DNA of 64,000 bases, from the NCBI GenBank assembly GCA_964220215.1, contig CAXPTH010000007.1:16903-80902 (forward strand). The letters are read 5' to 3'. Every line of letters starts with the position of its first letter. Positions within the stretch are counted from its first letter, which is position 1. This stretch comes from Alteromonas sp. (GTDB lineage Bacteria; Margulisbacteria; Marinamargulisbacteria; UBA6595). A model generated the notes under the pieces. That model did no database searches and was not told the DNA's origin. It saw only the letters and a list, made by a program, of their open reading frames with translations. Shown piece by piece: positions 1 to 64,000 of the stretch. The position numbers and the translations under genes were made by a program.

Positions 1-11387: not shown

Positions 11388-11500
11388 AACAAGCCCCTAA
11401 TATAACAATGACAATACAACTATTTTAATTCTCTCAAGTTGAACATAAACTGTCAAGAAGCCGTTTTTTCGTTTGTACCCATACCGCGTACATTCATGGT

Positions 11501-12754
11501 ATGATTAGCCCTAGAATGATTCTGTTTACGCACACGGATTCTGGGGTTGGGGATCGATTTTATCAACGCCGTCGGCAATTGGCTAAAAAAGTCGGGTTAC
11601 CGCTTATCTTAACAGCGGTTCCCACACCCTTGGGCCATCCTATTCCCTGGGTGCATGTCCATACACCCATTCATCAAGACCCCCTATTTTTATATCTTAC
11701 CGGCATTAATCAACCCGGATGCGTGCTGTACTGCGATGCGGACACAGACTATTTGTTTTTACCCAAGCAAGATCCCAAGCATGAATTTTGGGAGGGCCAT
11801 CGGCTCAGCTGCGACAACCCTGACGATGCACGCAATGTGCGCACTTACTCCGGTATTGAGCACATCCGCGATATCGCTGGCTTGTATCCATGGATCCGCG
11901 ATCACGCCAACACGGTTGGCTGCCACTGGCATGCCTCAGACAGCAGCCCCATTCCCGATTACTTATGGGAGTTCAAAACAGCACTGACCGCTCAGCACCC
12001 CGATTGCATGATTACCAACATTCAAGAGGCATTGTGGCCGGAACGCTTTGTGTTGGATTCCATTGACCAAGCGGACTTTGAGCATGCGTATCAAAAAACA
12101 GTTGCTGCCTTTGCCGCCGTGCAATCCAAGTGGTCGACGTTTGCCTCCGAAACGGACTTAGCGGGGGCCTTAATTGGCGAACTGCTCAAAACAACCCCTT
12201 ATGGACTTAGCTTCCCCCCCATTGTGGCCAATGGGGCCAATGCCACAACCTTGCATTACTCAGCCAACCATGCACCTCTGGATCCCAAGGCTCTGGTTTT
12301 GCTGGACTTTGGGTTGCGATGGCGTGGTATGTGCAGCGATGTCAGCCGAACGGTCCCGGTATCCGGCACCTTAAACCCGCTTCAAGCGCGCTTGCATGGC
12401 ATTGTTGAAACGGTCAAAGCCAGCACCACGGCGTTGGCCAAACCGGGCGTCACGATTGATGCCCTCAACACCCATTGTTGGGGGGCTATCCAGCACGCTG
12501 TTCAAACAACCATTGTGGCTCATGGCGGCACCGTGACCCAAGACTATGATCAACGGCCCCATAATGTGGGCCATTTAATTGGCTATACCGTTCATGATGG
12601 GGACCCCGCACGCAGCTACAAAGATAAGCCCTTGTCCGCCGGCATGGCGATCACGATTGAGCCTGGGTTTTATGGCCATGTTCGCATGACCCTGGACGGC
12701 ACCGTGTATGAAGAAACGCTGGGAATTCGGATCGAAGATGCTGTGGTGATTTGA
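11501..12754 (+). CDS. pepP: Xaa-Pro aminopeptidase (M24 family)
   Basis: LHY, LLDFG, SDVSRT, HNVGHLIG, TIEPGFY, GIRIED. Confidence 0.88.
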   Translation: MISPRMILFTHTDSGVGDRFYQRRRQLAKKVGLPLILTAVPTPLGHPIPWVHVHTPIHQDPLFLYLTGINQPGCVLYCDADTDYLFLPKQDPKHEFWEGHRLSCDNPDDARNVRTYSGIEHIRDIAGLYPWIRDHANTVGCHWHASDSSPIPDYLWEFKTALTAQHPDCMITNIQEALWPERFVLDSIDQADFEHAYQKTVAAFAAVQSKWSTFASETDLAGALIGELLKTTPYGLSFPPIVANGANATTLHYSANHAPLDPKALVLLDFGLRWRGMCSDVSRTVPVSGTLNPLQARLHGIVETVKASTTALAKPGVTIDALNTHCWGAIQHAVQTTIVAHGGTVTQDYDQRPHNVGHLIGYTVHDGDPARSYKDKPLSAGMAITIEPGFYGHVRMTLDGTVYEETLGIRIEDAVVI

Positions 12755-12883
12755 CAAATTTATTTTGATCAAATAAAATACACTATATAAAACTAAAAAA
12801 TAAATTTAGTATAATTTTTTATATTTTTAAAAATTATAATTAAGTTTTTTTAGGAAAATTTAAAATTTGATACGGGGAGAATC

Positions 12884-13807
12884 ATGCTTCCATGTCTTGG
12901 AAAAATACTTTTCGGATGCTGTCAGAATCCATCTAGTTATATGGCACCGAGAGAGGAAGTTATGGAATATTCTAAGTCGCGATTAAGTTTTGCTACTTTA
13001 AGTGATGCAGTGACTATGTTTTGCAACTTCAAACCCATGGGGTTCGAGCAGGGTGACTATTTAGAAGTATCAGCTTTTGACAAAGAATTAGAATTACAAC
13101 TAAGAAACCTACAAAAAAATGGGATTTCAAAGAAAACAATTGACTTTGTGAGGGATGCCATAAACAATGCACCTAACGAAATAACTAAAAAAAACATTGT
13201 AGACAACCTACAACGGTATGCCGAAATTTGTGGCTCCCTGCTGAAGGACATCCACACTTTTAAAGTAATTAAAGGTCAGTTTCAAACAAAGTCTAAGTTA
13301 AATGATGATATTTTGGGTTTCATACAAGCACAACTTTCTGCCCCCCCCATTGTGGATAACCGCAAACAAATTCAGAATGCTGCTTATGCTATCTTGGTTC
13401 ATAAACAACTATCCAACGATGGTATAAAGGCCCCACTCAAAGTGATTACCCATATACTCGATTATGTTGAACAACACCAAAATCAGACTGATCATGTTGG
13501 TGTAATTATGGACAATTTAGGCTGGTATGCCTTGGCCTACATATATTGTGAACGCACTGATAAAGATGAACTCTTCGATAAAATGCGCATTACTGTTATC
13601 GTTGGCTTAAATATGAACTTCGAATCAAAGTTTTTGCTTAGCTGTAAAGATTATAAACAATTCGCTTCATTATCATTTTCACAAGTAGTCAATAACACTG
13701 TTAATGGAGGAACCCGATACAAGAATATTATTAACTGGAAGAGTCTTGGCTATGATGCTCCAAGAATCTCCAGCGACGATAGCGCACACTCTTTCTTTAG
13801 CCTTTGA
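12884..13807 (+). CDS. AT-rich orphan protein
   Basis: 307-aa ORF with GGGGAG SD and very AT-rich upstream region; no recognisable motif. Confidence 0.7.
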   Translation: MLPCLGKILFGCCQNPSSYMAPREEVMEYSKSRLSFATLSDAVTMFCNFKPMGFEQGDYLEVSAFDKELELQLRNLQKNGISKKTIDFVRDAINNAPNEITKKNIVDNLQRYAEICGSLLKDIHTFKVIKGQFQTKSKLNDDILGFIQAQLSAPPIVDNRKQIQNAAYAILVHKQLSNDGIKAPLKVITHILDYVEQHQNQTDHVGVIMDNLGWYALAYIYCERTDKDELFDKMRITVIVGLNMNFESKFLLSCKDYKQFASLSFSQVVNNTVNGGTRYKNIINWKSLGYDAPRISSDDSAHSFFSL

Positions 13808-13856
13808 CACACCTATTTTATTGACAGTTTACTGTAAACAATCAAGTTGTTAGGGC

Positions 13857-14042
13857 TAATCCAGCACCATGCTTGGCAACTGATGACGATCGGCTTCTGA
13901 AATCGCAATCTCAGGCTCGGTCATCCGCTGCGCAGCCATCCGATAATACACTTTGGGCGGCGCCCCGAGTTTAGTCAGTTGATTGGATTCCATCAAGGCT
14001 TTCAAATGCCGAAACAACGCTTGCGGCGAAATACCTAGATTC
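13857..14042 (-). pseudogene. Fragment of a winged-HTH protein gene
   Basis: Minus strand reads NLGISPQALFRHLKALMESNQLTKLGAPPKVYYR; no start codon, early stop. Confidence 0.55.
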
Positions 14043-14049
14043 TTTTTTA

Positions 14050-14074
14050 TTTATAGTTTACTGTAAACTATAAA
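14050..14074. promoter_or_regulatory. 25-bp palindrome TTTATAGTTTAC-T-GTAAACTATAAA; core repeated at 13826-13839
   Basis: Read directly; operator-like. Confidence 0.5.
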
Positions 14075-14121
14075 CTATAAACTATAGCAAGTCATCGTCT
14101 AAAAACTGACTTCACCGTCAA

Positions 14122-14700
14122 TCACGACGCAATACGCACCACCCGATCCCCCTGTTGGTGATACCGCTCCTCGCTTTTGGGGCACACAAAATACCCATCC
14201 GCATCAAACACCATGCGAATACCCCCCGCACTCATCCAACCAATACAATGCCCCGGATTGCCCACAATAACCGCATAATCCGGCACATCATCCACCACCA
14301 CAGCACCCGCACCAATGCACGCATACCGCCCAATCGTCACCCCACACACAATCGTAGCATTCGCCCCAATCGACGCCCCCCGCCTCACCACCGTCTTGAT
14401 GTAATACTGCGTGTCCGCCTGCGGAAATTCGCAGCGGGGGTTTTTGATATTGGTAAACACCATCGAGGGCCCACAAAACACATAATCTTCCAAAACAACC
14501 CCCTCATACACCGACACATTGTTCTGAATCTTGCACCCATGACCAATAACCACCCGGCTGCCAATCATCACACTTTGCCCAAATACACACCGATCCCCAA
14601 TCCGAGCCTCCGCATGAATCACACCAAATGGCCCCATACTAAGCCCCGCTCCAATGCTGGCTGAATCTGAACAAATTACCGTTTCATGCATCCCTGTCAT
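14122..14700 (-). CDS. Hexapeptide-repeat sugar N-acetyltransferase (WbpD-like)
   Basis: [35 protein letters not shown]. Confidence 0.88.
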
Positions 14701-15730
14701 TGTACTTTCCTGGCTGAGAATTATAGCAAACAATGCGCTGGGCAAACAAGCCACTCACCGACCAATCAATCGGGCTCGGCGACTCCCAATGCTGTGCCAC
14801 AGCCGCGCACACCGCCGCTGGATCATCGGCCACACACTGAATCCGTGGCCCAATCAATTGCGCCTGCTCCCGAAACCGTTTGGCTGTCGTTTGCGGACCC
14901 GTTCCCGGAAATACCAGCACCGTCCGCCCATACAACGCCGCCTGCTCATTGGCCGTACCCGCCATCCCAATCACAACGCCACTCTGCTCAATCACCGTGG
15001 CCATGTCCTGGGTCCACACCGCCGACGGGGGGGCAATCGCACGCAATCGACGCGCATCCAATTGCGGCGGGGCCCCAATTAACAGCTGATACTCCCCCAA
15101 ACAATCCGCTAAATGTGCGATTATTTTTTCCAAATTGGCATACGCTTCATCCCGAGAACCCGGCAATATCCCAATGTAGCGCGGACCAACCGGTACCGTG
15201 TCCACCGGCGGAGACACCGTCATCACCGGGCTGCCCACATACGCCGCAGAAACCCCAGCCACACGCAAATCATTGGCCGTTTCCAGGTCTCGGGGAAAGA
15301 CCCGCTCACACCACCGCCGCATGAGCCAACACTCCAACCAACTGTGCCGCATAAACCGATGACTCTTGGCGGTGGGCAAAAACCATACCGATCGACCCAA
15401 GGCCCATCGCGTGACCACCAAGGCCCACACATCCCCCACAACCACCACCTGATCCACACCAGCCAATGCCTGACGAATGGCATCCCGTTGCCGAAACACT
15501 AAGCCAATTAAGCCCGCGCTTACATCCCCCACCAATTGACGCCAAGAGCGCACAAACCCGCCACTGGGGAGCACCGGAAATGTGGCCGCTGGACGCACCC
15601 CCACCCGGGCATAATGCGCCCCATCGCCCACCAAGGCCACCGCAACAACGTCCGCTTGACCCGCCCACGCCTGGGCCATGGCTGCCGCAATGGCATCTTC
15701 ACCATACCCGTTGGACACCAGCCCGATCAT
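14684..15730 (-). CDS. Lipid-A-disaccharide synthase-related protein (TIGR03492-like)
   Basis: [30 protein letters not shown] motifs. Confidence 0.8.
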
Positions 15731-16269
15731 GCGAGAATGGCGTCGACCGCTTGCCCAATATTGGGATAATACGGGGTCCCCGGTGGACACGCCGCATGCG
15801 CCGCCCGATCTTCGATTAAAATACCCGTAACACCCGCCCGTTGACCCGCTTCCACATCGCTGACCTTGTCCCCCACCATGTAACTACTGGCGGGATCAAT
15901 CCCGTGCCGCTCAATGGCGGTTATCAGCATGCCCGGATTGGGCTTTCGGCAGTCACACGCTTGCGAATAGCCCGGCACCACACCCGCTGTGGGGTGATGC
16001 GGGCAGAATAAGGTATCCACAATTTCAATTCCTTGGGCCAATAACATGGCCAAGAGCCGATGCTGCCGAGCCCAAAACCCCGATTCGGTCATCAACCCCC
16101 GGGCAATGCCCGATTGATTGGTGACGATGATGCATAAAAATCCAGAAAAACTCGCTTTTTTGAGCGCTGGAATCGTTGTGGGCAAAAGGGTCATCGCCAT
16201 CGGATCTTCGCTGTATGGCACATCCTCAATCAAGGTGCCATCGCGATCCACAAACAAGGCCTTACGCAA
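15727..16269 (-). CDS. gmhB: D-glycero-D-manno-heptose 1,7-bisphosphate phosphatase (start uncertain)
   Basis: DRDGTL, VTNQSG, CPHHP, CDCRKP; adjacent to gmhA. Confidence 0.9.
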   Translation of the reverse strand: MRKALFVDRDGTLIEDVPYSEDPMAMTLLPTTIPALKKASFSGFLCIIVTNQSGIARGLMTESGFWARQHRLLAMLLAQGIEIVDTLFCPHHPTAGVVPGYSQACDCRKPNPGMLITAIERHGIDPASSYMVGDKVSDVEAGQRAGVTGILIEDRAAHAACPPGTPYYPNIGQAVDAILA

Positions 16270-16840
16270 CGCCAAGTCGGTAATCCACCCACTCACACAT
16301 CATATGCAACGCCATAATATGCGTCTCCTGAATGCGCGGGGTATCGGGATGGGGCACATGAATGCTGTAATCCACCATGGTGCGAATGGCGCCGCCGTCT
16401 TTACCCGTTACCCCCACGGTGCTCACACCGGCTGTTTGGGCGGCTTCAATGGCTGCCAGCAAATTGGGCGAATTGCCACTGGTACTAATCGCAAAAAACA
16501 CATCACCGGGCTGACCCAAGGCCTGAATTTGCCGGGAAAATACCGCTTCAAACCCATAGTCATTGCCAATGGCTGTTATGGCCGAGGTATCCGTCGTTAA
16601 GGCTATGGCCGGCAATGGCTGACGATCTTTTAAAAAGCGACCCGTAAACTCAGCCGCAATATGCTGGGCGTCCGCCGCAGACCCCCCATTGCCGGCCAAG
16701 AGCACTTTATGCCCCGATTTCAAACACTGAAACACCTGCTCAGCGACCTGAGCGAGTGCCTCAAGATCCAAACTTTGCTTGGCCACAATGCTCGCAGCCA
16801 GACTATTCGTAAACAATGTTGTCTGCACAGAATCCGTCAT
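16262..16840 (-). CDS. gmhA: Phosphoheptose isomerase
   Basis: GNGGSAADAQH, ISTSGNS, IQETH. Confidence 0.95.
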   Translation of the reverse strand: MTDSVQTTLFTNSLAASIVAKQSLDLEALAQVAEQVFQCLKSGHKVLLAGNGGSAADAQHIAAEFTGRFLKDRQPLPAIALTTDTSAITAIGNDYGFEAVFSRQIQALGQPGDVFFAISTSGNSPNLLAAIEAAQTAGVSTVGVTGKDGGAIRTMVDYSIHVPHPDTPRIQETHIMALHMMCEWVDYRLGVA

Positions 16841-16884
16841 GTGCTTGTTATTGTACCATTTTTTAAATTACCTTCTGTAACGGC

Positions 16885-17661
16885 TTAGGCCTCCCGACGG
16901 CTACACCCATAAAATACCAACACCCCAATAGCCACACCCACAAGGCTCAGCACGTGCCCCATCGACAACACCCCCCACACAAACCCCAACTGCGGATCCG
17001 GCTGACGAAACCACTCACACACAAACCGAGCCAGGCTATATGCCATTAAATAGATAGCCGCCAATTGACCCGGTTTCAACCGAAAGAATCGGTGCACAGC
17101 CCAAACCAACACACCCACACCAAGGCCCTCTAAACCCGCCTCATACAACTGCGACGGATGCCGCAACTCCGGACCCACGTGCGGAAAAACAAGGCCCCAG
17201 GGCACCGTTGTCACCCGCCCCACCAACTCACCATTAATAAAATTGCCCAATCGCCCAAAAAATACACCAATGGCTCCCCCAAAACTCAACCAATCGACCA
17301 AGTGCAACCACCGCACGCGCTCGCGCTTCGCCACCCACGCCGTGGCCACCAACACCCCCAAAAGCCCGCCATGAAAACTCATACCCCCAGTCCAAACATG
17401 CAAAATCGCCACCGGATGATGCATATAATACGCCCAATCATATAAAACAACGTAGCCCAATCGCCCGCCAAGAACGATGCCAATAATCAGTGCGGTGATC
17501 CACGACAAATACAGATCCAAGTCCCATCGCATTTGCCGAGTCACCGGCCGATACAACACCCAGGCACTCAGCCCAATACCCAACACATACATCACCCCAT
17601 ACCAATAAATAGCCACCGGGCCTAGTTGAATCGCCACGGGATTAATAGCCGGAAATACCAT
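16885..17661 (-). CDS. lgt: Prolipoprotein diacylglyceryl transferase
   Basis: WYG, GGRLGY, GGMSFHGG, GRLGNFINGE, HPSQLYE. Confidence 0.96.
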   Translation of the reverse strand: MVFPAINPVAIQLGPVAIYWYGVMYVLGIGLSAWVLYRPVTRQMRWDLDLYLSWITALIIGIVLGGRLGYVVLYDWAYYMHHPVAILHVWTGGMSFHGGLLGVLVATAWVAKRERVRWLHLVDWLSFGGAIGVFFGRLGNFINGELVGRVTTVPWGLVFPHVGPELRHPSQLYEAGLEGLGVGVLVWAVHRFFRLKPGQLAAIYLMAYSLARFVCEWFRQPDPQLGFVWGVLSMGHVLSLVGVAIGVLVFYGCSRREA

Positions 17662-17711
17662 GCTCCTTATTATACAAATATACAAACTGAAAAACTATTA
17701 GTATACTGATA

Positions 17712-18464
17712 GTGACTATGACAACCAGTTTCATTGTATTAGCAGCCGGAAAAGGCTCCCGCATGAACAGCGATTTGCCCAAAGTCCTGCATCCATTGCA
17801 TGGCAAACCCCTGTTGCATCACATTCTGGACACCCTGCAATCCCTCAACACAGACACTGAGCATCGCTACCACCTCGTCGTGGGCTATCAAGCCAGCGCC
17901 GTTCAACGCGCTACCCAAGACTATTCCATTCAATACAGCACCCAACACGAACAGCTAGGGACCGGCCACGCCGTCCAACAAGCCCTGACCACAACCGTGA
18001 CCCCGGATGAACACACCGTCGTTATTTTACCTGGGGATTGCCCGTTAATTTCATCCCGCACGCTGTTGAACTTACTCAACACCCATCACACAGCATCGGC
18101 CGATGCAACGGTGCTCACCACCCAACTGCCCGACCCCGGGGCCTATGGGCGAATCATTCGCAATGCGTCCGGCGATCTGATTGGCATTCAAGAAGCCAAA
18201 GATTGCAGCCCAGAGCAATTGGCCATCACCGAAATTAATGCGGGGATTTATGTGTTTAATCGTGCCGCATTGGTGGATAGCATTCAAACGCTCACCTGTG
18301 CCAATGCCCAAGGCGAATATTACCTGACGGATGTGATTGGCAATTTGCACACCCATCACAGGACGGTATCCAGCGTGTGTACCGACGACCCCACTGAGGC
18401 TATGGGCGTCAATACCGCTGACGAATTATCTGAATTGGCAGCAAAATACAGCCCCAACCAGTAG
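17712..18464 (+). CDS. GlmU-like UDP-GlcNAc pyrophosphorylase, N-terminal domain only
   Basis: LAAGKGSRM, LGTGHAV, YGRIIR, EINAGIY, NAQGEYYLTD; ends before the acetyltransferase beta-helix. Confidence 0.85.
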   Translation: MTMTTSFIVLAAGKGSRMNSDLPKVLHPLHGKPLLHHILDTLQSLNTDTEHRYHLVVGYQASAVQRATQDYSIQYSTQHEQLGTGHAVQQALTTTVTPDEHTVVILPGDCPLISSRTLLNLLNTHHTASADATVLTTQLPDPGAYGRIIRNASGDLIGIQEAKDCSPEQLAITEINAGIYVFNRAALVDSIQTLTCANAQGEYYLTDVIGNLHTHHRTVSSVCTDDPTEAMGVNTADELSELAAKYSPNQ

Positions 18465-18537
18465 ACGGTTATTTCCAATTAACGGTATAATTGAAGGCTA
18501 AACGTTTGCATTAAATATTGAAGGAGTGTGAAACAAC

Positions 18538-19341
18538 ATGGCAGAGCCACTAATGAAAGGAAAAAAAGGATTAATTTTTGGTGTTGGCAATAAGCATAGT
18601 ATTGCCTATGGCATTGCCAAAGAACTGTACGACCATGGCGCCGAATTGGCTTTCACCTATGCCGGACCCGTGATGGAAAAACGTGTGCGCCCCGTAGCCG
18701 AATCCTTTAATTCTAAATTCTTAATGGAATGCGATGTCACCAGCGATGGGGCCATTGATGCCGTATTTTCAGCGTACGAGTCCCAAATTGGCCAACTCGA
18801 CTTCATTGTTCACTCCGTCGCCTATGCACAAGCCGAAGACTTAGCGAACAATTTTAGCGATACATCCCGCGATGGATGGAAGCTTGCGCTGGACATTAGT
18901 GCCTACTCCCTATTGCCAATGGCCCGTTGGGGGAAAAAACTCATGCCCAACGGCGGATCCATTTTAGCCCTAACATTTATTGGCGGCGAAAAATCCGTTC
19001 CGTATTACAACGTCATGGGTGTGGCCAAAGCGGCTCTTGAATCCAGTGTGCGGTACTTAGCCGCTGAGCTGGGGCCCCAACAAATTCGGGTTAACAGCTT
19101 ATCCGCCGGCCCGATTAAAACATTGGCTGGAAAAGGCATTAAAGGCTTTGACTTATTATTAAAAATCAATGAAATGCGTAGCCCAATGCGTCGGAATATT
19201 ACCCTAGAAGAAGTGGGTAAATCGGGACTGTATTTGCTGTCTGATTTATCCACAGCGGTGAACGGGGAGAACTTGCATGTGGATGGCGGCGTTCACAGTA
19301 TTGCCGCTTGCGAAGCCGATAAAGAACTCGCCAAACTATAG
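18538..19341 (+). CDS. fabI: Enoyl-ACP reductase (NADH)
   Basis: SIAYGIA, YNVMGVAKAALE, AGPIKTLA. Confidence 0.95.
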   Translation: MAEPLMKGKKGLIFGVGNKHSIAYGIAKELYDHGAELAFTYAGPVMEKRVRPVAESFNSKFLMECDVTSDGAIDAVFSAYESQIGQLDFIVHSVAYAQAEDLANNFSDTSRDGWKLALDISAYSLLPMARWGKKLMPNGGSILALTFIGGEKSVPYYNVMGVAKAALESSVRYLAAELGPQQIRVNSLSAGPIKTLAGKGIKGFDLLLKINEMRSPMRRNITLEEVGKSGLYLLSDLSTAVNGENLHVDGGVHSIAACEADKELAKL

Positions 19342-19345
19342 CATA

Positions 19346-19723
19346 ATGATCCGCAGCCTCCGTCATTGGCGTGGCTGGGTTGCTGCGGGCTTAATCCTGG
19401 GTTTAATCAGCGCGACACCCACACTCCCCATTCCGAGTACAGCCAGCGTGGCCAATACAGCGACTGATCTTGTCTGTTCAGGCGCTGGATTTGGCCCCAG
19501 TCACGGCGGGATTTGGCTAGCCAAAAAAACACTTCAAGCCCAAACAGCAACAGATAGCCTAGACGCTCAGACTGTGCGAACCAGCACACATGCCCATGGG
19601 ATGACCCCAACCGATCACCGATTCCATGCGGCAACCCCCAGCTGCCCACGGACAGCCGGGCCCGTATATGGGGGGTATGCGGACCCTGTTCGGATCACCC
19701 ACACCCGAGCCCCGCCCGCTTAA
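19346..19723 (+). CDS. Upstream ORF with N-terminal signal/TM segment and C-terminal RAPP motif (putative arrest peptide)
   Basis: MIRSLRHWRGWVAAGLILGLISA...ITHTRAPPA-stop, 42 nt upstream of the TonB receptor start. Confidence 0.6.
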   Translation: MIRSLRHWRGWVAAGLILGLISATPTLPIPSTASVANTATDLVCSGAGFGPSHGGIWLAKKTLQAQTATDSLDAQTVRTSTHAHGMTPTDHRFHAATPSCPRTAGPVYGGYADPVRITHTRAPPA

Positions 19724-19765
19724 CGACGCTCAATCGTTTTACTGGAATAATTTGGAGGGCGTTGT

Positions 19766-21823
19766 ATGATTCGCACGTATTTAGAAGCACCGTGGGTGCA
19801 TGGTTTAATAATGTTACTGTTAGGATGGAGCCAACTGGCACACGGAACCCTAGACCCCATTGTGGTTACAGGGATCCGAGAGTCGCAAAATCAGCATGCC
19901 GTTGCGGGTGCTATTGGGGTTGCCAATTCAGACGATATTGCACACGTGATGCCCAGTCATCCCGCTGAATTGCTCAATCGGATCCCCGGCGTGCACGTCA
20001 ACAACTTAGGGGGCGAAGGCCATATGACCGCCATTCGGCAACCCATCACAACCCAAGGCGTGTATTTATTTTTGGAAGATGGTATCCCCACACGCCCCCC
20101 CGGCCTGTTCAATCACAATGCCTTGTATGAAGTGAATGGGGCACACGCCCACCGGGTTGAAGTGATTAAGGGCCCTGGATCGGCGTTGTATGGCAGCGAT
20201 TCCATTGGGGGCATTATTAATACCATCACCCAACCAGCCCCGGCTGCTATGGCAGGGTCCCTCAATCCCGAGTGGGGCAGTTATGGCTGGCGCCGGTTCC
20301 TAACTAGTGTGGGCGGGCCCATCACCGATTCTTTGGGCATTCGAGTCAATGCCAATAGCACCCAAAGCACGGGCTTTCGAGACCATGCGGCGTATACCCG
20401 ACACAGTGGCAGCATTCGCTTGGATCACGCCCTTGGCCAAACCACAGATGCCGTCACCCACATTGCCTACACGTCGGTCCAGCAACGGGGCGTATCCGCA
20501 TTGAATGCCGCCGACTATCACCACCGGCCCCATCACAACGATTACCACAACAGCGTGGGCCGACGCGATGTGCAAGCATTGCGCATTTCAACAGCCATTA
20601 CACACACCCCTAGCCCCCACCAGGAATGGTCCATCACGCCCTTTTTTCGCAGCAATCGCATGCAGTTGATGCCCAGCTGGATGCTGGGCTATGACCCCAA
20701 TGATCGGGACTACCGTTTTCAGTCGTATGGCGCACTGCTTAAGCACCGGTACCAAACCGCTGATCACTCCCGCGTTTTGATTACCGGTCTGGACCTGGAC
20801 TATACCCCATCCACATACACCGAATACCGATTAACCAACGAATCGCAGGGCTCTGTGATTGTCAACACAACCCAAACCCCCACCCGAAACTATGACTTTC
20901 GGGCCAATCAGCTCAGCGCATCGCCCTATATCCATACCGAGTGGCAACACCAAAACCTACGCATCATCGGCGGATTGCGTTACGATTATTTTTCCATTGA
21001 CTATACAGATCGACTCACAACCCCGCAAACGGCCATGCATCAGCGCCCACGCTCCCAAGTCCGAACCTACGCCCAAACCAGCCCAAAGTTCGACGTGATC
21101 TACGCCCTATCGCCAAACCACAGCACCTATGCCACTTACCGACAATCGTTTCGAGCCCCCGGCACCGGAGAATTGTTTCGGTCCGGCAAGAGCCTGCAGA
21201 CGGATCAACTCAAGCCAGTTCAAACGACCGCTCTGGAAACCGGTATCCGTGGCCGCTTTACCCCGGCCCTCACCTACAGTGCCGCCGCCTACCACATGGT
21301 GATTAACAATGATATTCTCACCATAACGGATACAAACACACGGCGCACGATTAACGCCGGGACAACCGTACACGATGGGCTCGAACTGGGTCTTAACGCC
21401 CAGCTGAGTGCCCAATGGCGGCTGCACACGGGGGTGGGGCTGAGTCGACACTATTACCGATCATTCGCGGATAAAGACGGTAATTACACCGGCAACACTG
21501 TGGCCAGATCCCCCATCACCACAGGAACCGCTGAGCTGCAGTATCAACCGGTTCATCACGCCAGTATCACCCTGGAAGGCGAGCACGTGGGGGGCTACTA
21601 TGTGGATGAAACCAATACGGACCGCTATCCCGGGCACACCCTTTTGAATCTGCGCGTCCAGTATCATGTGTCCAACACGCACACCCTCTACGGCCGCATG
21701 ATGAACCTAGGCAATGTTCGCTACTCAACCTACACCAGCAAACAGGTTGGCCCCAACCGACCCGTAACCTATCGGCCCGGGCAACCCCGAACCGTTATTA
21801 TTGGCCTAAAATCCAAATTTTAA
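19766..21823 (+). CDS. TonB-dependent receptor
   Basis: Signal peptide, IVVTG TonB-box-like segment, plug motif RVEVIKGPGSALYGSDSIGGIIN, C-terminal Phe. Confidence 0.93.
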   Translation: MIRTYLEAPWVHGLIMLLLGWSQLAHGTLDPIVVTGIRESQNQHAVAGAIGVANSDDIAHVMPSHPAELLNRIPGVHVNNLGGEGHMTAIRQPITTQGVYLFLEDGIPTRPPGLFNHNALYEVNGAHAHRVEVIKGPGSALYGSDSIGGIINTITQPAPAAMAGSLNPEWGSYGWRRFLTSVGGPITDSLGIRVNANSTQSTGFRDHAAYTRHSGSIRLDHALGQTTDAVTHIAYTSVQQRGVSALNAADYHHRPHHNDYHNSVGRRDVQALRISTAITHTPSPHQEWSITPFFRSNRMQLMPSWMLGYDPNDRDYRFQSYGALLKHRYQTADHSRVLITGLDLDYTPSTYTEYRLTNESQGSVIVNTTQTPTRNYDFRANQLSASPYIHTEWQHQNLRIIGGLRYDYFSIDYTDRLTTPQTAMHQRPRSQVRTYAQTSPKFDVIYALSPNHSTYATYRQSFRAPGTGELFRSGKSLQTDQLKPVQTTALETGIRGRFTPALTYSAAAYHMVINNDILTITDTNTRRTINAGTTVHDGLELGLNAQLSAQWRLHTGVGLSRHYYRSFADKDGNYTGNTVARSPITTGTAELQYQPVHHASITLEGEHVGGYYVDETNTDRYPGHTLLNLRVQYHVSNTHTLYGRMMNLGNVRYSTYTSKQVGPNRPVTYRPGQPRTVIIGLKSKF

Positions 21824-21827
21824 TCGC

Positions 21828-23201
21828 ATGCGACGGCACATCACCACACTCAGTTCGCGTTGGCACCGGTGGTTGGGCTGGACCGGCGGCCTTGCGTTAT
21901 GCGTATTTGCCGTCTCCGGCATGTTGCACCCCATTATGACCTGGACAGGACCCAAACCAGTCACCCATCGCCCCCCAACGGCCGCTATCGCTGGAACTGC
22001 GGTCACCCAACTGGCGCATTGGCTGAATCAATCCGGCCTTGCGCACGCCCGTCTGGTCAAACTGGTCCCCACACACACTGGACTGGCGATTCAAATCACC
22101 CAAGATCCGAACCAACCCCGGCACTACATAAACCTAGACACTGGGCAGAAGCTCCCCGAGTCTACGGATGCCGAGTACGCCGTTTGGCTGGCCCGCCACT
22201 ACACCGGTCTCAGCGATGCCCCCGTAGCCAGCATTGGCATGCAAACACAGTTTGATTCGGCCTACCCCTGGGTCAATCGCTTATTGCCCGTTTATCGCAT
22301 TACCTTGGCCCATGACCCCCCAACAACGGTGTTTATTGACACAGAACTGGGCGCCTTGGCCAGCATTACAACGCCATGGAAAACACGCTTACAGGGAATA
22401 TTTCGAGCCTTACACACCTGGCAATGGTTGGATCGGTTTAATCAGACACGCATCATTCTGATGAGCGGGCTACTGCTGTCGTTAATTGGGCTGAGCCTGT
22501 CGGGCATTGGCCTCATTGTTGGCCTGCGCCGAAGCACAATCCCCCTGCGCCGCCGCCTACACCGCAGCCTCTCGATAGTCGTGTGGATCCCCTTGCTTAT
22601 GTTTTCCAGTAGCGGGTTTTACCATTTGCTACACCATGGGCTTTACCCCCCAATGCCCGAACGAATTCTGGCTGAACCCATGGCAATAGCGTCCATACCA
22701 ACTCCCCCCGCACACCAATCCCAATCCCCATTGAGCAGCATTAGCCTAATTCAAGGCCCAGACCATCAGCTGTTGTATCGGCTGGACTCCGGCACCCAAA
22801 AACCCGCTGAGTATGTGTCCCATCGGGGCACCGAAGCCCCCATGAGCGATGCGACGCTGGTTGAGTTTTACGCCAACCGCTACATGAACCATGCGCCTAT
22901 TATGGGTATAAAACGCCTAACTCGATTTAGCCCCTTGTATGATTTTCGGAATAAGCGACTCCCCGTCTTTCAGTTCACCTATGCCGACCGACATCTCTTT
23001 ATCGATCCCAAAACAGGCACTCTGGTTGAACAGCTGGACCGTGCAGACCGCTACGAACGGTTGGTGTTTTCAAGCCTTCACAAATGGAATTTTTTAACCC
23101 CTTGGACCGGCCGGCCCGTACGGGATGCCCTCATGATTAGCGTACTCGGGCTTAGCATCATCAGTGCCGGTCTTGGGTTTTGGTTACTGTTGAAACGTTA
23201 G
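21828..23201 (+). CDS. PepSY-associated TM helix protein
   Basis: WHRWLG, LHTW, LHR and LHKW His-TM motifs; follows the TonB receptor. Confidence 0.85.
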   Translation: MRRHITTLSSRWHRWLGWTGGLALCVFAVSGMLHPIMTWTGPKPVTHRPPTAAIAGTAVTQLAHWLNQSGLAHARLVKLVPTHTGLAIQITQDPNQPRHYINLDTGQKLPESTDAEYAVWLARHYTGLSDAPVASIGMQTQFDSAYPWVNRLLPVYRITLAHDPPTTVFIDTELGALASITTPWKTRLQGIFRALHTWQWLDRFNQTRIILMSGLLLSLIGLSLSGIGLIVGLRRSTIPLRRRLHRSLSIVVWIPLLMFSSSGFYHLLHHGLYPPMPERILAEPMAIASIPTPPAHQSQSPLSSISLIQGPDHQLLYRLDSGTQKPAEYVSHRGTEAPMSDATLVEFYANRYMNHAPIMGIKRLTRFSPLYDFRNKRLPVFQFTYADRHLFIDPKTGTLVEQLDRADRYERLVFSSLHKWNFLTPWTGRPVRDALMISVLGLSIISAGLGFWLLLKR

Positions 23202-23312
23202 GGACCGTGCGGAGGGCGTGGCGTTAGAGCAGACGCTACAAATCCAAAAATGCCAAAAAACGTGTTGCAAATGGTCACAACCTTTATGAAAATCCGGCGG
23301 TTTAATCATGTG

Positions 23313-23389
<77 letters not shown>

Positions 23390-23390
23390 T

Positions 23391-25388
23391 TTATTCTGGT
23401 GGTTGACCCCCAGATTGTTTGGCCGCTGCTTTTTTACTGGCCGGCTTAGCGGATCGCTTTTTTTCCGCCGGTTTTTTAGCTGCTGCTTTTTTGGCCACTG
23501 CTTTTTTGGCCTGTTTATTCTCCTGTGGAGCATGCGACCCTGATTTTCCGGATAATAAATCATCCGCCAACCCTTTAAACGTCTCAGCATCCAACGTCTC
23601 TTTCTCCATCAGAAAGGTGGATATCGCCACCAAGACCGATTTGTGTTTGGTTAACAATACCTTGGCTGCGTCATAGTTTTTTTGAATAAGGGACTGAATC
23701 GCCTCGTCGATTTGACGGGATGTTTGATCCGAATAGTCTTTGGAATGATCCGAATAATCCCGCCCCAAAAAGACATTCTGAGACTCTCGACCATATTTGC
23801 GCGTTCCCAACTCGCTCATGCCGTACAAACACACATACTGACGCGCGAGATCCGTGGCACGCTCAATATCATTAGAGGCCCCTGACGTTACCGTTTTAAA
23901 TAAAAGCTCTTCCGCAATTCGACCCCCCATTAACACCTGTATTTTTGCCTCAATGTCTTCATTAGACACCAAATAGCGGTCTTCGGTGGGCAACTGCAAG
24001 GTATAGCCCAAGGCCATCCCCCGAGGCAAAATGGTCACCTTATGGACCGGATCCGTACCCGGAATCAAATGCGCCACCAGGGCATGCCCCACCTCGTGAT
24101 ACGCAATAATCTGTTTTTCTTTATCGTTCATAATGCGGGATTTGCGTTGTGGACCCGACAATACGCGCTCCATCGCCGCTTCTAAATGCGTGTGTTCGAT
24201 TTTCAGGCAATCCGCGCGCGCCGCCAGCAACGCGGCTTCATTGAGCACATTGGCCAAGTCCGCCCCCGTAAACCCAGAAGTCGCACGCGCCAACACGGAT
24301 AACCGACAGCTTTCATCAAACTCTTTGCCTTTTGCATGAATCGCCAAAATGGCTTCTCGGCCACTCAAATCCGGCTTGTCCACCACAATTTGCCGATCAA
24401 ACCGCCCCGGGCGCAACAACGCAGGGTCCAAAATATCCGGCCGATTGGTGGCAGCAATGACAATCACCCCCTCGTTTTTGCCAAACCCATCCATTTCAAC
24501 CAACAATTGATTCAGCGTTTGCTCCCGCTCATCGTGCCCGCCACCCAAACCGGCACCCCGTTGGCGACCGACCGCATCAATTTCATCTAAAAATACAATA
24601 CTCGGGGTTTGCTTCTTGGCTTGGGCAAATAAATCCCGAACCCGAGAGGCCCCAACCCCCACAAACATTTCCACAAAGTCCGATCCTGAAATACTAAAAA
24701 ACTGAGCATCGGCCTCACCGGCAACCGCCCGAGCCAGCAATGTTTTGCCCGTTCCCGGGGACCCCATTAACAATGCCCCTTTCGGGATTTTTGCCCCAAT
24801 TTTCACAAACTTTTTGGGGTCTTTTAAATAATCCACAATTTCCCGCAACTCTTCCACGGCCTCATCGGCCCCCGCCACATCCCCAAAGGTAACCTTGTCG
24901 GCATCATCCGTTTGTGGCTTCGCTTTGGTTTTGCCAAACGACATCGCTTGACTGTTCATGCCCTGCGCTTGCTTGAAAATAAAAAACCAAAAGACAGCAA
25001 TTAACAAAAAGGGGAATAAAGCCTGAATCAACAACCCCATGATCCACCCCGAATCCGACGGATTAACCGTCACATCCACCGCATTGTTTCGCAAGGTTTC
25101 CATAAGTGAATCGTGCTCAATAAAATACGCTTTGTACGTTTCCCCCGACACGGCCGTTTCAATGATCAACCGCTCCGATGGCCGAATCACCACCGAGGCC
25201 ACGGTTCCTTGGTTCACATGATCTAAAAAGGTTGTGTACGAAATTAACCGAATTTCTTTGGGTGGAAATAAGTAGCTGCTCACCACTGAAAAAATAATGA
25301 GCGCAATTAAAAAATACCACAAACCCGCTTTCCAATCGGGACGCTTTCGCTTACTATTTGTATTTGCTTTTTGTGGTTTTTTAGCCAT
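23391..25388 (-). CDS. ftsH: ATP-dependent zinc metalloprotease FtsH
   Basis: Two TM segments, [20 protein letters not shown]; Lys/Ala-rich tail. Confidence 0.97.
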
Positions 25389-25429
25389 ACTAGTCTCTAG
25401 TTTAAGCGATATGATCTAAAACAACAACT

Positions 25430-26962
25430 TTAATCACTCAAATCCAAGGATTTAAAAAACCGTGTGGCATCGGACTGAATGGCTGCTTTTTTTGCATCCG
25501 TCATCCGATCATACGTCTTGTACATCATCCCCACACGGGGATTGCCCTGCAAATAGTCCCGATTTCGAGCTAGAAAATCCCAATACAAGTAATTAAACGG
25601 ACAGGCATCTGGCCCCGTTTTTTCCGTCACCCGATACCGACACTGCTGGCAATAATTGGACATTTTTTGAATATAGCTGCCCCCAGCCGCATACGGCTTG
25701 CTCGCCAACAACCCCCCATCGGCAAATAAGATCATGCCCGTCACATTGGGCATCTCAACCCATTCGTACGCATCGGCATACACAATCAAAAACCACTCGT
25801 TTACCGCTTTCGGATCCAGACCCGCTAATAGGGCAAAATTGCCCAACACCATGAGGCGCTGAATATGATGCGCATACGCATTGCGTTGGGTCTCTCGTAC
25901 ACAATTTGCCAAGCAGTTCATGCCGGTTTTGCCGGTCCAATAAAAGTCCGGCAACGGGCGCTTCGCATCCAAGGCGTTGCACTGGGCATACTCGGGCATC
26001 ATCCGCCAGTAAATGCCCCGAACGTACTCCCGCCACCCCATAATTTGACGCACAAAGCCCTCGACGGCATTGAGGGGCGCCTCCCCCCGATGGTACGCAT
26101 CCACGGCTGCCATAATACACGGCAAGGGGGTTAACAACCCACAATTCAAATAAAAACTAATATGCGAATGATACAGCCACGGCTCACCCTGAACCATGGC
26201 ATCTTGATAATCCCCAAACTGCGGCAACCGATGCGCAATAAAATCTGCCAACACGGCCTGAGCCTGCGTCTGGGTAACCGCCAAATACATCGGCTCCAAA
26301 TCCCCAAAATGATCCGGAAAGCGCTCCGCAACCATGGCCATCACCGATTGGGTCGTCGCATCCGGTTGGGTCTGCCACGGGGGCGGAACCCCGACCCCTG
26401 ATTTTAAGGGCTTTCGGTTTTGGGCATCGTAATTCCATTGCCCCCCCACAGGCGCATCCCCGTCCATCAAAATATTATACTGCTTGCGCATGTCCCGATA
26501 AAAATATTCCATACGCAATTGCTTCCGGCCCGATGCCCATTGGTCAAACGCATCCAACGAACACAAAAACCGGGTATCGTCACGAATAGCCACCGGAACC
26601 CCAAACGCCGTTGCCCACGATTGCACCTCCACCAGCACCCGATACTCCCCTGGATGAGTCAGCACAATGCGATCACACCCCGTGTGCGCCAACGCACGGT
26701 GCACTTCCCCCCGAAATGACCCGGTGTTGTCTGGGTCATCCAACTGCGTGTACACCACCGTGTAACCAGCCGCCCGAACCGCATCGGCAAAGTGCCGCAT
26801 GGCTGAAAATAGAAACGCTAATTTCTTCTTGTGGTGTTTGACATAGGTCGCTTCGTCCCAAACCTCCGCCATGCACACGACGGTTGTGGCCGGATCGGCA
26901 CCCGATAATGTGGCGATATCCAACGATAATTGATCCCCAAAAATAACACACAGCGTTGTCAT
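25430..26962 (-). CDS. FeS-type bacterial cryptochrome/(6-4) photolyase (PhrB/CryPro family)
   Basis: FGDQLS, HHKKK, FGDYQDAM, YAHHIQRLM; Cys ligands NYCQQC and ACPFN. Confidence 0.92.
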   Translation of the reverse strand: MTTLCVIFGDQLSLDIATLSGADPATTVVCMAEVWDEATYVKHHKKKLAFLFSAMRHFADAVRAAGYTVVYTQLDDPDNTGSFRGEVHRALAHTGCDRIVLTHPGEYRVLVEVQSWATAFGVPVAIRDDTRFLCSLDAFDQWASGRKQLRMEYFYRDMRKQYNILMDGDAPVGGQWNYDAQNRKPLKSGVGVPPPWQTQPDATTQSVMAMVAERFPDHFGDLEPMYLAVTQTQAQAVLADFIAHRLPQFGDYQDAMVQGEPWLYHSHISFYLNCGLLTPLPCIMAAVDAYHRGEAPLNAVEGFVRQIMGWREYVRGIYWRMMPEYAQCNALDAKRPLPDFYWTGKTGMNCLANCVRETQRNAYAHHIQRLMVLGNFALLAGLDPKAVNEWFLIVYADAYEWVEMPNVTGMILFADGGLLASKPYAAGGSYIQKMSNYCQQCRYRVTEKTGPDACPFNYLYWDFLARNRDYLQGNPRVGMMYKTYDRMTDAKKAAIQSDATRFFKSLDLSD

Positions 26963-28386
26963 ACGGACTCGGCGTTCATACGCTGAAATGCGGCTAAGGC
27001 TGACGCTCGGGTTTTCTCTAAGTCCAGACAGGGTTCCGGGTAGGTGATCCCCAACTGAACGCCGGCACTGGCCAACACCGAGGCTGGCGCCGTCCATGGA
27101 TGTGCCAAATATTCGGTAGGCAACGCCGCCAATTCCGGAATATACCGGCGAATATACGCCCCATCGGGGTCAAACTTTTGACCCTGAAGCACGGGATTAA
27201 ACACCCGAAAATAGGGTGCCGCATCGGATCCGCTGCCGGCCACCCATTGCCAACTGGCACTGTTGTTCGCCGGGTTGGCATCCACCAAGGTATCCCAAAA
27301 CCAACGCTCCCCGTGCCGCCAATGCATCCGCGCATTTTTAACCAAAAACGACCCCGCAATCATCCGCGGTCGATTGTGCATATACCCCGTTTGCCACAAC
27401 TCCCGCATCCCAGCATCCACCATGGGAATCCCCGTTTCGCCCCGTTGCCACAGGTCCAACACGACCGGATCTTCTTGCCAAGGAAACGCATTGAATTTAG
27501 CTTGTAAATGGGTATGTGGCAATGTGGGGTGATGATGCAACATATAATAGGCAAACTCTCGCCATCCCAATTCGGTGCAAAAATGGGCCCGCTGTTTGTT
27601 CATGGATGACGCATACACGGCATGCCACAGTTGATTGGGCGACACTTCCCCAAAGTGCAAATGGGGGGATAGTCGAGACACACTGGGCTCTGCTGGAAAA
27701 TCCCGCCGGTCTTTATACTGGTCCACCTGCGTATCAACAAACAGGTTGAATCGGCGATGCGCCCCCAATTCGCCAATATCCCAATGGGGAGCTAGGCTCA
27801 GATCCCACCGAGTATGCGGCAATAAATTCAAGGCATTGATGCTGGGCAAGGCCAACGAATCCGACTGATAGCGCACCGACTGAGGCTCGGGAATGGGCCG
27901 TCGGGGGGCGGGCGCTTCTAGACACCCTCGTTGATAAAATGGCGTAAACACCCCATACCGGGTGCCATCGGGTTTCACAATCGTATCCGGCTCCCACAAC
28001 AGCGACCCGCTGTGCACCGAAACCGCAACGCCGCGCTCGCGAAGGGCCTCGGCCACGTGTGCATCCTGAGCCACCCGCCATGGGGTATAGTCTCGGGTCC
28101 AATGCACCGCCGTGATCTGTAAGCGCGTCACGAGGTCCACCAAAATAGCCACCGAATCCCCCATGTACACCGACAAGGACCCATTGAGCCGCCGCTGCAA
28201 ATCCGTCAAGCTGTGATGTAACCACCACCGACTGGCCGCACCCGGGGCATGCATGCCGGCAGCGGCATCATCCAAAATGTAAATGGGCAGCACCGAACCG
28301 TGCTTAGCCGCCTGGGACAAGGCCGGATTATCCGCCAAACGCAAATCTTGCCGAAACCAGTGAATGGCCCGCTTGGGTGCACTCAT
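26959..28386 (-). CDS. Deoxyribodipyrimidine (CPD) photolyase
   Basis: WFRQDLRLADNPAL, SRLSPHLHFGE, ELGWREF, MHNRPRM, WQWVAG. Confidence 0.95.
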   Translation of the reverse strand: MSAPKRAIHWFRQDLRLADNPALSQAAKHGSVLPIYILDDAAAGMHAPGAASRWWLHHSLTDLQRRLNGSLSVYMGDSVAILVDLVTRLQITAVHWTRDYTPWRVAQDAHVAEALRERGVAVSVHSGSLLWEPDTIVKPDGTRYGVFTPFYQRGCLEAPAPRRPIPEPQSVRYQSDSLALPSINALNLLPHTRWDLSLAPHWDIGELGAHRRFNLFVDTQVDQYKDRRDFPAEPSVSRLSPHLHFGEVSPNQLWHAVYASSMNKQRAHFCTELGWREFAYYMLHHHPTLPHTHLQAKFNAFPWQEDPVVLDLWQRGETGIPMVDAGMRELWQTGYMHNRPRMIAGSFLVKNARMHWRHGERWFWDTLVDANPANNSASWQWVAGSGSDAAPYFRVFNPVLQGQKFDPDGAYIRRYIPELAALPTEYLAHPWTAPASVLASAGVQLGITYPEPCLDLEKTRASALAAFQRMNAESV

Positions 28387-28601
28387 CCGTCGTCTGCCCG
28401 CATTTTTTTGCCATGCTTAGCGGTGCGACCCGATACCCGTTTGCGCCACAATCGAAAACTGGATGGTTTTAAGTGTTTACGCATGATCGCAATAACCGCC
28501 GATTCGGTCACACCGGTGGCCGCTTCAATGGCATCAAACGATGTTTTATCACACCAAGCCATGCCAATAATATCGTCCACTGAAGCCGGGTCCGTGGTCA
28601 T
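28383..28601 (-). CDS. TIGR03643-like small protein
   Basis: IIGMAWCDKTSFDAI...MRKHLKPSSFRLWRKRVSGR; family typical of photolyase clusters. Confidence 0.85.
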   Translation of the reverse strand: MTTDPASVDDIIGMAWCDKTSFDAIEAATGVTESAVIAIMRKHLKPSSFRLWRKRVSGRTAKHGKKMRADDG

Positions 28602-29317
28602 GGCTGAATCGGCAATCCCTGCCAATCCCAACACTGGCCCGTATCGGCAGGTGTTAGATTTTCCACCACGTTTATTAAGCATTCAGCCGCATACTTCGCT
28701 GTAAACAATTGATCACTGGGGACTCGTGCCTGAAATGGCTTGGACAAGGCACTATCCACAGTACCCGGGTGAAGCCCCACAACAATGGCCTGTTTATTCA
28801 CCCGTTGCATTTCAATGGCCGCCGTTTTGATAATCATATTCAGGGCCGCTTTCGATGCTCGATACGCATACCACCCACCCAGGCGATTGTCTGAGACACT
28901 CCCCACTCGCGCCGATAAGGCAGCAAATACCGATCGGTTGGTTTTGGATAGTTTGGGCAAAAAATATTTGGCCACAAGCGCTGGAACAACGGTATTGGCG
29001 TGCAAGATCCGATTCAACTGATCCATGGACAGGGCCGCCACCGTTTTTTCTGGCATCAAGTCCCCGTCGTGCAGCATCCCCGTTGCCACAATAACGGCAT
29101 CGAGGGGGCCATCTTGGGCGGCAATCTCAGCCACTTGGGCAATAGACGCTTCATCCGAATAGTCCACCCGGTGGACCTGGGCGTTGGGTGGCGCATCCGG
29201 ACTAAGCTGACGGGAAAATAATCGCAGTGTCGCTGTTGGGTATTGGGCGGCATAGCCATGGGCGAAGGCTTGGCCGATAGCCCCAGAGGCACCCACAATT
29301 GCGATTGTTTGTGACAT
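28598..29317 (-). CDS. SDR oxidoreductase (C-factor/CsgA-like)
   Basis: GASGAIG, SARVGSVSDNRLGGWYAYRASK, HPGTVDS. Confidence 0.9.
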   Translation of the reverse strand: MSQTIAIVGASGAIGQAFAHGYAAQYPTATLRLFSRQLSPDAPPNAQVHRVDYSDEASIAQVAEIAAQDGPLDAVIVATGMLHDGDLMPEKTVAALSMDQLNRILHANTVVPALVAKYFLPKLSKTNRSVFAALSARVGSVSDNRLGGWYAYRASKAALNMIIKTAAIEMQRVNKQAIVVGLHPGTVDSALSKPFQARVPSDQLFTAKYAAECLINVVENLTPADTGQCWDWQGLPIQP

Positions 29318-29468
29318 AAGATGTGTTTAGTTTAACACATTGTTTTTATTGTTGAGCAGCGAGTATAACTGCCCCAATGCCAACAGGAAATCCTAACCCC
29401 TTGGTCGAAGCGCTGGAAGCATTCCTTTTTTGATATAAACACCCCGTTTAGTGTAAACTATATAGACA

Positions 29469-29957
29469 ATGAGTAATATACCGGGTATCAATCCCAGCGC
29501 GCTCCCTAATGCGCAATCTGGGGCAAAAAAAAGCCAAGCGGGGCAAGAAAGCATCAAAGGACTTTCTGATGATATGGCCGGAGTTCTAGCCGCCGGAAAA
29601 AAAGCGAATTTGAACCCAGAGTCTGCCGCCACTATCCAAGGAAAAACGCCTCAGCAGCAACGCCCACAAGGCCAAGAAGAAACCATGTTAGCCGCTATGG
29701 CCGCCTTGGATGAATTAATCAAAGAAGAGAAGAAAGAAAAGTCCAAGAAAAAAGAATCCTTTTCTGATAAACTTAAAGGCTTCAAATCCATTCGCAATCA
29801 ATTGGACGGTGTTCAATTAAACAACCCAGAAGAACAAGCCATTGTTGAAGAATTTATGCGAAACTACGATACAATATCTCGAAAATACAATCAGCTTCAG
29901 CAAGCCAAAGATCAATTAGAAGCACTCAAAAAAAAGAACGAAGATTCTGATACATAA
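29469..29957 (+). CDS. Hypothetical coiled-coil protein
   Basis: 162-aa ORF; stop overlaps next start (TAATG). Confidence 0.7.
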   Translation: MSNIPGINPSALPNAQSGAKKSQAGQESIKGLSDDMAGVLAAGKKANLNPESAATIQGKTPQQQRPQGQEETMLAAMAALDELIKEEKKEKSKKKESFSDKLKGFKSIRNQLDGVQLNNPEEQAIVEEFMRNYDTISRKYNQLQQAKDQLEALKKKNEDSDT

Positions 29958-30268
29958 TGTTAAATCAAGAATCCCTTCGCAAACGGATGAAGCAAGACGA
30001 GCTGCGCAAACAACTCGCAGCGATGAAAGAATTTAATAGCCGATCCAAACAATTTTTGCGCCTCCTAAATTTTGGTTTAAAAACGACAGAAGATGAAATC
30101 AAACGCTTAATGCGCCAAAATGATACCCTGCCGCCTGGCCAGCATTCATTGGACATCATGACCGTGGATCTTGGGGATACAACCATTGAAACAAACCGAG
30201 GCAAATACAGTACCTCCATGCGATGGGAAGACAATTTGCCCGATAGCGACCGAGGCATCATCATTTAG
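29957..30268 (+). CDS. Hypothetical protein
   Basis: 103-aa ORF coupled to the previous gene, directly upstream of aroA. Confidence 0.65.
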   Translation: MLNQESLRKRMKQDELRKQLAAMKEFNSRSKQFLRLLNFGLKTTEDEIKRLMRQNDTLPPGQHSLDIMTVDLGDTTIETNRGKYSTSMRWEDNLPDSDRGIII

Positions 30269-30277
30269 CGTTGTCCG

Positions 30278-31576
30278 ATGCCAGTTACAATTCATCCCAA
30301 TCAAGCATTACCCAATACCGCTGATCTGAGCGATATCCCCGGCGACAAGTCCATATCGCATCGATTGGCTTTGCTGGGCGCCTTGGCGGATGGACCTAGT
30401 ACCATTCACAATTTTCTGCGCTCAGACGATTGCTTAAACACCTTGGCCATTATCCAACAATTGGGTGTGCCCGTCACCGACACCGACACAGCCATTACCA
30501 TTCACGGCGTCGGTCTGCATGGCCTTCGGCCTGCCAAAAAAGCCCTAAACGTGGGCAATTCCGGCACTGCCATTCGCCTACTAACCGGCGTGTTGGCTGC
30601 CCAAGCCTTTGCCAGCACACTCACGGGCGATGCCTCCATTCAATCCCGACCCATGGCACGGGTCACGCAACCGTTGGCCCTCATGGGCGCTCGTATTGAC
30701 TCAGACTACGCCCCGTTGCATATACCCGGGGGTGCGGTGTTATCGGGGCTTGATTACACATTGCCAATCCCCAGCGCTCAAGTCAAATCCGCCTTGCTCT
30801 TTGCCGGACTATACGCAAACAGCCCCACCCATATTCACGAACCCATCCCCTGCCGCGATCACACCGAACGGCTATTTCAGCATTTTCACATTCCCCTAAC
30901 CCGAAGCCAAACCACCATCACCCTAACGCCGCCCACCCAGATCGCAGCACCCACACCGCCCATTGTCGTTCCGCGAGACTTATCTTCTGCTATTTTTTTC
31001 ATCGCATTGGGCCTGCTGACTCAAAAAACCTGGACCTTCGAGTACATTGGCGTCAATCCCACACGCCGCGCTGGATTGGATCATCTCATGGCTATGGGTG
31101 GTCAAATTCAGTGCCAAGCATCCGACACGGGCACTGAGCCCACCGCCACCCTAACCCTACAACCCAGCACCCTAAAATCGGCTCCCATTGCCGCAGAATC
31201 CGTTGCCAATTTAATTGATGAAGTTCCCATTTTAGCCATTACCACCCTATGTGCCGGACAACCCTTTCGCATTCGCGATGCCGCCGAACTGCGCGTCAAA
31301 GAATCCGACCGGTTGGCCACCATCGCCCAATTGGCCACGGCACTGGGTGCCACCGTTCGGGAATACCCCGATGGCATTGATATTGAGCCGCCAACTGCAT
31401 TTTTAGACTTTGAATACGATTGCCACTTTGACCACCGCTTGGCCATGAGCGCGAGTATCGCCGCCATTGCCACCGGCGTTCGGGCAACCATTCACGGCTG
31501 TGAAAGCATCCAGACGTCTTTTCCCACATTTTTTACTCTGTTGGATACCCTCGGGATAGCGTATACTAGGACATAA
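30278..31576 (+). CDS. aroA: EPSP synthase
   Basis: PGDKSISHR, GNSGT, SAQVKSA, RDHTE, LRVKESDR, DHRLAM. Confidence 0.96.
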   Translation: MPVTIHPNQALPNTADLSDIPGDKSISHRLALLGALADGPSTIHNFLRSDDCLNTLAIIQQLGVPVTDTDTAITIHGVGLHGLRPAKKALNVGNSGTAIRLLTGVLAAQAFASTLTGDASIQSRPMARVTQPLALMGARIDSDYAPLHIPGGAVLSGLDYTLPIPSAQVKSALLFAGLYANSPTHIHEPIPCRDHTERLFQHFHIPLTRSQTTITLTPPTQIAAPTPPIVVPRDLSSAIFFIALGLLTQKTWTFEYIGVNPTRRAGLDHLMAMGGQIQCQASDTGTEPTATLTLQPSTLKSAPIAAESVANLIDEVPILAITTLCAGQPFRIRDAAELRVKESDRLATIAQLATALGATVREYPDGIDIEPPTAFLDFEYDCHFDHRLAMSASIAAIATGVRATIHGCESIQTSFPTFFTLLDTLGIAYTRT

Positions 31577-31578
31577 GT

Positions 31579-32853
31579 ATGTTACGCATTGTATCAGAGG
31601 CACTGGAATCAGAAATTAAAGCATTGCATCAACGCAATACCGCCAGCCCGGCAATATACAAACAACTAACCCAAATGGCCAAAGCCATTCAAACCCATGG
31701 CGATCGTGCCCTGCTGGACTACACCAGTCAGTTTGATCAATGCACCTTTGGCTCGGGCCGGGAGTTGCTCGTGCATGATCGGCAATCCGCCTATGATCAA
31801 ATATCCGACACGGCCATTGCCGCCATTCAACGGGCCATTACCAACATTCGACACTACCACCAACACCAAGTTCCCAAAAATTGGCGAAAATCCGGTGGCC
31901 CCGGCGTCCGTTACGGCGCCCAGTATCGGCCCTTAGATGCCGTGGGCCTGTATGTGCCCGGTGGGCGGGCCCCCTTGGTATCCACCGCAATTATGACCGC
32001 CGTACCAGCGGCCATTGCGGGCGTTCCTCGTATGGTATTGGCCACACCCCCACGCCCGGATGGCACCATTCATCCCGCCATTATTGTTGCGGCTGATTTG
32101 GCCGGTGTGCATGAAATTTACAAACTTGGGGGCGCCCAGGCCGTATTTGGGTTGGCCTATGGAACCGAGTCCATTCAAGCGGTGGACAAAATTGTTGGCC
32201 CCGGCAATCAATACGTCACCCAAGCCAAGCAGATGGTCTATGGCACGGTGGATATTGATAAACCGGCGGGCCCCTCCGAGGTCTTAATTGCGGTGGAGTC
32301 CATCGACTATGCCGCCCGTGCTGCTGCTGATTTGCTCTGCCAGTTGGAACACGACCCCTTGGCCGTCGGCTGCGTGGTCTCCACACAATTGGCCACCCTG
32401 CAAGCCATTCGAACAGAAGTGGTGCACCAACTCCCAGAGCGCAGACACCGAAAAACCATTGAAGCCGCTTTGGCTCATGCGGCATTGTTTCACGTGAAAC
32501 ACACTCGGGAAGTCTTGGATGTCATTAATCAGGTGGCGAGTGAGCATCTGGTCTTGTTGCGGGACGACTTTGAGGATTTACTGCCCCAGATTCGGCACGC
32601 CGGTTCCATTTTTTGCGGCCCCCATACCCCCGTCACAGCCGGCGATTATTATGCAGGCCCAAACCACGTATTGCCCACCAGTGGATCGGCACGCTTTGCC
32701 TCCCCGTTGGGGGTTATGGACTATATGAAATACAATGCCATTTTGGCTTATGAACCCACCGCCTTGGCCAACGCTGAAGATGACTTGGCTGTTTTGACCG
32801 ACTTGGAAGGCCTTGAGGCCCACTTCAATGCGGTTTCTGTTCGGTTGTCATGA
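31579..32853 (+). CDS. hisD: Histidinol dehydrogenase
   Basis: GLYVPGG, GGAQA, KIVGPGN, AGPSE, EH, GDYYAGPNHVLPT. Confidence 0.95.
   Translation: MLRIVSEALESEIKALHQRNTASPAIYKQLTQMAKAIQTHGDRALLDYTSQFDQCTFGSGRELLVHDRQSAYDQISDTAIAAIQRAITNIRHYHQHQVPKNWRKSGGPGVRYGAQYRPLDAVGLYVPGGRAPLVSTAIMTAVPAAIAGVPRMVLATPPRPDGTIHPAIIVAADLAGVHEIYKLGGAQAVFGLAYGTESIQAVDKIVGPGNQYVTQAKQMVYGTVDIDKPAGPSEVLIAVESIDYAARAAADLLCQLEHDPLAVGCVVSTQLATLQAIRTEVVHQLPERRHRKTIEAALAHAALFHVKHTREVLDVINQVASEHLVLLRDDFEDLLPQIRHAGSIFCGPHTPVTAGDYYAGPNHVLPTSGSARFASPLGVMDYMKYNAILAYEPTALANAEDDLAVLTDLEGLEAHFNAVSVRLS
32486..32501. promoter_or_regulatory. parS centromere site (perfect TGTTTCACGTGAAACA) inside hisD
   Basis: Exact match to the widespread 16-bp parS consensus; parAB present in the window. 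Confidence 0.85.
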
Positions 32854-33659
32854 CCCCTGCACCGCTGGCTACACCCCGGATTCTGGGGATTGTTAACGTC
32901 ACTCCGGATTCGTTTTCAGATGGGGGTCACTATCTGTCTGTGGAGGCAGCCTTGCGGCATATTGAACGCTTAATCCGAGAGGGCGCGGACATGATTGACC
33001 TGGGGGCTGAATCCACACGCCCGGGGGCTGAACCGGTATCCGAAGCGGATGAAGCGGCACGGTTATTGCCAATATTAACCGCCTACCGCCGGCATTTTGA
33101 TACCCCCTTTTCAATTGATACCACCAAAAGCGCCATTGCGGATCTGGCGTTGCGCCATGGGGCTGCGTATGTGAACGATGTGAGTGCCTTTCGCAGGGAT
33201 CCAGCCATGCCCTCCGTCATTGGGCGCCATGGGGCCGGGGCGATCATCATGCACAGCATTGGCACGCCCAAAACCATGCAAACCAATCCCCAGTATACGG
33301 ACTTAATGGGGGACATTATCCAAGTCCTCACCCAAGCGAGTGACCAAGCCACGCAAGCGGGGGCCACGTCTATTCTCGTGGATCCGGGGTTGGGCTTTGG
33401 CAAAACGCTGGCCCACAACACCCACATTATGCGCCATTTAAGCGACCTAGCGGTGTTGGGGCACCCCATTTTAGTGGGGCCCTCACGCAAGGCCATGATC
33501 CGACATTGGGTGGGAGATGCGGGGCTGGTGACGGGCACTGTGGGGGCGGTCATTGCCGCCTATACCCAAGGAGCGACGTGGTTTCGCGTCCACGATGTGC
33601 AGGCCGTTCAATCCGCTTTAGCGGTGGCTCATGGCTGCTTGAGCGACGTCCCCGCATGA
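32850..33659 (+). CDS. folP: Dihydropteroate synthase
   Basis: NVTPDSFSDGG, ESTRPG, DPGLGFGK, SRK, RVHDV. Confidence 0.96.
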   Translation: MTPAPLATPRILGIVNVTPDSFSDGGHYLSVEAALRHIERLIREGADMIDLGAESTRPGAEPVSEADEAARLLPILTAYRRHFDTPFSIDTTKSAIADLALRHGAAYVNDVSAFRRDPAMPSVIGRHGAGAIIMHSIGTPKTMQTNPQYTDLMGDIIQVLTQASDQATQAGATSILVDPGLGFGKTLAHNTHIMRHLSDLAVLGHPILVGPSRKAMIRHWVGDAGLVTGTVGAVIAAYTQGATWFRVHDVQAVQSALAVAHGCLSDVPA

Positions 33660-34114
33660 TAACCGCCGGGATTGCTTTAGGCAGCAACGTGGGGAATGGT
33701 GAGGCCCATATCCAGACGGCCATTGCGGCACTGGATCAAGCCGTTGATATCACCGCCAAGGCCCCGCTGTTTGAGACAGAGCCGGTGGGCATGGCCGCAC
33801 ACACGCCGGTCTTTATGAACACCGCCGTTGCCATTGAAACCGAAATCCCCCCGCTGGAACTGCTGCGCCATATCCAGGCCATTGAAGTGGCTATGGGGCA
33901 AGCCGTCTGTAAACACAACGCCAACCGCATCATTGACCTGGATATAATTTTCTATGGAGACTGGGTAATCCACGATCCGAGTTTAACAATCCCCCATCCG
34001 CGGTTCCGGACGCGCCGCTTTGTGTTGGCGCCCTTGGTCCACATTGCACCGGACTGGGTGGACCCGGTGTCTGGGCAATCGATTCAAGCGCTATTCGAGG
34101 CACTCGCCGCGTGA
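33656..34114 (+). CDS. folK: 6-hydroxymethyl-7,8-dihydropterin pyrophosphokinase
   Basis: IALGSN, RIIDLDII, IPHPR, RRFVL; ATGA overlap with folP. Confidence 0.93.
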   Translation: MITAGIALGSNVGNGEAHIQTAIAALDQAVDITAKAPLFETEPVGMAAHTPVFMNTAVAIETEIPPLELLRHIQAIEVAMGQAVCKHNANRIIDLDIIFYGDWVIHDPSLTIPHPRFRTRRFVLAPLVHIAPDWVDPVSGQSIQALFEALAA

Positions 34115-34563
34115 CCCGTGTGATCACCCCGTCTGATTTGCCTCAATTGGCCATTGATTGGATCCCGGCTGTGCGCCGCCATCGGTTGGTGTTGTTTTCT
34201 GGGCCGATGGGTGCGGGAAAAACAACGATAATTGCGGCCCTAGCAAAGGCCTTGGGGTGCACGGATTGGGTGCGATCCCCATCATACACCTGGGTCAATC
34301 AGTATGCCATCCACAGCGAGCATCATACCGGGCCGTTGTACCACTTGGATTTGTATCGGTTGGACACCGTATCGGCGGTGGAATCGGTTGTACACCATGT
34401 GGATCTAGCGCGCTATATTGAGGATTTGGATGCCCTGTGTTTCATTGAATGGGGGGAGCAGTTGCCCGACGCCTTGCTGACACGCCCGCCCTTGCGCATC
34501 CACCTTGACTATGGACAGGCCCTGGATGAACGGGTAGTATGGACACACGATGGTATTGGTTGA
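34111..34563 (+). CDS. tsaE: tRNA threonylcarbamoyladenosine biosynthesis ATPase
   Basis: GPMGAGKTT, SPSY, HLDLYRL, IEWG. Confidence 0.93.
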   Translation: MTRVITPSDLPQLAIDWIPAVRRHRLVLFSGPMGAGKTTIIAALAKALGCTDWVRSPSYTWVNQYAIHSEHHTGPLYHLDLYRLDTVSAVESVVHHVDLARYIEDLDALCFIEWGEQLPDALLTRPPLRIHLDYGQALDERVVWTHDGIG

Positions 34564-35104
34564 CACCCCACTGTGTAATTTTGATTGGCAAGCGCCGGAT
34601 TTTACCTTAGCGGATCCGACGGGTCGTCGGGTAGCCTTGGCGGATCAGTGGACCGCTTCAGCGGTCTTGGTGGCCTTTATTTGCAACCATTGTCCGTATG
34701 TTCAACGCATTGCGGACCGATTGGCCGCAGATACCGCTATCTTGCGCTCAGAAGGCATTGCGGTGTTGGGGGTGATGAGCAATGATTATGTGGCGTATCC
34801 GGATGATGCGCCGGACGCCATGCTCCAGTTTGCCCAGCAGCATGGGTTCGAGTTTCCCTATTTGGTAGACGCTGACCAAGCGGTGGGGCGCGCGTATGGA
34901 GCGGTATGCACCCCGGATTTCTTTGGGTTTAATGCCAATGGCGGGCTGCAGTATCGGGGCCGATTGGATGATGCGCGGGCCGCAGAAAACCCGGCGCAGC
35001 GAGTCCCGGAATTGTTGAATGCAATGCGCCAGATTGCGGCAACGGGCCGTGGCCCCGAGACGCAACACCCCAGCATGGGGTGCTCGATTAAGTGGCGGGA
35101 ATAA
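34550..35104 (+). CDS. Thioredoxin-fold (AhpC/TSA-like) protein
   Basis: FICNHCPYV, AVCTPDFF, SMGCSIKW. Confidence 0.9.
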   Translation: MVLVDTPLCNFDWQAPDFTLADPTGRRVALADQWTASAVLVAFICNHCPYVQRIADRLAADTAILRSEGIAVLGVMSNDYVAYPDDAPDAMLQFAQQHGFEFPYLVDADQAVGRAYGAVCTPDFFGFNANGGLQYRGRLDDARAAENPAQRVPELLNAMRQIAATGRGPETQHPSMGCSIKWRE

Positions 35105-35115
35105 GTGTATTGCTT

Positions 35116-35784
35116 TTAATTTTCGGGAACAATCTGCAAGACTTGACCGGGGTAAATGGTCATATCACCGTCGATAGTCCCACGGTTGTTTTCATATAAG
35201 AAATTCCATTTTTTAGGATCGTTATAAACGGTTGGTTGAGCAGCAATTGAATTCAAGGTATCTCCGGGCTGAACCACATAGGTTTTTGGTGCTACGGGCT
35301 CGGCTGCTTTAAGCGCTTGGTTTTGACTGGCGATTTCGAATTCTAGGGCGGCTATTTTTATTTCTAATCGTCTATTTTTACCTTCTGAAGCCGTGTATTG
35401 GGCACGTTGCTGATCCAACTGTTTTTGAAGACGGTTGGCTTGAGCCGCTAATGCATCTCGATCAGCCGTTTTCAAACCGGCTTGTTTCTGGGCCTGCACG
35501 GTGTCTTCTTTAGCAATCGGATAGTACGCATAGAATCGGTCTAGCTCTTTTTTTGCTTTTTTGTAATCTTGCTTGTCTAAGTAAGCAACCCCTGTGTTGT
35601 AATTTTCTTGGAGTACCTGATAGTGATTGGGCACCCAGGTTCCCATGCTCATGGCAGCGGCTTCTGCCATTATTGCATCGGCGTTGGCTTTTTCTTTTTT
35701 AATTTGCACCTGCAATTCTTGATCGCTACAACCCGTTAGAATCGCCATTGCAACAACCAGTATTCCGATAACCTTTACTTTCAT
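35116..35784 (-). CDS. LysM-domain coiled-coil lipoprotein
   Basis: Lipobox LTGC; C-terminal YVVQPGDTLNSIA...IYPGQVL. Confidence 0.85.
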   Translation of the reverse strand: MKVKVIGILVVAMAILTGCSDQELQVQIKKEKANADAIMAEAAAMSMGTWVPNHYQVLQENYNTGVAYLDKQDYKKAKKELDRFYAYYPIAKEDTVQAQKQAGLKTADRDALAAQANRLQKQLDQQRAQYTASEGKNRRLEIKIAALEFEIASQNQALKAAEPVAPKTYVVQPGDTLNSIAAQPTVYNDPKKWNFLYENNRGTIDGDMTIYPGQVLQIVPEN

Positions 35785-35843
35785 TATATGTGTCCTTGCA
35801 TTAACGCTTATAAACCAAATAAGTTAAAACTGAAAAAAATGCT

Positions 35844-35919
35844 TGGCTCCCCCGGTCGGATTCGAACCAACGACCCAGCGGTTAACAGCCGCTTGCTCTG
35901 CCAACTGAGCTACAGGGGA
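35844..35919 (-). tRNA. tRNA-Asn(GTT)
   Basis: Cloverleaf; AGCGG-CTGTTAA-CCGCT; CCA end. Confidence 0.95.
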
Positions 35920-36001
35920 ACAATCTCAGGCTTATTTAGTGTATCGATTGTATGAGTTTCTTGTCAAGCATCCCGAGTGTTGGGTATGATAAGTAGATTG
36001 C

Positions 36002-36091
36002 GGAAAGGTGTCCGAGTGGTTGAAGGAGCACGCCTGGAACGCGTGTATACAGGAAACTGTATCGTGGGTTCGAATCCCACCCTTTCCGCCA
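36002..36091 (+). tRNA. tRNA-Ser(GGA)
   Basis: CACGC-CTGGAAC-GCGTG arm, long variable arm, CCA end. Confidence 0.95.
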
Positions 36092-36301
36092 GATATGCGT
36101 TTATTACGCACAGCCCTCTCACAAAATAACACAGTTTCTGGTATGTTATTATTTCAGAACTATCGGCGGATCAAAAAATTTGAAGGATATCTTTGAATGA
36201 AACTTTATCCTAAATTTGTTTCTAGATGGTTACTATATTATTCAACTCGTCAGTGTCTCCAAAAATCTAAACTTAGCCAAGCAATTGGTGATGATTACAA
36301 A

Positions 36302-36361
36302 CTTAAAAACAAAAAAAAACGGTTTTATTGGCTAAGGGACGCTGGCTTTATGGGTGATGAT
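36302..36361 (+). repeat. ~60-bp direct repeat, copy 1 (copy 2 at 37983-38041)
   Basis: CTTAAAAACAAAAAAAA(A)CGGTTTTATT..CTAAGGGACGCTGGCTTTATGGGTGATGAT in both positions. Confidence 0.9.
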
Positions 36362-36382
36362 AACGTGCCAATACATTTGTTA

Positions 36383-37825
36383 TTAATCCTCCGCTCTCAA
36401 AAAGTCAACGATATCGATAATTCTATAAAAATAATCACGGGTAGCAAGATTGCTCGATACGCCGCCAATGTGAAATAAAACTGGAATGACAGCAAACCCT
36501 CTTGGCACTTTTAATGCTGTTACTTTATCTTGAATCTCAGATATAATCTCTACGCCTAATTCTCGGCGTTTAAATTTGAACTCACAGACAAATAAGTTTT
36601 TTGTCGTCGTTTGAATTAAGAAATCAATTTGGCAACCGGATTTGGTCGTCGACTTAGACTGCCTAAATGGACCACTCGCAATAATATCCGCCGGATTGAT
36701 GCCTATGCTTTCCAGTAGTGCCTGTCTATTTTGCAAAAGCAACTGTTCTAGCTGCAAGCCACTGTGCGCTTCAAACCCAGGCAAGCTTGATATAGCCGTA
36801 TTCTGAAATCCATTTAAATCGATTTTATTTCGCTGAGGCTCTATAAGCTTTAAATAGAAGCGCATATAAGGATCCGAGATGCGATACAGGCTCTGTTTGA
36901 GTGGTTTATTGGTTTTAAACGACCAAAGGGTTTGTTTGGATACAAAGCCAGCAATAATTAGATGTTCCATAACACTGCTTAAAGTACCGCTATGCGGGAA
37001 TCCTGTAATTTTGCGCACATCAGCGAGTGTTTTCATGCCATCTTTTAGGCTATCAAGAATTTTTTTATAAGAAGCACCTTTGCCATTAAATAAATCGTGG
37101 AAAATGCGGTCAAATTCTAAAACCAACACGCTATCTTTTTCAAAGCACAACTGTTTTATTAAATCATCTGCTGTTTGGCCAGGGACAACTTGTTCTAAAT
37201 ACCAGGGAATACCGCCTAAAATACTGAGTAATTTGTATGTATCATAATCAGAGCCTTGAAATCCTGATATACGGAGTAGTTTATTTGCCTCTGCAATCGG
37301 CAGTGGCTCTAAAGTAATCGTTCGATTAATCCGTCCAAAAAATGCCGTGCTTTTTAGGATATTTTCTTCTATCCATGTCGATACCGACCCACAGAAAACA
37401 ACCATGATCGGGAGTTGCTGTTTATCCCACCAAGCTTTGAGCTTGGGAATAAAACTGGGGTCTTTAGCGCCCATCCATGAGATTTCATCAAATAAGATGA
37501 TGTCGCCAGATTTAATATGGTTGCTTAAATGTTCAAAGGCATCCGTCCAATCTTGGAATGTAAACGGTGGTAGCTTGAGGTGGGTTGCAAGCTGGCGTGC
37601 AAAATGATCGCGCTGGCTTTGGTCATTCATGCCTTCTTGTGGTGCAAGCCCCGCAAAATCCCAAAGTTTATTTTCTGAACAGGAAGCGGCAAAGAAATTG
37701 ATTAACCGACTTTTGCCGACTCTTCGCCTGCCTTTAACAACAACTAAGTTAGGTGTTTTTTTCTTATGAAGCGCCTTTAAGCGATCCAACTCATTTTTTC
37801 GACCAATAAATGTTTGTGTTTCCAT
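36383..37825 (-). CDS. AAA ATPase with wHTH and C-terminal PD-(D/E)xK-like domain (archaeal-ATPase/DUF234 type)
   Basis: FIGRKNEL, GRRRVGKS, ILFDEISW, GGIPWYL, QIDFLI...VCEFK. Confidence 0.85.
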   Translation of the reverse strand: METQTFIGRKNELDRLKALHKKKTPNLVVVKGRRRVGKSRLINFFAASCSENKLWDFAGLAPQEGMNDQSQRDHFARQLATHLKLPPFTFQDWTDAFEHLSNHIKSGDIILFDEISWMGAKDPSFIPKLKAWWDKQQLPIMVVFCGSVSTWIEENILKSTAFFGRINRTITLEPLPIAEANKLLRISGFQGSDYDTYKLLSILGGIPWYLEQVVPGQTADDLIKQLCFEKDSVLVLEFDRIFHDLFNGKGASYKKILDSLKDGMKTLADVRKITGFPHSGTLSSVMEHLIIAGFVSKQTLWSFKTNKPLKQSLYRISDPYMRFYLKLIEPQRNKIDLNGFQNTAISSLPGFEAHSGLQLEQLLLQNRQALLESIGINPADIIASGPFRQSKSTTKSGCQIDFLIQTTTKNLFVCEFKFKRRELGVEIISEIQDKVTALKVPRGFAVIPVLFHIGGVSSNLATRDYFYRIIDIVDFLRAED

Positions 37826-37982
37826 CGTAACCTCTTATGCTTTTTTTACTAGTTATACTATAATGAGACTGGTTTTAAGTCAAGAAAAATTGCTCAAAAC
37901 GCATTTTAAATTAAAATGAGACGGCGTGACTGCGCTCGCCATTTTTCACGACGGCCCCACTATTCTCGCAAGCCATATCTAT

Positions 37983-38041
37983 CTTAAAAACAAAAAAAAC
38001 GGTTTTATTAACTAAGGGACGCTGGCTTTATGGGTGATGAT
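37983..38041 (+). repeat. ~60-bp direct repeat, copy 2 (overlaps the Fic gene stop)
   Basis: Near-identical to 36302-36361. Confidence 0.9.
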
Positions 38042-39086
38042 CGGGTTTGCTATACCAAGTTCCACGCGCTTTGCCATGACGGATCAGCAACCCTTGTTTT
38101 ACTAATTGAGACAGTCTGTTTTTAATCGTAGGTCTGGATACGCTATCAATTATAGTTTCAGCATCCTTGATGGTAATACGCTGATATTCGTCTACATACT
38201 GCATAATAAGGACGCTTTCATAAGGCAATGATGCATACGCATTGGAAGTGCTCGTTTTTGCAAGTAGGTGGTCTTTCTGCCGTTTCAATGCGTTCAGAAA
38301 AAAACGTAGCCACGGCAACCAGTCTGCTTGTTTATTTTTAAGCGTTCTTTGGGTTCTTTGCAGCGATAGGTAATAGGCATCTTTATTTTTCTCAATAATA
38401 CTTTCTAGAGAGCTATAGGGTATGTAACTATAGCCAGATTTAAGTAATAGTAAGCTAATAAGTACACGAGATAAACGACCGTTTCCATCTTGAAATGGAT
38501 GAATAGCTAAGAAAACAACATTAAAAATAGCAATGACGATTAACGGATGGTAGCTTTTATCTTCTAACGTTTCTCTTGTCCATGTGAGCAGGTCTTGAAT
38601 TTCTCTTAGCGTGTCAACTGGTGTGCTGGTTTCAAATACCACACCAAGACTCTTGCCTTCAGGGTCAAAGGCTTCAACATTGTTTGCATATTTTTTGTAT
38701 TTCCCTCTGTGCCAACTATCTTTTTCTGAGTGCCTCAATAGCATGGCATGGAATTGTTTCATGTAGTTATCCGTAAGCGATATATCTTTGTGGTTTTCAA
38801 ATATCACTTCCATAGCTTCTGCATATCCAGCTACTTCCTGTTCATCACGAGTTAGAAACGAGGCATTCCCTACGTTGCCAAGCAATGCTTCAACTTGGGC
38901 ATTATCGAGTTGGGCACCTTCAATACGAGTCGATGAACCAATGCTTTCAATAGTAGCGACATGCTTGAGTGCGTTTAATCGTTCTGGATTTTGATTGCTA
39001 CTTGCTTGCCAATTACCCTTGAACTCATCAATTTCAGTAATGAGACGGAGAAGTTCGGGCGTTATAACGAGTGATATAAGGTTCAT
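38028..39086 (-). CDS. Fic family protein with C-terminal wHTH
   Basis: HPFQDGNGRLSR canonical Fic motif; SSTRIEG inhibitory-helix-like motif. Confidence 0.92.
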   Translation of the reverse strand: MNLISLVITPELLRLITEIDEFKGNWQASSNQNPERLNALKHVATIESIGSSTRIEGAQLDNAQVEALLGNVGNASFLTRDEQEVAGYAEAMEVIFENHKDISLTDNYMKQFHAMLLRHSEKDSWHRGKYKKYANNVEAFDPEGKSLGVVFETSTPVDTLREIQDLLTWTRETLEDKSYHPLIVIAIFNVVFLAIHPFQDGNGRLSRVLISLLLLKSGYSYIPYSSLESIIEKNKDAYYLSLQRTQRTLKNKQADWLPWLRFFLNALKRQKDHLLAKTSTSNAYASLPYESVLIMQYVDEYQRITIKDAETIIDSVSRPTIKNRLSQLVKQGLLIRHGKARGTWYSKPDHHP

Positions 39087-39166
39087 AGTATTTAATTTGT
39101 TGACTACCTTATCCAATTATATCCAATAATAGCCAATATGCAAATGATTTATCCCTTTGACGACGC

Positions 39167-40498
39167 TCAGGGGGCGAAACCAAAAACGCGGCTTGTCATT
39201 GCAGGTATTTCAGGAAACTTGACCTGTTTACCACGCCCATCGAAAATTGCTTGTCTACAGGCCTGTTTAAACAATTCATCTTCATTTTCATCTAAATATT
39301 TAACAACCGCAAACAAATCAACCGTTTTTACTAATGCAATCTTGTTTATAGTGGCTACCTTTTTACATTGTTGTGTAAAGTCCACCGTTCTTTTTTTAGG
39401 GTCGTTTAGTCGTTCTGGATTACCAAATAAAATACCAAAAGGCATTTCGTCCACAATTTTATTTTCATAGGCTTGTATTAAATTGTCCGACAATTGTCTG
39501 ATTTTGCTTATCTCTATTGCTTTTTTATCCTTGCCTTCACATTCACCGATAAACCTATAGTTTTCTGGACAGCTACCAAGTACATCGAATTCACATTCAC
39601 CATCACGATGGTTTTTTGCATCATATCCTAAACGATTCAGGGCGTTAATCACAGCGTTTTCTAATGGTGTTCCTTGTTCAAAAAGCAAATCCTTTAAACC
39701 ATTTGCTTTAGCTAATTTCTTATTTAATTCATTATTTTTTAAGTTTAGCTCTTCTATTTTATGATTGTTTTTTTGTATCTCTTCTTCAATTTCAATCGCC
39801 TTTGTTAAGGAAAATTCTTCTTGATCGCTCCATTCTGGGGTCGGTGTTTTTTCCGTTTTTTCAGATAACTGCTTATCAATAGATAAAAGACAACCCTTAA
39901 GCCTATCTCCAAACTTTTGTGCGTCATCTGTCCAGCCGGAGAACTGTTTATAGTAGTTATGGTTTAGGTAAGGCAGTGTAACTATATTTCCTTTTTCTAC
40001 TTTATAGACTGCACCCAGTATCTTAGATTGATCTGTGCCCGTAAAGATCACCTCGGAAGGATTGGAACCGTCTGTCTTTTCTACATATAACTGATAGTTC
40101 AAATGGCTTTTTTTGAATGCCTTATAAAATTCAGTAAAAATAGAGTTTCCAGAAAAATTTATACGCTCTCCTTTGGCCGATGTTAAAGCACCCATATTAA
40201 TTGGTAAAAAACTATAATTATCGAATTCCCCATAAGAGACTTTTTCTGACAAAAAAACAAAGATGTTTTTTCCATATTTTAAGAAGTCTTCAATTTCTTT
40301 TTCAAACAGTGATACTGCCTCATAATCAGAATCGGATCGTAGTGAATATAATTGTTTTGGTGCGATTAAAAGAAAATCAGCATCCATTAACGACTTTCCA
40401 TCTCTGATGCAAATTAAATCCTTTGAATGACCTGGGACTTCATACCCGATTGTGAACATTCGTTTTTTATTTTCTTGGTTTACGTCTTTGTTATTCAT
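39167..40498 (-). CDS. Hypothetical protein with coiled coil and C-terminal restriction-endonuclease-like domain
   Basis: LENAV...EFDV...IGECEGKD...Q resembles a PD-(D/E)xK-type active site; start uncertain. Confidence 0.6.
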   Translation of the reverse strand: MNNKDVNQENKKRMFTIGYEVPGHSKDLICIRDGKSLMDADFLLIAPKQLYSLRSDSDYEAVSLFEKEIEDFLKYGKNIFVFLSEKVSYGEFDNYSFLPINMGALTSAKGERINFSGNSIFTEFYKAFKKSHLNYQLYVEKTDGSNPSEVIFTGTDQSKILGAVYKVEKGNIVTLPYLNHNYYKQFSGWTDDAQKFGDRLKGCLLSIDKQLSEKTEKTPTPEWSDQEEFSLTKAIEIEEEIQKNNHKIEELNLKNNELNKKLAKANGLKDLLFEQGTPLENAVINALNRLGYDAKNHRDGECEFDVLGSCPENYRFIGECEGKDKKAIEISKIRQLSDNLIQAYENKIVDEMPFGILFGNPERLNDPKKRTVDFTQQCKKVATINKIALVKTVDLFAVVKYLDENEDELFKQACRQAIFDGRGKQVKFPEIPAMTSRVFGFAP

Positions 40499-40611
40499 TT
40501 GAAATTTATTGGTATTATAGATTAGCACACTGCTCAGCGTTTTTTCTATGTTTGCAAAAATATAACCCAGAGCTGTTACATTTTCTTAAACGGATACCGC
40601 CGCTATCGGGT

Positions 40612-41748
40612 TTATCGGTTTTTTTGGATAAGCGCAAACAGGCTGGTATCTGGGTCCTGCGGGTCAAACGCGGCCAGGTCTTGGGTCGTGATTGTCAACT
40701 CAGGAAATACGTTTTGTACCATGCTCACCGAAACCGTCTCCCCCAACCGAATCTTGTCTAAGAACACATGCCGGCGAAATCGAAACGGCAACCACTGACT
40801 TTTTAACCGATTTAGCACATTTGGCAACACAGCCGAGCCATACCGAGCCACCGCCAAATACTGCGTCACCGCCGTCAATCGCTCCGCCGATACACTGGCA
40901 TCCAACCACGCATGCACACCCGGTTGCCGACGGGCTGAGTTGGCCCCCACATCCGACACCAGCACAATGTCCCATGGCGCATGCCCCACCACAATCTGCC
41001 GGTGAATCTGCGCAATCGCCCCCAGCAACGCATCCGTCACAGCCGGCACCCGAAGAATTAAAGCAGATGGCTCCGATACCGATGCCGTATACGCCGCCAC
41101 GTCCGCCGCACTGGGATTGACCAACGTGTGGGGCTTCATCAACCGAGCCGGTGGCAAAAAAATGCCCGTATCATCCTCAAACAGCGCCACAAGACTGCGC
41201 ACCACCGCCATCGGTGCAGGCGCCCCGGTTGCACCACTCAACGACGGGGGAGGGCCGTCACTCCGCCACGGCTTGGAAACCGGATAATACGGCATGGACT
41301 GAAACCACTGCCGATACTGCATCAACAAACTTGCACTGCGTTCCAATGCCGAAGCCGTTACCGTGGCCGGCAACGCATGAAACAACCGGTGCTGATTCAA
41401 CGCATACGTGTCTATGGCGGCACGAATCGACTCGCCCATGGTCGCCGTATCCGACACAGCCAGCGTCCGCACCGACGCATGCAAGTGGCCATCCACAACC
41501 ACAAGCGGGGGCATATAGGGCCACACCAAGCTGGGCAGCTGGTTCAACACCGTTTGCATGATGGGCTCCGCCCGACTGGCATCCACAATCACCGCCCGGG
41601 TTCGGCACCCAAATTGCCGAAAATGCTCGATCACATGGGCCGCCTGGCTCATGCTAATCACCCGATACGACCCACCCAACAACGCCTCAAGCGCCGACTG
41701 CACCGGCCGTCGTAGGGATATTAAAACAATCGAGTATGTGGCATCCAT
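40612..41748 (-). CDS. Hypothetical protein, possibly degenerate receiver-like domains
   Basis: 378-aa ORF with host-like composition; N-terminal beta/alpha pattern without clear acidic pocket. Confidence 0.5.
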   Translation of the reverse strand: MDATYSIVLISLRRPVQSALEALLGGSYRVISMSQAAHVIEHFRQFGCRTRAVIVDASRAEPIMQTVLNQLPSLVWPYMPPLVVVDGHLHASVRTLAVSDTATMGESIRAAIDTYALNQHRLFHALPATVTASALERSASLLMQYRQWFQSMPYYPVSKPWRSDGPPPSLSGATGAPAPMAVVRSLVALFEDDTGIFLPPARLMKPHTLVNPSAADVAAYTASVSEPSALILRVPAVTDALLGAIAQIHRQIVVGHAPWDIVLVSDVGANSARRQPGVHAWLDASVSAERLTAVTQYLAVARYGSAVLPNVLNRLKSQWLPFRFRRHVFLDKIRLGETVSVSMVQNVFPELTITTQDLAAFDPQDPDTSLFALIQKNR

Positions 41749-41856
41749 CGGAACTACTCATAGTATACCCGATGGAGAATTTCATCACCAACCGAAGAGA
41801 ACCCCCATGGGTTTGCTTGCAAAAATATCGTCTTACCGAGATAATTATACTAGACT

Positions 41857-41933
<77 letters not shown>

Positions 41934-41959
41934 TACTTTTTTAGTAATATGTTTAGCCA

Positions 41960-43045
41960 TCACGCAACCTCCTTATATTCCACACGAACATCACCAGAGA
42001 TGAGTTTCGGCAAGAGTGTATCGCGTAGTTTTTCTAATGTTTGAATTTGTTTTGTGTTTGCATCTAATTTACAAAATATTTCCTCAAACATATGCAAAAC
42101 TTCTTTTTGTTTTTCTATAGGTGGTATTAAAAACTCAGAATCTTTTATAGATTGTGTTGTTAAATTAACTTGGACACCACTATTCGCCTGACTTTGAAGT
42201 TCTTTTATATCATCAAGCTGTTTTTCCTCCCAATCATCTTGTGCATTTTCGATGAAGTGGTGGCGGAAGAGGGTTTCGGCGAGGCTTTCCAGTGTTTTAT
42301 TCTGACGGTGGAGCAGGTCTATCTTATCATCCAAACTACTCAAAACCTCCCCAATAGCCTTTTGTTCTGGGAGCGGTGGAAGGGATATTTCTATTTCATT
42401 TATTATAGGAACGGTCAAGCTTGGAACTGCAGATCCAACATTCAGAGTTGTATAATTTATAGGAACTAACTGATAAAATAAAAATTTAGGATTTGCTTTC
42501 TCTTTATTAATCGTTGTCCAGAACATTGTATCGACAGTCCAGAATGGCTTGTCTTGGTACATGACGTTATTAAGCGATCCTTTTCTTGGTATTAGTATAG
42601 ATTCATCATCATATAAAAAACTATCAACAAATCTCATAAAGCCACCACTTCCAAAGCAAGGATACTGACCATTTTTTAAGTTTTTATGCTCTTTTCCATA
42701 TTTAACTTCTGCCACATCCCCCAATGTACATGTCCGCCACCCCTTCCGATAAAGAATTTTTCCTTTTGTTTTTATATGTTTTTTTAATTCATCATTATCA
42801 ATGCTATTATATGAAATAATATCAAAGAAAAAGGGGAGATAGGTTTCATCTTCAAAATGCCCTTTTATCTTTGCGGCAAGCATAAAATCCGCTTGCTCTC
42901 CCTTGATAACAATATCAATATCCGATGCTTCTTTATAGGTATCAATTGCTCGAGAACCAAAAAGCACGGCCTCTTCAACCTCTTCATAAGAAGCGAGAAC
43001 ATCCTTTATTTCTTGCAATTGTTTTTCTGATAACCCGTATTTCAT
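41960..43045 (-). CDS. hsdS: Fusion of minimal nucleotidyltransferase (MNT) and type I R-M specificity subunit; second TRD largely deleted
   Basis: N-terminal FGSRAIDTYKEASDID (GSX10DXD); then GWRTCTLGDV, LPPLPEQKAI...LDDKIDL, LRDTLLPKLISG. Confidence 0.88.
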   Translation of the reverse strand: MKYGLSEKQLQEIKDVLASYEEVEEAVLFGSRAIDTYKEASDIDIVIKGEQADFMLAAKIKGHFEDETYLPFFFDIISYNSIDNDELKKHIKTKGKILYRKGWRTCTLGDVAEVKYGKEHKNLKNGQYPCFGSGGFMRFVDSFLYDDESILIPRKGSLNNVMYQDKPFWTVDTMFWTTINKEKANPKFLFYQLVPINYTTLNVGSAVPSLTVPIINEIEISLPPLPEQKAIGEVLSSLDDKIDLLHRQNKTLESLAETLFRHHFIENAQDDWEEKQLDDIKELQSQANSGVQVNLTTQSIKDSEFLIPPIEKQKEVLHMFEEIFCKLDANTKQIQTLEKLRDTLLPKLISGDVRVEYKEVA

Positions 43046-43449
43046 AGTTCGGCTTTTAATCTTGAATATAATGTTTGTAATGATCGGCTGTATTTATCAA
43101 CGATAAACGCTAAAACCTTTTTCATTGTTTCGTGATTATATGTATGGCTGGTTTCATTTCGTATTTCTATTGATTGCATCCAAATTTCAGCATCTTGAAT
43201 CATCTCATCTTGAAAAGCGCGACGGATTGTTTGCTTGCTATTTTTTACATCATCATAGCCTTTGTTTTCTAAATAATCCTTTAGCGTTTTCCAACTTAAT
43301 TCCTGCACAATCTCAAAGGCTTGAACCAGAGCCATTTGTTCTGCTTCATCATCCCTCTCATTCAAATAACCATCCAACCGTCTTTTAAAGACCCCGTAAG
43401 CATTATTGAGATTTTGAAATCTTTGCTTCCATCTTTCTTCATTATTCAT
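43042..43449 (-). CDS. HEPN toxin (HI0074 / nucleotidyltransferase substrate-binding family)
   Basis: RWKQRF, QAFE, ELSWKTLKDYL, RNETSHTY (RX4HXY). Confidence 0.9.
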   Translation of the reverse strand: MNNEERWKQRFQNLNNAYGVFKRRLDGYLNERDDEAEQMALVQAFEIVQELSWKTLKDYLENKGYDDVKNSKQTIRRAFQDEMIQDAEIWMQSIEIRNETSHTYNHETMKKVLAFIVDKYSRSLQTLYSRLKAEL

Positions 43450-43452
43450 TGT

Positions 43453-44985
43453 CTAGCCTCCTATTTTAACCTTCTTCAACTTTTCCAATATCCGTTGGTT
43501 AAGCGCTGCTTCCTCGGCAAGTTGGCTTTCAAATTCCTTTGTCAGCTCGCTAAAGCGTTCTTTAAAGTCAAAATCATCCTCTGTTTCTTCTAAGCCGACA
43601 TAACGCCCAGGGGTGAGTACATAATCCAGTTTAGCGACTTCTTCTACTTTTACCGTTTTGCAAAACCCTGCGATGTCTTGATAGCCGTCATCCTCGCTTT
43701 TCCATTTATGGTAAGTGTCAGCCACTTTTGCAATCTCTTCATCGGAAAGTTCTTTTGTGCGGCGATTGATCAGATGCCCAAGATTGCGGGCATCAATAAA
43801 CAAGACCTCATCCCTGCGATAGGTTTTACCACGACGCATAAACCAGAGGCTTGCCGGGATTTGAGTATTTAAAAATAATTTCGCCGGTAGGTTTACAACA
43901 CAATCCACCATTCTTGCATCAATCAAGGCTTTTCGCATATCACCTTCACCCGATGATTTAGAGGTCAAGGAACCTTTCGCAAGGACAAATCCTGCCAATC
44001 CGCCTTCGGGCTTCAAGTGATATAAAAAGTGCTGTATCCATGCATAGTTGGCGTTTCCCGCCGGTGGTGTGCCATATTGCCACCGTCCGTCATTTTTCAG
44101 AAGCTCTCCGCTCCAATCATTATCATTAAATGGCGGATTAGCGATAATATAATCAGCTTTAAGGTCTTTGTGAGCATCATTAAGAAAAGAGCCTTCATTA
44201 TTCCATTTGACCTGTGAGCTATCAATTCCACGGATTGCAAGGTTCATTTTTGCCAATCGCCAAGTGGTTTGATTGCTTTCCTGTCCGTAGATTGAGATAT
44301 CGTTTACTTTCCCCTGATGTTCAGTCACAAACTTTTCAGATTGTACAAACATCCCCCCCGATCCACAGCAAGGGTCAAACACACGCCCCTTGTAAGGCTC
44401 CAGCATTTCAACAAGTAACTGAACCACTGAGCGTGGCGTATAGAACTGTCCGCCTTTCTTTCCTTCTGCAAGAGCAAACTCCCCCAAGAAATACTCAAAA
44501 ACATGACCAAGAACATCAGCACTGCGAGCCTTTGCATCCCCAAGGGCAATGTTACTAATCAGATTAATCAATCCACCCAGATTAGTTGGATCAAGATTTC
44601 CACGGGCATAAACCTTTGGCAAAACGCCTTTTAGTGATGGATTATCCTTTTCGATTGCATCCATCGCGTTATCAATATCTTTGCCAATTTCATGACCGGT
44701 TGCACGGGACTTTAGGAACGACCATCTTGCATCTTGCGGCACAAAGAAGACATTTTCCGCTTTGTATTCGTCTTTGTCTTCTGGATCTGCTCCGGCATAA
44801 TCTCCTTCGCCGTTAGTAAGTTTTTCATGAAGCTCTTCGAAGCTGTCTGAGATATATTTTAAAAACATCAAGCCCAGCACAATATGCTTGTACTCTGCGG
44901 CATCAATATTTTTACGGAGCTTATCCGCTGCTGCCCATAATTGTTTTTCGATAGGTTCGTTCTTTGCGTTATTCTGTTTTGTCAT
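43453..44985 (-). CDS. hsdM: Type I R-M N6-adenine methyltransferase subunit
   Basis: LWAAADKLR, GQFYTP, DPCCGSGGM, NPPF, LTPGRYVG. Confidence 0.96.
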   Translation of the reverse strand: MTKQNNAKNEPIEKQLWAAADKLRKNIDAAEYKHIVLGLMFLKYISDSFEELHEKLTNGEGDYAGADPEDKDEYKAENVFFVPQDARWSFLKSRATGHEIGKDIDNAMDAIEKDNPSLKGVLPKVYARGNLDPTNLGGLINLISNIALGDAKARSADVLGHVFEYFLGEFALAEGKKGGQFYTPRSVVQLLVEMLEPYKGRVFDPCCGSGGMFVQSEKFVTEHQGKVNDISIYGQESNQTTWRLAKMNLAIRGIDSSQVKWNNEGSFLNDAHKDLKADYIIANPPFNDNDWSGELLKNDGRWQYGTPPAGNANYAWIQHFLYHLKPEGGLAGFVLAKGSLTSKSSGEGDMRKALIDARMVDCVVNLPAKLFLNTQIPASLWFMRRGKTYRRDEVLFIDARNLGHLINRRTKELSDEEIAKVADTYHKWKSEDDGYQDIAGFCKTVKVEEVAKLDYVLTPGRYVGLEETEDDFDFKERFSELTKEFESQLAEEAALNQRILEKLKKVKIGG

Positions 44986-45000
44986 TTTTTATCCTATTTA

Positions 45001-45321
45001 TTAATACCTTAAAGGTTCTGTTCCTCTATTTAAAATATCAAGATAATCTCTGTAAAGAAAGATCTTGTGTCGTTCTTTGCCTGTTATTTCTTTTACAATT
45101 CCAAGATTTTCCAGGGCTGTTAAGCTTCTCATCACAGTTGGTTGAGACAGACCTGTTTTTTTACGGATTGATACTGTATTTGAAATCGGAGATTGCTGTA
45201 GATACGTGTGTATGGTCAATACCGCAGCAGCAGAATGATCAGAGTTTTCTATTCTTTTTCTGTCATTTGCAAAAATAAAGAACAAATTTTGAATTTTTTG
45301 TTCTTTGTTAAAAAATATCAA
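45001..45321 (-). pseudogene. C-terminal wHTH fragment of a Fic-family gene
   Basis: TGLSQPTV...LENLGIVKEITGKERHKIFLYRDYLDILNRGTEPL is a typical Fic C-terminus; Fic core absent. Confidence 0.65.
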
Positions 45322-45354
45322 CCATAGATGTTCTTTAGGCGTATTTTCTAAGAA

Positions 45355-45672
45355 TTAGGCCTCATCCCCACACTGATTGGCTACCCACGCCCCATACTCA
45401 GCATTCACCGTCATCACAATCCGGCCAATGCACGGAACACTGTACGGATGATGCTCCGCAATCGATGCCGATACCAAATCCGCCAACGACTCCGTTGTTT
45501 TCATCACCGCCACCCACTCCGACTCCTCGGCAATCGTCCCCGACCACATATACACCGAATCCGCCGCCACCACATTGCCACACGCAATCAGCCGAACCAA
45601 TACCAACGACCGAACCAACGCTTGCGCCACCGCCGCACTGGGGCACGGCACATAAAACAGAACTAAGTCCAT
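45355..45672 (-). CDS. cutA: Divalent-cation tolerance protein CutA
   Basis: LIACGN, SVYMWSG, MKT, HPYSVPCI. Confidence 0.9.
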   Translation of the reverse strand: MDLVLFYVPCPSAAVAQALVRSLVLVRLIACGNVVAADSVYMWSGTIAEESEWVAVMKTTESLADLVSASIAEHHPYSVPCIGRIVMTVNAEYGAWVANQCGDEA

Positions 45673-46829
45673 CGGCCGTGCATCGTATCCACAATCACCT
45701 GCGCCGCTTTCTCACACGCACCCCCAGCCCCCAACGAATCCCCAACTTTTTTCAAGGCATTGTGCACATCCATATGCCGCTGCGGATCCGTTAACAACGC
45801 AACCACCTCCGGAATAATTAAATCCGCCCGACACCGCCGTTGAAAAAACTCGGGCGCAATCTCAGCCCGCGCCATAATATTGGGTAAGGAAATATACCCC
45901 AACTCCCGAAACCGTTTGCCCATCACTATATTGGCAACAAAATAAGAAAGCGCACTCAGCCGATACGCCGCCACAAATGGGGTGCCCAAACACGCATGCT
46001 CCAAAGTAACCGTCCCCGAGGCCACCACCGATACCGCCGTATGCTGAATCAAAGCATGCTGATCCTGACACACACAGGTCACCCGTCCCGATACCCCATA
46101 GCGCTGCAACACCGAATAAATTCGGTCTAAATACACCGGCGATGATACCGATATCACCCACTGCTCAGTACTTTTAATGGCCGCCTCAACCGGCGCAATT
46201 AAACTCACAAACAACGCCAACAACTGCTTTAATTCCTGTGGCCGAGACCCCGGAAACAACGACACAATCCGCCGCGATGGATCCAGCCCGTATCGCTCAC
46301 AAAACATCTCGCGCCCATCATGCCGTCGAATTAAATCAACAATCGGATGCCCCACAAACACCGACCGCCCCCCAAGCTTAGTATAAAAGTCATGCTCCTG
46401 CGGAAAAATCGACAAAATCGTGTCCGTGTATTGAACCACATTGCGCCCCCCTTTTTCCGTCCCCCACTGCCACTCCTGCGGCGAAATATAATACAACACC
46501 GGAATGCCCAACCGCTTCGCCGCCCGAATAAACACCTGGTGATACCCCTGATAATCAATCACCACCACCGCCACGGGCTTCATGACTCGTAAAATCCACT
46601 TCATTCGAAAATACGTCACAATTAATTTTGGAATATACCGAAACGGCTCAATAAACCCAATGGTTGACGCCGTAGTCATGTCCGCTAAAACGTGTACCCC
46701 CGCCGCACGCATGCGATTGTGCCCCATGCCCACGCATTCAACATCCGGATACAAGGCCCGAACCGCTTTCGCCAAGGCCGCACCATAGTGATCCCCAGAC
46801 ACCTCACCCGCACTAATGAACAACCGCAT
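45663..46829 (-). CDS. lpxB: Lipid-A-disaccharide synthase
   Basis: SAGEVSGD, YYISPQEW, FVGHP, FPGSR, ASGTVTLE, SLPNI. Confidence 0.93.
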   Translation of the reverse strand: MRLFISAGEVSGDHYGAALAKAVRALYPDVECVGMGHNRMRAAGVHVLADMTTASTIGFIEPFRYIPKLIVTYFRMKWILRVMKPVAVVVIDYQGYHQVFIRAAKRLGIPVLYYISPQEWQWGTEKGGRNVVQYTDTILSIFPQEHDFYTKLGGRSVFVGHPIVDLIRRHDGREMFCERYGLDPSRRIVSLFPGSRPQELKQLLALFVSLIAPVEAAIKSTEQWVISVSSPVYLDRIYSVLQRYGVSGRVTCVCQDQHALIQHTAVSVVASGTVTLEHACLGTPFVAAYRLSALSYFVANIVMGKRFRELGYISLPNIMARAEIAPEFFQRRCRADLIIPEVVALLTDPQRHMDVHNALKKVGDSLGAGGACEKAAQVIVDTMHGRWT

Positions 46830-46833
46830 GCGC

Positions 46834-47565
46834 TTAACGCCCTCGCAAGGCCGCAATAGCCTGCGCATGGTTTGAAGCCCCAAACAGATACGACGCACTG
46901 ATCAAATCCGTTGCACCCGCCGCAATTAATCCCGGCGCATGGTCCGCATTCACACCCCCATCCACACTAATCACCCCATCATATACCGCCCGTAAAGCCG
47001 CAACTTTTGGCACCACCGCCGGCATAAACGCCTGGTTGGAAAACCCCGGATCCACCGACATCAACAACACAGCATCACACCCATCTAAAATGGGCTCAAT
47101 CACCGCTATGGGCGTATGAATGTTAATCACCACCGCAGCACCCATCCCCAAGTCCCTTGCCCGGCTTAAATCCGCCCGCAATTGATCCGTATTAATAACC
47201 GTTGTATATCGCGCCTGTTCCCGTATCGTCGTCACATCCACCGGCTCTTGTTGATACGCCTCCGCATGCAAATACACCAAGTCCGATCCCACTGAAGCAT
47301 AATCGGATAAATACATACCCGGATTCTCAATCATTAAATGCACCATCAACGGCAACGATGTGGCCCGCCGAATCGCCTGGATTAACACCGGACCAAACGA
47401 AATATTGGGGACCAAATGCCCGTCCATAACATCCAAATGAAAACTGTCTACCCCAGCCGCTACCATCGACCGAACCGCATCCCCCATTGCCAAAAAATCC
47501 CCAGACAAAACACTAGCGGATACGGTTACTCTTTTTTTATTATTGTTGGTTTCGATTGTTGTCAT
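46834..47565 (-). CDS. rpe: Ribulose-phosphate 3-epimerase
   Basis: HLDVMDGH, HLM, MSVDPGF, VDGG; carries an internal insertion. Confidence 0.93.
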   Translation of the reverse strand: MTTIETNNNKKRVTVSASVLSGDFLAMGDAVRSMVAAGVDSFHLDVMDGHLVPNISFGPVLIQAIRRATSLPLMVHLMIENPGMYLSDYASVGSDLVYLHAEAYQQEPVDVTTIREQARYTTVINTDQLRADLSRARDLGMGAAVVINIHTPIAVIEPILDGCDAVLLMSVDPGFSNQAFMPAVVPKVAALRAVYDGVISVDGGVNADHAPGLIAAGATDLISASYLFGASNHAQAIAALRGR

Positions 47566-47652
47566 TATTTATTTCTTGTTACTTTACCATAGTTTATAAC
47601 ATTTATCATAAATGTAGCAAAATACAAATCCTGGTTTTTAATGCCCTAAACT

Positions 47653-47682
47653 TTGACATTTCCTTGTAATTTTATGTAAAAT
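47653..47682 (+). promoter_or_regulatory. Sigma70-type promoter TTGACA-N18-TAAAAT, 7 nt before the MerR-family ATG (probably leaderless)
   Basis: Read directly. Confidence 0.6.
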
Positions 47683-47689
47683 TGAAGTC

Positions 47690-48724
47690 ATGACAAATAA
47701 ATACATAAAAACAAAAACGCCAATAAATGAACGTAAGCTATATAAAATATCTCAATTAACGTCATTGCTTGGTGTCACCGCTCGAACGGTTCGTTACTAT
47801 GATCAACTGGGTCTGCTTCCCAATGTTAAGCGCACCCCCGGGAACATGCGTTTGTTCGATGAGCAGGACGTCGCCTTGATTCAAAAGATCCGATATTTTC
47901 AAGAAAAAGAGTTTCTTCCCCTTGACGTTATTAAAGGTCGGTTATTCAAAGAAACTTCCGGGGACACCCAAACCATTGCCATTGTTGCCGATCATTTAGT
48001 GGACTATAGCCACCCCAAAATATATGCCGCATCCGGTGCCGATGACGCCAACACAGCCCAACCCGCCCGAGTTAGCGCGTACACCAACTGCTTTCAAACA
48101 CTCATTAATCAGGGATTTACCACCATTTATTCGTACCATGCAGCCTTATCGCCAAATTTTGAAGCGGCCACAATTGCGGCGGCAACCCACAAGGATTCGG
48201 CCACCATTCATGTGCTATCCACCCACAGCGTAGGCGGGGGGCACCAACTGTACGTCACAGCGATTGCCAATGTTTTGCAAGCCAGCGACTCTGAAAACGA
48301 AGTTGAACTGTACGCAGAAAAAAATAAAGGCCTCGTCTTAGACATCTTCATGAGTGATAACTTGAACCTCTTGTTTCCCACAACCGAAACCCAAACCAAA
48401 TTGCAACAAGATCTGGACACCCAACGGTCTGCCTTTAATGCCATCATGCAATTCAAAGACGATCAATTCACCTTGGTGGATTATTATCAACACAACAACG
48501 AAGCCGTTGAATCGCTGGGCTTAATTATTGAAGAAGAAGCGGCCCTGCGTGCCGGCTATTTAAATTCAATCGCCATTACCTACAATCGGCTATACGCTGA
48601 AGCCACGGCCTTAACCAATCAGTTCAAAGCAAATTACCCCAAAGCAAGTGTTTCAATTGCGCAAGCGGATCCCCACACTCAACACATGATTCAAGGGGAT
48701 TTTATTGGGATTTCAGTGCTTTAA
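47690..48724 (+). CDS. MerR-family HTH fused to a degenerate DegV-like domain
   Basis: YKISQL...GVTARTVRYYDQLGLL...RTPGNMRLF; then IAIVAD, TAQP, L..QGF..I.SYH..LS. Confidence 0.75.
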   Translation: MTNKYIKTKTPINERKLYKISQLTSLLGVTARTVRYYDQLGLLPNVKRTPGNMRLFDEQDVALIQKIRYFQEKEFLPLDVIKGRLFKETSGDTQTIAIVADHLVDYSHPKIYAASGADDANTAQPARVSAYTNCFQTLINQGFTTIYSYHAALSPNFEAATIAAATHKDSATIHVLSTHSVGGGHQLYVTAIANVLQASDSENEVELYAEKNKGLVLDIFMSDNLNLLFPTTETQTKLQQDLDTQRSAFNAIMQFKDDQFTLVDYYQHNNEAVESLGLIIEEEAALRAGYLNSIAITYNRLYAEATALTNQFKANYPKASVSIAQADPHTQHMIQGDFIGISVL

Positions 48725-49434
48725 CTCGCACGCTGCGATTGCACCCATGTCCAGTGCATGGCAATAGCACCGGCTGCACTCACATTGAGAGACGCTGTGG
48801 CCCCTGGGGTGTCAATCCGCACACACGCATCCAATTCTTTTTGAATGCGCGGCCCAATGCCTGTATGCTCATGCCCCATCACAAGGCCACAGGGGGTATG
48901 CGGCTGCCACTGCGTGAGGGTCATTGGCGCATCCACGGTGGTGCCATACAACCAAACCTGATGCTTGCGCAACGTTTGCAACGCCTGCGCAATGTTGGTC
49001 ACTTGGCACACCTGAATATGCTGGATCGCTTCCGCCGATGCGGACACCACGGTATCGGTCACCGGGCATTGCCGGTCTTTGGCATAAATCACCGCCTCAA
49101 ACCCAAACGACACCGCCGATCGAATCAACGCCCCCATGTTGTGCGGATCTTGAATATGATCCAAGATTAATAGTTTTGACTGCGCATTCAGCCCCTCCAC
49201 AACATCGGCCAACGCAACCGTCCGGGCTCGGGCCTGAATCCCCACCAGCGCATAGTCGCCATATTCTCGCTGAAACGCAACCGAAACCAAGGTCTTCACC
49301 CGAACCCCCTTGGCTTTAGCGGCTGCAATTACAGCGCGTTCCTCCCTAGACAACCGCTGCCCTTGGCACACCACCACACGGGCCAACTGCCCCCGCTGCA
49401 ACGCCCGATCAATGGCTCGGCTATCGGTGAGCAT
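48721..49434 (-). CDS. rlmB: 23S rRNA Gm2251 methyltransferase (SpoU family)
   Basis: LDHIQDPHNMGALIRSA, MGHEHTG, SLNVSAA. Confidence 0.85.
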   Translation of the reverse strand: MLTDSRAIDRALQRGQLARVVVCQGQRLSREERAVIAAAKAKGVRVKTLVSVAFQREYGDYALVGIQARARTVALADVVEGLNAQSKLLILDHIQDPHNMGALIRSAVSFGFEAVIYAKDRQCPVTDTVVSASAEAIQHIQVCQVTNIAQALQTLRKHQVWLYGTTVDAPMTLTQWQPHTPCGLVMGHEHTGIGPRIQKELDACVRIDTPGATASLNVSAAGAIAMHWTWVQSQRAS

Positions 49435-50692
49435 GCATCACCGCACACAATCGCTCAATACCATCTAATAGCTGCGCCTCTGTAATAATCAATGGCGGCA
49501 TCAGCCGAATGACCGTCCCCCCACAGGCAATCACCAACACATCGCTATCCAAGGCCGCTGCCATCACCGTTTTCACCCACTGTGGATTGGGCGCTCGGGT
49601 CGCACGATCCGCCACACACTCTATCCCGATCATCAACCCCAACCCCCGAATATCCCCCACATACGGGTGATCCGCCAACCGGTCCTGCAACACCGCCATC
49701 ACCCGATGCGCCAACGGGTTAACCGTGGGAATCAAAGGCTCCAACACCTGAATCGTTGCCCGGGCCGCCGCCGCACACACCGGGTTGCCACAATACGTCC
49801 CCCCATGCGCGCCGGTGTCCCACTTGGCCATCACCGACGCTTTGGCTGCCATGGCCCCAATCGGCATCCCCGATCCCATGCCTTTAGCCAAGGTAATGAC
49901 ATCCGGGTCCACCCCGTAGCGCTGATGGGCAAACCAATGCCCCGTACGCCCAAACCCGGTTTGAATCTCATCCAAAATAAACAGCACCCCATACTGCTGG
50001 CACAACCGTGCCACCGCTTGCAAACATGCCGCTGGGGCTGGGACATACCCGCCTTCCCCCAACATAGGCTCAATAATGACCGCCGCTAAATCCGCATGAT
50101 GCGTGGCCATGTACTCGGCCAATTGCGCCTCCCAATTGGCGATAAAAACCGCCTCAGGCTGATCCGCATGGTAGGTGTTGGGATACGGCAAAAAATCCAC
50201 CGGGCCCATGAGTGGCTGATACGTGGCGTGATACTTTGAGCTCACCGCAACCGCACCCAAACTCCGGCCATGAAACCCCCCGTCAAACGCTAAAAACCGT
50301 GGCTTTTTCGTCACAAATCGGGCCAGCTTGAGCGCCGCCTCAATCGATTCGGTACCACTTTGCGTGAAAAAGAACTGGTAGTCCGCTAGACCGGCTTGGG
50401 TTCGCAATTGCTCGGCCAATTGCACCGGCCCGTCGTAATACACAATGCCCGCACAGGCATGAATCAGCCGGCTAGCTTGGTCTTGAATCGCGTGGACCAC
50501 ATCCGGATGGCAGTGCCCAGTACTGGTAACGGCAATGCCGCTCGCCAAGTCTAAAATTTCACGCTGTTGCCCATTGGGGCCATCCGCATACAAGTACGGC
50601 CCACGCCCCCCCGTCACCGTCAAGCGACTCACATGGCTTTGCACCCCCGATAATACCCGATCACCCCGCTGGGCCAATGTCTCATCATTCAT
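49421..50692 (-). CDS. Class III PLP aminotransferase (GabT/ArgD-like)
   Basis: GHCHP, SGTES, FHGR, EPMLGEGG, DEIQTGFGRTG, AKG; start placed at MNDETL. Confidence 0.92.
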   Translation of the reverse strand: MNDETLAQRGDRVLSGVQSHVSRLTVTGGRGPYLYADGPNGQQREILDLASGIAVTSTGHCHPDVVHAIQDQASRLIHACAGIVYYDGPVQLAEQLRTQAGLADYQFFFTQSGTESIEAALKLARFVTKKPRFLAFDGGFHGRSLGAVAVSSKYHATYQPLMGPVDFLPYPNTYHADQPEAVFIANWEAQLAEYMATHHADLAAVIIEPMLGEGGYVPAPAACLQAVARLCQQYGVLFILDEIQTGFGRTGHWFAHQRYGVDPDVITLAKGMGSGMPIGAMAAKASVMAKWDTGAHGGTYCGNPVCAAAARATIQVLEPLIPTVNPLAHRVMAVLQDRLADHPYVGDIRGLGLMIGIECVADRATRAPNPQWVKTVMAAALDSDVLVIACGGTVIRLMPPLIITEAQLLDGIERLCAVMHAHR

Positions 50693-50753
50693 GCCTATTA
50701 GTATAGCATGTATGCAACAACGACACCCATGTGATACTATAAAAATAGCAGAC

Positions 50754-52031
50754 ATGATAATTACTTTTTCAATAGAAAATTGGATGTCGTTTCGAGAAAA
50801 AACAGAGCTTTCCATGCTTGCAGGTGGCGAACGTCGCTTCAACAAACGGTTACCTAGGATCAACAACGGCAAAACACGCCTGCTCCCCATTGCATCCTTA
50901 TATGGCGGCAACGCATCGGGAAAGTCTAACCTATTCAAAGCATTTAAATTTATTAAAGACTTGGCTACCAACCCACCCGGTATTAACCAAGAGATTCCGG
51001 TTAACCCCTACCGATTGGACGATGAAAGCCTACAAAAGCCGTCCTGCTTTGAATTGGTCTTTCTTGTTGATGAGACCCTTTATGCCTACGCATTCTCAGC
51101 AACCAAAACAGCCATTGTGTCTGAGACATTAACTGAAATCAAATCCAATCAAACAGAGACCCTCTTATTTAAACGAGAAAACAACACGTTTGATTTCACA
51201 GGCCTGTATAAAAAGCATGCCTTTAAGGGGCGAGAAAAAACTCTAGACGCCATCGGAAGCCGAACCCGAGACAACATGCTGTTTTTAAACCGGGCTGCGG
51301 ACGATAATGACCATTTTTTTACGCCAATCTACGATTGGTTTGACAAAACGCTTGTTTTAATTAGCCCAACGGATAGTTTTCGGGAGGATCTTCGGTATAA
51401 GCTTTGGTATGAAACAAATTCGGAAGATCATGAACGGTTAGTCTCATCACTCAGAGCATTGGACACCGGCATCGATACTGTGGCGGTTCGGGATGTTAGG
51501 CAAGCCAATGAACCCATGTACCATGCGCTTAAAAACCAACCCAATTTTCAATCCGTTATTCCTTCTAGCGGAATACTAATCCAAAAAACAGACTCAGGCA
51601 TAGAAACAAAACAATTGCTGACGACCCACACCAATCATGCTGGTGATCCTGTTAATTTTAAACTTACAGAAGAATCCGACGGAACGCAACGCCTCTTTGA
51701 ACTACTCCCTACATTGCTTATGATGGATAACCATGTTGTGTTTATCGACGAAATTGATCACAGCCTGCATGCCTTGCTAACCGAAACACTGATCCGAAAT
51801 TATCTATACGAATCCCATCAGGATGTTCGCCATCAATTGATCTTCACCACCCACGATCTATCCCTCATGGACCAATCGCTGTTTCGCCGGGATGAATTAT
51901 GGGTCACCGAGCGCGATGCAACCGGTGCTTCCAGCTTAACATCGTTTAGCGAGTATGTGGGTATCACACCGAGCACCAACCTTCGCAAACTCTACCGCCT
52001 CGGGCGCCTCGGGGGCACACCGAAACTGTAA
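50754..52031 (+). CDS. RloA-like AAA/ABC ATPase
   Basis: FSIENWMSF, YGGNASGKSN, ESDGTQR, IDEIDHSLH, QLIFTTH, FRRDE, YRLGRLGGTP. Confidence 0.9.
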   Translation: MIITFSIENWMSFREKTELSMLAGGERRFNKRLPRINNGKTRLLPIASLYGGNASGKSNLFKAFKFIKDLATNPPGINQEIPVNPYRLDDESLQKPSCFELVFLVDETLYAYAFSATKTAIVSETLTEIKSNQTETLLFKRENNTFDFTGLYKKHAFKGREKTLDAIGSRTRDNMLFLNRAADDNDHFFTPIYDWFDKTLVLISPTDSFREDLRYKLWYETNSEDHERLVSSLRALDTGIDTVAVRDVRQANEPMYHALKNQPNFQSVIPSSGILIQKTDSGIETKQLLTTHTNHAGDPVNFKLTEESDGTQRLFELLPTLLMMDNHVVFIDEIDHSLHALLTETLIRNYLYESHQDVRHQLIFTTHDLSLMDQSLFRRDELWVTERDATGASSLTSFSEYVGITPSTNLRKLYRLGRLGGTPKL

Positions 52032-52038
52032 CCATCCG

Positions 52039-52590
52039 ATGGCTAGACTTAACCGAAAGCAAAAGACAAAACGGGCACTTCGGCCAGTTTTTCTACTGGG
52101 ATGCGAAGGAAACACAGAGTGCAATTATTTCAAATACTTGAACCAAACCCTATTCAGAACAATCGTTTTTGAATTTCCAGGTAGCCGCAATCATAACAGC
52201 GACCCGGGCTCAGTCCTTAAAGCATTGAAACAAGCGATAAAGAACAGGAAAGACATAACCGGTGCCTGGGTCATTGTTGACACAGACAACTGGCAACCTA
52301 AGCAACTCCAGGCGTTGCATGCGTGGGAAAAAGAGAACAGTATTCATGGCCTTGCCATTAGTAACCCTTGCTTTGAACTTTGGCTGCTGTTGCATGTTAC
52401 AGACCAATTTCCACCAACCGGAGATGCTGTTATAACGGCGCTTAAACAAACGTTTCCTAATTGGAAAAAACCCAATTGTCCACCATTTAAAAAAGCAATG
52501 TTTAAGCAGGCAGTTAAGCAGGCAGTTGAGCGGGCTAAACGCAATGATCAAACAACTGTTTACAAACTCATTGAAATTTTAATGCTTTAG
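52039..52590 (+). CDS. RloB-family protein
   Basis: CEGNTECNYF, WVIVDTD, SNPCFELWLLLH, TTVYKLIE. Confidence 0.9.
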   Translation: MARLNRKQKTKRALRPVFLLGCEGNTECNYFKYLNQTLFRTIVFEFPGSRNHNSDPGSVLKALKQAIKNRKDITGAWVIVDTDNWQPKQLQALHAWEKENSIHGLAISNPCFELWLLLHVTDQFPPTGDAVITALKQTFPNWKKPNCPPFKKAMFKQAVKQAVERAKRNDQTTVYKLIEILML

Positions 52591-52626
52591 CTATTCACCC
52601 CATCTGCGGTATCATATAGTTTAATA

Positions 52627-53415
52627 ATGACAACGACACAATCACCGCCTATTCTCGCCATTGTTAATCAAAAAGGGGGCGTTGGCAAGACCACAACCGC
52701 CATCAATCTGGCCTGTTACTTAGCCGAATTTGGCCACAAAACCCTCCTCATTGACGCCGACCCCCAAGCCAACAGCACCTCCGGCATCGGCCTAGACCAA
52801 GCCCAACTCACCCACAGCCTCTACGATATCTTAATTGACCCCGCCCAACTCGAACACGCCCTATGCCCCAGCCCCTTCCCCCGGCTACACGTCATCCCCG
52901 GGCATCAAAACTTAGCCAGCATTGACTTGGATATCGGCTCGATGGTTTCACGTGAAACACGGCTTAAAGATTGCCTCGTCCCCCTGCACCCATTTTATGA
53001 CTTTATGATTATTGATTGCCCACCGGCCATTAACCTAATTACCGTCAATGCCATGGTTGCCGCAACGGCCAGCATTATCCCCGTGCAATGCGAATACTTT
53101 GCCCTGGAAGGCCTGGCTTACTTAACCAAAACCCAAGTCCTCATTCGGGAAAACTTCAACCCCACCTTGGACCTGTTGGGTATCTTGCCCACCATGTACG
53201 ATTCCCGAACCAGCTTGAACCGGCAAGTTATTGCCAATATTGAATCCGTGTTCCCCAACCAGGTCTTTTCAGCCATCCCCAGAAATATTAAACTCAGTGA
53301 AGCACCCAGCCATGGGTTGCCCGTTCAGTTGTATGCCCCCAAATCCAAGGGAGCCAAGCGATATCAACAATTTACACAGGAGGTCTTACACCGTGTCAAA
53401 CAACCAGCCACTTAA
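52627..53415 (+). CDS. parA: Chromosome partitioning ATPase ParA/Soj
   Basis: NQKGGVGKTT, DADPQAN, IDCPP, PVQCEYFALEG, IPRN. Confidence 0.95.
   Translation: MTTTQSPPILAIVNQKGGVGKTTTAINLACYLAEFGHKTLLIDADPQANSTSGIGLDQAQLTHSLYDILIDPAQLEHALCPSPFPRLHVIPGHQNLASIDLDIGSMVSRETRLKDCLVPLHPFYDFMIIDCPPAINLITVNAMVAATASIIPVQCEYFALEGLAYLTKTQVLIRENFNPTLDLLGILPTMYDSRTSLNRQVIANIESVFPNQVFSAIPRNIKLSEAPSHGLPVQLYAPKSKGAKRYQQFTQEVLHRVKQPAT
52944..52959. promoter_or_regulatory. parS site (GGTTTCACGTGAAACA, 15/16) inside parA
   Basis: One mismatch to the consensus. Confidence 0.8.
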
Positions 53416-54262
53416 ACCCAGCAATGCGGCCATGGGCCGAGGATTGGAAACCCTAATCCCCAAATCATTTCTCAATAGCGGAAAAACCATTCTCACCGTG
53501 CTAACCAGCGACATTATCCCCAGCCCATTGCAACCCCGGCATCATTTTGACCCCGATGAGTTGGCGGCATTGGCCACCACGATTGAGGCGCATGGGATTA
53601 TTCAGCCGTTGGTGGTTCGGCGCAATGGCAATCAGTTTGAATTAATTGCCGGGGAACGTCGGTGGCGCGCAGCCAAACTGGCCGGCCTGGAGCGCGTGCC
53701 CATTATCATTCGGGACAGCCCCGATGATGCAGTACTCAAAGTCGCCCTTATTGAGAACATGCACCGGGAAGACCTCAACCCCTTGGACATTGCCGCCGGC
53801 TACAAACAACTCATTGACCAATTTACCATGACTCATCAAGAACTGGCGGATTTGTTCAGCAAAAACCGATCCACCATCACCAACACCCTGCGCTTGCTAA
53901 GCCTATCCCCCGCCGCCCAAGATGCGGTGTACAACAAACAACTATCCGAAGGCCATGCCCGGGTCTTGGCGGGACACCCCGAGCAAGAAGCGGATCTTTT
54001 AAACGCGATTATTACGCAAAAACTGAGTGTCCGAGAGGCCGAAAAACTGGCCACGCGCGGGGCAACCCCAACCCCCAAACCCCCGGTATCCCAAACCCTA
54101 CGCACCCTGGCCAATCGCCTATCCAAGCAGCTCAACCTGCCCTTGAGCATATCGGGCACCGAGGCGAAGGGCCGCATTACCCTGCGCTACACCAGTGCAG
54201 CACAACGCCAACAGATTGAAGCCTTGTTATCCAATCATGGACCCGATCGCAACGTACATTGA
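53393..54262 (+). CDS. parB: Chromosome partitioning protein ParB/Spo0J
   Basis: GTG start after AGGAGG; MGRGL, QPR, IAGERRWRAA, ENMHREDLN, HTH. Confidence 0.95.
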   Translation: MSNNQPLKPSNAAMGRGLETLIPKSFLNSGKTILTVLTSDIIPSPLQPRHHFDPDELAALATTIEAHGIIQPLVVRRNGNQFELIAGERRWRAAKLAGLERVPIIIRDSPDDAVLKVALIENMHREDLNPLDIAAGYKQLIDQFTMTHQELADLFSKNRSTITNTLRLLSLSPAAQDAVYNKQLSEGHARVLAGHPEQEADLLNAIITQKLSVREAEKLATRGATPTPKPPVSQTLRTLANRLSKQLNLPLSISGTEAKGRITLRYTSAAQRQQIEALLSNHGPDRNVH

Positions 54263-54779
54263 GCTGCTCAAGCAGTACAATACCCACACCAACATTTATT
54301 CCAAAACGGCGTATGATCGACTGCCCTTTCATTGCGCCGATGCCCGGGCCTTAGCCCAGCTCATTGGCAATACAAAAAAAACCGTCTTGGATATGGGGTC
54401 CGGTAGTGGGTTGCCCGCCATTATACTGGCCATCACCAACCCCAAAAATACTGTGCTTGCGGTTGAATCCAAGTCCCGAAAGACCCGATTTTTAGATTCG
54501 GTCAAAACAACGCTAAACCTGACCAACCTCCACGTGCTCAATCAGCCCATCCAAACCGTATCGGGGTATCGGGTGGATGTGGTCACGGCCAAAGCCTTTA
54601 AGCCGGCCACCACCATTGTGCACCTGGCCAAACGGATCCGTGCCCGGCGCTGCCTGGTGCCCATCAGTGCCAACCAGCGCGACACATTGCCACCCGAACT
54701 GGCCGACTGTGTGACCACGGTTCCGGACCCAGCGGGTATGGATTGGGACGCCTTTTATTATGTAGATTACCGATTCTAA
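54237..54779 (+). CDS. rsmG: 16S rRNA m7G527 methyltransferase
   Basis: LDMGSGSGLPAI, VES..RK..FL, VTAKAF; next to parAB. Confidence 0.85.
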   Translation: MDPIATYIELLKQYNTHTNIYSKTAYDRLPFHCADARALAQLIGNTKKTVLDMGSGSGLPAIILAITNPKNTVLAVESKSRKTRFLDSVKTTLNLTNLHVLNQPIQTVSGYRVDVVTAKAFKPATTIVHLAKRIRARRCLVPISANQRDTLPPELADCVTTVPDPAGMDWDAFYYVDYRF

Positions 54780-54798
54780 TCCGTGGTATCATAGCCGT

Positions 54799-55194
54799 AT
54801 GCCAATTGCTGAAGGAAAAACATTTGATTTTGACCCCGAATCGGCCATTCGACCCGATTTCTTAGAAACCATCCCCTACACCGGGGACCCCCAGTACGTG
54901 GCGTATAAAACCGCAGAATTTTCGGCGGTATGCCCCTTTTCAGGCCTGCCCGACTACGGCATCCTGCACATTGAATACGTCCCGGATACGGCCATTGTGG
55001 AGTTAAAATCCCTAAAATACTATCTGTTATCGTATCGATCCGTTGGTATTTACCAAGAAGCGGCCACCCATCGGTTGGCACAGGATCTGTATGCCTGCAT
55101 GACCCCCCAGTATTTAATGGTTAAAACCATCTACAATACCCGTGGCGGGATTGACACCACCTGCACCCTGACCAAAGGCCACAACCCCCTGTAG
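54799..55194 (+). CDS. queF: PreQ0 reductase
   Basis: EFSAVCPFSGLPDYG, ELKSLKYY, RGGI. Confidence 0.95.
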   Translation: MPIAEGKTFDFDPESAIRPDFLETIPYTGDPQYVAYKTAEFSAVCPFSGLPDYGILHIEYVPDTAIVELKSLKYYLLSYRSVGIYQEAATHRLAQDLYACMTPQYLMVKTIYNTRGGIDTTCTLTKGHNPL

Positions 55195-55196
55195 CT

Positions 55197-56012
55197 GTGG
55201 GGCATCGGCTGGGGCAAGTATTTTTAGCGGATTTTAATATTTTAGATAAAATTTTGGGAACCCTACCCCCCCACTGCCCGCATATTGTGGAGGTGGGGTG
55301 TGGCCCGGGCCAACTCTCTGAACGCTTGGCGCAGCGGTGCGACCAGCTCACCCTGGTTGAATTGGACCCCACCTGGCTCGCCGCCACTCAAACCCGATTA
55401 ACCGCCAGCCAACCCCCTGCCCGTGTGGTGTATCACGAAGCGGATATTTTACGTATCAAGACCGCCGATTTGCCCCCCCATCCCATTCATTGGGTCACCA
55501 ACTTGCCGTATTATATTTCCGCCAAATTTATGCAGCGCTTGGTCTATGACCGCGCCGACTGGGCGCATGCAACCATCATGCTGCAGCAAGAATTTGCCAA
55601 AAAGCTGGTCGCCAAGCCCGGGGAGGCCCTGTACAGCAGCTTGGGGGTCTTTTGTCAGTTCTATTTAGACATTCGCTATGCCTTTACCGTGACCCGCACC
55701 TGCTTTAATCCCGTGCCTGCGGTGGATTCAGCGGTCATCACAGCCACACCCCGCACCTGGCTACCTGCGGTCAACGAATCCGTCTTATTTGCCATTGTGC
55801 GCTCCGGGTTTTGGGGACGGCGCAAACCCCTGATCTCCGCCCTTAAAAAAAGCCCGTTTTTTGATTGGAAGCCCGATTATGCAGCCACCCCGGCATTTCA
55901 GGCCATTGGCAACCAACGGGCCGAAACCTTAGACATCGCCACCTTTTGTGCCTTAGCCCAAGCCGTTGGAGCTGTGGACCCGATTGACACCGCCCCCGAA
56001 TCGTTTGGATAA
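55197..56012 (+). CDS. rsmA: 16S rRNA dimethyladenosine transferase
   Basis: LGQVFL, EVGCGPG, NLPYYIS, MLQQE, FNPVPAVDS, RAETL. Confidence 0.93.
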   Translation: MGHRLGQVFLADFNILDKILGTLPPHCPHIVEVGCGPGQLSERLAQRCDQLTLVELDPTWLAATQTRLTASQPPARVVYHEADILRIKTADLPPHPIHWVTNLPYYISAKFMQRLVYDRADWAHATIMLQQEFAKKLVAKPGEALYSSLGVFCQFYLDIRYAFTVTRTCFNPVPAVDSAVITATPRTWLPAVNESVLFAIVRSGFWGRRKPLISALKKSPFFDWKPDYAATPAFQAIGNQRAETLDIATFCALAQAVGAVDPIDTAPESFG

Positions 56013-56020
56013 TAAACCCT

Positions 56021-56794
56021 ATGCACAGACTCATAACCTGGTGTATTGCCCTGCTGAGTACCGGCATCCTGCTGGCCGAAAGCCCCAACGTTGTGGTGAT
56101 CGTTTTAGATGGCACCACGCATGAGACCCTGCAAGCGTTGCGGCAAAAAAACCGACTCACCACCCCCCAAACCCTTGCCCATTACAAACCCCTCAGTGCC
56201 GACCCCTTCACCGACCACGCAACCGCTTATGCCCCCCTGCTCGACCCCGCCCTATGGGCGCACATCCACACCCACGATCCGGACCGCATCACCGGCCTGC
56301 TGCTATCCAACCCGCCCGGAACCCCAAACTTAACCACGGAACCTGTATCCGCCGACTGGGTGGCACCCGAAGCCCCCCGATCCGTGTATCCGGTAGTCCA
56401 AGCCGCCACAGCGTTTATTACCAAGCATGCGGATTCACCGTTTTTTCTGGTCTTTAACATCACGGATATTGAAGCCACGGGCCGCCGGACACGCGCGGGT
56501 GCCCAAGCCTATTCCGATACCATCACCCGCTGCGATCAAGCCCTCACCCGCCTCTTTACAACCCTTAAAACCCTGGATCGGTCCACGCAGATTCTGGTCA
56601 CGGCATCCTTTGGCTTTGCACCCAACACCCGCGATGCCCTCGGCACCACCACCACTTGGTTGGCTAGCACCCAGCCCATGCCCAGCATTCGGCATGCCGC
56701 CGATGTACCTGACGCATTGATTGCGACCCTAGGGCTACCACCCCGAACCGTACCCACCAGCCCCACCGACTGCTGCGACACACCAGCCCTATAG
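56021..56794 (+). CDS. Exported alkaline-phosphatase-superfamily-like protein (degenerate)
   Basis: Signal peptide, VVVIVLDG, Y..TI..CDQAL, ILVTASFGF in place of the usual SDHG. Confidence 0.6.
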   Translation: MHRLITWCIALLSTGILLAESPNVVVIVLDGTTHETLQALRQKNRLTTPQTLAHYKPLSADPFTDHATAYAPLLDPALWAHIHTHDPDRITGLLLSNPPGTPNLTTEPVSADWVAPEAPRSVYPVVQAATAFITKHADSPFFLVFNITDIEATGRRTRAGAQAYSDTITRCDQALTRLFTTLKTLDRSTQILVTASFGFAPNTRDALGTTTTWLASTQPMPSIRHAADVPDALIATLGLPPRTVPTSPTDCCDTPAL

Positions 56795-56803
56795 CTGCAT
56801 GGC
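56757..56803 (+). repeat. 47-bp exact direct repeat, copy 1 (copy 2 at 57866-57912)
   Basis: CCAGCCCCACCGACTGCTGCGACACACCAGCCCTATAGCTGCATGGC in both positions. Confidence 0.92.
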
Positions 56804-56860
56804 AATCACGATAAACCACCGTATCGGGCGGCAAGGGACCAATCACGTTTAATCCCAAGC
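56789..56860 (-). pseudogene. Internally deleted pdxA remnant
   Basis: Minus strand reads GLNVIGPLPPDTVVY versus NLIGPLPPDTVFY in intact pdxA, joined to the pdxA terminal codons. Confidence 0.7.
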
Positions 56861-56984
56861 CAATCGGGGTATTCATTAATTATGCGATACGATTATATAA
56901 ATTTATTTGTATTGACAATTAAAAAATTATTTTTCATGCTAATTGAAATACGGTTTAGTGCAACTAACCAATGGGGAAAGTATT

Positions 56985-57767
56985 ATGAGTAATGTAAATC
57001 ACATAAGGCCAACCAGCCCAAGGCTAGCAGCAGCAAAAGCAGAAGAAAGAAAAAAAATAACAAGAGAAAACCAAGCATCGCTAGCAAATGTAATAAAATC
57101 AGCAGTAGATAACAGAACTAGACTAGAGATACCAGATCATCTAAAATCAACATACGACTCAATAATATCTGCACTGGAAAATAATAAACCCGTAGCACAT
57201 ATGCCATCCGTAGCAACTTGGATGGCTCCGTTACCAGCAAAACAAACTCCACATCAAATAGCACTTACAAACCAAGCATTGCTAGCAGATGTAATAAAAT
57301 CAGCAGTTAACAAGACTATACTAACGATACCAGATCATCTAAAATCAACATACGATGCAGTAATAAAAGCAATAGAAGCAAAAGAATCAAAACCAGAGCC
57401 ACACTACGAAGGGCAAGGCTTACAATACATAGCAGCAACAGCAGCAGCAGATGCAGCAGCAAAAGCAGCAAAAGCAGCAGCAGCAAAAGCAGCACCACCA
57501 GCAAAAGCAGCACCACCAGCAGATGCAGCACCACCAGCAAAAGCAGCAGAAGCAGTAACAGCAGCACCACCAGCAGATGCAGTAACAGCAGCAGATGCAG
57601 TAACAGCAGCAGCAGAACAAAAACCAGCAAACGCAGATTCTATTAATACAAACTCAGAAAATAACTGGTTCGTTCCTTTTTTATTATCTTTATTATCAAT
57701 GATAACATTCCCTGTTAGAGGTATTTTAAATTGGCTTAGGGGGGGGGCTAAACCCAATTCTAGATAA
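56985..57767 (+). CDS. Orphan protein: two ~38-aa repeats, Ala/Pro-rich linker, hydrophobic C-terminal tail
   Basis: NQA.LA.VIKSAV...IPDHLKSTYD twice; (GCA/CCA)n tract; WFVPFLLSLLSMITFPV. Confidence 0.75.
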   Translation: MSNVNHIRPTSPRLAAAKAEERKKITRENQASLANVIKSAVDNRTRLEIPDHLKSTYDSIISALENNKPVAHMPSVATWMAPLPAKQTPHQIALTNQALLADVIKSAVNKTILTIPDHLKSTYDAVIKAIEAKESKPEPHYEGQGLQYIAATAAADAAAKAAKAAAAKAAPPAKAAPPADAAPPAKAAEAVTAAPPADAVTAADAVTAAAEQKPANADSINTNSENNWFVPFLLSLLSMITFPVRGILNWLRGGAKPNSR

Positions 57768-57865
57768 TGATTTCATGAATCACTGAGCTGTTGGCTAGCA
57801 TCCGTTATCGGGAACCAGAGAAAGACGGTGTTTAGCAGCGAGAGTACCATCCGGGGAACGGGTAC

Positions 57866-57912
57866 CCAGCCCCACCGACTGCTGCGACACACCAGCCCTA
57901 TAGCTGCATGGC
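57866..57912 (+). repeat. 47-bp exact direct repeat, copy 2 (contains the pdxA stop)
   Basis: Identical to 56757-56803. Confidence 0.92.
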
Positions 57913-58821
57913 CAGCTCAATGGCGGACACCATCGACGCCGGATTGGCCTTATCTTGACCCGCAATGTCCACAGCCGTGCCATGATCCGGCGATGTGCGT
58001 GTAAACGGCAACCCCAGGCTAATATTCACGGCTGAATCAAACGCCACCATTTTAACGGGTATAAGGCCTTGATCGTGATACAAGGCAATCACACAATCAT
58101 ACTGCCGATGATACGCTTGATAAAACACCGTATCGGGCGGCAAGGGCCCAATCAAATTGCGCATGGATTTGGATTTAATCCATGGAATTAAGATATCGCG
58201 TTCTTCATCCCCAATCAGGCCATGCTCCCCCGCATGGGGGTTGAGCCCGGCAACGGCAATTTTGGGGTTTTTTTTGCCGAGACGTTGGCACAAATCCAGG
58301 GCATGGGCCAAGGTTTCGTCCAAGCGTTCGGGGGTTAGCAAGCTGGGGACGTGCATGAGGGGGCAATGCACGGTGGCCAAGACCACTAAAAGGCGACGGC
58401 TCCAAAAGGCCATGCTCACCGATGGCGTTTGGGTTACGGCAGCTAGCCAGGTGGTATGCCCGGGGTGTGGGCATCCTGCCAACGCAAAGTTCTCTTTGCT
58501 GACCGGAGCCGTGACCAGGGCGTCTAAATACCCATCCATGCACTCCGCCACGGCGGCCTCCAAGCAGCGCAGGGCAATTTGACCATGGGCCGCATGGCGC
58601 GATCGCCACGGAATCCGGGGCATTTCCGCAATGGGTACGGTTTGCACGACCCCCATGTCCAGCAAGGAGCGAATGGCCGGGGACCACCGTTTCCAAATGT
58701 CGGGGTGGGCGTAGCATCGAAACCGAGCCCGAGACGTTGCGCCAATCTCGGCCAAGGCTTTGATGGCCACTTCGGGGCCAATGCCGCTGGTATCGCCAAA
58801 TGTTATGCCAATTTTTTTCAT
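57898..58821 (-). CDS. pdxA: 4-hydroxythreonine-4-phosphate dehydrogenase
   Basis: GIGPE, TAPVSK, GHT, GLNPHAGE, YHDQG, RTSPDHGTA. Confidence 0.95.
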   Translation of the reverse strand: MKKIGITFGDTSGIGPEVAIKALAEIGATSRARFRCYAHPDIWKRWSPAIRSLLDMGVVQTVPIAEMPRIPWRSRHAAHGQIALRCLEAAVAECMDGYLDALVTAPVSKENFALAGCPHPGHTTWLAAVTQTPSVSMAFWSRRLLVVLATVHCPLMHVPSLLTPERLDETLAHALDLCQRLGKKNPKIAVAGLNPHAGEHGLIGDEERDILIPWIKSKSMRNLIGPLPPDTVFYQAYHRQYDCVIALYHDQGLIPVKMVAFDSAVNISLGLPFTRTSPDHGTAVDIAGQDKANPASMVSAIELAMQL

Positions 58822-58844
58822 GAGATAGTTAATCTAACATACAA

Positions 58845-58867
58845 ATCCCCCTCCCGGCAAGGGGGAT
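58845..58867. terminator. GC hairpin ATCCCCCT...AGGGGGAT downstream of the 533-aa orphan
   Basis: 8-bp inverted repeat; only a short U tract on the minus strand. Confidence 0.4.
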
Positions 58868-58885
58868 GTTGTGAAACTGGGTGGC

Positions 58886-60487
58886 TTAGCTGGGGGTTGG
58901 GGTTGAATCTATTGACTGACTAAGTTGAGAAAGTTGACCAAGTAGTTTTTCCACTTTAGTTTTTTGCAAGTATATATTTTTTGCTTCTGTTGTTTTGTGA
59001 TCTTGGGTCACCAAACCAAAATAAGCTGATTTACTTCTGGTCGCTGACAATGTTGGTGTGTCTTCATAATATGTAAAACGCCCTTCGTTATTAATAAGGC
59101 CTAATTCGTTTTCGGGGTCTATCTTTATTATGGCAGTATATAGTTTTTCATGTGTTGTTTTATCCACCCCAATTGTATTAAGCTCTTTTGCATATTCGCG
59201 AACCAGTGGGACTATAATCTGATCCAAATATTCTTTACGTTGTCCTTTATCCATTAACCTATCTACTTGTTCAATTAATGTTGTAAGGTTTTCAACGTAT
59301 TTATTTTTATTACACTTAATACGCGTTTCTGTATGGGTAGGACCTGAATTCTTCCAGTTTGCAAGCCAAAGAAAAAAGTTACCTATACGTCTGAAAAAGT
59401 TCCAAAATTTACCACCATAAGCCATTGAGAGAGCGAATTGTGCTACCCCTGTTGTAACGTTAATGTCAACTTCTTCTCCTTTTATAGCCTCTTTGAAAAG
59501 TTCCTTAATCACAACCACAGGATCAAGGTCTGTTTCTTTCGGTGGATTATGTAGAGTTCTTAGATCTGGTAATTCTGTGCTATGCGCTACATTAATTAGG
59601 TCTGTAATCAATCTGTGTGCATCTTGTTGGTGTTCGATACTGGTATCCACTGTTAGATCTTTTGGGGCTTCATCTGTCCAACTATAGTCTATAAATTCTT
59701 TGCTTTTTAACGTTGTAAGTGCGGTGTCAGCAAGTACTTGATTCTGTAGTACAGAACCTTTAAATTTACGAATTAGTCCTAATAAATCTTCAGGATTATT
59801 TACTTGCTTTAACTTATCCTCAAGTGTATCAAATTCTTCATCCAGGATCGTTTGCATGCATTTTTGACGAGCTGATTCACTATCAAAACTAACTTTTTCG
59901 GCTAATAGATTAGAAATAAGCTGGCCTTTACACTCTTCATTTCCTATTATAGTGCTTCTTACTTCTTCGTCTTGAATGAATTTCTCTAGATCTATTTCGG
60001 TTACTTTACCTTGTTCTCTTGAGAATAATATCAGGCCTTTTGTATCGTCTATTGCAAAATATTTCTTTTTATTTTGGTTTTTTATGTTCATATTTATTTT
60101 GAAATATTTCTCGGCTTTTTCTTTTCCTGCTTTTTCTTCTGGGGGAGGTTTTTGACCGGCACTCCAAGAGAGACGTTTAATCCAGCCCCTGATACCATCA
60201 GTCGATTTTTGGGCAACTTGTTCTGTGGAAGTATCGTAGGGGGGAAACTCAACTGGTACTAGTCTTTTTGCTCCTGCTGCTTTTGGTGGTGGTGGTGGTG
60301 GTGATGGTACTCCTGCTGCTGCTAGTGTTGGTGGTGGTGATGGTGGTCTTTTTTCTGCTGCTGATGCTTCTGCTTCTGCTTTTGCTTCTGCTTTTAGTTC
60401 TTTTAGTACTTCTACTTCTGATAATCTTCTTGCTTTTTGTCCTATTAGATTTACTGCTAACCGTTGTCTGTCTCTTGGTCCTTGCAT
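58886..60487 (-). CDS. AT-rich orphan protein with poly-proline N-terminal region
   Basis: 533 aa, AGGGGG SD, PPSPPP and SPPPPPPK tracts, amphipathic FWNFFRRIGNFFLWL. Confidence 0.8.
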   Translation of the reverse strand: MQGPRDRQRLAVNLIGQKARRLSEVEVLKELKAEAKAEAEASAAEKRPPSPPPTLAAAGVPSPPPPPPKAAGAKRLVPVEFPPYDTSTEQVAQKSTDGIRGWIKRLSWSAGQKPPPEEKAGKEKAEKYFKINMNIKNQNKKKYFAIDDTKGLILFSREQGKVTEIDLEKFIQDEEVRSTIIGNEECKGQLISNLLAEKVSFDSESARQKCMQTILDEEFDTLEDKLKQVNNPEDLLGLIRKFKGSVLQNQVLADTALTTLKSKEFIDYSWTDEAPKDLTVDTSIEHQQDAHRLITDLINVAHSTELPDLRTLHNPPKETDLDPVVVIKELFKEAIKGEEVDINVTTGVAQFALSMAYGGKFWNFFRRIGNFFLWLANWKNSGPTHTETRIKCNKNKYVENLTTLIEQVDRLMDKGQRKEYLDQIIVPLVREYAKELNTIGVDKTTHEKLYTAIIKIDPENELGLINNEGRFTYYEDTPTLSATRSKSAYFGLVTQDHKTTEAKNIYLQKTKVEKLLGQLSQLSQSIDSTPTPS

Positions 60488-60652
60488 ATTTCATTCCCCC
60501 TAATTTATTTTAACTATAAGAACTTTTAAAAAATAAAACTGTTAATACAATAAAATTATAACATTTCTCTGACATGCATGTCAACATCTTGTTATTAAAA
60601 AATTGCTTTTACAATAAATACTATCGTTTCGATTCCAAAAAAACTTGCACGG
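60484..60652 (-). promoter_or_regulatory. Conserved upstream leader, copy A (homologous to 61218-61335)
   Basis: 24-bp identity TAAATTAGGGGGAATGAAATATGC plus blocks CCGTGCAAGTTTT, ATTTATTGTAAA and TAACAGTTTT. Confidence 0.8.
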
Positions 60653-60828
60653 ACTCCCTTCTGGGGGGGCAACAGAATGCCCAATTAGCGATTCAAAACC
60701 CTGTTTTTGTAGCAAAAAAACCCACTATTAACTTTTTAAGTTGTTTATACTATTCAAAATAAAATATTATTTTAAAAACTATATTGAGTTAACTGTATTG
60801 GGCCAACTGTGCCAAAAGAGAGGAAATT

Positions 60829-61173
60829 ATGTCAATTAGAAGAGTATTAAGATGGTGTAGATCAAGTAGTACTTCCAGTCGAGTCGCGCCTGGCAGCCCA
60901 CCAGCACCAGCAGGGAAGATTAATAAGTAGCCTTTTACATTTGAAAGGAGCTATTAGAAGCCAACATTATCCACAGAAACACAAACCATTGTTATGAATG
61001 GGGATACTCAACAAATTAAGGGAAGAACATTGAGGTTTGCTAACGAATTCCCCCAATTCAGTCAAGGCAAAAAAGGGAGCCTATCGTCTAAAAGACAGGC
61101 ACCGATAAGAATTTCGCGACAGCCCATAGCACCCGTAGAAAAATCACTAGAAGAATCAGCCGTAAAGGAATGA
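60829..61173 (+). pseudogene. Probable decayed orphan-family gene with two in-frame TAG codons
   Basis: GAGAGGA SD and ATG; MSIRR...SSSTSSRVAPGSPPAPAG; TAG at 60928 and 60955; frame continues to TGA at 61171. Confidence 0.5.
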
Positions 61174-61217
61174 AAGTAATCCGCAAACCCTCAGTGGATT
61201 TAGTTCAAAAACAACGC

Positions 61218-61335
61218 CCGTGCAAGTTTTGTTGGAACTAATTCGATATAATTTATTGTAAAGTCAGTTTTTTATTTTTTTAACAGTTTTTTGAAATTGA
61301 TTATATTAAAGTAAATTAGGGGGAATGAAATATGC
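61218..61335 (+). promoter_or_regulatory. Conserved upstream leader, copy B
   Basis: Inverted homolog of 60484-60652. Confidence 0.8.

Positions 61336-64000: not shown

Follow-up and report, generated by a model that had tools for sequence, protein, structure and literature searches.

The window, a 64,000-nucleotide stretch of contig CAXPTH010000007.1, carries three tightly packed minus-strand genes in the order hsdM - HEPN - MNT::hsdS, with the toxin gene ahead of the antitoxin. The first (43453..44985), recognised as an open reading frame and by Pfam, encodes a type I N6-adenine methyltransferase subunit of 510 aa, the second (43042..43449) a 135-aa HEPN toxin of the HI0074 / NTase_sub_bind type, and the third (41960..43045) a 361-aa protein in which a minimal nucleotidyltransferase (MNT) antitoxin domain is fused to the specificity subunit HsdS. 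Between the TAG stop of hsdM and the ATG of the HEPN gene stand the letters ACA, a 3-nt gap, and the stop of the HEPN gene shares an ATGA with the start of the fusion, a 4-nt overlap, which bears out the close coupling in the original prediction. The other features read there from the letters are equally present: an intact RX4HXY motif in HEPN (RNETSHTY, with R97, H102 and Y104), an exact GSX10DXD motif in the HsdS reading frame (G30-S31-x10-D42-I-D44), and a frame with zero stops between MNT and the first target recognition domain (TRD1). The genes form a 3.4-3.7 kb islet at a tRNA-Arg (TCT) gene (41857..41933, plus strand), which marks the near end of the islet, 26 nt beyond the hsdS stop. 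At the far end lies a remnant of a SoFic-like Fic/DOC gene (45001..45321, minus strand), a C-terminal fragment matching positions 269-360 of the 361 in the PADLOC SoFic profile (5.2e-13), for which Pfam gives wHTH matches only.

The hsdM product has the N6_Mtase (4.8e-110) and HsdM_N (1.3e-28) domains that mark the HsdM subunit of type I restriction-modification (R-M) systems, matches the PADLOC model MTase_I at 5.6e-196, and keeps both the NPPF motif and the SAM motif DPCCGSGG; its score with the NCBIfam hsdM equivalog is 191.6 bits, under the cut-off of 242.75. Contigs from RNA libraries of two studies match hsdM, and one crosses the HEPN/MNT overlap, such matches being no proof of transcription.

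The HEPN product is a single-domain protein (Pfam NTase_sub_bind, PF08780, 1.6e-33), and Pfam finds in its 135 aa no ABC-type NTPase domain of the PrrC/RloC kind. It scores 72.7 bits with the HI0074 family model TIGR01987 (cut-off 55.8) and 17.1 bits with the HepT_toxin equivalog NF047751 (cut-off 60), and by these profile scores the toxin falls in the HI0074 / NTase_sub_bind branch, not in the HepT equivalog. It combines the HEPN fold with an RX4HXY motif that includes the acceptor tyrosine, as type VII toxins do. Residues Q43, E46, R97, H102 and Y104 are all present, and each is either invariant or conserved to at least 90%; R97, N98, H102 and Y104 are invariant across 29 HEPN relatives, and the former five are invariant in eight HEPNs drawn from both MNT lineages described below. 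The closest solved relative is the HEPN of Legionella pneumophila (8XDJ; E 1.4e-20, about 45% identity), from a type VII system in which Y105 is AMPylated and Q44/E47 form a Mg2+ active site (Jin et al. 2024, Nat Commun, PMC11586414, in excerpt). The background of the original prediction therefore holds as regards the AMPylated tyrosine of RX4HXY, but catalysis in this homologue is placed at the Mg2+ site.

Residues 1-102 of the fusion (42740..43045) constitute the MNT domain, delimited by Polbeta and structure matches. Pfam gives Polbeta at residues 11-101 (2.7e-14), NTP_transf_2 (1.2e-08) and Methylase_S at 101-253 (2.7e-30). The motif residues G30, S31, D42 and D44, together with D75, are invariant in alignment A2, and the first four also in alignment A3; a GSx10DxD motif encoded beside the toxin gene is what characterises a type VII antitoxin, and here the two genes overlap by 4 nt. 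The domain, which has no C-terminal alpha-4 helix, aligns with positions 9-106 of the Legionella MNT chain 8XEH_E, 108 residues long (3.2e-12, about 34% identity), and its model superposes on 8XEO and 8XEH_E (TM 0.91-0.93, rmsd 1.2-1.3 A). With the NCBIfam equivalog MntA_antitoxin (NF047752) it scores 32.4 bits, under the cut-off of 60. The junction with TRD1 spans about 5 residues (...LYRKGW...), of which W103 is invariant in 31 sequences, and one relative (P0028) combines this MNT and this junction with another TRD1. When one fusion protein and four HEPN chains were submitted to complex prediction, three runs scored 0.60, 0.60 and 0.64, the best of three controls scored 0.00, at least 87% of contacts agreed between runs and partner pLDDT was at least 78. 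Of 157 solved complexes 116 attain the pass mark, against 2 of 215 mismatched pairs; only 18 of these solved complexes scored 0.60 or less, as did both of the mismatched pairs that passed. Since the similar complex 8XEH is already solved, the pass may simply mirror that likeness, and the prediction lends weak support to binding between the two proteins.

The HsdS part has one complete TRD, and not the two, set apart by conserved helices, that define a type I specificity subunit. TRD1 (residues 103-222, 42380..42739) is covered by Methylase_S, appears as a strand-rich domain at 104-222 in the predicted model, and makes up a half that is 88% identical to the unfused HsdS P0016. It is followed by the central conserved region CR1 (residues 223-266, 42248..42379), modelled as a long helix at 225-266 and identical in P0028, P0101 and P0016. 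Relative to every full-length homologue, about 100 residues of TRD2 have been lost in frame, leaving in alignments A1 and A5 a vestige of about 43 residues (267-309, 42119..42247) with pLDDT below 50 at residues 282-295. Both conserved helices are kept, the second being that of the C-terminal region CR2 (41960..42118 including the stop codon; predicted helix 310-350), which matches positions 314-397 of the specificity-subunit profile NF007278. No hsdR was found at the locus, bounded as it is by tRNA-Arg and host genes, or in the window's genome, where TIGR00348, PF04313 and PF18766 gave 0 matches; each of these profiles detected hsdR in 8-9 of 14 control genomes, and the genome being 82% complete, the gene may lie elsewhere. 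For the type I operon of the original prediction no hsdR was thus found in the window copy, whereas a complete one accompanies 11 of 19 fused relatives, and we regard the window copy as a reduced form of a fused type I system.

The islet is absent from one genome of the same genus (G001), where the lpxB region comes 63 nt after this tRNA-Arg, and a search of another genome (G002) did not find it either. Three metagenome contigs (L097-L099), whose flanks are 98-99% identical to the window, hold at this site an unrelated HEPN-MNT::TRD1 cassette. Within the cassette (42383..43490, minus strand; the last hsdM codons, the HEPN gene and MNT::TRD1) identity drops to 13-73% in 30-column windows, and it resumes at 42382, so that CR1 marks the right-hand breakpoint of the allele swap. 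The HEPN-MNT::TRD1 block is exchanged between strains as a cassette. The alternative allele, whose protein cluster is present on 15 contigs, likewise has intact HEPN, MNT::HsdS and hsdM without hsdR in the locus, and the TRD2-deleted tail is common to two alleles that each have an intact and different toxin-antitoxin cassette. Between the alleles hsdM shows 21 synonymous and 10 non-synonymous codon differences, 5 of the latter within the last 14 codons, inside the recombination tract; outside it about 21 synonymous differences stand against 5 non-synonymous ones, and hsdM is under purifying selection. Because of this selection, and because the cassette has been swapped in near-identical contigs, the window copy still looks alive.

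A search of species genomes for similar fusions preceded by HEPN genes spoke clearly against the possibility that the fusion was peculiar to one assembly or due to a lost stop. Among the 80 best loci with MNT relatives, 19 were fused, in about eleven phyla; a HEPN tblastn match lay directly upstream of MNT in 76 of the 80, and hsdM directly upstream in 18 of the 19 fused loci. Complete hsdR followed downstream in 11 of these 19 and a cut-off or open-ended hsdR in 2 more, the usual layout being hsdM - HEPN - MNT::hsdS - (variable defence cargo) - hsdR, with SduA_C, SLFN_AlbA_2, DUF3644, PIN and OLD + UvrD as cargo. All 19 have GSx10-11DxD and 17 have RNxxxHxY, the remaining two being a HEPN split across two frames and a partial match. 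At the protein level, 212 of 263 candidate clusters (198-632 aa) match fusion residues 1-105 at E<=1e-5; Methylase_S was found in 118 of the 120 listed among these 212, and Polbeta together with Methylase_S in 44 of 120 listed whole-protein homologues. The present annotation of such proteins is simply "restriction endonuclease subunit S"; the MNT domain is also a tacit part of one PADLOC specificity model. A second, very distant MNT lineage (P0101-type) is fused in the same manner, with hsdR in three loci (L100, L113, L118) and an open-ended hsdR in a fourth (L101). When the pair is embedded in an hsd operon, fused loci outnumber intact unfused ones by 19 to 3 in the window-type lineage (L012, L024, which an IS splits, and L032) and by 5 to 1 in the second. 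Solo relatives of the pair occur on plasmids (94 records), and the 25 listed are all annotated as separate nucleotidyltransferase and substrate-binding proteins. On the MNT tree fused and solo forms are interleaved, with 16 changes of state on the best tree; stars mark only 9 of the 85 inner branches, and these force one change only. The tree being so poorly resolved, independent origins are clear only for the P0101-type MNT. The conservation of the fusion across phyla, mostly in complete operons, supports selection for the tie between antitoxin and S subunit. Our literature search found no paper describing an MNT::HsdS fusion; the fused variant, which is widespread in bacteria, has apparently not been described before.

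Type VII HEPN/MNT pairs are among the commonest toxin-antitoxin modules. The Legionella pair (PDB 8XDJ, 8XEH, 8XEM, 8XEO) is the best match in sequence and structure for both halves of the window system: its HEPN is likewise of the NTase_sub_bind type, with the same Mg2+-site Q/E (Q43/E46 in the window) and RX4HXY tyrosine, and its MNT is also short, lacks alpha-4 and binds 1:4 to a HEPN tetramer (PMC11586414, in excerpt). However, it is a free protein of 108 residues, whereas the window MNT is the N-terminal domain of HsdS in an hsd operon, and the word "restriction" occurs 0 times in the text of that paper. In HepT/MntA of Shewanella oneidensis and HEPN/MNT of Aphanizomenon flos-aquae the MNT (oligo)AMPylates the RX4HXY tyrosine and silences the HEPN RNase (PMC7641770, in excerpt). 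MNTs of this type (PDB 5YEP, 6M6V, 7AE9) compare with the window domain at TM 0.49-0.61 and dock on the toxin through an alpha-4 helix at their C-terminus (PMC11586414, in excerpt) that the window MNT lacks; unlike in HepT/MntA the toxin gene comes first here, and the window proteins score below the equivalog cut-offs. HI0073/HI0074 of Haemophilus influenzae give the family its name, and their structures match HEPN (1JOG, E 2e-6) and MNT (1NO5, TM 0.82). The window HEPN passes the TIGR01987 cut-off of this family; HI0073 and HI0074 themselves are two separate small proteins, unlike the fused window MNT. To our knowledge HI0073/HI0074 have not been reported in an hsd operon.

A second line of defence has long been suggested as the role of HEPN genes in R-M operons, and we know of cross-talk between the two layers only for PrrC. 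PrrC, of the EcoprrI type IC locus, resembles the window toxin in being a HEPN-fold RNase within a type I hsd operon, and is kept latent by the R-M proteins (PMC3710099, in excerpt; PMC12707154). It is, however, an ABC-ATPase-HEPN fusion that is silenced non-covalently, with no MNT and no AMPylation, whereas the silencer in the window would be an enzyme domain fused to HsdS. Toxin and abortive-infection genes nested between hsd genes, as in the window's relatives, have been described (Payne et al. 2024 preprint, 10.1101/2024.01.29.577857; Anantharaman et al. 2013), but as separate genes. The main text of the preprint (10.1101/2024.01.29.577857) contains no instance of "MNT", "nucleotidyltransferase" or "HsdS", and the searched text of Anantharaman et al. 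2013 (PMC3710099) describes R-M-associated HEPN domains fused to nucleases, helicases and ATPases, not methylases, and mentions no antitoxin fused to an S subunit. Single-TRD S subunits, as in EcoDXXI and EcoR124I truncations, NgoAV and an engineered Staphylococcus aureus half-S, work as homodimers and can sustain both methylation and restriction, the site being symmetric (PMC3874165 and PMC6158711, both in excerpt). The window protein shares the single TRD, but the known half subunits end after the central conserved region, whereas it keeps both helices, has an internal TRD2 deletion and bears MNT as well.

We consider it somewhat probable that the locus is a reduced copy of a fused type VII toxin-antitoxin/type I R-M variant, with the toxin-antitoxin pair keeping an orphan methyltransferase from being lost. 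In the variant, hsdM and hsdS flank a putative HEPN RNase and MNT adenylyltransferase, the antitoxin being covalently the N-terminal domain of HsdS. By homology, HEPN would form dimers and tetramers with Mg2+-dependent RNase activity, and the HsdS-borne MNT would dock on this oligomer and AMPylate Tyr104, keeping the RNase off. The antitoxin could then be neither made nor inherited apart from hsdS, and for this reason loss, disruption or shut-off of the hsdM-HEPN-hsdS operon would leave the toxin in place when the modifier is no longer renewed. An R-M type with no addictiveness of its own would thereby be stabilised post-segregationally, and abortive infection might also result. With hsdR and most of TRD2 gone, what remains here is probably an orphan methyltransferase of HsdM and an S subunit with one TRD, which might work as a homodimer at a symmetric site.

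A guard of the PrrC kind, the idea of the original prediction, would have the HsdS-tethered MNT silence HEPN only while HsdM/HsdS(/HsdR) is intact, and phage anti-restriction proteins, by binding or disturbing the complex, would halt AMPylation, release the RNase and trigger abortive infection. Both the PrrC precedent (PMC3710099, in excerpt; PMC12707154) and the features of the relatives, namely the predominance of the fusion in hsd-embedded pairs of both lineages, the usual presence of hsdR and the abortive-infection-like cargo, argue for such a guard; yet nothing ties MNT activity to the condition of the complex, an ABC-ATPase sensor domain like that of PrrC is absent, and both population alleles keep HEPN, MNT::HsdS and hsdM intact. 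Since hsdR is absent from the loci of both alleles, the module is kept where there is no restriction to guard. We hold the guard to be unlikely, and in the window copy, for which no hsdR was found and TRD2 is deleted, the guarding of restriction is ruled out; addiction or stabilisation is no less likely in this case. An equally improbable reading has the HEPN-MNT pair hitch-hiking in hsd operons and merged with hsdS by loss of the MNT stop, with no functional consequence. Operon genes overlap or abut, so that one small change can fuse them, and the interleaving of fused and solo MNTs on the tree and the intact unfused embedded forms (L012, L032, L125) would fit. Neutrality sits poorly, however, with a fusion that persists over about eleven phyla at MNT identities to the window down to 34-37%, holds across many different TRD1 types, recurs with the very distant MNT lineage, and has a short, conserved junction with invariant W103 that P0028 retains together with MNT despite its different TRD1.

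The three genes might instead be decaying, inactive leftovers of an R-M system lost from the window's genome, as the missing hsdR (in a genome 82% complete), the deleted TRD2, the Fic fragment upstream and the patchy occurrence of the islet (absent from G001, not found in G002) would suggest. We think this rather less likely still, given three open frames with all motifs intact, the excess of synonymous changes in hsdM outside the recombination tract, the sharing of the TRD2-deleted tail by two alleles with intact, different cassettes, and the spread of the other allele's protein cluster over 15 contigs. It is very improbable that the pair is a domesticated two-protein nucleotidyltransferase in which HEPN serves as substrate-binding subunit and MNT nucleotidylates a different target, for instance an Hsd subunit, or DNA, or else a phage molecule close to the recognition site. 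The older substrate-binding reading does survive in the names of the Pfam and NCBIfam families, and HEPN-MNT pairs have been domesticated into regulatory enzymes (PMC3710099, in excerpt). Domesticated HEPNs, however, typically lose their catalytic residues (PMC3710099, in excerpt), whereas the Mg2+-site residues and acceptor tyrosine are invariant here, and the closest studied pair, that of Legionella, is a genuine toxin-antitoxin system (PMC11586414, in excerpt).

For the preferred reading, an orphan methyltransferase stabilised by its toxin-antitoxin pair, inhibition of growth by the toxin and its neutralisation by AMPylation are suggested by homology to the Legionella pair, the one homologue from which the mechanism can be transferred since the HepT and MntA equivalog cut-offs are not reached. 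Counting against this reading, AMPylation in that homologue is reportedly inefficient and binding transient (PMC11586414, in excerpt), and neutral change can be enough to fuse two genes that overlap. The missing hsdR, deleted TRD2 and adjoining Fic fragment also fit plain decay.

The fusion matters for annotation, as MNT lies hidden under subunit S names and within a PADLOC specificity model. It also raises the questions whether R-M integrity controls the toxin, whether such a pair renders type I systems addictive, and whether it favours the spread of some specificity alleles over others. Type I R-M is not addictive on its own; tentatively, and with less confidence than in the reading of the locus itself, we suggest that the fusion may make HsdS an obligate antidote, which would render a type I system self-stabilising and perhaps a trigger of abortive infection if M/S is lost, replaced or attacked. 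Conserved in more than 200 protein clusters, in many phyla and with at least two MNT lineages, the covalent link between antitoxin and HsdS offers a concrete, testable wiring.

The gene arrangement described in the original prediction, a HEPN toxin and an MNT antitoxin inside a type I restriction-modification operon, proved right in every detail when compared with ORF maps, junction sequences, Pfam and NCBIfam assignments and motifs. Three head-to-tail genes lie on the minus strand: hsdM (43453-44985; 510 aa; Pfam N6_Mtase and HsdM_N), a HEPN gene (43042-43449; 135 aa; Pfam NTase_sub_bind, 1.6e-33) and a single ORF of 361 aa (41960-43045) in which an MNT domain (Polbeta/NTP_transf_2, residues 11-101) continues into the specificity subunit HsdS (Methylase_S, residues 101-253). 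The claimed tight coupling of the genes is seen in the junction TAG-ACA-ATG between hsdM and HEPN, a 3-nt gap, and in the 4-nt overlap ATGA between HEPN and the fusion. The HEPN is assigned to the HI0074 family (NCBIfam, 72.7 bits against a cut-off of 55.8) and carries the expected RX4HXY motif as RNETSHTY, while the MNT part of the fusion carries GS-x10-DID. A scan of the locus returned promoter-like and terminator-like sites in numbers near the mean of shuffled sequences (13 against 9.6 and 5 against 3.2, respectively).

The MNT::HsdS fusion is a conserved architecture. Among the 120 best matches listed in a whole-protein search of the protein database, 44 contained both Polbeta and Methylase_S, and most of these were 432-505 aa long. 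When only residues 1-105 were used as query, 212 out of 263 candidates of 198-632 aa matched at E<=1e-5, with Methylase_S present in 118 of the 120 listed among them. The search of genomes for such fusions and for hsdR that had been proposed with the original prediction was carried out with an alignment of MNT N-termini (A2) on one genome per species, and gave at least 600 pattern matches, at least 476 of them confirmed, from which the best 80 were taken as loci. A HEPN relative directly precedes the MNT in 76 of these 80 loci, and in 19 the MNT frame continues into an HsdS, giving proteins of 447-516 aa. All but one of the 19 fused loci have hsdM directly upstream; the sequence of the exceptional locus starts 898 nt before its HEPN. 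According to record titles, the fused loci include Spirochaetota, Gammaproteobacteria, Desulfobacterota, Planctomycetota, Bacillota, Caldisericota, Calditrichota, Cyanobacteria, Patescibacteria, Chloroflexota and Elusimicrobia. In a plasmid collection, the 25 records listed of 94 held solo HEPN-MNT pairs only.

The state of hsdR in the 19 fused loci was judged by Pfam on selected downstream ORFs. A complete gene (HSDR_N, SWI2_SNF2, T1R_D3 and T1RH-like_C; 1067-1118 aa) follows in 11 loci; hsdR is open-ended in one (L014) and truncated behind a YhgA-like transposase gene in another (L010), the contig ends soon after hsdS in four (L008, L011, L017, L033), and none was found among the ORFs tested in two (L004, L027). 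The slot between hsdS and hsdR holds variable cargo, namely FRG-TPR, AAA plus S8 peptidase, SLFN_AlbA_2, DUF2326 and PIN. The AAA ATPase and S8 peptidase pair occupies 10803-14236 of L013 and 7203-10658 of L014, and in L027 (2579-6185) the cargo slot is filled by a UvrD helicase together with an OLD-like ATPase.

Unfused arrangements also occur within hsd operons: MNT and HsdS are plain separate genes in L012 and L032, a DDE transposase gene lies between them in L024, and L009 and L023 are deletion products. At 1169-2143 of L023 an MNT of the window's family is fused to the last ~120 residues of the hsdR C-terminal domain, which looks like the outcome of a deletion. Other layouts were noted in passing. 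In L006 (7781-10506) and L007 (7781-10503) a single hsd operon carries two HEPN-MNT pairs in tandem: first a solo pair (143-aa HEPN, 118-aa MNT) and, directly after it, the HEPN plus MNT::HsdS pair. L025 (8989-9855) encodes an MNT of the window's family fused to a MoCF_biosynth domain. The window's own genome has a second MNT relative on another contig (G000:C28:34748-35044; 38% identical, open frame of 115 aa), which presumably belongs to a solo HEPN-MNT pair. In a genome of the same class, two adjacent long open frames of 575 and 531 aa (G039:C1:168815-170230) match fusion residues 27-266 and 101-231, respectively, and may represent another MNT-HsdS arrangement.

A second fused lineage is represented by P0101, a protein relative of 337 aa whose MNT sits on a branch of ~10 substitutions per site in the MNT tree. 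A metagenome scan with P0101 gave 38 loci, whose layouts were read from ORF maps and Pfam. The order hsdM, HEPN (NTase_sub_bind), MNT::HsdS, DUF3644 gene and complete hsdR is found in L118; L101 has hsdM, HEPN, MNT::HsdS and an open-ended hsdR; and L122 has the same first three genes before its contig ends. HEPN and MNT::HsdS are followed by a complete hsdR in L113 and, after an SduA_C gene, in L100, and L125 is an unfused version with hsdR. The intervening genes encode a DUF3644 HEPN protein in L118 (3821-4801) and a Shedu SduA_C protein in L100 (2238-3305). Counting independent fusions on the tree of 89 MNTs was abandoned, as its 102 columns resolve too poorly: the best tree has 16 changes and the starred branches force just one. 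This tree is usable only to show how remote the P0101-type MNT is; recurrence of the fusion is therefore claimed for the P0101 lineage, and it is likely for a Bacteroidota-type group (P0045, P0005, P0053 and, from Mariniflexile maritimum, P0070).

Catalytic motifs are retained throughout. Of the 19 fused loci, 17 have RNxxxHxY; in the remaining two, the HEPN is divided between two reading frames (L004) or matched only in part (L027). The motif also occurs in all five embedded loci that are unfused and in 45 of the 52 solo loci; GSx10-11DxD is found in every one of the 19 fused MNTs. R97, N98, H102 and Y104 are invariant in 29 aligned HEPNs, with Q43 and E46 at least 90% conserved, and Q43, E46, R97, H102 and Y104 are all invariant in eight HEPNs drawn from both lineages. 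This conservation indicates that both enzymes are probably kept active.

The best PDB sequence matches of the window's proteins are a HEPN (8XDJ, E 1.4e-20) and an MNT (8XEH_E, 3.2e-12) of Legionella pneumophila. In the parts of that work consulted (Jin et al. 2024, PMC11586414), the HEPN is described as a Mg2+-dependent RNase with Q44/E47 as active site and negligible effects of R98A and H103A. The MNT is reported to (poly)AMPylate Y105 of the HEPN, and one MNT binds a HEPN tetramer (1:4), contacting it with the alpha-2 helix and the alpha2-beta3 loop. In alignment, the window MNT covers residues 9-106 of the 108-residue Legionella chain and so belongs to the same short class, in which, by analogy, the C-terminus would lie outside the toxin interface; such a free C-terminus would permit continuation into the first target-recognition domain (TRD1). 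Complex prediction with one whole fusion and four HEPN copies scored 0.60, 0.60 and 0.64, against 0.00 for the best of three controls, the runs agreeing in at least 87% of contacts with partner pLDDT of at least 78. Among 157 solved complexes, 116 reach the pass mark, as do two of 215 mismatched pairs, and scores of 0.60 or less include 18 of the 157 and both passing mismatched pairs. Since 8XEH is already solved, the prediction shows likeness rather than proof that the window copy binds, and it lends weak support to binding of a HEPN tetramer by the fusion.

The window copy is reduced. In alignments A1 and A5 its second target-recognition domain (TRD2) is ~100 residues shorter than that of all full-length relatives. 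In an AlphaFold model of the fusion (pLDDT 85.5, pTM 0.68), residues 1-100 form the MNT domain, 104-222 form TRD1, and 225-266 and 310-350 form two long helices, separated by a TRD2 vestige of ~43 residues with pLDDT <50 at 282-295. Foldseek matched the model to the HsdS structures 1YDX and 1YF2, and its N-terminal domain to the Legionella MNT antitoxin (8XEO, 8XEH_E; TM 0.91-0.93, rmsd 1.2-1.3 A). The fusion is the sole HsdS of the window's own 1.19-Mb genome (82% complete), in which TIGR00348, PF04313 and PF18766 found no hsdR. Single-TRD S subunits are reported to function as homodimers (PMC3874165, PMC6158711, each consulted in part), so by analogy the reduced enzyme may have retained methylation of a symmetric site.

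The locus ends 26 nt before tRNA-Arg (TCT; 41857..41933, plus strand), and a SoFic-like gene, present only as a C-terminal fragment, sits upstream of hsdM. This AT-rich stretch has a GC content of 34-45% against 51-60% in adjacent DNA. In G001, a genome of the same genus, the lpxB region starts 63 nt after the same tRNA-Arg, which sets the insert at ~41934-45627, or up to ~45340 if cutA is counted as host. Neither G001 (89% complete) nor the congeneric G002 (77% complete) gave a protein match to the fusion, and no att-like direct repeats of the tRNA-Arg end bracket 41934-45340. Between the Fic fragment and lpxB is cutA (45355-45672; CutA1, 4.2e-26), for which tblastn found no counterpart at the syntenic G001 locus.

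Other AT-rich or defence-type segments were observed nearby. A second AT-rich islet (36197-40528), next to tRNA-Asn and tRNA-Ser, encodes a PDC-S27-like ATPase (36383-37825; PADLOC, 2.9e-79), a SoFic-like Fic protein that is intact (38028-39116; 4.3e-46) and, at 39167-40528, a protein of 453 aa with no assigned family. The ATPase gene is bracketed by a 56-nt direct repeat (36306-36361 and 37986-38041) whose copies are 93% identical. Between both islets, a high-GC ORF of 378 aa (40612-41748) has no Pfam or NCBIfam family and is conserved in G001 at 68% DNA identity. In a lower-GC patch at 50778-52590, an AAA_21 ATPase gene (5.5e-33) and an overlapping gene for an RloB-like protein (3e-24) look like a two-gene defence-type module.

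Allelic variation at the insert was revealed by three metagenome contigs of 9.6-13.5 kb (L097, L098 and L099), which closely match the window on both sides: at 99.1-99.2% identity over 43461-50957 (hsdM and host genes beyond) and at 98.1-99.3% over 42382-40628, which comprises hsdS from the central conserved region on, including the deleted TRD2, the tRNA-Arg and the next host gene. The middle ~1.09 kb is unrelated (13-73% identity in 30-column windows) and encodes a HEPN of 144 aa (NTase_sub_bind), 31% identical to the window HEPN, and a different MNT::TRD1, that of P0101; one member of the P0101 cluster was seen on 15 contigs. The toxin travels with the MNT::TRD1 block. P0028, a relative of 484 aa, shares the junction, the conserved helices and, at 98% identity, the MNT with the window copy, and combines them with a different TRD1 and an intact TRD2. 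Taken with the allele swap, it implies that the gene is a mosaic of MNT, TRD1, central conserved helix (CR1), TRD2 and C-terminal conserved helix (CR2) that recombines at conserved joints. Both alleles at the site lack hsdR, share the TRD2 deletion and have intact toxin and antitoxin motifs. Comparison of their hsdM genes shows 21 synonymous and 10 non-synonymous codon differences. Of the non-synonymous ones, five fall within the final 14 codons, which belong to the exchanged tract; outside the tract these counts indicate purifying selection on hsdM.

Contigs from sequencing run X4, a different sample of the study that also includes the possible source runs, covered the full stretch with no differences. 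Run X5, from another study, gave a 1315-nt contig across hsdM, HEPN and the MNT start with eight differences; its other contigs fit only to 42367, 42707 or 41958 and then diverge, as expected for mosaic alleles. The idea that ten other studies (word shares 0.53-0.65) hold the alternative allele only was rejected: X5 covers all 30 bins, so the lower word share mostly reflects strain divergence. Matches to hsdM were also given by contigs of two RNA libraries, each from a different study, and one contig extends across the overlap of HEPN and MNT; such matches are not evidence of transcription.

Fused proteins are already in databases, unremarked: they are annotated as 'restriction endonuclease subunit S', and the PADLOC specificity model PDLC03138 aligns from fusion residue 14, that is, through the MNT. 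Earlier work describes HEPN genes located in R-M operons as well as embedded defence genes (PMC3710099; Payne preprint, 10.1101/2024.01.29.577857). We found no description of the MNT-HsdS fusion in the literature searched, although Figure 5 of PMC3710099, with the label 'RM_TRD', may draw it; term look-ups did not find it in the text available of PMC3710099, PMC3632139, PMC3506569, PMC12839542, PMC13000451, PMC12707154, PMC4621449 and the Payne preprint.

The evidence best supports reading the locus as a type VII toxin-antitoxin pair in which the S subunit carries the antitoxin enzyme. As to what the fusion may add, the original prediction had favoured guarding of the R-M complex in the manner of PrrC, a role that we rank second; a neutral fusion, adding no role, ranks third. 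Placed first is stabilisation of, or addiction to, the hsdM/hsdS module, which fits both the retention of the locus without hsdR and the joint transfer of toxin and antitoxin.
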